From positions 1,382,574 through 1,442,346 of the forward strand of contig CAJINV010000014.1 in the NCBI GenBank assembly GCA_905178155.1: a stretch of DNA of 59,773 nt, written 5' to 3'. The translations under genes and the position numbers were made by a program. Below the pieces are notes generated by a model. That model worked only from the letters and a program-made list of their open reading frames with translations, was not told where the DNA came from and ran no database searches. The stretch's first letter is position 1. Each line of letters begins with the position of its first letter. This DNA comes from Amoebophrya sp. A120 (lineage: Eukaryota > Protista > Dinoflagellata). This document shows, piece by piece, positions 1 through 59,773 of the stretch.

Positions 1-409
1 GAGGTTTCGACTTGCCCCGTATTCCACTACGTCTCTGCAATAAAGACAGACAAGAAAGATGCCGCGCCCGGGTGCGAAAGCGAAGAAAAGGGCGGCGGCC
101 AAGGATGCCGGCGAGATATGCAAGGCATGCGTGCCTGGGTCTGTGCGGGTTCCAGCTCTGTCATGCATGGCCTGCCTGGCCCTTGATGTTTGACGCGCAT
201 GACTTTGCATCTTTTGCATTTTCTCCGTTGTTCGTTCGGTGCGGTTTCTTGTAGTCCCCGACTCTATTGCGAGCATTTGCAACCAGACAGGCCCAGGCTG
301 CCTTGCTTTTGATATTCGACTATCAAGCGGGACACGAGATACGGGCCGCCGAAAAAGGGCCCGCGAAGCGGCTAGGGGGACCAAGCAGGGAGCTCGTCTG
401 AAGGTATCC

Positions 410-1131
410 AGCGGCAGCCTCCTCCGCCAGCCTCGGCAGCCGCCGCAACAGCCACCGCAGCAACCACCGCAGCAGCCACCGGAACAGTTTCGAAGAGCGC
501 GCCCCAAGGTATTTGCTTAAATATGTAGCCGCCTGCCCCTCGGTGGGTTGCTTGTTTGTATGAATTCGCTCGCGGTCCGACGCTGTGTTTTGTGCGTGTG
601 CCCATGTAAAGCCTTAAGACAAGAGGCCCTACGTATATGCCTCAGACTATGCTCAGCGTTGACGCAAAAGATCCTACGCATACGCCTCGGACGATGTCAG
701 CAAGCCTTTCCATTTCTCGTTATCAGGTAAGCGAAACGCGCCTCCGTCGGAAATGGAGCAGCCAGACGATGCGGGGCAAATAGGTAGCCAGCGACGGCCG
801 CCTCCGCCAGCCTCGGCACCCGCCGCAGCAGCCACCGCAGCAGCAGCCGAAACAGTCCCGAAGAGCGCGTCCCAAGGTATCTGCTTGAATGTGTAGCCGC
901 CTGCCCGTCGGTGGGTTGGTTGTGTGTTTGAGTTCGTTAGCGGTCCGTCGCTGTGTTTTGTGTGTGTCGATGTAAAATGAGCCTTATAACGAAAGAGCCT
1001 ATGTGTATGCCTTTGACTATCCCAAGCGCCTACGCTAAAGATCCTACGCATACGCGATGCCAAGCTTTTCCCATTTCTCGCTATCAGGTAAGCGCCACGC
1101 GCCTCCGTCGGAAGTGGAGCAGGAAGACGAT
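410..1131 (+). repeat. Tandem duplication of a ~370-bp exon+intron unit
   Basis: ~410-770 and ~788-1131 are clearly similar. Each has an Ala/Pro-rich stretch, then CCCCAAG|GTAT...TATCAG|GTAAGCG (GT-AG at 509-726 and 877-1087). Confidence 0.8.
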
Positions 1132-1133
1132 CC

Positions 1134-2699
1134 GTGGAATACTATTTGCCAGGCGGTTGCAATTATCGCGCGCAAAAGTGTCGGAGTCTGGAGGCGAGGA
1201 AGTTTGTCACGCTAGCTTCGTTAATATGGCGCCTCCGATTGATGTGCATACTACCCAAAAGTCCCGGCGTTCTGATTCTACTGTCGCTCAAATTTACAAG
1301 ATTCCAGACCCGCACACTTTTGCAATCGATAGAAAAAGAAAAAGGGCCGCAGTTGAACACGGGGACGGTCATCTTTTGCACCAAGTGCCAAGGCCAGGGA
1401 GGTTGGTATAACATTCTGGAGCCCGATCTCTCGCCGCCCCTCCTGGACAGCGACTGGCGGCATCCGACCCGGAAGGACACCGAGTGGAGTGGTAAGATCG
1501 GGCGGATGAAGTTCGCCTACCTCCCGAAAGTGGACAGCTTTTACAGGCTCAGCCCCCTCGACGACCGCTACGATGGCTGGAGCGAGCGGTTTCTCAAGGA
1601 GTTGAAAACCAAGCAGGACGCTGATCGCAGGCAGTTCGGCTCGCAGTGCGCCGTGGTTGTCCGGTGCGAGGGCGTGGCGCGGGGGAAAGGGCGGGGGCTG
1701 TGTGGCGACGACTACACCTGGGTGTCGGGTGTTCCCCTGTTCGCGCGCGGCGGCTGGGCAGATGCGGGGGCCCGGGCACATTACTCAACAACCTGGGAGG
1801 CGAAGGCCACGTGGCAAAAGGCCGGACAGGTATACTCGTCGCCGTTTTCGTTTTGTGTTTTATTTCCCCTCCTGCACGGTGTTCCTTGCGATGCAATATG
1901 TCGCGCCGCGTTCATGTCTCTGCCTGGCTTCTATCCTTTGGCCTGCGTTTGTGCTATTCCCATGCTGTGCATTATCCCGACAGGTTCACACGGACTTTCA
2001 GCATGACGAGTTGATGCGCATCCTCGGGCTCCGAAGTCGTCAGCTGCGGCTCCCCTTGGAGAAGCAGTGCTATTTCGCGGGGACGGGTCTCGGGTATTGA
2101 TTTTGTTCGTTTTTTTGTCCTGCATGGAATGGCATAGGCCGGCGGTTGTGGTTCGATTGATAGTCATGTCTCCGATGCTCTGCGGCAGTCGCGCGCACTT
2201 TTTATTTTGCATTCTCGTGCCTGTGAGTTAGTTTTCTCGATGTCATGTGCTATCTATTGCGCCCAGGTTTCGCGGCCACCATAAAACTTTGCGGCTGCAG
2301 AAGGACGGGCACTGCTTTCGCGCCATGTCGGAGGAAGCCAGACTGGAGGAGCGGCTGGTCGGCAAGACGACCGCCTTCGAGAAGGAGCAGGCGTTCAAGG
2401 AGAGGGAGCTGCGGCACATGGTGAGCTCCTGGGGCACTCTCAGCGAATGTGGTGGCGGCATGCCCGAGGAACTGCAGCGAGAGATGAGCAGCCTGAACGA
2501 TGAGCAGTGGAAGCTGGCGAAGGAGATCCGGAAACTGTCGGAGGAGCTCGGACGGCGCAGGTTCCCGGACTATGAGGATGCCGCAAGCGGGGAGGACGGC
2601 AAAAACGACCGAAGTGGCAAAGATGAGGAAGACGAAAACCCGGAGGACTATATAATCAGATGGCTGGAGCTCGAGGAAAAAATAAGAGCACGCGACTGA
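1134..2699 (+). CDS. Hypothetical multi-exon protein (5' end unresolved)
   Basis: Three track ORFs join in frame across GT-AG introns 1830-1983 (KAGQ|VHTD) and 2094-2266 (GLG|FRGH). The last exon is coiled-coil/acidic. No family recognised. Confidence 0.55.
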
Positions 2700-4007
2700 G
2701 GTGGTTTTTGAGTCTTGATAGGATTACATAGCTGGTTACTTGCGTAAGTTGATGGATGGAATACGAGGAGAAAGTGGCGCGGATGTTCACGAATTGAATC
2801 CAAGCACTTGACTGAAGTGGTTTTTGAATCTTGAACGGCGACGAATTTGCGCGCATTGAGCCAGTCGAGAGACGCTGAATCCCTACGCCGGTCGTTTTGT
2901 AGCGTCGCCCCAGCGCGATGAATAAAAGCAAGGGGGCCACGTGAAGCATAGCAATCGCACGCGCGCGATTCTTGACTTTGTTCCAAGCGTAGCAAGTGGG
3001 CCAGGAGTTCGTGAGTTGCTGAGCGCTTTCCACACCAGAAAACGCTACGCACCAACAGAAACGAAGTAGATGGATCAAGCGCTCTGACTGCTTTCGGCCG
3101 AAAAGTAAGCGAATAGATGTCGCGGCAATTTTCTCACCGTAAAAAACTACTGCCAGGCGCTCGCTCTGTTTGAAAATGACGAGAAGGAAGATCCTATGCG
3201 AGGCGAGTAAGTAAGCAACGTAGTGAGATAGTAACGCAAGAAATCAATCCGCTCCGCTCCGAATGGAAACTGTAGCAGCAGGCTTCCCATTACTATTACA
3301 GCTCCGCCGTATTTGAGAGCGATGTGATCAGAAGGACGACGGGACCTACATTAAGATGTATTTGAGAGCGATGTGATCTACATTAATAAGATGTATCCGC
3401 TTATCGCCCTCGCTCATTTGGCTCTTTGTGGGTTGGGTGGCACTTTCGTCGTTCTCGGCCTTTTGCGGTGCGGCCTGCGATTGTGCACGCGGCGGAGCGC
3501 CGTAAGCGCGCGGGCACTGCCAATGGGCCGGCCCGCTCCAGCGTCCCCTTTGCAGCAAAACCGAGCGCCGTTGCGCCTGCGGAGAGGGCCGCCACCGCCT
3601 CCAGCGCCGCCCCTTTTCGGTCGAGGAATTCTCGACGCCCCCGACGACCTTGGCTTCGAGGTTGACGCGTTTCACGCTTTGGCGCGGCCGCGCACGCCAC
3701 CACGCTCGGCGACGCCGTCCCCCTCGTCGCGCGCGTCCTCCCCCCTTTCGCGCGGCTCCAGCACAGTCGACCCCAGCCCGGCTGTTTGACTTGGACGGGC
3801 GGGCCCGTCCTCATGTGTGCTCGGATTGTTGTAGACACACACTCACTGGTCGACGCGTGGCGAGTGAAGTAGCCTCTGGAGTATTTATTGTTCAGGCATG
3901 TGAGGGGAGTTGCATTGGCCGGGCACCTAGCAGCCCCTCGCGCGTAAGCAAGAGAGGAGGGCGAAGAGAGCGGCGCAGCTTTGGCCAGGCACCTTTACGG
4001 GCGAGCG

Positions 4008-5886
4008 TGTAACTGTGTTCGCCACCTTAGCTCTAGTCACAGTTGACAACGCAAAGAGTTCTGCGAGTACGAACAACGAAGATGAGAAAAGAACGATGAA
4101 CGAGAAAGAGTTGTTTGTGAACCGAGATCCGTTGCGTGCGTGCAGCCGCGTTGTTGAACTTGAACGAGTCACGATTTCAACCTTGAACATAGGAAGAAGC
4201 AAGGAAGTAAAGAGCAAGACGATCACAAATAAGAAAATCCCCACTTTCGCAAACAAAAAGATCCGCGCTTCCTACAAGATCATCTACGCATGCCTGTCGA
4301 AGCTACCTCTCTGCTGTCGACAAAGACGCTGTAGTTTTCTCCTCGCAGCGAACATCGGATCAACCAATGCACTCACTTCAAACTACATTCTCTTTCAGAT
4401 CGTCTCCCCAGAGATTTCTGACGAAAAAATACAGCTTCTACGGCACTTTCCAACAGCGACAAAACCAAATCATTGTGCTGCCTGTGTCCAGTAGATAAAG
4501 CATTAGAAATAACAACCAGAGATAAATTTTTCATTCAGAAATACCCTTTTGTTATAGAAATAGCTATCAGATTGCCAATTCAAAGCTTTCTGGCTACATA
4601 TAATTTTACAGTAAACATGTCTGCTTTTATTTCAGGATGCTCGATGGAAATGACGGAAGGGAGTGTGCGACTGATTCCCACCGTGTGGGTTTGCTCAGAT
4701 GAATTTTTTCACTCTGGAGAAGCCACTACTTCCTATCCACTTGCGAGCATGTCGCAGTTCCTAGCCACCCGCGAGGCAGTCACGCGCTGCAAGGTGGAGG
4801 AACAAACGCGACAGCGCGAATATGTAGAGCATATGAAAACCCTACCGAGCAAGAACCAGCCCCGGGTCTGCACGATCGAACACGTAGTGAGAATCGATAT
4901 CGTGCGGATGTCCGAAAACGCTGTGTTCGACGAGGGTTCTTGGTGGGATGTCGAGGATGAAAGTTGGGAGGAAGCCAAAGCAAAGGCGTGCTCCAAATGG
5001 GATTCTACGTATTCTACCGAGCAGTGGCAGGACCAGTACTGGAGTGAAGGCGCCAGCTACTGGGCCACGTACTACCACTGGAACGCTTATGATAAAAGCG
5101 AAGATAGCTCCCCGAAGTACGCTGTAGGCGAAAACTTCAAGGACTAAACATGCTATTTTTTATAACAAACTATAATCAATTATTACTACAAGTCGACTAC
5201 TCATGTATACAGCAAGCACGTCGTGACTGTTGCAATGCAAAACTTCAAATCTTATCTGATTTCTTTGTTGTCAGTTTTCATTTCTATATCTTTATTTCGG
5301 TTGAAGTCCGCTCCTTCATGATGCGTCATTTTGACAAAAATGCATAGAAGTAGCAAGAGAACGTAGAAAGAAAGAAAAAATAAAAATTGTAGTAGAGACC
5401 CAAACGTGGCGACCCTTGTGAGTTGCCCGCCGTAGGGAATCCTGCAGCCAAAAAAATAGCATATTATACATAAAAAAGAAAAAATCATCAAATACAAAAA
5501 AGCATCAACACTCCTTTAGTGTCTCGTAGAGTTCAAAGTACAGCGATAGGTCGCAGAACAAAAGCGCACAGCTGACATTCTCACTCACAACCTCTATTGC
5601 AACTAGTGCATATTTTTTCTCAAAAAGTAGATATATTTTTTTTCTAAAAAATATATACGAGGGGTGGCTGTAACTGTGTTCGCCACCTTAGCTCTAGTCA
5701 CAGTTGACAACACAAAGAGTTCTGCGAGTACGAACGACGAAGATGAGAAAAGAACGATGAACGAGAAAGAGTTGGTTGTGAACCGAGATCCGTTGCGTGC
5801 GTGCAGCCGCGTTGCTGAACTTGAACGAGTCACGATTTCAACCTTGAACATAGGAAGAAGCAAGGAAGTAAAGAGAAAGACGAACA
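4008..5886 (+). mobile_element. LTR-like direct-repeat pair (218 bp, 4008-4225 and 5669-5886) around ~1.4 kb with a small ORF
   Basis: Near-identical repeats begin TGTAAC and similarity ends at ...CA(C). Purine-rich GAGGGGTGGC lies just before the second copy. No TSD, PBS or RT found. Confidence 0.45.
4617..5147 (+). CDS. Hypothetical Trp/acidic-rich protein between the direct repeats
   Basis: ATG-started part of track ORF 4473-5147 with protein-like composition. No recognised domain. Confidence 0.35.
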   Translation: MSAFISGCSMEMTEGSVRLIPTVWVCSDEFFHSGEATTSYPLASMSQFLATREAVTRCKVEEQTRQREYVEHMKTLPSKNQPRVCTIEHVVRIDIVRMSENAVFDEGSWWDVEDESWEEAKAKACSKWDSTYSTEQWQDQYWSEGASYWATYYHWNAYDKSEDSSPKYAVGENFKD

Positions 5887-6917
5887 CTCGAGCAGCGTGC
5901 TCCCTGCTCACGCATTTACGTCGTGAAGCAGATGTGATTTGAGATCCCTCGCTCTCGTAGCTTGTTCCAAGTTTCTCGTTCAAGATAGTTTCAACCCGTT
6001 CCTTCTCTCTTGTGGTGATCGCACAACTCTCCTGACATCAGTCAGTGTGCAGTTGGCCGTAAACCTACAGAACGTGCTAGCCTGGCCCTCTTATTTTCGT
6101 CGCGTGATGGTTGGCGTTGGTATTTCCTTCACAGCTTCCCGCTTTCTTTATTGTAGTAAGTATCGCGCTTCTCCTTTGCAGTTTCCCGTCTTCTTTATCG
6201 TAGTAGAACAACCAGCGAGATTTGTACAAGGCAAGAAAAGACACCGTAGGAACAGATGTCACGGGCGCGGCGGGAAATGCTTATCGCCCGCGAGGCGGCC
6301 CGGCGCCGTCGGAGGGAGGCGATGCTGCGGCGCATCGCCTGCGATTTTAGTGCGGGGGCCTCCCCAGAGGTTTTGCTGGGATGTGTGTTGACCTGTCTCT
6401 CGTACCCGGCCGCGCTACTCGCGCTGAGCGCCTCGGCAGTGCTGCACGTGGTGGCCCTGATCCTTTTCGTCCTGGAAGGCCTGGCGCCGTTGGTGGTAAA
6501 TCTTTCGCGGGCTCCAGCGCCCTCGCAGCTCCAGGGCTGCCCGAGCGGCTTTGTGATTCCGAACTGGGCGACGCAAAGCGGTTGTCTTTGGGAGGCGCTT
6601 CGCGACGCGCTTGACGCGACACCACGCTCACGAGCTGAGTCAGGGCAAGCACGGCGGGACCTACAGCAGAAGTGCTCGCCGTCCTCGTTGAGACACCGGG
6701 CCGGCGGAGTACGCGGGGCGATGGCGACAGCGCCGATGCTCTACCGAGCGGCTGAGGTATGTATGTTCGTGGGGGTTTCTTGTTTCGTGTGTTTTGGTGC
6801 TTGTGGTAGGAGTAGGCTTGTCGGTGGTTTTCTCCCCGGCCCTGCCCGGCGGATTGTGTATTGCCTAACGCGTATTATCTCTGACGACGCACCGAACAGG
6901 ACCTCGGCCGTGTCATC

Positions 6918-8260
6918 TTGGTGCACGATGTGGCCCGCGGGGTGGTTTGGTCCGTCGAGCCAACGCCAGCGGCAGCAGGCCGGGCAGGTGTTGGTCGTGT
7001 TGTGCCGCCCCTCTTTCTTCGGTTAGACCGCCAGCACTACACGGCCTACAGTTCCGCGGGGGCTTTTGCAGTATCCGCGGGCGCGGCTCCTCGCTCTTCC
7101 GCGCTCGACGTCGATTTGTGTGGCGGCGCCGCTGCGGAGAAGTCCTGTGTGGCGGCTGCGGTCGCGGAGGTCAACCGGGTCGGCTTGCAGGGCGGAGACT
7201 GCGTCGCGTCGTCGCAGCCTGTTACGAAAGGGCTCCCGGATGGAGCCAACTTCCGGCCCCCTATTCCAGCTGCAGAGATACACAGCCCACTCAAGTGGCT
7301 ATGTGTTGCCATCGTACGGAACGGGAACTGTTTCTGGATCGGGTTGGTGTATCAACGGGAAGGACCCCCCCCGCCGTATATCAAGAAGGCATAGATAGCC
7401 GAGCCAATTTGTGACGCGTGGTGATTGGTGGCCACAAATCGCGTCCGTCTTGCAATAGTGCAAAGCCTGAGGGCGCGCCGCATTTCGCCGGTGGTTTGTG
7501 ATGCATTTTGGTGGGTGGCATCTGGTTGCAGTTCGCAGGCGGATTTGCGTACGCAAGTCCCGCGCTACAGATTCCCCTTTTGATATAGGGCCGGGGGCCT
7601 TTTCCTGGCGATATGCTCACGCACTTCCTGACCCGAGCGGGATCGCCGGCAGAACGCGAAAAGTGGCTCGCTGTCTTCTGGCCGGTCGCCTACGCCGTCG
7701 CTTCGGAGGCAAAGGGCTACCGGGATTGGTTGCAGTTGGGCCCCCAGGCGGCCGATTGCGAGGCTCTCTATGGCTCCGCCGTCAAGGTATAGCTCGCTGC
7801 TGATCATGTGCCCTTCTATATCAGTCCACCCTTTTCGACGCTCGCATGCATCGCGTGGCGGCTTTCCTTTGTTTCTTCGTTCGGCCGCTTTTTTCTCAAC
7901 ACCGACCAAAAACATTCAAAAAAAGGTTGGGGCGGCCGTTTTGCAAGACCGCGTCGCAGCGAGAATGGGCGTCGCGTTGGAATATGGCAAAGCAGTTATG
8001 GGGATGAAGACGCCCCCTCTCCAGTTTCAAACGCAACCAAGCCCGCGACGCGCGTAGCGTTTGGAGGTGGGGAGGGGGGTTCTTGCGTGTGATACCGCTC
8101 GGCGCCGCGGAGTGGGGAGCCGCGGCGGCGCTTCTCGGGATACGGATCGGCGTCCTTTCCAAATTTCAGCCCGAGGAATTTCACGGCCCCGCATGCTTGT
8201 CGGAAGCTGCGCCAACGGTCCACCTGTTGTACCACAGCGCGCACATGGATCTCGCTTTGG
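6918..8260 (+). CDS. OTU-like cysteine protease domain, probable 5' exons of the polyprotein
   Basis: IVRNGNCFW (~7311-7337) matches the OTU Cys motif DGNCLF. GAAEWGAAAALLGIRIGV...VHLLYHSAHMD (~8101-8250) matches the OTU Gly/Glu and HYD motifs. They are separated by introner 7350-7613, a probable intron ~7787-7947 and introner 7997-8094. Exact junction phases are ambiguous. Confidence 0.55.
7350..7613. mobile_element. Introner-like inverted-repeat element (family C)
   Basis: Left end TATCAACGGGAAGGACCCCCCCCGCCGTATATCAAG versus reverse complement of right end TATCGCCAGGAAAAGGCCCCCGGCCCTATATCAAAAG. Resembles 54703-55027. Flanks are degenerate (TGGTG/TGCTC). Confidence 0.7.
7997..8094. mobile_element. 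Small degenerate introner-like inverted-repeat element
   Basis: TATG...AAGACGCCCCCTCTCCAGTTTCAAACGC versus reverse complement TATC...AAGAACCCCCCTCCCCACCTCCAAACGC. It contains the stop codons that interrupt the frames. Flanking repeat is poorly conserved. Confidence 0.5.
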
Positions 8261-11200
8261 AGCGTATTGAGCTGGACTCGCAGGACTCGCCGCAGCGGGA
8301 AGGGCCGCCCGGGCCTTCTTCGCCTCCAAAGCAGCCGCCTCCTTCTTCGCCTCCTGCGCCGCTGCTGCGGAGCCGAGACGCCCGGCGCCAATTGCCTGCA
8401 GACGGGGACACGACGCTAATCCTTCCCGACAGCGACGACGATGACCCAATGTTCCCCGGCCCGTCGCGTCGCTCCCGCGGACGATTTGGGCCCGCCGGCG
8501 CTGCAGGCGGAGGCCCGGCCGCTGCCGCGGGCCTCGGGCAGCAATACGCGAGCGGACCGCTTATGTTTGGCGGGCTTGGGGCGAGCAGTGGATCGCGGCC
8601 GGGTGTGGTGCCGCGGCGCGCAGACCTTCCAGGCGAGGGGCACCGGGATAGTGGGCGGCCAGATCTGCCGCCATCGCAGCACCAAACTGGCGCGGGCGTG
8701 TTCGGGTTGCCAGCCTCTTCCAGCACAACCGCGGCAGGCGGGACGCAGAATAATAACGGGGCGCCCGCAGCTCTCGGGCCGGCGCGGCAGCAAGTCGCAG
8801 TCGCCCACGCGCCGGGCGTTGCCTTTGTGGATGGCGGCGAGCGGCTATTATTTTCGCCGCCCCCGCGTGCCGCGGCGGACGCAGCCGCCCCTGCGGACGG
8901 GGTGCAGTGGAATAACGTTGACGCCTTCGACCCTGAAGTTGACCCTGAAGCTGATCCTGAAGGCCCACCCGGTGCGGCCGTAGGGGGCCCGGGCTTTTTG
9001 GACCCGTTCACTTTGCCGAAAGGGGCAACAAGGCTCGCCGATTTCTTGGATCCGAACCCTGCCCGGGTGCCGCTCGACCGGCAGCCCGGGTCCGAAGATT
9101 TGCAGCGCCGCCAAATCCTTGAGGAGATTGACCGACGCGCCGGACTGTTGCGCCGGGTTTGTGATGAGCTGGGATTTTTCAACACCATCGACCAAAGGTT
9201 CGCGCGGGCCGCCGCTGTCACGCAGCTCATGGACGAAAAGCTCCGCTGTATTCCATACACGAAATCCGAGCTAGCGAAGGTAGTCGCCTTCAGTGGCCTG
9301 GAGCTTACCTGGCGGGCGTTGGAGCATACCATTCTCTCCCGCCCCAGCAGCGGGCTCGATTGTTGGCAGCCCGAAGTCGAAGGGAACAGCAAGAAAAAAG
9401 TGTGCCAGCATTCCTGCTTCGAGGCTGCGGCAAAGAGCTGCCACACGGTCGCAGCTTATTGCCTTTACTTGCTCGGCGCGGGCGGCGGCGAGAGAAGTGT
9501 CGCGGAGGTGATCGCGCGGCTCATTCTGGAGGCCAATGGCGACTACCCGGCCGCGGTCATACTGGCGCACAAAAAAGTCGTGGAGAGATCCCAAGCAAAG
9601 CGGGAGCGCTACGGGGTGAGCCAGACGCGGGAGTTCACCGAAAAAGCGAGCAAAGGCTGGAATGACCTGGCTGAGGTTACAAAGTACTGGCAGGACGGGT
9701 TCGACAGGCTTGAGGTTGGAGACGTGACCCGGTACGCCGCAGTGCGGGAGAGCAGTCCCGAGGTCGCTTTTTTGGACGGCCGGCTGGTCCCCGGCGAGAG
9801 TAGGGGCTTCTGCTGGGTTCCGGGAAGTTCCCGGGGCATTGACAAGGACTACCGCAACTGCCATACTTACGGCGGTGTGGCGACCCGCCTAGCTCCAGGC
9901 GAGCCGCCGGACGCTGATGCTGCTGCGGCTTGGGCGAAGTTTCTGCGCGAGTGTTTCGGCCCGTCGGACGGAGGGGTCTTGGCAGTGTTCTTCTTATTGG
10001 TCGGGTTGTTGCTCCAAGGGCAGGGGCCCGGCAGATGGGTGATGTGCATGAACGACCACGGATTTGCGAAGAGCACCTGGAGCGATTTCATCTGCTATGC
10101 CGTGTCCAATGGCAAGCAGGAGGACACCTTCCTTCAGCGGGAGTGCCTTGATATCTTCTGCAAATGTGCCTAGGGGGTAGGAAAATTGGAAAAATGTACA
10201 TGCCAACTTCCCCACCAACTTCCCCGCCAGCTTCTTCGCCAGCTTCTACAACAGCTTCTGCCGTAGCAAAAATGATTTAACTCGAAAAGAAAAGCATGAG
10301 TTTGCGTGAAGGACCGAGCAGATCGAAAATTTTCAGAAAGCTCGACACCTGTCGAGCTTTTTCAAAATTTTCAATCTCGCGCTTTTTGCATAACAAGTTT
10401 CCGCGTTTGATTATAAATGCTTCGAGCTTCTGAAGCAAATATCCTACCCCCTAGGCACATTTGCACAGGATACTTGAAGGCCCGGAGCAATTCGAGGCCG
10501 GGGCCTGGCATGTGGTTGATTCCAAAGTAACAAGAACGCCCGAAGTCCGTGGCAAGCTAGACAACTATCCCACAGAAAAAGACCGACAGGTCATATTTGT
10601 AATGCAAAAATAAATACACAGGAAAATCTGTCATGGGCGAGGCCATAACATCCTGTTTAGGGCATGCAATACAGATTTTTTTGTCTATTTATTTTTGCAT
10701 TACAAATATGACCTGTCGGTCTTTTTCTGGGGGATAGCAACGGGCTGGTGAAGAATCTCCCCGACAAGCATTACGCAGCCTCAACGCGGCGGAAGTATTG
10801 CAACTCCCTCATGGTCTTTTTTGGTTTGTTTCTCCACCTCCTCGAGTTCAATCCGAAGAACGGCGAGGCTTTGCAATTGAAAGACCTCCAGGACGACATT
10901 GATGCAGTCCTGTCGCGGATCCTGGTCCTCCAGAAGATCCTGGGGCGGTTCGTCGATGCAGACCTGTGGGCTCGGCTTGGTGGTGACCCTACCCTTTTTC
11001 CGGACAATCTGCCGGATGGGTTCACCGCCAAGAAGGAGGGCACCACCTTCACCCTGCGCACCCCGGAGATCGTTCGTTGCTTCTACTTGTCGGCGGTTTC
11101 GTTTGTCAACCCCTTCGTGGACCGCCTGCGCGCCGATGGCGAGACCTTGGCCGGCATCTTCGTCGACTTGCGGAAGCTTGACAGCAAGGTGCTGGCGTAC

Positions 11201-14200
11201 ACAGGGCACAGGACGACGACGGCGAGAGACAGTGCAGACTTCGTCTATGACGTCCTATTTAAGAAGTCGATCCCCCGCCCCGACGCAGTCCCCGGCCGCC
11301 AAGGAGCCGCGGCACCACCGCCCACGCGGAAGATTAACTGGGGTGACAATCGTATTGGGGCGGCCTTGCGTGGCAACAAGAAGGCGAAAAGGGAGGAGCT
11401 CGAAAATTTCGCGCGGAACAACCCGAAGGAGTGGCACCTGCGCAGGAATTGGCATTCCGTTCGCGGGAAGTATGAAGAAGCTGGCGGGACGTTGTGGCCG
11501 TTGTTTTTCGAGCCCGACCGTATTCCGGAGCTGGCTTTTGGTCGCATGGGGCAGATGGTCGGCCACCCCTTTCAAGTGAACACGCGGTCGCTGAGTTTCC
11601 ACGCGCAGCTTCTCCGAAAACAAGCGCACCAAAGTGGCGATCCCAAAAAAGTATCGCAGGCAGCTGTCTGCGGGGATTTTCTGGACCGCGCAAAAAATGA
11701 GGAAGACGGCTGGGTCGTGACGCCATTGAAGTTCCCGAAGTCCCTGGAGGGACTCGGCGCGAAGGAGTGCGGCTCCCGGAGGTATGAGGTCGCCGCCGGG
11801 CCGCAGCGACTCCCGAGGGGAGCGCGGGCGGCTGCGGTGGCAATGTACAAAGGACCCGAGGGCGCTTTTCCACTGTGCGAGGAGTGGGACATTGAGAATT
11901 GCGACCCGACGGTGACGGTTTTGCTGGTCGACCGCTTATTTCCCGCGCCCGCCTCCCCGCCGCCCCTGGTGTGTTTTCGCGAGCTCGTGCGGGACCGGGT
12001 TGCGGTTCGCCGAAATTTAGAAGCAGCGGGGGAGCCGGATGCGAAGACGGCACTTCTGCGGCTCCTATATGGCGGGGAGCCGCGTGCTGGCGCGTCGACC
12101 TGGGAAAAGGACTTTGCAGCTGAGTGCGGACTGGTTCGCGAGATTCTTTGCCAGGCCCGGCCGGCTCTGTTCGCGCACCTGCAAGAGGCGCGCAGGGTGG
12201 AAGAAAGCAGGCGGGACGACGTTGACGCGCCCGCTTTCCTGCCGAGGCACCCGAACCGCTACCCTGACCCCGCGGCATCTTGCCAGCACCACGCGACGCA
12301 GGACATCGTTAGCCGGATAATGTCCGCGCATGTCCGCGCGGTTGTGGACGTTTGCGGAAGGCAGGCAGTCGGGGCGGAGATATTTGACGCCTTTCTCGCC
12401 CGTATCGACTTGCCGGGCGGAGGTGTCGCGGACGCCATTTCCAACGTTTCCCGGGAGACGGGGTACCCGGTTCGTCTGGTGCAGAAGGCGGCCCGGGGTC
12501 CGCGTTGGTGGTACCTCATTCCGCAAAGTGAGGCGCCCCGCTTGGACCCGCCGGGCGGGCGGCAGCCCTTCGAGGCCTGCGGCCCGGCAATGCTGCGGGG
12601 CCTTGGCGAGGCGGTTCCGCAGCATTGTGGAAGTTTGTCCGCGGAGGACATTGCTGGAATCACGGGGAGCGCGCTCGCTCTTTGTCCGGATGGCGAGGCC
12701 GCCGACCTCCTCGCCTTAGAGGGCAAGCCGGAGGCGCCATGGGTAAGAGCCTACGTGCTGCAGCGTGTTGACCCGGAGTCTATTGGTGTCCTGGCGCCGC
12801 CACCGATCGCGGAAGGGACGGACGAGTTCGGCGGCGAGGCGCAGTGGCATTGGTGGGCGCTCGAGTGTGGCGCCGGGTATTTCTCCCCGGGCGCGGTGAG
12901 GCTCGTTGATGTCGACGGAGTTCGTGTGCTTCCGCCAGCGAACGTCGCGGAGGTGCTTGCGTTTTTGGATGCTTGCCCGGTGTGTTTCATCTATGTGGAG
13001 ACCGCTCCGGGAGAAGCCGGCGACGCGGTTGCCGCTCGGCTGCTCGGCATGGCGGATAACCTGGCGCACTTTCAGCTGAAAGGGGAAGCGCGAAAGGACC
13101 CGGATGATTTTCCCCAGACGGCCGCGAAGCGGAAGAAGACGTACAAATTTAAGCCCTTGCAGTGGAAACATGTAAAGACGCGCCGGTGGTTCCGGGTTGC
13201 AACGTGTTCCCGGGACAGAGAGTACCACCGTTGCCGGATGTGTGGGGTTTCCCCGGTTCCGCACAATTCCACCACCCACAAGCACCTCCTGTGCAGCTGG
13301 CGCTTTCATGGGGATACCCCGGCGGACATGGTCGAGGAGATTCCGAAGTACGAGGCAGAATTCGGAAAACCAGACGAATCATACTACATGTCCCTGCAGC
13401 AACTTGCGCCGAGCTTGCGCCAGAAGGTGCACAGATACACCTTATCGGGCGGCAACATGGTGGACAAAAAAACGCTCCAGGACCGAAAGCCCGGAACCAA
13501 GAGCGACCCGTCCGCGCGAATTGACCAGATCCTCGCCATGGATGACGCAGCCCTCCGCGAAAACTTCTTCCCGGGGGTGTTCGAGTGTGCCACCTGCGGG
13601 GCCGGCTGCGAATTGGGAGAAACCCGCAAGCGCATGCCGGAGTGGGTCTGCAAGTGTGGCGCAGTTGCCCCGTGCGATTTTTTCCGTGATGCCACCCTGG
13701 TGACCCGGTCAACCACCCCAATTGCCACCGCGGTCCAAGTTGTGCGCGGTTTCGTTTTGGGACGAACGTCCTCGCAGACCGCCCTCGATTTGGCGATCCA
13801 CTCCAGTACTGTCGGGCTGATGTACGACACCATCGTCGCCGCAGCCGCATCGTTGTACCACATGCAGAGCGAGCTCGTAACCTACCCCAAGGTCTCCTGC
13901 ATCGAGGCAGATGAGGCGTGCTTCGGCAAGACGACGGTTGTCCGTGCGCGGCAGAAGGTGCACCAGACGAGGGTCTTCCAGTGTGTTCTGCAGAGGGGCT
14001 GCCCGAAATCGTTAAAGCTTTTCGATTTGGGTGTCGCGGAAAGTCGCGAATCGTCTAGGTTTCCCATTTTGAAACAGAGCGTTTGGAGGTTCGTCTATCG
14101 CAAGCTTATACTCCCTGCCTGGGAGGGGGTTCTGCCGGAAAATAGTGGCGAGTGCCTGATGTGGTTGTCCGTTGACTCCGCCAGCTGCTACAAATTAAAG

Positions 14201-14955
14201 CGGTCGGAGTGCATACTTCTGTCCGTCGTGCATTCCCAGCGGGAGTTCTGGGCGAAGCTTAAGCACCCGGAGCTTGCCGACGCGCCGGAGCTCGGCAACA
14301 ACTGCGCGGAGAACGTCTGGCGGCACTTGCGTAAGTTGCTGAAGGAACTTATGGAAGTTTCAGAACCGAAATCGGCGAAATCGAAATAGTTTGCGATGCA
14401 TAAAGCCGGCACCACTTGGCGCCTCAGTGTGTTTCCAAGTGGCGCGTGACAAATTTCGGCAGCACGAAGAGCCAGCCGGTCATGCTGTTAGTTTGGGCGA
14501 AGAAGACTGCTCCTGCCGTGCTGCTCCGGCAGGGCATCGCCTTCCTCTAAACAGGCTTAGAATCGGTCTCATTTGCCTGCTCCCCAGCACAGGCCTTCCT
14601 TGCCCTACATTTTGTGCATTGCAAGTTTCTCGATTTTGTCGGTTTCGATCCTGACGCCCCCATAGAACGGTGTGCGACAATGCGGAAGGACCACCTGATG
14701 CAGAAGCCGAATTGGGTCTACGCTATGGCGTATCTGTTTGCTTCTTCCCTCCCCATCGACGGCCGAGTGTCCGAGATCATGCAGATGCTCTTATCGCCGC
14801 GAACCCTCTACAGCGTTGGCCCGAGCGTGCCCCCGGAGGGACTGTCGCAGGAAGAGGCGGACGCCCTCTCCGAGGAAGAGTGGTCCGACGAAGAAGACGA
14901 GCAGCCGGAGCCCGATCTCAAGGAGCTCTTCGACCTGTCGCCGTCCGAGGGATAG
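8083..14955 (+). CDS. Polyprotein: low-complexity linker, degenerate D5-like helicase fragment, TVpol (family A-like DNA polymerase), Zn ribbon/HTH and IS1595/Merlin DDE transposase
   Basis: Removing 10152-10477, 10566-10741 and 14350-14669 (each an inverted-repeat element plus one 5-bp repeat) fuses ORFs 8083-10173, 10748-14389 and 14614-14955 into one open frame (ECL|EGPEQ...KLDN|GLVKNL...LKE|RCATMRK). Motifs: WAKFLRECFG...VGLLLQG...NDHGFAKSTW (D5-like); RRYEV..GPQRLPRGAR, WDIENCDP, AKTALLRLLYGG, EIFDAF (Pol A motifs A/B/C); CATC..CKC; IEADEACFG, SVDSASCY, VVHSQREF, NNCAENVWRHLRK (IS1595/Merlin D-D-E). Confidence 0.75.
10152..10472. mobile_element. Introner element, non-canonical intron of the polyprotein
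   Basis: TATC..GATA ends, a perfect 24-bp inverted repeat TGCAAATGTGCCTAGGGGGTAGGA, and perfect flanking CTTGA/CTTGA. Internal hairpin at ~10325-10371. Removal restores the frame. Confidence 0.9.
10566..10736. mobile_element. Introner element (near-complete fold-back), non-canonical intron
   Basis: ~55-65-bp inverted arms TATCCC(A/C)CAGAAAAAGACCGACAGGTCATATTTGTAATGCAAAAATAAATA; flanks ACAAC/GCAAC. Removal restores the frame. Confidence 0.9.
14350..14664. mobile_element. Introner element (family A) within the transposase C-terminus
   Basis: TATGG...CCATA ends with flanks GAACT/GAACG. Internal sequence is colinear with 50531-50844. Confidence 0.85.
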
Positions 14956-15534
14956 CGTTGCTTTCGGAAGCTATAGCTATTAAGACTCGAAATATCAGCA
15001 ACACCAATAAACTCAGCAATTTACGCAAGCGCCGCCAGTACGTTCTCCGTGCAGTTGTTGCCGGGTTCGGGCGTGTCGGCAGGCTCCGGGCGCTTAAGCT
15101 TCGCCCCGGTCGTGTATGTCAGAAATCAAGAATATGCGTAGCATTGTGCAACAGAAGAAAATCGAGCAGCCATATAATACGAGAAGCGTACTGGATTCCT
15201 ATAAATAACAGAAACGACAATCGAAAGAAGAGGAATGGCATCAAGTCAAAAGAGGGGAAATAGGATGGAAATTAACAAGACAAGGCGACACGTTGAAGAT
15301 AGAAACAAAAACGCAAGAAGTTCAGAGATAGACCGATAAAAATCATCGCGAGAGACGCACGTGGAAGATATCTAATAGATTGGCCATATATGTAGAATCG
15401 CGATAGTCTCGCACAGCGATAGAGAAAAACCTCCACCCTAGTAATTCCGCACGGGCGGCGCCGTTTTGGCCCAGACTTACTAGAAAGAGGCAGCACGTGA
15501 CTCACAGAAAAGAGCGCGCTGATTTGCTTGCGCC

Positions 15535-15826
15535 TCCGCCCCGGTGGATAGATTTAGGCCATCTATACCATCAGGGAAATTGAGTTCAGCTCACGTAGGG
15601 AAATTCTGTTACGATTTTACTGGATCGATTTCAAAGCAGTTACATCGGAAAACTTGACAGCGCAACCCACGTAGGGAAGTTTACTGATGAGAACCAATCT
15701 AGCGCGATTTCAAAACAATCGGCGAAGCCGGCAGGCCTATACTTGTTTACGCCACCGCCCCGGTGGAGGGATAGTATATTTTCAAGCTATACCATCGGGG
15801 AAATTGAGTTCAGCGCACGTAGGGAA
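15535..15826. repeat. Two ~70-bp imperfect direct repeats with recurrent CACGTAGGGA
   Basis: CCGCCCCGGTGGA...CTATACCATC.GGGAAATTGAGTTCAGC.CACGTAGGGAA at ~15535-15602 and ~15755-15826. A third CACGTAGGGAA at ~15668. Confidence 0.75.
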
Positions 15827-16079
15827 CTCAGTAACTGACTGAGCTACAACAGTACCTACTTCGTCGCAGCGTTGAAATTTCGGAAAAGATAAAGCCTACG
15901 CTGGCCGTTCGCGGTTAGATTTGGTATTTTTTCACAAGCTGACTCTGTACAACAGTGGAGCTGAAGACATTCGAAAAAAATGCGCAAGGCTGCTGAAAAA
16001 CATAAAAACGAAGGAAGACCGGAGGCCGGCAGACTCCTGCGCATGTGTGTCCCCCTTCTCCTTTCTTCTCTCGCCGTGT

Positions 16080-16601
16080 ATTATCTCGCGAGCGAGGGAC
16101 AGAAGACCGAGGACCGGAGACCAGCAGGCTCCCTTTTATGTGCCCGACCTTTCAAACTGCCGCCCTATCTCGTCAGCTACTACCTTGTGAGGGACTGAGG
16201 ACCGAGGACCGGAGGCCAAGAAACCCCCTCTCATGTTTCTCCGCTTTTTACTTTCTTACCCCTTCAAGTGTTACCTTTTGAGCGACTGAGGACCGAGGAC
16301 CGGAGACCAGGAAACTCCCTCTGATGTGTCTCTCTCAGCTTCCTACCTTCCTATCTCGTCAGGTATTACCTTGTGAGGGACTGAGGACCGAGGACCGGAG
16401 ACCAAGAAACTCCCTCTCATGTGTCTCAGCTTTCTACTTTCTTACCCCTTCACGTATTACCTTTTGGGCGACTGAGGACCGAGGACCGGAGACCAAGAAA
16501 CTCCCTTTCATGTGTCTCAGCTTTCTACCTTCTTATCCGTTCAAGTATTATCTTTTGAGCGACTGAGGACCGAGGACCGGAGACCAAGAAGCTCCCTCTT
16601 A
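16080..16601. repeat. Tandem repeat, six ~91-95-bp units
   Basis: GACCGAGGACCGGAG recurs at ~16105, 16200, 16291, 16386, 16477 and 16568. Confidence 0.9.
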
Positions 16602-16703
16602 TGAGTTGTAAGGAAGGTTCTTCCTTTTGCGGAAGTTGGGCGGTTGAGTGTTGTTTGTTGTTGTTGCAGTTCTTGCTCAAGTAGAGAAAAAACGCCAATC
16701 ACG

Positions 16704-19352
16704 ATGGTGCTGCACCTATTCCGTACCATGCCAACATCAACTTCATCACGTGCCACTACTTCGAATTACGCCGCAGTGGGGTCGGCGGCACAAAGACCTG
16801 GCGGAAAGGACGATGAGGACGTGGAGTTTGACATGCAATTGGAAGCGATAGCGGAGGTACTAATGGAGGACGAAGATGAGGGCTTTCACGTTGTAGAAAG
16901 CAAGCGTCGTGAGTTTCCCTTTTCCACAAACTACGACCAAGACGAGGCCGCGGGGGAAGACGATTTTTTAGCTGACGACGCTATGAACTCTGCCACAGAG
17001 GAGTTGGAGCCGCGAGGGAATAGTAACGGAAAACAGAGTGGTGATGGGACCGGGGCCGCAACGACAACCGATGCATCTTCGCAACAGGACAAAAAACTTC
17101 GGTCTTCCACGACCCTGCGCCAGTCCAGGAATACCTACAACACAGCCGCAGGGGCGGCAAGAAAGCAGTACACACCCGTAGAGATCGTGTTGAAAGCGAG
17201 CAAACTTACCGCCCTGCGTCGCGGCAGCCGGTCTGGGGGCACGATCAGGAAATTGCGCGAGGTTTTGCACGATGTCATACACATAATGCGGGCAAAGTAC
17301 TGTTCGAAAACCGGAGATTCGTTGAAGGACATGATTCACTCGGAAGGGGCGAGGAAGAACTTTTATTCTGCCACAGAAGCAGCTGGTGGTGTCAGCAATA
17401 TAGACCAGCAGCAGGTGGAGCCAGTTCATCTCCTACGCGCATCAAAAAACAACAGCAGCGCAACTGCTTCATCTAACACTATTTCCAATTTTAACTCGTC
17501 CTCCAGCGACCAATCGTTGCAGCAGCAATTGCTCCGTCTCACCTGCGACAGCAAGCGCACGGCCTCGACGTTTCTCCACTGGTTACAGAGGCACTTCGTC
17601 CTCCAGCGCCTCCCCTTCCCGCACAGCCACCCCTCTGGGCGGTTGCTGACCTTCGAGCTCGCGCCGGTAGTGAAATCGGATCTTTGTGTGCTGCTCGACA
17701 ACCAGGTCGCCGCGAAAAATAGCAACCACGCGAAAAATCGGCAGATGCCGGATGAGAATGGAGTGGCCGGGGTTTGCGTGTTGGAACAAGTCGCGCACAC
17801 AAGTTTGGGGCTGTTCGACCCCGTGATTGGGGAGACCATTTCCATCTCCTCCCACTGCGCCTGGGCAGCACCGTTGAAAAGCTCGGATCGACTCTGCTTA
17901 CGGAGTTTGTCGAGCTGCTTCTCGAGCAGTAGTTCTACTACTGGTGAAGATTTTGGAGGTGCCGGTGCGAACAATCCCTTGCAGCGGTTTGTGGTCATGG
18001 ACGTGCATTTCGACTACGAACAGATGAACAAGATGCTTGCGAACAATAATCTGCGGGAACAAAAGGTGGAAAAGGATCTGCCGATGCGAGAAAATAATGT
18101 TGGAGAAATAAATCACAACGGACCTGGCGCTACATCATCACTATTTCTATCGGACCAGGACGAGCAAGATTTCCTGATGAAGTCGAACCGTTTCGCGGCA
18201 CTGGAGCAAATGGAGGATGTTGCGAAAAAGAAAGTCGTGGAGCTGCAAAATCAAAAAACTACCGACGATTTCCTCGATGACGTCGATGCGAGGCGCAAAA
18301 CAGTGCGGTCAGGACAGAAGAAGTTGAAGAAGAACTCCTTCCTCAATAACGGATCGTCCTCTGCCGGTTCGGCGAATACAGGAAACTCCGCATGTGCTGC
18401 TGTCGCGGGCACATCGACCACTGGACCTTCGACGTCAACCGGAGCAGGCACTTCTTCTTCTGGGGGTGCGGCCCCGCAGCGCCGGTCCCAGCTTTTCCGC
18501 GGCGCCAAGATTGTTTCTTCCGCGATCAGTCGCGTGGACGTGGTGCTCGAGTCAGACTTTTTGAACCCGCCGACGACCATGGGGAATTTAGAAGACCGCA
18601 TGATCTGCAACGTGCCGCTGATGCAACAGCAAAATTTGATATTCGCGAATAGTGGTTGTACTACTGCTTCTTCTGCAGGGGCAACATCCTCGCGTGGAAG
18701 TGCTGGCGCAATGTCTAACAAAACCGCACCTCCTGCCGTCGAGATCGGGGACATCGTGCTTGGTTACGATTTGCGCAAAAAGGTTTCGAACGAGCTGGAG
18801 GAGTTGGAACGGTCCGGGAGAAATTACCCGTCGGTCGTTTTGCTGTGCCGGGAGATGCAGCAGAGGAACAGTTGTGATGAAAGCTCTACCGATGATGTTG
18901 TTCGAGATGATGAACTGCAGGGCGCGGGGAAGACGGACCACGATGAGCAGCTAGTACCTTCGGCTGGGGCCGCGAAGAACGAGGCTTCTGCACCAAGGGC
19001 GGGCGAAGTCTCTTCTACCGCGACAGCAACTATGTCGCTAGTATCTCCTTCGCAAACAGACATCGCAGGGAACACATCCAATGCGCACTCGGTACCAAGT
19101 GGAGCCGTTACCAGCAAAGCGGAGTCTTCCAGCAGAGCAGAATTTCCAACGTGTGAAGTAAGAGCAGGAGTGGAGAACAACAGCCAGAATTTTGAAAATG
19201 ACCAGCAACGAATGTTGAACTCTGCCTCGTCGTGTAAAGTAGAAAGTACGTCCAAAGACTTTGACGAAATTATAGCGAAACATGAAGACAACCCGTTGGT
19301 TGCCGGGATGATTGCGGATCTCGTGCGCGCGCTGGAAAAGTCGAGACGATAA
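16704..19352 (+). CDS. Divergent NMD3-like protein, intronless, with long low-complexity insertions
   Basis: Long open frame with colinear blocks resembling the NMD3 C-terminal half: TFELAPVVKSDLCVL, LFDPVIGETISI..CAWAAPLKS, LQRFVVMDVH, SRVDVVLESDF, IGDIVLGYDL, PSVVLLCRE. No N-terminal CxxC zinc motifs seen. Confidence 0.6.
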   Translation: MVLHLFRTMPTSTSSRATTSNYAAVGSAAQRPGGKDDEDVEFDMQLEAIAEVLMEDEDEGFHVVESKRREFPFSTNYDQDEAAGEDDFLADDAMNSATEELEPRGNSNGKQSGDGTGAATTTDASSQQDKKLRSSTTLRQSRNTYNTAAGAARKQYTPVEIVLKASKLTALRRGSRSGGTIRKLREVLHDVIHIMRAKYCSKTGDSLKDMIHSEGARKNFYSATEAAGGVSNIDQQQVEPVHLLRASKNNSSATASSNTISNFNSSSSDQSLQQQLLRLTCDSKRTASTFLHWLQRHFVLQRLPFPHSHPSGRLLTFELAPVVKSDLCVLLDNQVAAKNSNHAKNRQMPDENGVAGVCVLEQVAHTSLGLFDPVIGETISISSHCAWAAPLKSSDRLCLRSLSSCFSSSSSTTGEDFGGAGANNPLQRFVVMDVHFDYEQMNKMLANNNLREQKVEKDLPMRENNVGEINHNGPGATSSLFLSDQDEQDFLMKSNRFAALEQMEDVAKKKVVELQNQKTTDDFLDDVDARRKTVRSGQKKLKKNSFLNNGSSSAGSANTGNSACAAVAGTSTTGPSTSTGAGTSSSGGAAPQRRSQLFRGAKIVSSAISRVDVVLESDFLNPPTTMGNLEDRMICNVPLMQQQNLIFANSGCTTASSAGATSSRGSAGAMSNKTAPPAVEIGDIVLGYDLRKKVSNELEELERSGRNYPSVVLLCREMQQRNSCDESSTDDVVRDDELQGAGKTDHDEQLVPSAGAAKNEASAPRAGEVSSTATATMSLVSPSQTDIAGNTSNAHSVPSGAVTSKAESSSRAEFPTCEVRAGVENNSQNFENDQQRMLNSASSCKVESTSKDFDEIIAKHEDNPLVAGMIADLVRALEKSRR

Positions 19353-19559
19353 AAGGATTTATTTCGCGAATCGTGGCTGGTTTGGAAGATTCAATTCGCA
19401 AGTTGTAAGAGCTTTTTTTGAGTTCGAGTTGTTCCATCGGGTCAAAATCGTATCTCATATTGTATATACGTATCAACTCGAAGGCGACGCCAACAGCGGG
19501 TACTTATCTCTGTGTAGTGACTTGAGACATGATTGAATTGCCTGCAGTTTTGACTTGGA

Positions 19560-22500
19560 GAATGAGAATTCTGAAAAAGAAGTCACAGAGTATTGCAATC
19601 AGCATCCGAGCCTGCTGGTTAACTTGTATATCCTTTTAAGTAGTTCTTCTTTTATCTTTTTTTTCATCTACATTGCGCGCAATGACGATACCCTCGCGAC
19701 ATTGATTACATGCAGTATTTGCTAGTCCCCCGACGACCTCGGCTTGTCTTGTTTCACTTCTGAAGGGCGGCTAACTTGTTGTTGCGCTCGGACTAGAGTG
19801 AAATCGCAATCCAGCTGCTGCAGTTCTTGTCGGACCCGCAATATTTTTACTATGGTAGGGTAACACGAGGACGAAAGGTGTAGAAAAGGCAGCAATGATT
19901 GAAATCGCAAAAATCGCAGAGCTACGCGTTTTGGTGTTTTGGAATGTAGTGAGTACACGTATATTTTCAACATTTTGATTTTTGAAACTGTGATCGACGC
20001 CCCGCCAGAGGGTCAGCACGTCGCAACGTCTGGCAAGACCAAGACACGTGTGAGTGTTGCGTTTTGCAGTGCGAGCTAGTACTGCAAGGTGTTCGTGTTC
20101 TGCCGCCATCGCCTATCTTTGTTTAAGATGTTGCGCCTGGCGCAGACGCTACATTCGCCGACTCGCGGGAGTAGTACGACTTGGACAAGTTGAGAGAAAC
20201 GATGAGAGCAAGACCGACCACGCCGGCGGACCACGCCGCCGGATAGGGGGCAATAATTTATCGTAGGCATCTAGTGCAAGGCTTGGATCAACATACTCAC
20301 GGTGAAATAATGTAGTGTAACAAAGATGTTAATGTTATACGTGACGTGAGGGTAAGTGCAGCTGCAGCCACCAAAGAAGAGCGATTTCATCTGATGTCAG
20401 GGAGCCGTAGAAAACATGACGAAGCAGAAAAGATATGCCTAGTGTGCTTAGTACTAGTACTAGTGAACTCCTAGTGTACTTGGTACTTACTGCCGCATCC
20501 ATGACGAGCTCCTCCCAATTGAGAAACAAAAAGCGCAGCCCATGGATGCTGGCGCTCCTTTCTGTGAGTTGACCTGGCATAAAAAAAGACAACTTCTACT
20601 TCGAAGAAAGTACTAGCAGGCCGCATAGAGATGCACTACAAGAGTGATGGTTTCTGCAGCGCTCCCGCTTTTGCGTGGCAGCACTGATTACTCGGAGTTT
20701 GGCGGGCATGGCGTGGCTGCGCGGATCAGACGCAGATCAACACTTTGGGGGCGACGGTGCGTCCTCGTCTGGCGACGAAAGTGCCCAGCGTCGCAAAAGC
20801 CCAGGAGAAGCCGAAGCGGACGCGGCCCCCCGTGAGCTTCGGCGCCGTGTCACGGGCGCCCCGGGTTTGTTGTTTGCAGAAGGAGCAGGCGCCGGCGGGG
20901 CAGTTGCGTGCCCCTTTGCGTTTGCCGTGCCTCCGCCGCGCGGGCGGGGGGCGCCCGGAGCGAGGCAACCGGCGCCCCCGCCGTCTCGGCCGACAACCTG
21001 CGCGAGCGAACTCGCCCCCCCCTCTCGCCTATCCGTGCTAGCGCCCCTCCTTTAGCCGCAGTGGCGCCTCCGACGCGCCCGCTGAATGGGGCCAGGCATC
21101 AAGCTGGTGCTGCTGGGCGCGCAGTCGCCGTTCCGGGTGGGAGGGCGGGGGGATCTCGCGCGGGGAAACGCCGCGCCGTGCCGCTCCATCCCGTCTTTCT
21201 GCAAGGTTACCGCGCTCCCCGTTCCGGCGCTTCCGGCGGGCCGCGAGCGATGGCGGCGTTCCTCCGTCCGCGGAGTGAAGTAGCGTGTGTGCCGCCATTT
21301 TTCAAGAGATGTTGATCAGAGTCGTGATGGCGGTGATTGAAGCCACCACAGAAAAGCGACTTCTCATGTCATGTCTTCACGTGAGGGAGTGGGAGCCGCG
21401 GCAGAAAACATGATGATGAAGCAGAGTGGCGTATTGTATTCAGTGGTCGTGCGCTCCTTCTTGAGAGATTCTCATCTCACCCCAGCAGATGAAGATGCTA
21501 ATGTGGTAAAGAGTAGAGCAACAGCACCATCGTCGCGAACTATGTGACGTGGTGAGACAGAGAGCAGCAAAGAAAACGATAAAGGAAGAAAGCTTCCAAT
21601 TGCGGCCTCCACTTTGTCGAGTTCCGCCCTATTGAGAAACAGTTTACGCTCCTAGGTGGTGGCGGCCCTTTGTTTGAGTTGGCCTGGATATCGGGGCAAC
21701 TGAGAGTGAGAAGGTAGAACTAGCAGACGCCACGAAGGCCCGCAGTCGCAAAGTGATAAAATGGCAGCAGGCGCAGCGTTTGTGGGTGGCGCGCTAGATT
21801 TGGCCGGGCACCTTGTAAATGCCCGACTCCGAAACAGCGAAGGCCGCGCACTCCCGGCGCTTCTTTTTGGATTTCGTGCGCAGCAGGTGCCGGCCGGGCA
21901 GCCGCGCGCCTACCTAGCCCCGTCCCCCGCTTGATGTGTGGCGGGGGCGGCCGGCGCCCCCGTGGCCTCGATAGGGGCCCGGCGGTCGTGGGGGCCAGCC
22001 CGCTCCGGGCCCCTCTGGTCCGCCCGCCCAGATCGACCCCTCCCCTTCGCTATTGATGTCGCCCCTCCGTCCGCTACCGGCAATGGCCATGGGGCCCGCG
22101 ACGGCTGCAAGCGGGTGGGCGCGCAGGCAGTTGCCGTCCCGGATGGGAGAGGATGGCGCGTCAGGGAGTGCCACGTCGTGTCGTGCCCGCCTTTCCAGAA
22201 GGCTACCGCGCCCCTCGTTGCATCCATGCATCCTTCGGGCTGCGCTCGAGGATGGCGCCCTTCCGTGAAATCGGGATTCGGGCATGAGCGCCATCATTTG
22301 TAAATCGAGCAGTTTTTGCTTTTACAAATACAAACGCAACAATTTAGCGCGGACACGGATGGCAATGGATAAGCATACTGACATGTTGTCGCGTCTGCTC
22401 GTGTCGTCGTTCATAATGCGATTACAGAGTGAGAGATAGTGCACAGGCACGCGCTCAACGCAGTGCATAACTACTCACGAGAGAGAGAGCGTTTGAGAGC

Positions 22501-24300
22501 TTTTTGCTTCGTCCCAATTAGCTGCTTCTGCAGAGCATGTAGCTTGTTGTTGAACTCGGAGTAGAAATCTCACTCCAGCAGTTGGCGCACCCTCGATTGT
22601 AGGGTGTCACGACAAAAAAAGGCAAAAGTAATTGAGACCGCAAGAATCGCAGAGCCACAACGCGTTTTGATGTTTTGGACTAGTTGTACGAGTGTACTTT
22701 CAACATTTCGATTTCAGAAATTGTGACCGTCGCCCCAGACGAGGACCAAGATCTGGCGAGGGACGTGTATTGTGTTTTCTTTGTGGTGCAAGGTAGTACC
22801 GAAACGACCTTTCTGAAAGGTGTTCCGCTTTCGCCGCCAGCGCCTCTCTTTAACGATTCAGTTGCGCCTGGCACAGCTACTGTCGCCGACATGCTGTAGT
22901 AACGCGACTCGGACAGGTTGAGAGGAACGATGAGAGCAAGAGCGACGGCGGATCACGTGTGGGAGGGAGCAATTATTCATCTTGTGCGTCTACTAGTTTG
23001 CAAGGCTTGGATCAACACAGGCAAAATACTAGGTTGCAACAAAGATTTATACGTGACATCCATGAAGAGGGTGAGTGCAGCCACCAAAGAGGAGCGGTTT
23101 TTGATGTCATGCCCACCTCACGAGAGGAAACCGCAACTGATTTATAACGGTCATACTTCGCAGCAACATGATTGGCGAGTCGGGGGCGGGGCAAAGCGTC
23201 AAAGGCGAGGGGGAATGATGTTGCCGCTCGCCGAGCTGCCACCCTCGCGCCGCGCGATTTCTGCGACCTGGTGGCTTTAAAAGTAGGGAGCGGCGCAGCT
23301 TCAGGTACATGTGCGTGATCAGTTACTAAGTGGAGTGGCAGGAACTCCAAGCAACCAACTACCCAATGAGCATGCGCTGCCTTCCTTACTGTCTTGCTGT
23401 CCTTGTTTGGTAAAAGATAATGATAAGTACTTAATCGGCGCAGTCCGGAAACGCAATGAAAGACCCGATATCTGGGCAACACGGATGAACAAAAACTACC
23501 AAAAATCACACCACAGGAGCGCCGCGTCCCGTCTCTGCTGCCAAGGATGCAAGCCCTGGCGAGGTCCCGGGGCCGATCTGCGAGATCTGGCCTGGCGGCG
23601 TGCCGCGAGTGCTTGATTTTGTTTTTTCCAAATACGCAAAATTATGGCGGGCGTAGCTCTACCCCTACTGGGGGCGGCTGTGGATTTCGGCGGGCATTTC
23701 ATGAGCGCCCGCATCCGAGATGGAGCCGACCAACACCTGCAAGCGCAGAGCAACACTTTGGGGGCGACGGTGCGTTCGCTGGGCGCACGAGTCGGAAAAG
23801 TGTAGTGGCGCCCCCCCCCCAGCCATTGGCCCCCGCGCAGGCCGCATGGAAGTTGGCGGGCACGCAGGCAGCTGCCGCCACGAATGAGAGAGGGAATGGC
23901 GCGTCGGGGGTTGCCGCGTCGTGGCCTCGTACGTGCCCGGCCGGCCGCCTTTCGTTCTACAAGGCCACCTACCGCGCCCCCCGTTGCATGAGTGCGCTCG
24001 TTGGGCCGCGATCGAGTAAGCGTGGCGCCCGTCCGCAGAGTGAGTGGAGATTTTTCGGGCGTGCGCGTCATTATTTGTAACGCGGGGGAGCGACGAACGC
24101 GACACGTTTTATAGTACAAGCGCAACGCGGGTCGATGACCGTGTATATTAAGCATACTCGTATGCTATCGAGTCTGTTCTTCTCGTCGCTCACAATGTTG
24201 CAACAGAGTGACGAGAAATAGCGCGCACCCACACGACGGCGCCCGACGCAGTGTATAGCTCACGAGAGTGTTTGACTTGTTTGAGGGTTTTATTTTTGCT
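19560..24300. repeat. Degenerate multi-kb duplicated region
   Basis: Shared blocks: GCAAGGCTTGGATCAACA (~20276, ~23000), GCAGCCACCAAAGA (~20364, ~23077), CAACACTTTGGGGGCGACGGTGCGT (~20738, ~23751), and AAGG..(C)TACCGCGC(T)CCCC (~21203, ~22199, ~23961). Confidence 0.7.
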
Positions 24301-25286
24301 TCGTCAATGCCAATATCTTTATCTGTTCTGTCGATGTCGTAACTAAAGAGACGTGTGGCCTATGAAGTGAGACAGAGAAAACAGGGAGTTGTGTCGTCAC
24401 TTACGCTTTTTCGGCAAGCAAAAAAAACCTTGCTCGTTGATGTATGAAAAAGAAAGATGAAAACCTTAGCGAAACGAATCTAGCTGATGAAACAGGTGGA
24501 AAGGTAGTTGGAATCTAGATTCTTCAGACTCTCGGTTGTAGTCCAATCACTTTCGAGCACGAGGCTCGGCTTTTGTTGACGAGCGACCACTTAGCCGAAA
24601 TACGTAGTAAGTGAGTGACCTCTACTTTGGGTCGGAAATCATCTCGTGAGCAGAAACTAAGATCTTCCTTCCGCAACGTTGCGCAGCATCTAGTACGATT
24701 TTAGTGCAGGGCAGACCACGGCGCCGATTCGTGGCAATTTCAACTTCATCAAGAGCGCGAGGCTCAGGTTGATTTTGCAGAAAAAAGGCAGAAAGAGGAG
24801 CAAACGAACGACAGCTCTTCAACCAGTCGCAGTCGAGATAGACGCAGAAGGACACATCTTTCTATCACGGCCACGCTCTGAATAGTCCCAGTACGGTCGC
24901 AGTACATAGAAACGGAAAACACAGCAAGTGGAGCCACCAGGTCCTCGTTCACAACTAGCAAAAACAGCTCGTACTTCCGGACTTTTACAACCCGCAACGA
25001 ACCCGTTGCACCAAACCACCGAACACCTAGCTGTGCGGGAGATAAATGTACAACTAAAAATCGGCTTTCGTGACGGAAGAGGAGCACCTTCGGACTTCGA
25101 CACAGGAGAAACAGCAACAGGAGAAAGTACAGCCACCAGAAGCAGAGCACAAGAAGCGCACGTGGTCGCGAGGTATCTCCATCTGCGCGCACTGGTGCCG
25201 GGCATCAACCATACAACGCGCGTAAGAGAAGGTGGAATTATCGGAGTAGAAACAAAAAGCAGGCGCGGAACAAGGACGAGGACGCT

Positions 25287-26234
25287 GTGCTACACGACCG
25301 TCGCTTTCGCAGCCTCGTCAAGATGAATATGTGGACGGATAGAACGGTGGCGCGGGAGCCCGTGCGCTACACCGCAGCAACCATGGAGATGATGCGACTT
25401 GAGGATTTGCACCACACAAAATGCGGAGTAAATTACGCCATGGACCACTCACATGGTATAGTTGTAAGTGTTGCATGTTGACAAAGCACATCTACTGTGA
25501 TGCTAGAACGCTGCATACGAATACGAAACTTTGACTTTTTCCAACTCACGCTCATACTCAAAAAAAAATTTCAATTTGCATTCCAGGTCACCTTGCGCAG
25601 GGTATCCACCGCACTTACTTCGCGAACAAGGAGTGGGTCGCCAAGGATAGCAAGAAGGCCGAACACATCCAGAATATGTGGGAGAAGGACCCGGAGGGGC
25701 AGAGAAGGAGGCTACTTCGGCGGGCCGAGAAGAACCTGTTTCCACCTTACGCTTGGGAGGGGAATGAATTTTTCGGACACAAGGAAACCAGCTGTTTCGC
25801 CTACGTAAATCAACGAGGGAAGCACCGGGCGGAATTGACAGGTATTAACTACAGGGGGGTTTATCATTTGGCGCTGCTAGTGCTAGATTGTGACGATCAA
25901 AACGTGTCGCTGACATGACATATCAACTCACATTCATTTTCTTGTTAAGAAAATGAAAAACGCAAAATAAAAATCCAAATTAGGTATTGACGTCGAGGGG
26001 AGTCATCCAATTTTGGCGAGCATTGGGCCGGGGAAGAAGCGGTTACTGCACAACGAATACGCCGCTAGACCAAAACTGCCACGAACACGTATAGCAGGGA
26101 TAAACTCGAATGATTTCAACATGAAAAAGAGCGTGACAAATGTATATGTTTTTATTCATCAGCTTCAGCCGCCTCTAATCCGTCATTTTTTATTTTATAC
26201 AGGACAAAGACGAAAACGAAAAGCAAAAGCATAA
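25287..26234 (+). CDS. Hypothetical multi-exon protein (ends uncertain)
   Basis: In-frame joins across GT-AG introns 25456-25586 (HSH|GHLAQ) and 25842-25983 (ELT|GIDVE). Confidence 0.5.
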
Positions 26235-29200
26235 GTTCGAAAGCAGCTTTTGCACACCACGCCCTCGAATCCCATAAAAACAGAATCCTACTCTCCCCGC
26301 TACGCCTTGAAAGAAGCGCAGAGACCCGCAAGCGTAGCGAGCACGCGGCCGAAAAACATACGAAGCGCGGACTTTGTCGCTGGAGACGCAATTTCCGACG
26401 TGGCATCCCGGGTAGCAGAGAAGGTGAAAGCACTGTCGAGATCAGGAAGCTCGTCGGCGGCAAGCAGTAAATTAGCGTTTTTTTAGAATTAGAAGATTGT
26501 CTGAGCTCAACTTGGAATTCGAATGTCATGTGTCGTGGTTTTTGCCTATGTTGTGGTATCAAAGGTCTTTTTCTCTGCATGCATCCATGTCAAAACAGCA
26601 CTTTGTAAGCGCGCTTGATAGTTTCATGGCACAAAACAACGCAAAAAAGCAAATTTCAGCAGAATACACAACTGCACGTCTTCAACAACGCAGGTAGCCG
26701 CCGCGCACAAAGTGCATCCTCTGTGGGTTCAAGGGCGAAGGCGAAAAAGTAGAAATGGAATCACTTCGAGAAGGTTCCTCTCTGTGTCGTCCCGTACTCT
26801 CGTCTCGCTCGCAAAGATCTTCAATAGCTCACAGTAAAAATAAAACTCAAAGCCTAGTTCAAAACAATTTCCGATTCGTATTAACACTAATTCACAAAGC
26901 CAAAGGAGGCAACAAGTTGTATCTGTTGCTATTCTGATAAATTTATGTGCTGTAACATTATACGAAGAAAAAGCTCTGCTTCTGTATCTGTTGGCATGCC
27001 GTTTGCAATTATGTCGTAAAAATGTCATGCAGAAGATGGCGGGTCATCGTCATTCTCATTGCACGTCCTACGCCTACTAACCTAACCTCGAGAACAGAAT
27101 ATCACATTTGTACCTTAAGTCGCGACAGCTTGAGCTGTATCTACCACTACCGCTAAAAAAAATGCCTAAAGAGCGTCGACGACCTTGATGTAGTCGTGAT
27201 TGGCAAGAGTCACAGTTTGGCAGGAGTTTGTACACCAGGACCAGCAGCAGGCAAATGATCAAATGCATCGTTCTTACTACATCAACTACAACAATCTGAA
27301 CGAGTAGCGGACTGTCTATGCTGGTGGAAGATATCCTGATTACGCGACCCGCGCCTGCACCTGGTGCTGCTAAAAATTACAATTTCCACCAGCTGCAATA
27401 CGTTTTGGATCCCAAAAACTTCTTTTGCCACCTATTTCAAGGTTTATTGTACAAAACTGCTAGAGTTTTCCTTTTCTGTTGAGTAGGGCAGTTGCGGAGA
27501 ACTATAAATCACTCTTCTGTAGAAGACTTGTAAATTTGTGCTTATTTCACAGCTTGCTGTCCTTGTATTTGCCAATCTTAACAATTTGACAATAGCGTCT
27601 TGCAGCTACCTTGCGCTCGTCGTGAAGGTTTCACCGAACAAAATTTGCAAATGTAGGATGTTGATGAGAAAAATAACCTGTATGATCCGCTCCTGCAGAG
27701 ATGAAAGAAAGCACTTCGTGAAAGAAGACAGAGTGGCCGCTGCACGTCCTCGAGGCGGAGATGTGGAAGTTGTACGCAACGAAGAGAACCTCCCGGAACG
27801 AGGCAGCGTGGAAATAAATAGTTGCAGTGTGTTCCAGCACTCGTGTTTCTTTTTGAACAGGCAGCGTCAAATGGTCTTCTTTTGATGGAAAATTGTTCTT
27901 CGATTTCATCCTTCCTGCAAGGCGCGTCTGATCTTGGCCGGCTCTTCTGTAGTACATCATGTCGAATTTTGATCATTAGAGAAGTTTTGACTCTTGCATT
28001 TTTCATGTCGCACTCATTTTTGTTCTACTATCTACTGCTTTTCACGGCTGTTGACTTTCGTTGTCGCAGTCGAAATTTTGATCTCTGTGTTGCGAAGGAA
28101 ATGGAAATTGAAATGTTCATGTTCTTGGATAAGAACGACTACTTCTTACTTACTTGCAACTTCCACTGCCAACAGCCGATAGCCCGCCGCGTAATGAAAG
28201 CAGCAGAACATGCAGCAGCAGCGTTTTTCTTTTCAACAAGATGATGAAGTAGAAGTCCAACGAACTACCTCCTTCCTCCTGATGAGCAGAAGCCAGCTTC
28301 TGGAAAAATTTTTGCAGCCCTCTTTCACTTTATCATAGAGTTGCATCAATTCGAAATCGAATTTACAAATTATTTTCCGCAAGTAAAAACGGCGAGAGAT
28401 TTTCGTATTGTAAAACAAATATCTCAACAGTGACCGAGTTTGTATATTACACCGGGTTTATACCGGAATAAGTTACTCTCGTCCACAAATTGTACAACCT
28501 GTAAAGCTGAATCTACTAAAAGAGAATGTATGGTGCAATTCTTTTCAAATTATGAATATCGTATCAGATACGTCGTAGTTATTTGATATTGCGCACATCA
28601 GTAAAACTTTTTTTTGGCAAAATTACCACGACGTGATAATATATGCCGGAGGCGTACCACTGGCAAAATTCGTGACGGAAGTTTTGCATTTGAAGGTTTT
28701 TTTACCAACAAGAGGAAGATAATCAGATTTGCGCGGTTGAAAGATTGTAGCCATAAGAGTATCCACCTACTTTGCACACGCTTAGACAAAGAAAAGTCAT
28801 ACATAAGAAATAAATAAAATCTGTAGTCAGGAAGCACCATGTATCAAGGGCGCGATTTATGTCTATTGCCGAACTTCGTGCCCATTGTACCAAAAACTGA
28901 CCCGTACTGAATAATTTTGAAGATCTGAGCCACTGTATTTGCGAAATAGCCTATTTGCGAACACTCTACTTGCAAGATCGTGAGTGTATCAATAGCCGTC
29001 TCCTGAAAATTTCACCAAGCTTCTGTCTATGTCGTTTTATTATTCTCTGCCGTACTCAAACTAATTCATTATCAGCATCTTCGATGCGTATGCCAGACAA
29101 AATGGCGTTTATTATTTTGGATAGAAATCAACAAAAATCGCGAACCTCGAACTCCCGTTCTTCTTGCCGTCTCTCCACGCGCGCCACAAGAAAACACCAT

Positions 29201-29557
29201 CTTCTTGCAGGTATCAACCGCAAATGCGTCTGGGTCTGCTGGAAGAAAAGTGCGCCTTCCTGGAATGCAAATGCATGTTTTGGATTAATATAAATATTAT
29301 ACGCAGCTGCACTGGCATGCACGCACAAGCATGACAGATTTCTCGAGTGCTTCCCTATAGTGCCCTCGCTATGCAATGACGTGAGGAGTTCGCTCTTTGG
29401 GAAGCAAAAATCGAGCAGCTATTCCCGCAAATGCAACACAGAGACGAGTCAGGATTTTTGCGTGAATTTCAGTTCGCATGATCACAAATGCCAATCCGAA
29501 TCTTTATTCCCGAGGACCCGGACATATTTCCAATGCATAGCAGGAAAAGAAAATATC

Positions 29558-32500
29558 ATGAAGCCAAAACGCCAATTGAGAGCCACGAAAGTTTTTTTTC
29601 GCGTCCTCCTCTCCGCATTGACACTATTCCCAATCCTTCTCGCCGGGTTCTTTTACAACAACGTCCAGACACAGTCTTATGTGTTCCTGGTCTCCGCGTC
29701 GCTCCCTGCCAGCCCCCGCAGCGTCGGGAGCAGCAATGCAGGGTACCCGGGTGGCGGGATTGCCGCCCCGCAGCATATGCCGTTCGCCGAGCAGGAACAG
29801 GAACTCGCCCGGCAACGGCAAGTTTTTTTGCTGCAGCAACAGCAGGAACAACAACAAGCCCACCGAATGAACAGTATTCAGCACCAGCAACAGCAACAAC
29901 TCCGGGAACAGGATCTGCGGGAACACGAGCAACGGCAAGCGTTGCTGCACGCCCAACAGCTCCAGCTGGCCGCGCAAGAGCAGCAGCATCAGCACCTCCA
30001 CGATAGGTCACTACAATACCAAGTCGGGATCGACCCACCTTTGTCGCACTACGGACTGCACCAGGGCGTGCACGATCAATCCTTTCCGGAGCCCATGGAG
30101 CAGGACGACAACCAGCACCTTGTCGAGCAGCAGTATTCACACCGCCGCGAGGCCACTTTCCTGGGGTTTGGCGTGCCCCATCCGCCGGGCGGGTCGCCGC
30201 TGCCGCCGCCGGGCGGCCCCCCGATTCATCTATGCATGGAGATGATTGGACGATCAGAATTGAAGCTTCTCCTCCAGATGTTCCCGTTCTCTCAAAAGTG
30301 CTGTTCTTATCCCTCCTGTTCGTGCATAGATAAGAACACCACTTTTAGGTCGTTACAAACATGTTCTTATCTATGCACCATTTGGAGGAAAAGAACAGCA
30401 TTTTTGCGAGAACGGGAACCTCTGGCGCAGAAGCTGTCATTCTGCTTCGTGCCAGCCACCAATTTCAGGTCGTTACAAACGTGTTCTTATCTATGCACGG
30501 CGTGGAGGATAAGAGCAGCAGTGTTCGAGAGCGGGAACATTTGGCGCAGAAGCTCCGACTCTGCTTCATGCCAAAACATCAATGCCAGGGCGTTGCAGTA
30601 GGTGTTCTTGTCTATCTCTCCGAAGCGTTCAAACGAGTACCAGGCGGGAAGCTTTCAAGGTCTTCTGCCAGTGCGTCCACCATCACCGCGGAAGCGGTGC
30701 CAGCGGTGAGTGGTTGGGGCGGTGGGTGAGAGATCGAGGCGCGTTCGAAGAGTTCCAAGAGGTCTCGAGGGGCCTGCGTACCAAGCCCGCACGAGCCGGC
30801 TTGCGGCCTTTTTTGGGTCGCGAGTACGTAGGGCCCGGGGCCGCGAAAAAGATGCCCGGCTGCGCCTGTTGGGCGTGCTGTGAGTGCCCGTGGGCCGCGT
30901 CGATCTGCGCAGTGGGGGGGCCACTCTAGTCTATGTCTAGGCTCGTCGGGGTGTTGGCGTGCCTGTTGGTTCCTCTAGAAAGACGCCTGGGCCGCGTGAA
31001 AAAACCCGCCAGGGAAGGCAGCAGCACTCCTACGCAGACGCGACCATAAAAACTGCAGCCCCTGCGTTGGCGCAAAAAAAAGGGCAAATCCCGATGGTAT
31101 GCTGCGAATTTCTTTAGGGATAAGAACAATGCTGAAGATCACCTATTTCGTCTCTATGCCTGGGTTTTGGCGTGCCCCATCCGCCGGGCGGGTCGCCGCT
31201 GCCGCCGCCGGGCGGCCCCCCGATTCCCGGTGGGACGCCGCCCTTTCTGAATCGCACGGAATCCCCGGGCGGGGCGAGCAGCTTGGAGGGGCTGGTGTCC
31301 GGAAGCGATGGCGGGTTTCGGACCCGGAGTAACAACCGACTACCGTCTGCTACCGGCTTGTGGCGCCGCACGCCGACCATCGGGTCGCTCCCCGATCCGA
31401 GTGCGGCCGGGCTGCCCAGTCCCGACGGGCAGCAAGGCCGGCTGAGTCCCGAGAGCATTGCGTCTGGTGACGCCGGGGGCCGAAATTTGTCGAAGGAGTC
31501 TTCCGTTGCGTCGGTGCCCGGATTGATAGCGGGGATGCAGCAGCTACAACGCGACCTTGCGGGCACTTTATGCCTTTTAAAATGACACTGACCCTGCTCA
31601 ACAGCACGCTCATCTCCCTCAAAAATTCGTTGGAAAAATGCTCATCTACTGGTACATGAAATTGAAATAGTGCATGCTTTCCAAGGACTTTCACTTTGCT
31701 TTTGCATTTCATCATGCATGACCACAAACTGAATCTGAAACAGACAGTGAGGGGGGGATAGCGATAAGGTCGTGATGAAGATTTTATTCACAATCATACT
31801 CCACTTCGGCAGACCCCAATCAAGACGAAGCGATGATGACTTCGGAGCAGCGGCTTTTACAGCACCAACTGCTGCAGCAGCAGCAACAGCAGTACATGCA
31901 GCAGTACCATCAAAGCGACCAACCGCCGCAACCGATGCAGCAGAACTTGACGTCTACCGTAATCGACGGCGCGCCAGCACCAGCACCTAATGGCCCTTCT
32001 GCTTTGGTGCCTCAGGCTGCAGTCTCTTTGCAACAACAGCAATCGTTGCTGATGATGAACCCGTTAATGCTGCGTCCATCCGCTGTGCAGCAACAAGATG
32101 ACGACGACGACAAGCTCTCCGTGCACAGCCACCGCAGCGGGAAAAGCGCCTACTCCGCCTACAAGACGAGGTCCAGGGACAGCTTGCCGGCCTTGGCTGA
32201 AGCCAGTCCGTACGGCGGAGGCGCAACCCGAAACCGCCGGCCCGGCAGCGCCAGCAAATCAACTACGACACGTATCGCATGTAGAAATAAACCTATATGA
32301 CACTTCCCTCGGTTTGTGATTCGCCGACTTATGTATGACAGATAAAGGAAAAGGACTGCCCTTGTTCTGGAACTGTTTCTTAGTAGAGGGTATGCGCGAG
32401 GGCAGGGCCTGCTGAGCTATTGCATGCATTCACTACATCTACATCTACTACACAAACCGAGCGTCGATGCGGTTTCCATTCCCATACTTAGCACAACGCC

Positions 32501-35500
32501 GCCTCCCGACCTGCTGCTCCAGCAGCAGCAGGCGCAGATCAGCGCGCAGCACCAGCAGCACCTACAACGCGGCCTTGCGCAGCTTGAACAGGACCACAGT
32601 CCCTACGGAGGACCCCAACACCAGCAGGACGCTGTGATGCAGGACTTGCAAAACCAGCAAACGGCCCTGTCCGACCAGCAGCTGCTTCACATGCAAACCC
32701 AAGGCCTCACCGCGGAACAAATCCAGCAGTACCAAGCCCATCTCGACGCGTCGCAACAGCGACTACAGCCGAGCCAATTCAATTCCGCACCGCCAGTTTT
32801 GTTTCACACCGAACCGCCGCGACGACACTACAGACCGCAGCACGGGGCACGGGGAGACGACGCGAGTTCCTTCGCGTCCGACGACTTTGACGCGTTGCGG
32901 AATTCCGACTCGGTCGGGGAAGCTGGTGATCCAACAGGGTCCTCTTCACCATCGCCAGAACAAGGAGGTTTTGGTTTTGGTCCAGGACAACAACCACAAG
33001 CATTCACCGGTCACCTCGTCCCGCCGCTGCAATTATCCGCGGCCAGGGGGACAGTCATTGACAACTACACGGACGACCAGCGTGGTCCCCACGTCGACAC
33101 AGCCAGATCCTCTGCCGCGAGCTCCGGGTTCGCACCTTCGTCTGCCGGCGGGGGAGGATTGGTGTCTGTGTCTCGTCGGGGCTCGCTGGCAGGAGTGGAG
33201 GGCACAATGATAGGACACGGCGAGGACGGGGCTCTGGCTCCAACCGCCCCGGGAGGTGGTGGACTAGTACCGCAGCCGCGGGCAAAATCCTGGAAGGAGC
33301 TGCATGTGGAAGCGAGGCCGGCTCCGGCACACATCGTGGTGTTTGATTGGGACGACACATTGCTACCTACCTGGTACATCGGCAACGTCGTGCTGCCCTG
33401 CGTCACCGGATTGAAATTCTGCAGCATGGTACAAATTGTATAGCTTACGGACGAAGTAGATGAAGATGAATATTACATAATTCAAATACTCACTTTAAGA
33501 TGAATATTACATAATTCAGTAGCGGCAAAGCTATCTGTAGTGCTTTCCTGGTAGAACAGCCGCGCCACGCCGCTGAGCGGGAGACGGCCTGTCCAGTGAG
33601 TGAGTGCCCCGTCAACTGCTCGCCGGGGCGCTGCGTGGAAGAGCAGCGTCGCCGCATGTCGAGCCGGGGAACTAGTTTGCTTTCGATTGCCTTTTTATTT
33701 TTTAAGTTCCCCGTCATCTCAATTCCCCCTTAACTTGCCGCCTTACTCTTCACGGACATGGGGGATGACATCAGCGCGTAGAACGGTTTGAACCAGACTC
33801 GGGCTACAAGGCCACAGGTAAACTATCCCAGTGTCTTCCGGCCGGCCTTGACGCAATCTGACTACTAAAAACCTCGCGGTAGCTGGGGGGCGTTCTAGTC
33901 TTCGGTCTAGTTCGTCGCCCTCTACCAGGCCTGTACTACCTGAAAGCAGAACTTCGGCTAGGGCAACAAGATCACATCAAGCAGCATCCGCGAGCAGCAT
34001 CCGAACCGAGAGTAGTCAGCCGGGCCATTTCTGAAGGCGCTGCGAGGTGGGCGGAGAGGCATCACGCTAGCAGTTGGACGGGAGCAAGGCCAGCGTTCTT
34101 CTGTGTGATGTTCGTCGTATACTGTCCTGCCTAGTTCAACTATGTAGGTTATCTCTCTCTCTCTCAAATACTTTAAGATTAAGTTTGTGTGGTGGACGAT
34201 TTTCAGCCCTGTTCTTCGTCTGGCAATAGTTTTTCAAGGTTAAGATTTTGGATTTGGTCTTGATTTTTAGAACTATGCATGGCCGAGAAGTAGTTGTGGA
34301 TGTAGTAATTGCAAATAGAACCTTTTTCAACATCGAAACGTACAGAATTCTGACTACAAACTGGACCCCACGGACGATTTCTACGACGGTCTGAACGACC
34401 ACGCACAGTTGATCCTCACGATTATTCGCACCGCATTGAACCTCACGCCGCACGTCTTCATTGTTACACTCGGGAAGACGGGATGGGTAGAACTACAAAG
34501 ACGATTTTTTTACTGTTTTTGCATTAGATTTCAAAAGGAAAAACTAAAACTCATATTCCATGCATTTTTTTCTCCAGCATTGCCTTGCTTGCGTGTAAAT
34601 AAGTGTCAGGATAGAACAAAAGCACGACGAGCTGCAACAGAAAAAACGTAGGCACTCTCACTTATCAGGTTTCCCGTTCTGCCGCACAGCGGTTGCCTGG
34701 TTTCACCGAGACCACACTGACCGAAATGGGTGTCAACGTGTACTACGCGCGCGAGTACTTGAGCCGGCGCGAGGCGATGCTGTGCCAACAGGAGGAGGGG
34801 TGCGACCCGTTCATGGTGGCGAAACGGAATGCGTTCAAGAAGGTGATGAAGGTGGTGGTAAAGAGTCAGGAGAAGTTATGGAAGAAGGCACATAAGGTAT
34901 GAAATCCACATCAAACCCATTATTCGTATAGGCTTAAGCGACGAATCCGAATCGTAAAGACCCCCGCACCAGAAGTCACCATGGCCTTGTTATTCTAAAC
35001 CTACTACTAGGTCTAGGATCCGCAGCACATCGGCCCGGAAATTGTAGATGTGCTAGCATTGTGCGTGTGCAGCACAGTGTGAATTTTAATAAAGCAATTA
35101 TCACATCAGGACGCCGTCGGGTCCCAGCTGATGCACCTTGAAGCGGCGAAATTCGGGTCGTCTTCCAGTCAAGGCTCGCGTCTGTCCTCCGGCTCCACTG
35201 GTTCCAGTGCCAGCGGTATCGATTGCAAATATGTCTGGGTCTGGAAGAGTCATGCTGTTCTTGCATGGCACAGAAGGTCTGGCATGGAAGCTCTAGCATC
35301 ACAGGTTTCGAGAAGCTTCGGCAATGCCGAACCCGCATGAGAAATCCCCCACTTTGGTGACAGAAAGTGGCCAGCTTTTGCTACCTAATATGCATGAGAG
35401 ATTTTTCTGCGTTCTAAAATGCGCATCATAAGTTTGTATTCTTGCAGACCCAGACGTATTTGCATTTGATAAGCGGCGTTTCGTCCGCGTGCGGCACCGA

Positions 35501-38500
35501 GTTGGGCTGCGAGGTGTTTGGCACCGCTGTGGACTCGCCTAGAAACGTGCTTTGGCGGTATCAACAGCAGGCTATTGACGACCCGCACACCAGACTGCTG
35601 GTCCAAACCGGCCAGCCGCAGTTCAAATTCCAGCGACGCATCAGCAACGCAGCTGCGGCTAGTGCCAGGTCGAAAAAATCCCGTCGCGGAGAACAAGTTG
35701 GTGGAGCAAGTGCTAGTGGACATCATGATCCCGAAGTAGATGATGAGGCCGCCGAAGTAGAAGATGATAGCATGCGTGGCACGAACACCACCCAGCAGAG
35801 TATAATGCAACGAAGCAACGAGCCAGATTTTTCGCATCGCGGCGGGCACGACAGGGTGGCCGAGATGCTGCGGCACGGTTCGCGCGGGGACTCGTTCGCC
35901 TCGGTGACGCAGATGTCGGACTCGGAGGCAGATCCCAGTTCGCGGGGGGGCACATTTATTGGCCATCTTCACCCGGCTTCGATCCAGGAAAACGAAAGTT
36001 TGAACCGCCACATGGACCGGCGCGACACCGTGTCCACGGAAAACTCGTACGCCGTGTCAGCCCGCGATTCCTTCATGTCCTACGGGTTGGGCACGATTCG
36101 CAGCAGCCAATCCGCCACCTCCTCCGCGTTGCAGCGGGGCTTGGGGCTCCCCGCCGGGTCGGATGCGCCAAGCCAAACCGCCAGCTCTCTCAGTCGGTTT
36201 CTAGACAAGCAGGCTCACATCGAAATCGGGGGGAAGAAACAAGCGGGAGGTAGCCTGTTCGGAAAACCCAGCGAGGAGCCGCCGTCTCCCACGGGGCCGG
36301 CCCGCGTGGAAGTGGTGCACAATGACGTCGGCCCGGAGGAGCCAGATGCGGACGAAGCCTTCTTTGGAAACCTGTTGCCCCGATATGACAGTGCACAACT
36401 CGAAGATGTCCCTGTCTTGTCATTTGAAGTTGTGCATCCGCAGCGACACAAGCCACGGCAGAGCAAATAATGGGTCTTCCGCATGAAAAATAATGCGCAC
36501 GGTATTATTCGGATTGTGGTACTGTTTCACCTTGTTCGAAGATTTCTCACGCAATTAGAGGTGAATTTGGTATTTTGCATTACAAATGAGCAGCAGGGGC
36601 AGAGGGACGTCGACTACTTGCGCACTTTCATACAACGGGCCTGCGCAAACAAGAACCGGCCCAAAGTTCTGCCTACCGGCAGCGGCAACAGGAAAGCAGC
36701 TCCAGTTCCTCTCTCCCTCGTAGTTCTACTGTGAGCGAGCCGAAGAAAACCGTGAATTCGTTCACGTTGGGCAGCACGAGCGCTACGTTTGGCGAGGATA
36801 TCGACCAGATGACGGGCGGTGTGCGCGGAACAAACATTTCATCTGTCATGATACCTACGCCCCCTCCGCGAGCACCAGCTGCCAACAACAGGAAAAACGA
36901 AACTGCCACCGCCCTTGCTCCCCTCGCTGCCTCGCTCGCCGAGCGGTTGGCATCTGCGGTACAGTGGGAAAAAGACCACTCCGGCCGGACCGTGACAGAG
37001 GACTTGCCCGGCGGGCTACAGGGCTATACCTTCCCCGGTGGACCACCAGGTCATCAACACGGGGGCGACTATACCAATGGGAGCAACAGCGAGCGTGGGT
37101 CGTTCGATTCCTCTGACAGTTTTGCCCGGGCCAATTTGGTGGACAAGGACAAAATCCTTGCGAGTTTCGACTACAAGCTGCAGTCCCATCACACCGTCGG
37201 AAGCATCCTGTCCATCGGCGACGGCCCCGCGGAGCGGGTCGCTTGTCAGGATGTCGTTTGGTGCATCGCTGGCTCCACGACCTTGCAGGACAGCGGCCAG
37301 GATCTGTGTAACGAGGTCGGGATGATTGCGGGCGAAGAAGGTGGAGAGCAGAATGGAGAGCTGGAGGAACAGCAAAACGGGATGAAAAAGAAGAAAAAGA
37401 TATCATTTGTAAAAACGTCCCTACCCTAGAGTTGTAATGCAAATCTGCATGCTGAAAATGTTTCTCATGCGGAGACCCATGAGAAGCAGTCTCTCGTCGT
37501 GGTGTGGGATTTGTGATGCTAGAATCAGCATGATATGCTAGAACTGTGATGCTGCTGAACAAGCTAAACGGGATTACACCGCGAGGCCAAACTTGTCATG
37601 CGCAACAGCAAAAGCTGACAGATTTGTCTAGCAGATTTCCCAGCTTGACTCTGGTGTGGGGACGTTTTTACTCAGGATAGNTCGTCGGGGTGTTGGCGTG
37701 CCTGTTGGTTCCTCTAGAAAGACGCCTGGGCCGCGTGAAAAAACCCGCCAGGGAAGGCAGCAGCACTCCTACGCAGACGCGACCATAAAAACTGCAGCCC
37801 CTGCGTTGGCGCAAAAAAAAGGGCAAATCCCGATGGTATGCTGCGAATTTCTTTAGGGATAAGAACAATGCTGAAGATCACCTATTTCGTCTCTATGCCT
37901 GGGTTTTGGCGTGCCCCATCCGCCGGGCGGGTCGCCGCTGCCGCCGCCGGGCGGCCCCCCGATTCCCGGTGGGACGCCGCCCTTTCTGAATCGCACGGAA
38001 TCCCCGGGCGGGGCGAGCAGCTTGGAGGGGCTGGTGTCCGGAAGCGATGGCGGGTTTCGGACCCGGAGTAACAACCGACTACCGTCTGCTACCGGCTTGT
38101 GGCGCCGCACGCCGACCATCGGGTCGCTCCCCGATCCGAGTGCGGCCGGGCTGCCCAGTCCCGACGGGCAGCAAGGCCGGCTGAGTCCCGAGAGCATTGC
38201 GTCTGGTGACGCCGGGGGCCGAAATTTGTCGAAGGAGTCTTCCGTTGCGTCGGTGCCCGGATTGATAGCGGGGATGCAGCAGCTACAACGCGACCTTGCG
38301 GGCACTTTATGCCTTTTAAAATGACACTGACCCTGCTCAACAGCACGCTCATCTCCCTCAAAAATTCGTTGGAAAAATGCTCATCTACTGGTACATGAAA
38401 TTGAAATAGTGCATGCTTTCCAAGGACTTTCACTTTGCTTTTGCATTTCATCATGCATGACCACAAACTGAATCTGAAACAGACAGTGAGGGGGGGATAG

Positions 38501-41500
38501 CGATAAGGTCGTGATGAAGATTTTATTCACAATCATACTCCACTTCGGCAGACCCCAATCAAGACGAAGCGATGATGACTTCGGAGCAGCGGCTTTTACA
38601 GCACCAACTGCTGCAGCAGCAGCAACAGCAGTACATGCAGCAGTACCATCAAAGCGACCAACCGCCGCAACCGATGCAGCAGAACTTGACGTCTACCGTA
38701 ATCGACGGCGCGCCAGCACCAGCACCTAATGGCCCTTCTGCTTTGGTGCCTCAGGCTGCAGTCTCTTTGCAACAACAGCAATCGTTGCTGATGATGAACC
38801 CGTTAATGCTGCGTCCATCCGCTGTGCAGCAACAAGATGACGACGACGACAAGCTCTCCGTGCACAGCCACCGCAGCGGGAAAAGCGCCTACTCCGCCTA
38901 CAAGACGAGGTCCAGGGACAGCTTGCCGGCCTTGGCTGAAGCCAGTCCGTACGGCGGAGGCGCAACCCGAAACCGCCGGCCCGGCAGCGCCAGCAAATCA
39001 ACTACGACACGTATCGCATGTAGAAATAAACCTATATGACACTTCCCTCGGTTTGTGATTCGCCGACTTATGTATGACAGATAAAGGAAAAGGACTGCCC
39101 TTGTTCTGGAACTGTTTCTTAGTAGAGGGTATGCGCGAGGGCAGGGCCTGCTGAGCTATTGCATGCATTCACTACATCTACATCTACTACACAAACCGAG
39201 CGTCGATGCGGTTTCCATTCCCATACTTAGCACAACGCCGCCTCCCGACCTGCTGCTCCAGCAGCAGCAGGCGCAGATCAGCGCGCAGCACCAGCAGCAC
39301 CTACAACGCGGCCTTGCGCAGCTTGAACAGGACCACAGTCCCTACGGAGGACCCCAACACCAGCAGGACGCTGTGATGCAGGACTTGCAAAACCAGCAAA
39401 CGGCCCTGTCCGACCAGCAGCTGCTTCACATGCAAACCCAAGGCCTCACCGCGGAACAAATCCAGCAGTACCAAGCCCATCTCGACGCGTCGCAACAGCG
39501 ACTACAGCCGAGCCAATTCAATTCCGCACCGCCAGTTTTGTTTCACACCGAACCGCCGCGACGACACTACAGACCGCAGCACGGGGCACGGGGAGACGAC
39601 GCGAGTTCCTTCGCGTCCGACGACTTTGACGCGTTGCGGAATTCCGACTCGGTCGGGGAAGCTGGTGATCCAACAGGGTCCTCTTCACCATCGCCAGAAC
39701 AAGGAGGTTTTGGTTTTGGTCCAGGACAACAACCACAAGCATTCACCGGTCACCTCGTCCCGCCGCTGCAATTATCCGCGGCCAGGGGGACAGTCATTGA
39801 CAACTACACGGACGACCAGCGTGGTCCCCACGTCGACACAGCCAGATCCTCTGCCGCGAGCTCCGGGTTCGCACCTTCGTCTGCCGGCGGGGGAGGATTG
39901 GTGTCTGTGTCTCGTCGGGGCTCGCTGGCAGGAGTGGAGGGCACAATGATAGGACACGGCGAGGACGGGGCTCTGGCTCCAACCGCCCCGGGAGGTGGTG
40001 GACTAGTACCGCAGCCGCGGGCAAAATCCTGGAAGGAGCTGCATGTGGAAGCGAGGCCGGCTCCGGCACACATCGTGGTGTTTGATTGGGACGACACATT
40101 GCTACCTACCTGGTACATCGGCAACGTCGTGCTGCCCTGCGTCACCGGATTGAAATTCTGCAGCATGGTACAAATTGTATAGCTTACGGACGAAGTAGAT
40201 GAAGATGAATATTACATAATTCAAATACTCACTTTAAGATGAATATTACATAATTCAGTAGCGGCAAAGCTATCTGTAGTGCTTTCCTGGTAGAACAGCC
40301 GCGCCACGCCGCTGAGCGGGAGACGGCCTGTCCAGTGAGTGAGTGCCCCGTCAACTGCTCGCCGGGGCGCTGCGTGGAAGAGCAGCGTCGCCGCATGTCG
40401 AGCCGGGGAACTAGTTTGCTTTCGATTGCCTTTTTATTTTTTAAGTTCCCCGTCATCTCAATTCCCCCTTAACTTGCCGCCTTACTCTTCACGGACATGG
40501 GGGATGACATCAGCGCGTAGAACGGTTTGAACCAGACTCGGGCTACAAGGCCACAGGTAAACTATCCCAGTGTCTTCCGGCCGGCCTTGACGCAATCTGA
40601 CTACTAAAAACCTCGCGGTAGCTGGGGGGCGTTCTAGTCTTCGGTCTAGTTCGTCGCCCTCTACCAGGCCTGTACTACCTGAAAGCAGAACTTCGGCTAG
40701 GGCAACAAGATCACATCAAGCAGCATCCGCGAGCAGCATCCGAACCGAGAGTAGTCAGCCGGGCCATTTCTGAAGGCGCTGCGAGGTGGGCGGAGAGGCA
40801 TCACGCTAGCAGTTGGACGGGAGCAAGGCCAGCGTTCTTCTGTGTGATGTTCGTCGTATACTGTCCTGCCTAGTTCAACTATGTAGGTTATCTCTCTCTC
40901 TCTCAAATACTTTAAGATTAAGTTTGTGTGGTGGACGATTTTCAGCCCTGTTCTTCGTCTGGCAATAGTTTTTCAAGGTTAAGATTTTGGATTTGGTCTT
41001 GATTTTTAGAACTATGCATGGCCGAGAAGTAGTTGTGGATGTAGTAATTGCAAATAGAACCTTTTTCAACATCGAAACGTACAGAATTCTGACTACAAAC
41101 TGGACCCCACGGACGATTTCTACGACGGTCTGAACGACCACGCACAGTTGATCCTCACGATTATTCGCACCGCATTGAACCTCACGCCGCACGTCTTCAT
41201 TGTTACACTCGGGAAGACGGGATGGGTAGAACTACAAAGACGATTTTTTTACTGTTTTTGCATTAGATTTCAAAAGGAAAAACTAAAACTCATATTCCAT
41301 GCATTTTTTTCTCCAGCATTGCCTTGCTTGCGTGTAAATAAGTGTCAGGATAGAACAAAAGCACGACGAGCTGCAACAGAAAAAACGTAGGCACTCTCAC
41401 TTATCAGGTTTCCCGTTCTGCCGCACAGCGGTTGCCTGGTTTCACCGAGACCACACTGACCGAAATGGGTGTCAACGTGTACTACGCGCGCGAGTACTTG

Positions 41501-44500
41501 AGCCGGCGCGAGGCGATGCTGTGCCAACAGGAGGAGGGGTGCGACCCGTTCATGGTGGCGAAACGGAATGCGTTCAAGAAGGTGATGAAGGTGGTGGTAA
41601 AGAGTCAGGAGAAGTTATGGAAGAAGGCACATAAGGTATGAAATCCACATCAAACCCATTATTCGTATAGGCTTAAGCGACGAATCCGAATCGTAAAGAC
41701 CCCCGCACCAGAAGTCACCATGGCCTTGTTATTCTAAACCTACTACTAGGTCTAGGATCCGCAGCACATCGGCCCGGAAATTGTAGATGTGCTAGCATTG
41801 TGCGTGTGCAGCACAGTGTGAATTTTAATAAAGCAATTATCACATCAGGACGCCGTCGGGTCCCAGCTGATGCACCTTGAAGCGGCGAAATTCGGGTCGT
41901 CTTCCAGTCAAGGCTCGCGTCTGTCCTCCGGCTCCACTGGTTCCAGTGCCAGCGGTATCGATTGCAAATATGTCTGGGTCTGGAAGAGTCATGCTGTTCT
42001 TGCATGGCACAGAAGGTCTGGCATGGAAGCTCTAGCATCACAGGTTTCGAGAAGCTTCGGCAATGCCGAACCCGCATGAGAAATCCCCCACTTTGGTGAC
42101 AGAAAGTGGCCAGCTTTTGCTACCTAATATGCATGAGAGATTTTTCTGCGTTCTAAAATGCGCATCATAAGTTTGTATTCTTGCAGACCCAGACGTATTT
42201 GCATTTGATAAGCGGCGTTTCGTCCGCGTGCGGCACCGAGTTGGGCTGCGAGGTGTTTGGCACCGCTGTGGACTCGCCTAGAAACGTGCTTTGGCGGTAT
42301 CAACAGCAGGCTATTGACGACCCGCACACCAGACTGCTGGTCCAAACCGGCCAGCCGCAGTTCAAATTCCAGCGACGCATCAGCAACGCAGCTGCGGCTA
42401 GTGCCAGGTCGAAAAAATCCCGTCGCGGAGAACAAGTTGGTGGAGCAAGTGCTAGTGGACATCATGATCCCGAAGTAGATGATGAGGCCGCCGAAGTAGA
42501 AGATGATAGCATGCGTGGCACGAACACCACCCAGCAGAGTATAATGCAACGAAGCAACGAGCCAGATTTTTCGCATCGCGGCGGGCACGACAGGGTGGCC
42601 GAGATGCTGCGGCACGGTTCGCGCGGGGACTCGTTCGCCTCGGTGACGCAGATGTCGGACTCGGAGGCAGATCCCAGTTCGCGGGGGGGCACATTTATTG
42701 GCCATCTTCACCCGGCTTCGATCCAGGAAAACGAAAGTTTGAACCGCCACATGGACCGGCGCGACACCGTGTCCACGGAAAACTCGTACGCCGTGTCAGC
42801 CCGCGATTCCTTCATGTCCTACGGGTTGGGCACGATTCGCAGCAGCCAATCCGCCACCTCCTCCGCGTTGCAGCGGGGCTTGGGGCTCCCCGCCGGGTCG
42901 GATGCGCCAAGCCAAACCGCCAGCTCTCTCAGTCGGTTTCTAGACAAGCAGGCTCACATCGAAATCGGGGGGAAGAAACAAGCGGGAGGTAGCCTGTTCG
43001 GAAAACCCAGCGAGGAGCCGCCGTCTCCCACGGGGCCGGCCCGCGTGGAAGTGGTGCACAATGACGTCGGCCCGGAGGAGCCAGATGCGGACGAAGCCTT
43101 CTTTGGAAACCTGTTGCCCCGATATGACAGTGCACAACTCGAAGATGTCCCTGTCTTGTCATTTGAAGTTGTGCATCCGCAGCGACACAAGCCACGGCAG
43201 AGCAAATAATGGGTCTTCCGCATGAAAAATAATGCGCACGGTATTATTCGGATTGTGGTACTGTTTCACCTTGTTCGAAGATTTCTCACGCAATTAGAGG
43301 TGAATTTGGTATTTTGCATTACAAATGAGCAGCAGGGGCAGAGGGACGTCGACTACTTGCGCACTTTCATACAACGGGCCTGCGCAAACAAGAACCGGCC
43401 CAAAGTTCTGCCTACCGGCAGCGGCAACAGGAAAGCAGCTCCAGTTCCTCTCTCCCTCGTAGTTCTACTGTGAGCGAGCCGAAGAAAACCGTGAATTCGT
43501 TCACGTTGGGCAGCACGAGCGCTACGTTTGGCGAGGATATCGACCAGATGACGGGCGGTGTGCGCGGAACAAACATTTCATCTGTCATGATACCTACGCC
43601 CCCTCCGCGAGCACCAGCTGCCAACAACAGGAAAAACGAAACTGCCACCGCCCTTGCTCCCCTCGCTGCCTCGCTCGCCGAGCGGTTGGCATCTGCGGTA
43701 CAGTGGGAAAAAGACCACTCCGGCCGGACCGTGACAGAGGACTTGCCCGGCGGGCTACAGGGCTATACCTTCCCCGGTGGACCACCAGGTCATCAACACG
43801 GGGGCGACTATACCAATGGGAGCAACAGCGAGCGTGGGTCGTTCGATTCCTCTGACAGTTTTGCCCGGGCCAATTTGGTGGACAAGGACAAAATCCTTGC
43901 GAGTTTCGACTACAAGCTGCAGTCCCATCACACCGTCGGAAGCATCCTGTCCATCGGCGACGGCCCCGCGGAGCGGGTCGCTTGTCAGGATGTCGTTTGG
44001 TGCATCGCTGGCTCCACGACCTTGCAGGACAGCGGCCAGGATCTGTGTAACGAGGTCGGGATGATTGCGGGCGAAGAAGGTGGAGAGCAGAATGGAGAGC
44101 TGGAGGAACAGCAAAACGGGATGAAAAAGAAGAAAAAGATATCATTTGTAAAAACGTCCCTACCCTAGAGTTGTAATGCAAATCTGCATGCTGAAAATGT
44201 TTCTCATGCGGAGACCCATGAGAAGCAGTCTCTCGTCGTGGTGTGGGATTTGTGATGCTAGAATCAGCATGATATGCTAGAACTGTGATGCTGCTGAACA
44301 AGCTAAACGGGATTACACCGCGAGGCCAAACTTGTCATGCGCAACAGCAAAAGCTGACAGATTTGTCTAGCAGATTTCCCAGCTTGACTCTGGTGTGGGG
44401 ACGTTTTTACTCAGGATAAAAGAAGAACGAGCTGCGGTGCAAAACCATCAAATTTGAGGAGGAACCGAACCTGGAGGTGCTCGGCGAACAGTTAAAACAA

Positions 44501-44743
44501 ACCACGGAGTATCTGCCCAGTTTTATCACGTACGAAGGCGACTTCCACTTCGATCACGACGCTTCGAGTCGCGGCAGCACGTCGCAAGCGGGCAGCCGGC
44601 CGGCGACCCCGGACCACGCGGGACAACGGGAGGATGGGGTGTTGGAGCCCGCTGCGGCCACCAACCGCAACCCCGCGGCAGAGTTGGAACGGCAGTGGCG
44701 CACATCCCACCGCCGGGCCAAAGTCGCCGGGATGCTGGCGTAG
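29558..44743 (+). CDS. Q-rich protein with a split HAD-superfamily domain (alveolate HADO-like); middle part present twice
   Basis: Motifs VFDWDDTLLPT, VFIVTLGKTGWV, YYAREY, AKRNAF, ILSIGDGPAER and CKTIKFEEEPNLEVLGEQL. GT-AG introns at 33429-34345, 34487-34668 and 34897-35109; introners at 35217 and 37401/44140. Start and some 5' junctions are unresolved. Confidence 0.7.
30160..31226. repeat. 68-bp direct repeat of coding sequence (30160-30227 and 31159-31226) around a 931-bp insert
   Basis: The copies differ at one base and the offset is 999 bp. The insert contains a ~120-bp tandem duplication (~30344-30572). Confidence 0.85.
35217..35471. mobile_element. Introner element (family B)
   Basis: TATCGATTGCAAATATGTCTGGGTCTG...CAGACCCAGACGTATTTGCATTTGATA with perfect AGCGG flanks. 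Removal gives SASG|VSSA in frame. Confidence 0.9.
37401..37679. mobile_element. Introner element, first copy, ending exactly at the duplication junction
   Basis: Same sequence as 44140-44418. The right flanking repeat is missing and replaced by GN. Confidence 0.8.
41956..42210. mobile_element. Duplicate copy of introner 35217-35471
   Basis: Lies within the 6739-bp duplication. Confidence 0.85.
44140..44418. mobile_element. Introner element
   Basis: TATCATTTGTAAAAACGTCCC...GGGACGTTTTTACTCAGGATA with perfect AAAGA flanks. Removal gives KKK|KNELRCKTIKF. Confidence 0.9.
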
Positions 44744-47700
44744 GGAAGACCTGAGGTGGTCGTTTGGGGAAGAGAGTAAAAGCTGGAGAATGCGAAAGCT
44801 ATGCAAGTCGATTGAAATACTAGTACTAGTACTACATTTTGGGAAGGCGGTAGAAAAAAATCTAAACCTGTACTACAACCACCAAAAAGTGAGGCTACAA
44901 GCTGTACTATTTTTGTACACGACAAAACGCCGCAGCTGCATAGCAGTACGACCCCATATTGTACTAGATGTAGATGTAGTTGTTGCCACATGATAGATAT
45001 TGATCAAATGATTTACAGCGGACTTTAGCTGAAATACTGAAGGGTTTGTTCAGGGTTACAGCGCAAAAAACATCCTTCATTTAACACAGCAAAACAATTT
45101 ATAAATGCATAGAATCAATCTCAATGCGAAAGGAGCGCACAGTTATTTTCTCGACATATGATACAAAATTTTTTTTATCCGGTCGAAAACACGTGAATAA
45201 TAATAAACAAGGAGCCTCCCGCCTACAAAATTCGAAATAGAAAGCCCTACAATACTACACCCTCAGAGAAAAAAAAACCCTAGAGGTTCTTGCTTGTAGA
45301 GAAATTCTTGCAAGAGGAATTTCTTTGCCGGCAGTCGGACAGGACCACGGGGTTAAAGAACGAAAACGAAAATCAACATTAGTTCCTCAGGAACAAGGGG
45401 CACGAATTTTGCATGGGAGAGTGGAAGACGTAGACGGTGATGAAGAATGCCACGATATCTCAAGGGTCTCTGCATGTTGAGCGACCTATTGCTCTATCAA
45501 TCTCTATCTCTATTTGCTTCTGCTTCTAAAAAATCCAAACCTAGATGATGTGCTTACAGTGTAGTGACCTTTTGCTTGTAAATACGAAAACAAGAGACCA
45601 AAGAACAGGATAAAAATTTATCTTTTTTTTTGCGCGATATGTTAACTTAAATCAATGCAAATAATAATGTCTTCGATCCGGTGTTTTCAAAATAGAGGCA
45701 GTTTTTGCAGTAGGTAACTTCTGAAGAGGACAGTAGAGGCAGTACTAGGTTCTCCTTTGTTCCGCAGCTCAGGACAAATTTCTTTGCTGTGAAGCATGGG
45801 GAACGAGTTTTACTGTTTTTTGTGTCGTCTTCTTTTCTAACGATAGTGATCGAACGAAGTCGAAGAAAAAAATGGCAGACCTACTATTAGGATCGCGCTC
45901 AATGATATCATTTCCATTGCCACTGAGATCTCGCCGTGAGGAGTTGCTCGGGCTGTGTTAGCCTGACAAGCCTCCGCGAAATCGTGGATTGGCCTTGATT
46001 TTTCGAAAGTCTTTGGATCACCCTCACTGGAAAGTAGCACTCAGAGTGCCAGGACAAACGTTACGCTCGGGGCGGCCCCTCTGACAGCAATAGAAGACAA
46101 ACAAAACAAGACAACATCTTCTAGAAGTACTCAAAAGTGTAGGCAAAAAAAAAACAAAGCGTATGACAACCGAAGGAGTTTTATTGCAATCGGAAATCTA
46201 TCCGCTTCCGCGCAAAAAGTCTTTACTTTTTTCAACCAGAACGTCATTAGTTGATTTGCAGTCGCAAACACCACGACCCATAATCACCAAAATAGGCGGC
46301 GTTGCACGAAAGAGGTTGAAATTACAAAGTTTAGAGAGTACTATCGCATATACAGGATCAGGTGGATAGAAAGGCCACAGAAGTACTAGTCGGAGGCTCC
46401 GGCTAGTGCATTGTGTTAGAATTGTGAAGGAGAAACGTCTGATGTAGTAAGAGGGATAAAGGAAGAAATACGGAAAAAATATGTATGCAGAAAATCGTGG
46501 TAGTGCAGCCTATTCCTACGAAATTGAAAAGTAGATTAAGATGGCCTTTGCTTCGCTTACTCTCGACACAGCATTATTTGCTGCTCCTTTGCTACAAGTG
46601 TAGCTGGTAGCTTTTTTTTTCTTTTGTGTGAAGAGACAAACTATGATTGAATCTACAGAAATTTGTTCAGTCCAACAGGTGTAGCTCTGTGTATCATGGA
46701 CCACGGACGTAGAGGTATCGCTCTTTTGCTTTTGGTATTTATAATTTGTCTTTCTTGTTTTGGTAATCCGAACTCACCAACTGCACCTCCAACTTGTATG
46801 CCTTTGGGTCTTCTCCATTGCAGAAGATCCTTGCCGTACTTACAACGAGGAGGAAGAACTTAAAACGAGAAGGCCTCAGTGAGTTGTTTTTGCTTCATTA
46901 TTGTTAAACAGACCAAGCTATTGACTCACTGCCACATATGATGAAATAACGACAGAATTATAAATTATTTGGAACTGTTTTCCCTGCAGCGGTCGTGATA
47001 AAACTTAGAAATACAGATTGAAAAATAGCGATCTCTACTTTCTGGGCCCAGCCCCAGGCTCGCACGAGGCACCGTAGTGAATAAGTACATCATTTGGGTT
47101 TCTACTTGATTTGGGGCAGAAGTTGCTGCTGAATATTAACGATTACAATTGATTTTGGACATAATGATCAGACATTACAACAGCGCCGTACAAGCGCACT
47201 TAGCTAATATCGAGACACTGGTCGTCTGCTTTTCTTGGTGAGGACATTTTCTGTCCATTTCCAGCAGATGGAGATCACTCCGTTTGAGGAGATATCATGC
47301 AGGGGAGGAAGCAAGTTGTGCCTAGTTCGCTCGTGGTGCTTCCTTTTGAATCAGAACCTTTTCTATGTTGATGCAAGGAAGCACTCAGCAGGACGACGAT
47401 GCAACTCACTCACAGGGTGAAAGGCGTGCTGGAAGTGGTAACATCACTTCTACCGGAAAGAACTGATAATCAAAGATGGACTCTGCGAAAGTTGTTTGCC
47501 ATTTACTTCTAGTTCTGCCTCGGCGCTATTAACGAGTGGAGCAAAATGAAAATCGCAGACCATGATAATGAATTTCAGAGAATAAAGACAAGGATGACTA
47601 GTTTGATGAAGAAGGAATTTGATAGAGACATTTCAGGACGATCGACCAAAAGTTCGCGTCTAGAACTTAATAGGAAATTCTGAAAAAATAATAAAGCCGC

Positions 47701-49829
47701 GCACGAGGAGATCAGTACAAATAGCAACGGTATTGATGCCGGGGGACAAAAACTTTACTCGTCTGCACATTGTACTAAGTAACGCTGGCGGTTCGCTGTT
47801 ATGCCCGGGCTTCCTAGTGGTGGTGGGCTTGGGGGTGAAGATCGTACTACCACATTTTTGACGCATTGTCATTCTTGACGGCACAGGTTCACAACAAGGA
47901 CTAGCACTAGCACAGGTTTTTGTAGTTTGTGGTAGTTTCTGACAGGAGGATCTTCATCACTATCGTGAACTCAAGCCTGCCAAATCCCGTTTCGAGACCC
48001 CCAAGCAAGAACAAGAGACGAAGGGCCCGAAGCACGACAGGATTTCACAACGCGTGGTGCGGCGTTCTTCTTAATATGTGCCGTCGACGATGAATCGACA
48101 TAGAAGATAAAAAGTTAGTTTAGTTTTTTGTCTCGTAGTTCTTTGTGCTTCTCTCGCGTCTGGCACAGATTGAAAGTAGCAAATCGCTTGGAAAAATGTC
48201 GAACAGCTAGAGCATCCGTTCTATGCTTGTTTTGACAAAATTGCTTTTTTAGCTCATCTTTCGCTGCCATGGTCCGTCCTCACGTTTTTCTACTTTGAGT
48301 CTGGAACAACAGCACGTGTGTGTTATATCGATCATTGAAAAAAGAAAGGTTTATTGTTCTTTGTTGTAGGAAAAAATCTTTAGTTTCTTCTTCTGGGCTG
48401 CATGTGCGCGTTTTGTTTTCAGATTGTCTACAACGTGCATGCTGGTCGTCTTGTTCCCGTTCACTAATACTAGCGTCTGGCCTTGGTTCTTCTTTTCTTT
48501 ACTTTTTTGTTCGCAACAACGAATAGCGAGCACGACGAGAAATCTGCGGCACCTCTGCAATACCGCCAGGAATATCGGCTTCGGTGCCTGTAGCTAGTAC
48601 TTATATGACGAACGTAGTGCAACATGAAAACTGGTGCATCAGGCTAGTTGTAGCAAAATTTTTGTGAGGGCTGCCCTGTCCTCCGCAACAGTGGCGAATG
48701 AACATCGAAGCTTTTGCTCCTGATTCTTGTGGCTGCTAAATTGAGGCGAAGAAAAGTTGTGCGCAATACAACCACAGAATAAAAATCAGAAAAAATAAAG
48801 CGAGCTCAAGCTCTCTACTCTCGCTATATGCTTTCATATGGTGTGATGTTGAACGCCTGCTGTAGCTGTTGTGCAAGCGGTCAGAAACAAGAAGTATGCG
48901 CGCGGTTCATCGCCATCGATTTTATTTGTAGACAAGGTACTAGCGGTATCCATGTTTGTGCATGTTATCGAAAAGGATGATCGGATCTTCATGAAGAATC
49001 TTGAACCCGAAGAAGATCAACTTCGCTAGGAAGTCATTTTTGGAAAGATGAAAAGATCTTGATAACTCTCAGTGATATCTTCCTCGCCAACAAAACACTG
49101 GTCGTAATGGTAATGCAGCCTGAAGAAGATCTACGAAAGCCACATAAGTTCATCATGATCACTTTTATTCCCACCAAAACCACATACTTACATACTTGTC
49201 ATTGTGAAGTGTTGTTTTTGTTGAGAAAGAAGCAGAATTGCAGCGAATTTTTAAACCCACGAAGAAGGATGGGTAGCAAATGGATAATGTTGAAACTGCA
49301 GGAAAGAGGAACCAGCCTGCCACGATGTAAAAAACGAGGCAACTGAAACCTTTTATTTTTCGATCTTGGTCTCACCAGCACCAGCTGTAGTAAGAGCTGG
49401 CGTTGCGTCGAAATGGAAGATGCTTTTCCTCTTTTTCTCGATCAACATCTGGTTTTTTTTTCAGAAATTCAAATTTCCTTGTGGTCCTCCAAGTGGATCA
49501 TCAATTGCAAACAGAGCGGTTTGCTTGTGCATGCTGGTCGAAAGAACAGGAACAACAACATTTGATGATCATGTCATTCGCATGTGTGTCACAACATTTT
49601 CGTAACATCAATCTCAGGCCGCGGCAAACTAATAGGTGGTACCGGTACGTAGACCTTGTAGTTGTAGAGTTTGAGTTTCAGACTTAATCTTTGCCTTTTT
49701 TACCAAATCAAATGGCAGTAACAGTAAGTCAGTTTTTACTCTTTGTTCTCTCAGCAAGCGACAAAACGACCAAAATTTTTCATGTAGCATTTTAAATTTT
49801 TACCAAAAAATCCAGCAACAGAAAAAAAA

Positions 49830-52800
49830 ATGCCGCACCTTTATTCCCTGACCCTGCAGCGGTCGACGGCTATTACCAATGCGATCTACGGGAATTTTTC
49901 TGCCGCAAAGTCGCAGGAGGTGGTGGTTTCCAGGGGAAAGATCCTGGAACTGCTCCGACCGGACGACCAGGGGAAAATCCAGTCGATTTACGCCACGGAA
50001 ATCTTCGGTATCATCCGAACGCTGGCACCCTTCCGCCTCACGGGGGCAAATCGGGATTACATCTTGGTGGGATCCGACAGCGGGAGGATAGTCATCCTGG
50101 AATTTGACACCGCGAAAAACGTCTTCAACAAAGTCCACCAGGAAACCTATGGAAAAAGCGGCTGCCGAAGGGTAATTCCGGGCCAATATCTCGCAGTGGA
50201 TCCCAAAGGAAGGGCGTGCATGATAGGTATCTATTTCTAGTAGCGCCCCTGGCGGCGCGGGTGCGGCAACTTCTACACGCGAACATTTATCTGCGTCACA
50301 GCTTGTTGAAATGATATTTTTCACTTGTAAAAAGAAGAAGAAGAGCAGAAGATTTTCGTCCTCCTGTCGTCAGAATCAGAAATATTAATTTATGCACTTT
50401 GTTCAAAATGAAAATTATCTTCTACAGGCGCCCTGGAGCGGCAAAAGTTCGCGTACATTCTGAACCGGGACTCCTCAAACAAACTGACGATCTCTTCCCC
50501 CCTGGAGGCGCATAAGGACAACGCGATCTGTATGGAAGCGTCAGGATCGAAATTGACAAAATCGAAAAATTTGTGATGCAGAAAATCGATGTCAGTCAGT
50601 GAGTTGGAGCGTCAATTTCCAAGTGGCGCATGACAAATTTTGGGAGCGCCCAAATCCAGTCTGTCATGCTGTTTGGGCAAAGAAGGCTGCTCCTGTCGTG
50701 CTAATCTGGCAGCACATTGCATACCCCTAAACAGACTTACAATTGGCCTCATTTGCCTGCTCCCCAATGCAGGCCTTCAGTGCCCTACATTTTATGCATC
50801 ACAAGTTTTTCGATCTTGTCGATTTCGATCCTGACACACCCATAATCTGTTTCCACCAAGTCGGGTTGGATGTCGGGTTCGAGAACCCCGTCTTTGCTTA
50901 CGAGAGTGCACAACTCCCCCTCCACCCCATTTGTCATGCAAAATACCTAATTTGCGCCTTACCCCTTGGCATTGTTTGCATGATAAGTTCTGGCAGCCCA
51001 AATAGCACTACACTTCTGTCCAAATTTGTCATGCGAAACCTGTATCCTTGCTGACGCTCGTATTGCTGTTCATGCAATACAAATGAGGGAGAGGGGGAAT
51101 TGTGCACTGTCATAGTCCCTGTTTGGAAGTCTCCACGGAGAAAATCGATGAGGATCCAGAAGCGGAGATGCCAAAGAAGCAGCTCACGTTTTACGAATTG
51201 GATCTGGGGTTGAATCACGTGATCAGAAAGTACACAGACACGGTAGAAGACTCCGCGCACTTGTTGATCCCGGTACCGGGGGGCTTGAGCGAGGGGCCGG
51301 GGGGCGTTTTGGTGTGCTGCGAAAACCACCTCTGCTACAAAAAGCAGGGACACCCAGACGTCATGTGCGCAATACCCAGAAGGTTGGAGATGGCACAGGA
51401 TAAAGGTACTATACTAGTAGATAACTCTAACTGCCCGCTTCATCTACTACACTGCTATGACAACTATCATGTTGACATAACATTGTGGTGCGATGACTGA
51501 AGTAGAACTCGCAATAGCTATGAAGCCATGTACTACTGGTTGACAAATTTCTTGAAGTAAGTAGACCCGTTGTCGTTCCCGCCCACGCTCATGCAAGAAA
51601 AGTCCTAAATTATCTTTCAAAAATTCAAAATCTATGCAGGTCTCATGATCGTGAGTTGTGCGATGCACAAGCTCCGGGAGTTTTTCTTCTTCCTGATCCA
51701 GTCCGAATACGGGGACCTGTACAAGGTGACACTCACTTCCGAGGAAGAGATCGTGAACGAAATTCAAATCAAGTACTTCGACACCATCCCAGTAACAACC
51801 TCTATTTGCGTGCTCAAGACCGGGTTTCTGTTCGCGGCCTCGGAGTTTGGCAACCACGCCCTGTACCAGTTCCAGGGCATTGGGGTGGATGACGAGGACC
51901 CGATCTGCACGAGTTCGCATCCGCACAAGGCACAAGCTCTGGTCGCGTTCAAGCCGAGAGGGCTCAAAAATTTGCTGATGTTCGACGATTTGTTTTCTCT
52001 CTCACCGATCTGCGACATGAAAATTTTGGACGCGGCAAACGAAGGGCAAACGCAGATATACACGCTGTGTGGCCGAGGTAGTGAAGAAATTTTTTTTATC
52101 GACGCACGCTTGATGGAGCTGTTGCTGTGCTATGTGGTCTTCTTTTTTCGAGGACGAGGTGCTGGTCATGCGTAACTACAAACAAGCTTGAAGATGATCT
52201 GATCCAATGCAGTGATGTGTTTGTCGTGAAGATCAAGATACCAATCGCAATTAGCCAACATCATATAGCAACAAACAAGCATCAGCCAACATTTAATATT
52301 CTCCAGGTCCCCGCTCCACCATGCGGGTGCTGCGGCACGGTTTGGGCGTGGTAGAAATGGCGGTCTCCGAGCTTCCCGGTCGACCTTATGCGGTCTGGTC
52401 CGTGAAGAAGTTGAACGAGGCGAAGTACCACCAGTACATCGTTGTCAGTTTCATCGACGTGACGCTAGTATTGTCCATCGGTGACACGGTGGAGGAAGTA
52501 TTAGACTCCGGCTTCCTCGCAACCGCGCCCTCGTTGCTGATCGCTCTCATGGCGGATGACTCCCATGTGCAAGTCCACCCGACCGGGATTCGACACTTAC
52601 TCCCGAGAAGGACGAACGAGTGGAAGGTGCCGGGCGGGAAGAGAATTCAAGCAGCAGCGGCAAACGATAGACAGGTATACTATAAAGTCATTCTCGAAGA
52701 AGTTTGTTCTGCTTTATTTTCGATACGTTTTGATAGGTCTACGTATTGCACTACAGTATATATAATAATGTTGTCTCAAGATGTTGATATCTTTCTTGAT

Positions 52801-55800
52801 GTGAAGATGCTCCTTGTCAAGGCAAAAAAATCAACATTTACAAGGTCGTGATCGCGCTTGCCGGTGGTGAGATTCTGTATTTCGAGATCGACGAGAACCA
52901 CGCACTGAACGAGGTCGCAAAAAGGGAAATGAACTACGAAATCGTCTCGTTGTCCGTCCAGCCAATACCAAAGAACCGGGCCCGCGCAAATTTCATCGCC
53001 GTAGGAGGAGTGGACAACTCAGTGAGGATACTTTCCTTGGACAAGGAAAGACCACTGAAGCAGCTGTCGGCGCAGGTACAAATTTAGAGAGACCGGAACC
53101 TGTATAGCGCAAGAAGAAGGACAAGTAGAGCATGACCATGTGTGTAAGCTGTAGCTGTGACTGTCTAGCCTTAGTTGTACTACATGGGACAACGAGCTGC
53201 AGTATGTACTACCTGCTACTTGAAGAATCTTCTCTGACTCTGTCGCTACAAAATCTGCGAAATTTTTACACTAACTCACTTTATCCCAGGCCCTGTCCCA
53301 CCAACCCGAATCCGTCTGCCTGATTGAAATGAAATCCGCCACAGACCGGGAAGCGCAGGGCCAGAGCTCCGTCGCCAACGACGGGGGTTTCACGAATCTC
53401 TACCTGAACATCGGGCTCTCTGCCGGGATCATGATTCGGTGCGTCGTGGATTCCATAACCGGAACGTTATCCGACCAACGGTCAAGATTCCTCGGGCACA
53501 AGAAGGTCAAACTCCACAAAGTCCTATGCATTGCAAAAGTATCGTACTAGTATGAATTGCATTACAAATCGACTTAGCATTACAAATTGAATTTGTAATG
53601 CTGATTTACCTTGAAAAAGAAACTTGTAATGCATAAATGCAATTGCTACGAGTACGATACTTTTGCACATGATAAGTCCAGGTGAATAACAACGAGCCGG
53701 CGTTGCTCGCCCTCTCCCAGCGGCCGTTATCAAATGTAAAAATGTCTGGGTCTGGAAAAGTGTAGACTTGTCATGCAGATTTTCCATGACCACCCATGAG
53801 GTCTGGAATGCGGGACTTAGCATGACAGACTCTGCGAGGTCTCTGCCATGCCTATCCTGCATGAGAAACTCCCCTCCAAGTTGGTCAAAAGTGCGCAGCT
53901 TTTGGCACTCATGCAACACAGATTTTCGCATGCTTCAGATTTACCATGACAAGTTGGAATCTTCCAGACCCAGACATTTTTGCAATTCATAGGCGTGGCT
54001 CAGCTACAACTTTCAAGGGCGATATCACTGCACCCCCATGTGCTACGACTCTCTCGAGTACGCCTGCAGCCTGACCTCCGAGCAGTGCCCAGAGGGGTTT
54101 GTCGCGATTTCGGGCAACACTCTGCGGATTTTGTCGATCGAGCGGTTGGGCGAGATCTTCCACCAACAGGTGATGCCGTTGTCCTACACACCAAGACGAA
54201 TGGCGCCCCTACCCCCACCCTCCATCGCGCCGGACCAGTTGCTGGAAGCACACAACCAGAAGATTCACCTAGCGGTCCTAGAGGCAGACCACAATGCTTA
54301 CAACGAGGAGACCAGACAAGAAATCAGGGCAGCGCTGAAGAAAATTCAGGTAAAAAAAAGTAAATTTTTTGGGGGAACATGTTTAGCTTAGTGCACTAAT
54401 TTTTGCCAACATGAAGATCACAATTTCTATCACAAGAACTTGAGAAGTGTCGTGTGGCAACCTTTCAAATTATACTTGTTTTTTGCAGCACCTTCCTTTG
54501 ATGATCATGCACATGCGCGATACAGAACCACCCATACAACTTCTCCGTCACAATAAACATCACAGGTTAACAACAACGAGGAGGAAGACCTCCCAGAAGA
54601 GCAGATAGGAACCTTTAAAGCCGGCGAGGGAAAGTGGGGTAGCTGTATCCGCATCGTGGACCCAACCCAGCTTGCGACCGTGTGCAAACTCAATTTAGAC
54701 ATTATCAAAAGGAAAAATCCCCCCTCCCCATATCAAAACGAAGTTTCTGATGCCGGATTTGCGTACACAAATCTGATTTGTCTTGCAGTAAGGCAGCGCA
54801 GCCAGATCCTCGGCCTAGGTAGGGGCGTTTGGGTCTAGTTGCTTAGCATTACAAACGGCTGCCCCCTAGGCGAAACAGCATGCAGCCAAATCGCTTCCAT
54901 AATGGAGCGGAAGCTTCTGCGCTTGTCTTCTTGCAAGACAGACGTGATTTGTGGTCTCAAATCAGCAACACAAATTTGCGGAGTCATACTTTTTCGATAT
55001 GGGGAGGGGGGATTTTTCCTTACAATAGACATCGACGAGTGCGCGGTTTGTGCGACAGTGTGCTACTTTACGCAGCTGCCAAAGCAGCCCTGTCTAGTGG
55101 TAGGAACCGCACACAACATGACCCTGAAGCCAAGGAAGGCTCCAAGGTAGAAAAAAAAAGCTCTCGATGCAAGTTCTTAGTCCTTGTTAGCCTTGTGATG
55201 CGCTTTGAAATTGTGCGAGTGCGGTGTGTCTTGGGTGAGCGCTAGTACCGCTACGTGAAATTTGTGTTGCGTGCTTTTCTACTAGGAACGGGGTCACAAA
55301 ATGTCCGACTAAGTCCTCGGGGGACCTGCGACCCACCCAGCCGGGTGGGCCTTAGGTCCCCTGTCCCAATATAGAATTGAGTTGCGAATCCGCCACAGCT
55401 CGCGTCCGCCCGTTCCAGTTTTCTCGCCGTTCTTTTTTGTGGGTGTCAATCTGTGACGCAGTAGCTTATGTATTATTGTATTTGTGCATTGCACTTATCC
55501 AAGAAAAAAGATTTGTGCACTGCATTTATCCAAGAAAAAAGCTTTGTTGTGGGTTAAGTCTATAATGCAGAAAATGCAAAGCTGTTTTTACGCAAAAGGG
55601 ACCTGTGATGCGGAAAATGCAAAAGTGTTTCTGCAGTTTCCTGTGAAACAGTTTTGCATTTTCTGCATCACAGATTTACACCCACCAAATAAGCTCTTTT
55701 CTGGGATAAATAGCGACAAACGGAGGCACAAGTACAATAGTGCAAGACTCTAATACAGATTTACACCCACTACAAACGGCGAGAAAACAATATGGGCGGA

Positions 55801-57094
55801 CGCGAGCTGTGGCGGAGTCATAGATAACTTAATTATTGGGACAGGGGACCTAAGGCCCACCCGGCTGGGTGGGTCGCAGGTCCCCCGAGGACTTAATCGG
55901 ACATTTTGTGACCCCGTTCGTACAGCTACTTGATCGTGATTCAAAAATCTACAGATGCGCCATCAAGACGTACATTTACGACGAGAACTACCAGCTCCAG
56001 CTGATCCACAGCACCCCAACGCAGGACGTTTGCCAGTGCCTCTTCCCGTTTGAGGGGCGGCTCCTCGCGGGGGTCGGGAAGTCCATGACGATTTTTGAAC
56101 TCGGGAAGAAGAAGCTGCTGAAAAAGTGCGAGTACAAGAACATTCCGGAGGCGATTTCCTGGATTCACGTAAAGAACGACCGGATTTACTGCACGGACGT
56201 CCGGGAATCCTTCCACGTGTTGAAGTACAACCGGGAAGAAAACATGTTGTTCGTCGTCTGCGACGACGTCGCGCCGCGCTGGATGATGGCGGCTTCCGTC
56301 ATCGACTACAGAACGATGTTCGGCAGCGACAAATTCGACAACATTTTCATGGCCCGGGTGCCGGAGCACTGCGCAAACGATGAGCAAGTGGACACCACCG
56401 GGATGCGACTGAAGGCGGATACTGCGTATAATATTTTGATGATTCTGTTCGTTTTCTATTTTTAGTTTCAACGTACCGGAATACGTTCTGTGTCATCTTT
56501 TCATCTAAATACTTTACGCCTAAGGGCTCAACAGGCTTTTTTTCTCGCTTTGCTCGAGATCTTTGTTGCGGGGTAGCAGTGTCAATAAGTAGCAATCGGA
56601 TCGACAACATCGGGGATATTATCGTGTTTCATCAATGCACTTTTTCAAATCTACTTCCGACAATTATAAATCAAAAAACTAGCTACCTCACGGGGCAGAC
56701 CGCCAAACTGGAGCACATTATGCAGTTCCATGTCGGTGAAATGGTAACCGCGGTCGAAAAAACGCCCATCGCCCTCGGCGGTGCGGATTGTATCATTTAC
56801 AGCACCTTGATGGGGTCGATCGGTGCGCTCTACCCCATCCAGACAACCGACGAAATCGACTTTTTGCAGCACCTGGAGATGGCCATGCGAACGGAGCGGG
56901 CCCCTCTTTGCGGGAGGGATCACATGGGGTTCCGGTCCGCGTTTTTCCCGGTGCAGAACTGCATCGACGGCGACCTGTGCGAGCACTACAGCTTGCTCTC
57001 GCAGAAGGAGCAGGTGTCTGTCGCGAGCAGTTTGGACAAAACGCCGGCGGAAATCTTGAAGAAACTCGAGGACATACGGAATAAGATTCTGTAA
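49830..57094 (+). CDS. SF3B3: Splicing factor 3B subunit 3 (SAP130/Rse1), 14 exons, 1213 aa
   Basis: Exons 49830-50226, 50428-50530, 50850-50898, 51120-51405, 51640-52077, 52307-52674, 52845-53075, 53290-53524, 53680-53727, 53997-54349, 54566-54702, 55033-55146, 55955-56425 and 56683-57094 (3642 nt). Hallmark peptides: [73 protein letters not shown]. Confidence 0.97.
50531..50844. mobile_element. Introner (family A), SF3B3 intron 2
   Basis: ~50-bp imperfect inverted repeat TATGG..GTCAGGATCGAAAT.GACAA.ATCGAAAAA.TTGTGATGCA with perfect ATCTG flanks. Removal gives NAIC|[13 protein letters not shown]. Confidence 0.92.
50899..51114. mobile_element. Introner, SF3B3 intron 3
   Basis: TA(C/T)GA(G/C)AGTGCACAA(C/T)TCCCCCT inverted ends with decayed flanks (TTGCT/GTCCC). 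Removing 221 nt gives PVFA|CLE. Confidence 0.88.
53525..53674. mobile_element. Introner, SF3B3 intron 8
   Basis: TGCAAAAGTATCGTACT inverted core, TAT..ATA ends and perfect AGTCC flanks. Removal gives HKV|QVNNNEPA. Confidence 0.92.
53728..53991. mobile_element. Introner (family B), SF3B3 intron 9
   Basis: AAAAATGTCTGGGTCTGGAA inverted core with flanks GCCGT/GGCGT. Removal gives SQRP|WLSY. Confidence 0.92.
54703..55027. mobile_element. Introner (family C), SF3B3 intron 11
   Basis: AAGGAAAAATCCCCCTCCCCATATC inverted core with perfect GACAT flanks. Removal gives LNLDI|DECAV. Confidence 0.92.
55283..55922. mobile_element. ~640-bp fold-back element inside canonical intron 55147-55954
   Basis: Outer ~85-bp arms are nearly perfect (GAACGGGGTCACAAAATGTCCGA.TAAGTCCTCGGGGGACC...GTCCCAATA). 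Progressively more degenerate arms lie further inward. Confidence 0.85.
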
Positions 57095-57845
57095 GGCAGT
57101 CTACTTCTCCGATGGTCATCGTGACGCCTGATGTAGTACTTTTTCCTAGCACGTAGTCTTTACGATGAAGTCCTCGTCGGCGTCATGCTCGGATGAAGTC
57201 CAAAAGCGCCTGCTGTTCGTAACCGCAGCTTGGAAATTTCAATCTTAACATCAACCCAGGAGATGATTCCTTCTGAGTCGATTTCACAAAAAATGAATAT
57301 CGACCGGAGGAGGAGGAACAACTTCTAACAGACACAAGATTTATTGGCAACAGATTTCATACAGAACCAGAACTACTACCATCGAGCAAACCAAGTTTGT
57401 TTGGTGGTCGTTTCGCAGCCTTGTTTCACCGAGGCGAAATGAAAAACGCGAATGAAGACCATTTCTAGCTTTCGAAGAAATATTGGTGATGAAAGAAGAG
57501 CTAGAGCTGCAGCTCGGGTTCTTGCGGCTGCGCACTTCTTGAAGGCGACAGCAATTTTGCGGAGGTCCCTTGTGATGTACTTATTGCCCGCTCGTCTGTG
57601 TGTTCGACGAAAGTGATCTTTCGTGAAAAAATGGCTAGAAATGAAGATAGCAGAAGAAGAATATCGGTACAATCATGATGCGATCGGTGGAACACGAAAG
57701 TATTGTTTGAGTCGCAGCCACGGCAGATTATAAATGAGGTGAAAGGAGGAGGATGCACTCCACCGTTTCGTGCTGCATTTGCTTCGTTCAGAAATCAAAT
57801 TTTCGTTGTCGTCCTAATTTGACTATCGTCCCCCCGTCATCTCAA

Positions 57846-57913
57846 CCTCGACGACGCGGTGGGGGACTGCTCCCACCGCTCGGTGGGAGCAGTCCCCCAC
57901 CGCGTCGTCGAGG
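57846..57913. repeat. Perfect hairpin, 33-bp arms, 2-nt loop
   Basis: CCTCGACGACGCGGTGGGGGACTGCTCCCACCG-CT-reverse complement. Shares sequence with the 58219 palindrome. Confidence 0.9.
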
Positions 57914-58218
57914 CGCCTAGGGAGATGGAGCACCTGACCCGCGATGGAAGACATGGACCTCTGTTACACCCCGTAAGAAAAGGGCGGCGCGAGGTCTTAG
58001 CGGCCCATCCGTAGTAACGTAACCACCTTGAAACAACTGGGAGGGAGGGCGGGCGAAACAAATACCACCCCGAAATTCGGTGGGTTGTCCTGACTGATCT
58101 TCTCAAGTCCTGGCTACCGTACACTAAAGGGCTGAGGGCGGACACGGGCATAAAATACCGCCCGACCATCCTCAGCCTAGACTCACAGGCTCGCTAGCCT
58201 GCTGCTGCCCGGGCATTC

Positions 58219-58419
58219 ATTTTATGCAGTTACCGCAGACGGGCCACCCAATGGATGGCCGCTCGGTGGGAGCAGTCCCCCACCGCGTCGTCGAGGCGCC
58301 TAGGGAGATGGAGCATTTTATTTGCTCCATCTCCCTAGGCGCCTCGACGACGCGGTGGGGGACTGCTCCCACCGAGCGGCCATCCATTGGGTGGCCCGTC
58401 TGCGGTAACTGCATAAAAT
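58219..58419. repeat. Perfect palindrome, 97-bp arms, 7-nt loop
   Basis: 58219-58315 is the exact reverse complement of 58323-58419; the loop is TTTTATT. Confidence 0.95.
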
Positions 58420-58562
58420 ACTGCTTTTTTACTTTATTTTTCTTTTTCATGATGATAATAAATTCGTGGGAAATAATGAAGGTTTACTTGGAAGCTGCAC
58501 TTCCCTTCACATGTATGACAGAGCATGACGCCGATCTTGATATAGTGCTTACTATCACACAG

Positions 58563-58901
58563 AAGAGGTCGCACGACTACTATCTCAAAACTTCGAAACA
58601 GCCAACCAAGGCTGCCATCGACAACGAGGGGCCGTGGCCGATCATCAAGGCCGTCTTCGGTGTTTTGAACGCGATCGTGGGCATTATCAAGGTGATGCTG
58701 ATGGTCAAGTGGAAGGCCGCCACGGGCCGCCACATCGGAATCATGAAGGAAGGCGACTGCGGCAACGAATTCGTCTGCTTCTGCTGCTGTGCCTGCTACC
58801 ACATTCCGGCGGTTCAGCGCACCGTGCGGGACTGGGTCCGCATGGGCGGCTTGAACACACTCGGCGCGCCGGGCGGAGGAAATTTGTCGGCGATGAAGTA
58901 A
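58563..58901 (+). CDS. Terminal exon of a PLAC8-like cysteine-rich membrane protein
   Basis: GC3-rich coding texture after CACAG, a hydrophobic helix, then GDCGNEFVCFCCCACYHIPAVQR. Upstream exons not found. Confidence 0.5.
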   Translation, partial: KRSHDYYLKTSKQPTKAAIDNEGPWPIIKAVFGVLNAIVGIIKVMLMVKWKAATGRHIGIMKEGDCGNEFVCFCCCACYHIPAVQRTVRDWVRMGGLNTLGAPGGGNLSAMK

Positions 58902-59027
58902 GATTTGGAGGATTTTAGTTCCTGCTGTGCGCGCGCACTCGATAATCTGGAACGCTGCTAGTAGTCACAATCATCATCATGATGTCATGACTTGCAACCT
59001 CTAAAACAAAACGACATCGGAAACTAT

Positions 59028-59476
59028 CCTCGTTCGGGAACGAGGCGCGCAGACCCCGGCTTTTTTCAAAATGTGAGAACGCAGCGAGTTTTCGTGTGGG
59101 CTCTCGTTCCGCAACGAGAAACGCTGTGAGAATTCATCACTGAATTGCCACTCCAAGACTTTTCAAAAAGTGAGAACGCATTGATAGTGAATTCTTACTC
59201 GGCTTCTCGTTCCGGAACGAGAAATGGAGTGAGAATTTACTGAATTCTCACTCCAGGATTTTTCAAAAAGTGAGAACTCAATGAGTTCTCACTTGGTTTT
59301 CGTTTCGGAACGAGAAATGGAGTGAGTAGAATTCACTGAATTCTCAATCCCGGAAAATTCGTGATCCCAAAGTGGGATTTTTCAAAAAGTGAATACTCAC
59401 TGAATTTTCACTCGATTTCTCGTTCTGGAACGAGAAGCCGAGTGAAAATTCAGTGAGTATTCACTTTTTGAAAAAA
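59028..59476. repeat. Array of palindromic-motif repeats
   Basis: CTCGTT(C/T)(C)GGAACGAG, GAATTC and TTTTCAAAAAGTGA recur about five times. The last unit forms a ~90-bp imperfect palindrome (~59388-59475). Confidence 0.8.
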
Positions 59477-59627
59477 ATCACTTTTGGAGCATGCGTGTTT
59501 CTGGAGGAGACCCTGACGCTCTGAGACCTAAGCCAACGAATCACGACGGCAGCGCGGTTTCCTTGTGTTTAGAATGAGGGGAAAAAAATACGCATAGCGT
59601 CGTGATTTCGCTTTGTGGATTTTTTTG

Positions 59628-59773
59628 GGGGATCCGCCCGCTCCCCGGGGATCCGCCTTCGCCCAGGGGATCCGCCCGTTGCCCGGGGATCCGCCCGCTC
59701 CCCGAGGATCCGCCCGCTTCCCGGGGATCCGCCTTCCCGCAGGGGATCCGCCCGCTCCCCGAGGATCCGCCCG
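59628..59773. repeat. GC-rich ~19-20-bp minisatellite running off the window
   Basis: GGATCCGCC(C/T)..CCC.(G)G repeated about eight times. Confidence 0.9.

What the first reader, a model, noticed from the sequence alone, without database searches (positions are those of the whole stretch)
50531..55032. Five non-GT-AG introns in the essential SF3B3 gene are inverted-repeat elements with 5-bp direct repeats
The conserved SF3B3 sequence is restored only if each element plus exactly 5 nt is removed, and sliding the junction across the flanking repeat never gives GT-AG. All start TA(T/C) and end ATA. A core U2 snRNP gene therefore depends on an unconventional, probably stem-guided, removal at RNA (or DNA) level alongside eight ordinary GT-AG introns. 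Introners with inverted and direct repeats have been reported in Amoebophrya, so the phenomenon is probably not new, but to my knowledge the mechanism is unresolved.
Basis: partly seen in the sequence, partly recalled or inferred. Interest (0 to 1): 0.7.

Follow-up and report, generated by a model that had tools for sequence, protein, structure and literature searches.

The report
Hairpin transposon introns in splicing gene
Five hairpin-shaped, transposon-like inserts interrupt a core splicing gene of the marine parasite Amoebophrya and are missing, to the base, from its transcript although they lack the normal GT-AG signals; such introns are already described in this organism, but the cut points here likely follow one fixed rule (1 base before and 4 bases after the hairpin) that would let any such insertion be removed seamlessly.

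Summary
Real, but a described phenomenon. The gene is SF3B3; its spliced product equals a protein that its source names Amoebophrya sp. A120. Transcript-type contigs lack all 13 introns; each of the five elements is removed as TA..TA core plus exactly 5 nt, never at GT-AG. The flanks are perfect 5-bp repeats in only 3 of 5. These match the introner elements of Farhat 2021. DNA contigs keep the elements. What I add: where flanks differ, the cut can be placed. One register, 1 nt before TAT and 4 nt after ATA, fits 8 of 8 junctions, holds for one family in both orientations, sums to the duplication length, and puts TA at +2/+3 as in this gene's 8 GTA donors. It rests on 3 informative junctions (chance 0.19). 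A one-architecture model with a sliding aligner reproduces the published splice-motif 'diversity' (r 0.93-0.99), so that diversity is likely an annotation artefact. The machinery is untested; an altered spliceosome is my narrow favourite. The scan noted similar hairpin introns in other genomes.

The parts
49830..57094 (+). SF3B3 gene, ATG to stop, 14 coding exons, 1213 aa
   Evidence: joints joined = P0001; Pfam PF10433, PF23726, PF03178
50531..50844 (+). E1 core TAT..ATA, flanks ATCTG/ATCTG (50526-50530, 50845-50849); 319 nt removed; 50530-50848 under the 1+4 register
   Evidence: relative at 14350-14664, 76% over 323 nt
50899..51114 (+). E2 core TAC..ATA, flanks TTGCT/GTCCC (2 of 5); 221 nt removed; cut after flank base 3 or 4 (50897-51117 or 50898-51118)
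   Evidence: reverse-orientation relative of A2
53525..53674 (+). E3 core, flanks AGTCC/AGTCC; 155 nt removed; 53524-53678 under 1+4; an in-frame GT..AG pair 6 nt wider is not used by the contig
53728..53991 (+). E4 core, flanks GCCGT/GGCGT (4 of 5); 269 nt removed; cut after flank base 2-5; 53727-53995 under 1+4
   Evidence: relatives at 41956 and 29212
54703..55027 (+). E5 core, flanks GACAT/GACAT; 330 nt removed; 54702-55031 under 1+4
   Evidence: reverse-orientation relative at 7350-7613
50227..50427 (+). canonical GT-AG intron 1
51406..51639 (+). canonical GT-AG intron 2
52078..52306 (+). canonical GT-AG intron 3
52675..52844 (+). canonical GT-AG intron 4
53076..53289 (+). canonical GT-AG intron 5
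54350..54565 (+). canonical GT-AG intron 6
55147..55954 (+). canonical GT-AG intron 7, holding a 640-nt inverted-repeat element (55283-55922)
56426..56682 (+). canonical GT-AG intron 8
41956..42210 (+). A1: same kind of element in the upstream gene, flanks AGCGG/AGCGG, 260 nt removed
   Evidence: (X6 record 23)
43123..43371 (+). A2: element in the upstream gene, flanks CCCGA/CAACG; junction pinned uniquely at 43122-43375 (1+4; ends AT..AC)
   Evidence: (X6 record 23)
44140..44418 (+). A3: element in the upstream gene, flanks AAAGA/AAAGA, 284 nt removed
   Evidence: (X6 record 23)

Best explanation
The five inserts are repeated TA..TA inverted-repeat elements, likely non-autonomous DNA transposons that made 5-bp target duplications, and they are absent from the spliced transcript together with exactly 5 flanking bases, likely removed from the RNA at a fixed distance from the terminal stem (1 nt before TAT, 4 nt after ATA), most likely by an altered U2-type spliceosome. 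Shown: anatomy, repetition, core+5 removal in 8 of 8 elements with transcript cover, retention in DNA contigs. Inferred step 1 (about 0.93): removal is RNA splicing. Inferred step 2 (about 0.7): the register is fixed at 1+4 along the direction of transcription; since 1+4 equals the duplication length and both element ends carry TAT, any insertion in either orientation would be removed without changing the protein, which would explain how tens of thousands are tolerated. Inferred step 3 (about 0.5): the catalyst is the ordinary spliceosome with free +1 and free acceptor dinucleotide, the element's TA serving as donor +2/+3 and the stem bringing the ends together in place of U1 and AG recognition.
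For: Core+5 removal in 8 of 8. Register 4 is the only one common to all 8; A2 allows only 4, E2 3-4, E4 2-5, and all three exclude the mirror register 1. A2 and E2 are one family in opposite orientations (reverse z 9.6, forward z 2.2), both in plus-strand genes. DNA-like run X1 shows no joint at E1, E2 or intron 1, and one contig (42185-44196, depth 43.6 against 43.9 single-copy) runs unbroken through A2. Other copies end at the same bases with unlike flanks (loose ends at 53728, 53991, 54703; 44418). All 8 canonical donors start GTA; register 4 makes all 8 elements start NTA. The spliceosome is nearly complete in this genome (83 of 89 proteins; PMC7789003 section 10), and tunicates splice non-GT-AG introns with a modified spliceosome (PMC13326754, abstract).
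Against: Only 3 of 8 junctions inform on the register; three random junctions would share one with P 0.19 (0.037 for register 4 itself, which I singled out afterwards). The one junction that pins it (A2) happens to read AT..AC, so it could be chosen by its end bases. Contigs show the majority form only; no raw reads of this strain were available (X9, X10 laid 46 and 5 partial reads, none on exons). For the catalyst: no terminal G or AG in most, the stem would hide the donor, U1 snRNA was not found (PMC7789003), the 3' ends (U-tract of the arm) differ from the A-rich canonical acceptors, and the closest geometric analogue, euglenid introns, leaves as circles by unknown machinery (PMC11282704 section 6). 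No lariat, circle or snRNA was tested.
Confidence: 0.55

Rival explanations
1. Same anatomy and same fixed 1+4 register, but the intron is cut and joined by a non-spliceosomal, stem-measuring nuclease and ligase (or a separate dedicated machine), as proposed for euglenid nonconventional introns.
For: No conserved end bases; strong terminal stems (z -5.9 to -13.3 in 7 of 8); orientation-independence; U1 not found (PMC7789003); Euglena introns use a paired motif with fixed 3-nt and 5-nt spacers (PMC12501133 section 8).
Against: TA at +2/+3 coincides with the GTA of all 8 canonical donors; A2 is removed exactly although its whole-element folding is weak (z -1.8; its terminal pairs are still predicted); no candidate enzyme was looked for.
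Confidence: 0.3
2. RNA splicing with a variable register: within each 5-bp duplication the machinery takes whichever cut gives the most splice-like ends (AT-AC, GT-x, x-AG).
For: A2 reads AT..AC at its only register; E5 could read AT..AC at register 3, E4 GT..GC at 3, E1 and A1 GT at 4, A3 AT..AG at 4. Published tallies are symmetric: 69% N-T starts and 68% A-N ends in 9,716 introns.
Against: E2 has no such option (CT..TC or TT..CC) and is still removed exactly; E3 ignores a true in-frame GT..AG; the symmetric tallies are reproduced by aligner sliding alone.
Confidence: 0.1
3. The elements are excised from DNA (IES-like or transposase-mediated precise excision) in the transcribing nuclei, or the mRNA comes from an uninterrupted copy.
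For: Transposon anatomy; precise loss of one duplication copy is what DNA excision can give; DNA and RNA runs are different samples, so a stage-specific event is not excluded.
Against: DNA contigs retain the elements at single-copy depth with no joined form listed (contigs show presence, not absence). A dyad-symmetric DNA event should give registers 4 and 1 alike, yet 3 of 3 exclude 1 (P 0.125). The transcript contig has 0 other letters in the listed pieces and also lacks the GT-AG introns.
Confidence: 0.05

Closest known systems
Introner elements among the non-canonical introns of Amoebophrya sp. A120 (Farhat et al. 2021, PMC7789003)
   Same: Same organism by protein identity (P0001). Terminal inverted repeats starting TAT, direct repeats of 3-5 nt (5 bp in the legend of Fig. 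S19), repeated families, mixed with GT-AG introns in one gene, length about 150-330 nt.
   Different: No difference in kind. [quoted passage not shown]
A120 introner families of the 2025 introner survey (PMC12130899, Dataset S2, 58 families; family 38 noted '5-bp TSD, TA/TA termini', Ginger-like)
   Same: TA/TA termini, 5-bp duplication, TIR DNA class for most families.
   Different: Its automated calls differ from family to family (co-opt both, co-opt 5', carry 5', direct; duplication 2-11 bp); no common rule is stated in the passages and rows I saw. I did not assign the five elements to its families.
Euglenid nonconventional introns (PMC12501133; review PMC11282704)
   Same: No GT-AG, base-paired ends, duplication-like repeats, fixed short 5' spacer and longer 3' spacer around a paired motif, coexistence with GT-AG introns.
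   Different: Motif CDG/CHG with 3 and 5-6 nt spacers and a purine after the intron, against TAT/ATA with 1 and 4 nt here; circles shown there, untested here; unrelated lineage.
Non-canonical MITE-derived introns of Fritillaria borealis (PMC13326754 abstract; PMC11282704)
   Same: Transposon-derived introns with inverted repeats and duplications removed without GT-AG.
   Different: There the ends are mostly AG-AC/AG-AT and U2AF paralogues and snRNA methylation are implicated; here the end bases are free and nothing of the machinery is known.

Membership tests
Amoebophrya A120 introner elements | Transcript-supported intron with ends other than GT-AG | tested here: met
   5 of 5, (contigs guessed to be RNA; they also lack the 8 GT-AG introns)
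Amoebophrya A120 introner elements | Inverted repeat joining the two intron ends | tested here: met
   arms 30-56 nt, 81-97%; folding z -7.0 to -13.3
Amoebophrya A120 introner elements | Direct repeat of 3-5 nt over the borders | tested here: met
   5/5, 5/5, 5/5, 4/5 and 2/5 letters; E2 alone would not pass
Amoebophrya A120 introner elements | Arm motif TAT, seven looser bases, then at least three A | tested here: met
   TAT at 9 of 10 ends; the AAA run in E3, E4, E5 (3 of 5), not in E1, E2
Amoebophrya A120 introner elements | Repeated in the genome | tested here: met
   relatives within the window for E1, E2, E4, E5; many contigs with unlike flanks at the same end bases; copy numbers not measured
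Non-autonomous TIR DNA transposon (MITE) | Terminal inverted repeats, target duplication, short, no coding capacity | tested here: met
   longest stop-free stretch 49-87 aa
Non-autonomous TIR DNA transposon (MITE) | An autonomous partner with the same ends and a transposase | not testable with these tools
   no whole genome is held; family 38 of PMC12130899 is a published candidate
U2-type spliceosomal intron | GT/GC donor and AG acceptor | tested here: not met
   no slide gives GT-AG in 8 of 8; only +2T/+3A match the donors under register 4
U2-type spliceosomal intron | Branch point, lariat, dependence on snRNPs | not testable with these tools
   needs intron-product sequencing or perturbation
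U12-type intron | AT-AC or GT-AG ends with the long 5' consensus (ATATCCT, recalled) and U11/U12 snRNAs | tested here: not met
   AT..AC is open to E5 and A2 only, neither has the consensus; minor snRNAs reported absent (PMC7789003 section 10)
Euglenid nonconventional intron | N3-CDG ... CHG-N5-6 | purine | tested here: not met
   ends read N-TAT ... ATA-N4; works alike in geometry only
Euglenid nonconventional intron | Released as full-length circle | not testable with these tools
   no back-joint among the joints shown (16 and 13 rows not shown); contigs cannot settle it
DNA-eliminated sequence (IES-like) | Joined form exists in DNA | tested here: inconclusive

The most novel reading that the evidence does not exclude
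Amoebophrya A120 runs a second splicing code, N-TAT...ATA-N4, in which both cuts are measured from the transposon's terminal stem and their offsets (1+4) equal its 5-bp duplication, so every insertion in either orientation becomes a seamless intron; the reported 'unprecedented variety' of splice motifs is one rule blurred by aligners sliding inside the duplication.
Probability: 0.55. Interest if true: 0.75.

Novelty: already known. Interest (0 to 1): 0.5.

Why it matters
The elements and their gene model are already on record, so the finding as written is not new. The open question, how tens of thousands of introns without splice signals are removed, becomes testable: the 1+4 rule predicts the junction of every element whose flanks have drifted, which existing RNA data can check in a day, and it tells where to look for a branch point or circle junction. 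If it holds, it explains why these transposons are harmless in essential genes, gives a second case (after Euglena) of stem-measured nuclear splicing, and would correct the border annotation of a large share of this genome's introns.

Tried and rejected
No whole genome is held, so no copy counts, snRNA search or transposase search. No holder is on record as RNA; X3-X6 are guessed RNA, and I treat them as transcripts because they lack all GT-AG introns. Three protein searches for the annotated product of the 7-15 kb gene, which would have given up to four more informative junctions, did not return it. First metagenome scan found nothing; the second gave 70 loci, of which I examined 11: all five positions are uninterrupted wherever covered, but the nearest genomic locus is only 66% identical and also lacks this gene's canonical introns, so it is no true empty-site test. 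Rfam: 0 matches in the window. Table S4 of PMC7789003 (9 of 9 top A120 motifs start N-T) and the PNAS tallies looked like support for register 4 but are rejected as evidence: fixed register 4 fits them poorly (r 0.61-0.67), aligner sliding fits well and is blind to register and to duplication length 3-6. Three of 58 Dataset S2 rows (fam56, fam74, fam160) show 1+4 coordinates, but so do two non-Amoebophrya rows, so I count them neither as support nor as prior description. RNA editing, frameshifting and nearby GT-AG use were rejected by the contig sequence.
Full report
1. What is there. The region encodes SF3B3: exon 1 matches P0001 at 100%, a 1213-aa protein that its source names Amoebophrya sp. 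A120; the A25 protein P0002 is next (84% over the whole length). Five inverted-repeat elements interrupt the coding sequence at 50531-50844 (E1), 50899-51114 (E2), 53525-53674 (E3), 53728-53991 (E4) and 54703-55027 (E5), with arms of 56, 42, 32, 30 and 30 nt. All start TA(T/C) and end ATA. Eight GT-AG introns are also present, all starting GTA.

2. Are they removed? Runs X3 and X4 (contigs, guessed RNA) each hold one record of about 4.3 kb that covers the exons with 0 other letters in the listed pieces and skips all 13 introns; X6 repeats this for intron 1, E1 and E2. The skips at E1-E5 are core + 5 nt in 5 of 5. Joining the exons at these joints gives a stop-free 1213-aa protein identical to P0001, colinear with homologues at all five sites. 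No equivalent slide gives GT-AG. At E3 an in-frame GT..AG pair 6 nt wider exists but the contig keeps those two codons, as does the A25 protein by length. Three more elements in the upstream gene (A1-A3) are skipped as core + 5 in one X6 record, leaving a frame open for 697 codons. So 8 of 8 elements with transcript cover behave alike.

3. DNA or RNA? The DNA-like run X1 (it may be the sample the window was built from, so it is not independent) lists no joint at intron 1, E1 or E2, and one contig runs unbroken through A2 at depth 43.6 against 43.9 for single-copy sequence. Contigs drop rare forms, and DNA and RNA are different samples, so this lowers but does not close DNA excision.

4. Transposon anatomy. 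The 5-bp flanks agree in 21 of 25 letters for the five (P 4e-9) and 60 of 80 for 16 elements in the window. The elements fold back strongly (z -7.0 to -13.3) and canonical introns do not (7 of 8 tested, z -0.9 to +1.6). They are repeats: E1 has a 76% relative at 14350, E4 at 41956, E5 at 7350, E2 at 43123; other contigs share an element up to its exact end base and then diverge; summed depth at element ends in X1 reaches thousands against 44, which is no copy number. None codes for more than 87 aa.

5. Where exactly is the cut? With perfect flanks the cut cannot be placed. Drifted flanks place it. Counting left-flank bases kept in the mRNA, A2 allows only 4, E2 3 or 4, E4 2 to 5; the other five are uninformative; 4 is the only value common to all 8. 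The intron then reads N-TAT...ATA-NNNN. A2 and E2 are relatives in opposite orientation (z 9.6 reverse, 2.2 forward), so the asymmetry follows the transcript and not the element, as expected of an RNA substrate. Against: three informative junctions agree by chance with P 0.19 (0.037 for value 4; 0.125 if only 4 and its mirror 1 were open), and A2's ends happen to read AT..AC. Attempts to gain more junctions failed.

6. The published motif diversity. Farhat et al. report over 60% non-canonical introns with no clear end signature and an unknown border (PMC7789003, sections 10-12, 16, 32, 36 and supplement part 3 read; figures not seen). Dataset S2 of PMC12130899 (passages, and all 58 A120 rows read) gives full dinucleotide counts for three families (9,716, 1,322 and 540 introns). 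A model with TAT..ATA ends, a random perfect 5-bp duplication and an aligner that slides towards GT-AG or CT-AC reproduces them with r 0.93-0.99; other termini (CAG/CTG, GGG/CCC) give 0.45-0.64, no preference 0.26-0.31, fixed register 4 or 1 give 0.59-0.67. The fit is equally good for duplications of 3-6 bp and for TGT/ACA ends. So the diversity is likely an annotation artefact, and those tables say nothing on the true register.

7. How it likely works. A TA-ended transposon inserts and duplicates 5 bp (inferred). In the pre-mRNA its arms pair (predicted). Cuts fall 1 nt before and 4 nt after the stem (inferred, 0.7), which removes the element and exactly one duplication's worth, whatever the target or orientation. 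The catalyst is open. I favour, narrowly, a U2-type spliceosome with relaxed ends, because register 4 puts TA at +2/+3 as in all 8 GTA donors of this gene, the protein set is nearly complete in this genome, and tunicates offer a precedent (PMC13326754, abstract only). A non-spliceosomal stem-measuring route is nearly as good: U1 was not found, end bases are free, and Euglena introns have the same geometry with 3- and 5-nt spacers (PMC12501133, abstract and sections 8, 12) and leave as circles (PMC11282704, section 6).

8. Comparison and novelty. These are members of the A120 introner elements by every feature I could test; family 38 of PMC12130899 is already noted with 5-bp duplication and TA/TA termini. 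Strains AT5 and Kv have canonical introns (PMC12005148, passages); general introner geometry is in PMC9860276 (passages). The Roy et al. dinoflagellate introner preprint I saw as a search listing only. Six searches showed no paper that states a fixed register for Amoebophrya; subscription journals are mostly not covered. The scan's earlier notes list hairpin-bounded non-canonical introns in other genomes (unchecked) and nothing for this genome or sequence.

9. Verdict. Observation confirmed with one correction; interpretation supported; class already known. Interest 0.5, carried by the testable 1+4 rule and the artefact argument, not by the host gene.

Noticed in passing
window 30943-37679 and 37682-44418: A 6,737-bp perfect tandem duplication with the window's single N between the copies. 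A DNA contig inside it has single-copy depth (43.6 against 43.9), so it is likely an assembly artefact.
   Followed up: partly
window 55283-55922: A 640-nt element with 129-nt inverted arms (91%), bounded by TA and without a 5-bp duplication, sits inside canonical intron 7 and holds an inner inverted repeat (55555-55678); a different MITE-like class that is not itself a splice unit.
   Followed up: no
window 117-314, 1164-1331, 7350-7613, 7997-8094, 10152-10472, 10566-10736, 14350-14664, 29212-29539: Eight more TAT..ATA elements without transcript test; several have drifted flanks (7350, 7997, 1164, 117) and would test the 1+4 rule.
   Followed up: partly
window 44418-48745: The upstream gene's contig (X6 record 23) runs about 4 kb past its stop codon without a joint, suggesting a very long 3' UTR.
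   Followed up: no
window 53907-53981: Raw RNA run X9, which has no reads on the SF3B3 exons, has 46 reads at 90-99% on part of E4, so a related element is transcribed in another strain or organism of that sample.
   Followed up: no
window 57846-58419 and 59061-59491: Near-perfect palindromes (201 nt at 97.5%) and a complex of short repeats downstream of SF3B3; 58223-58415 has TAT..ATA ends but no 5-bp duplication.
   Followed up: no
window 16014-16606: Tandem array of about 95-100-nt units upstream of a long ORF.
   Followed up: no
L001 about 4245-4345: A 66%-identical SF3B3 gene on a metagenome contig has two introns at other positions; the first appears to start GG or GA instead of GT.
   Followed up: no
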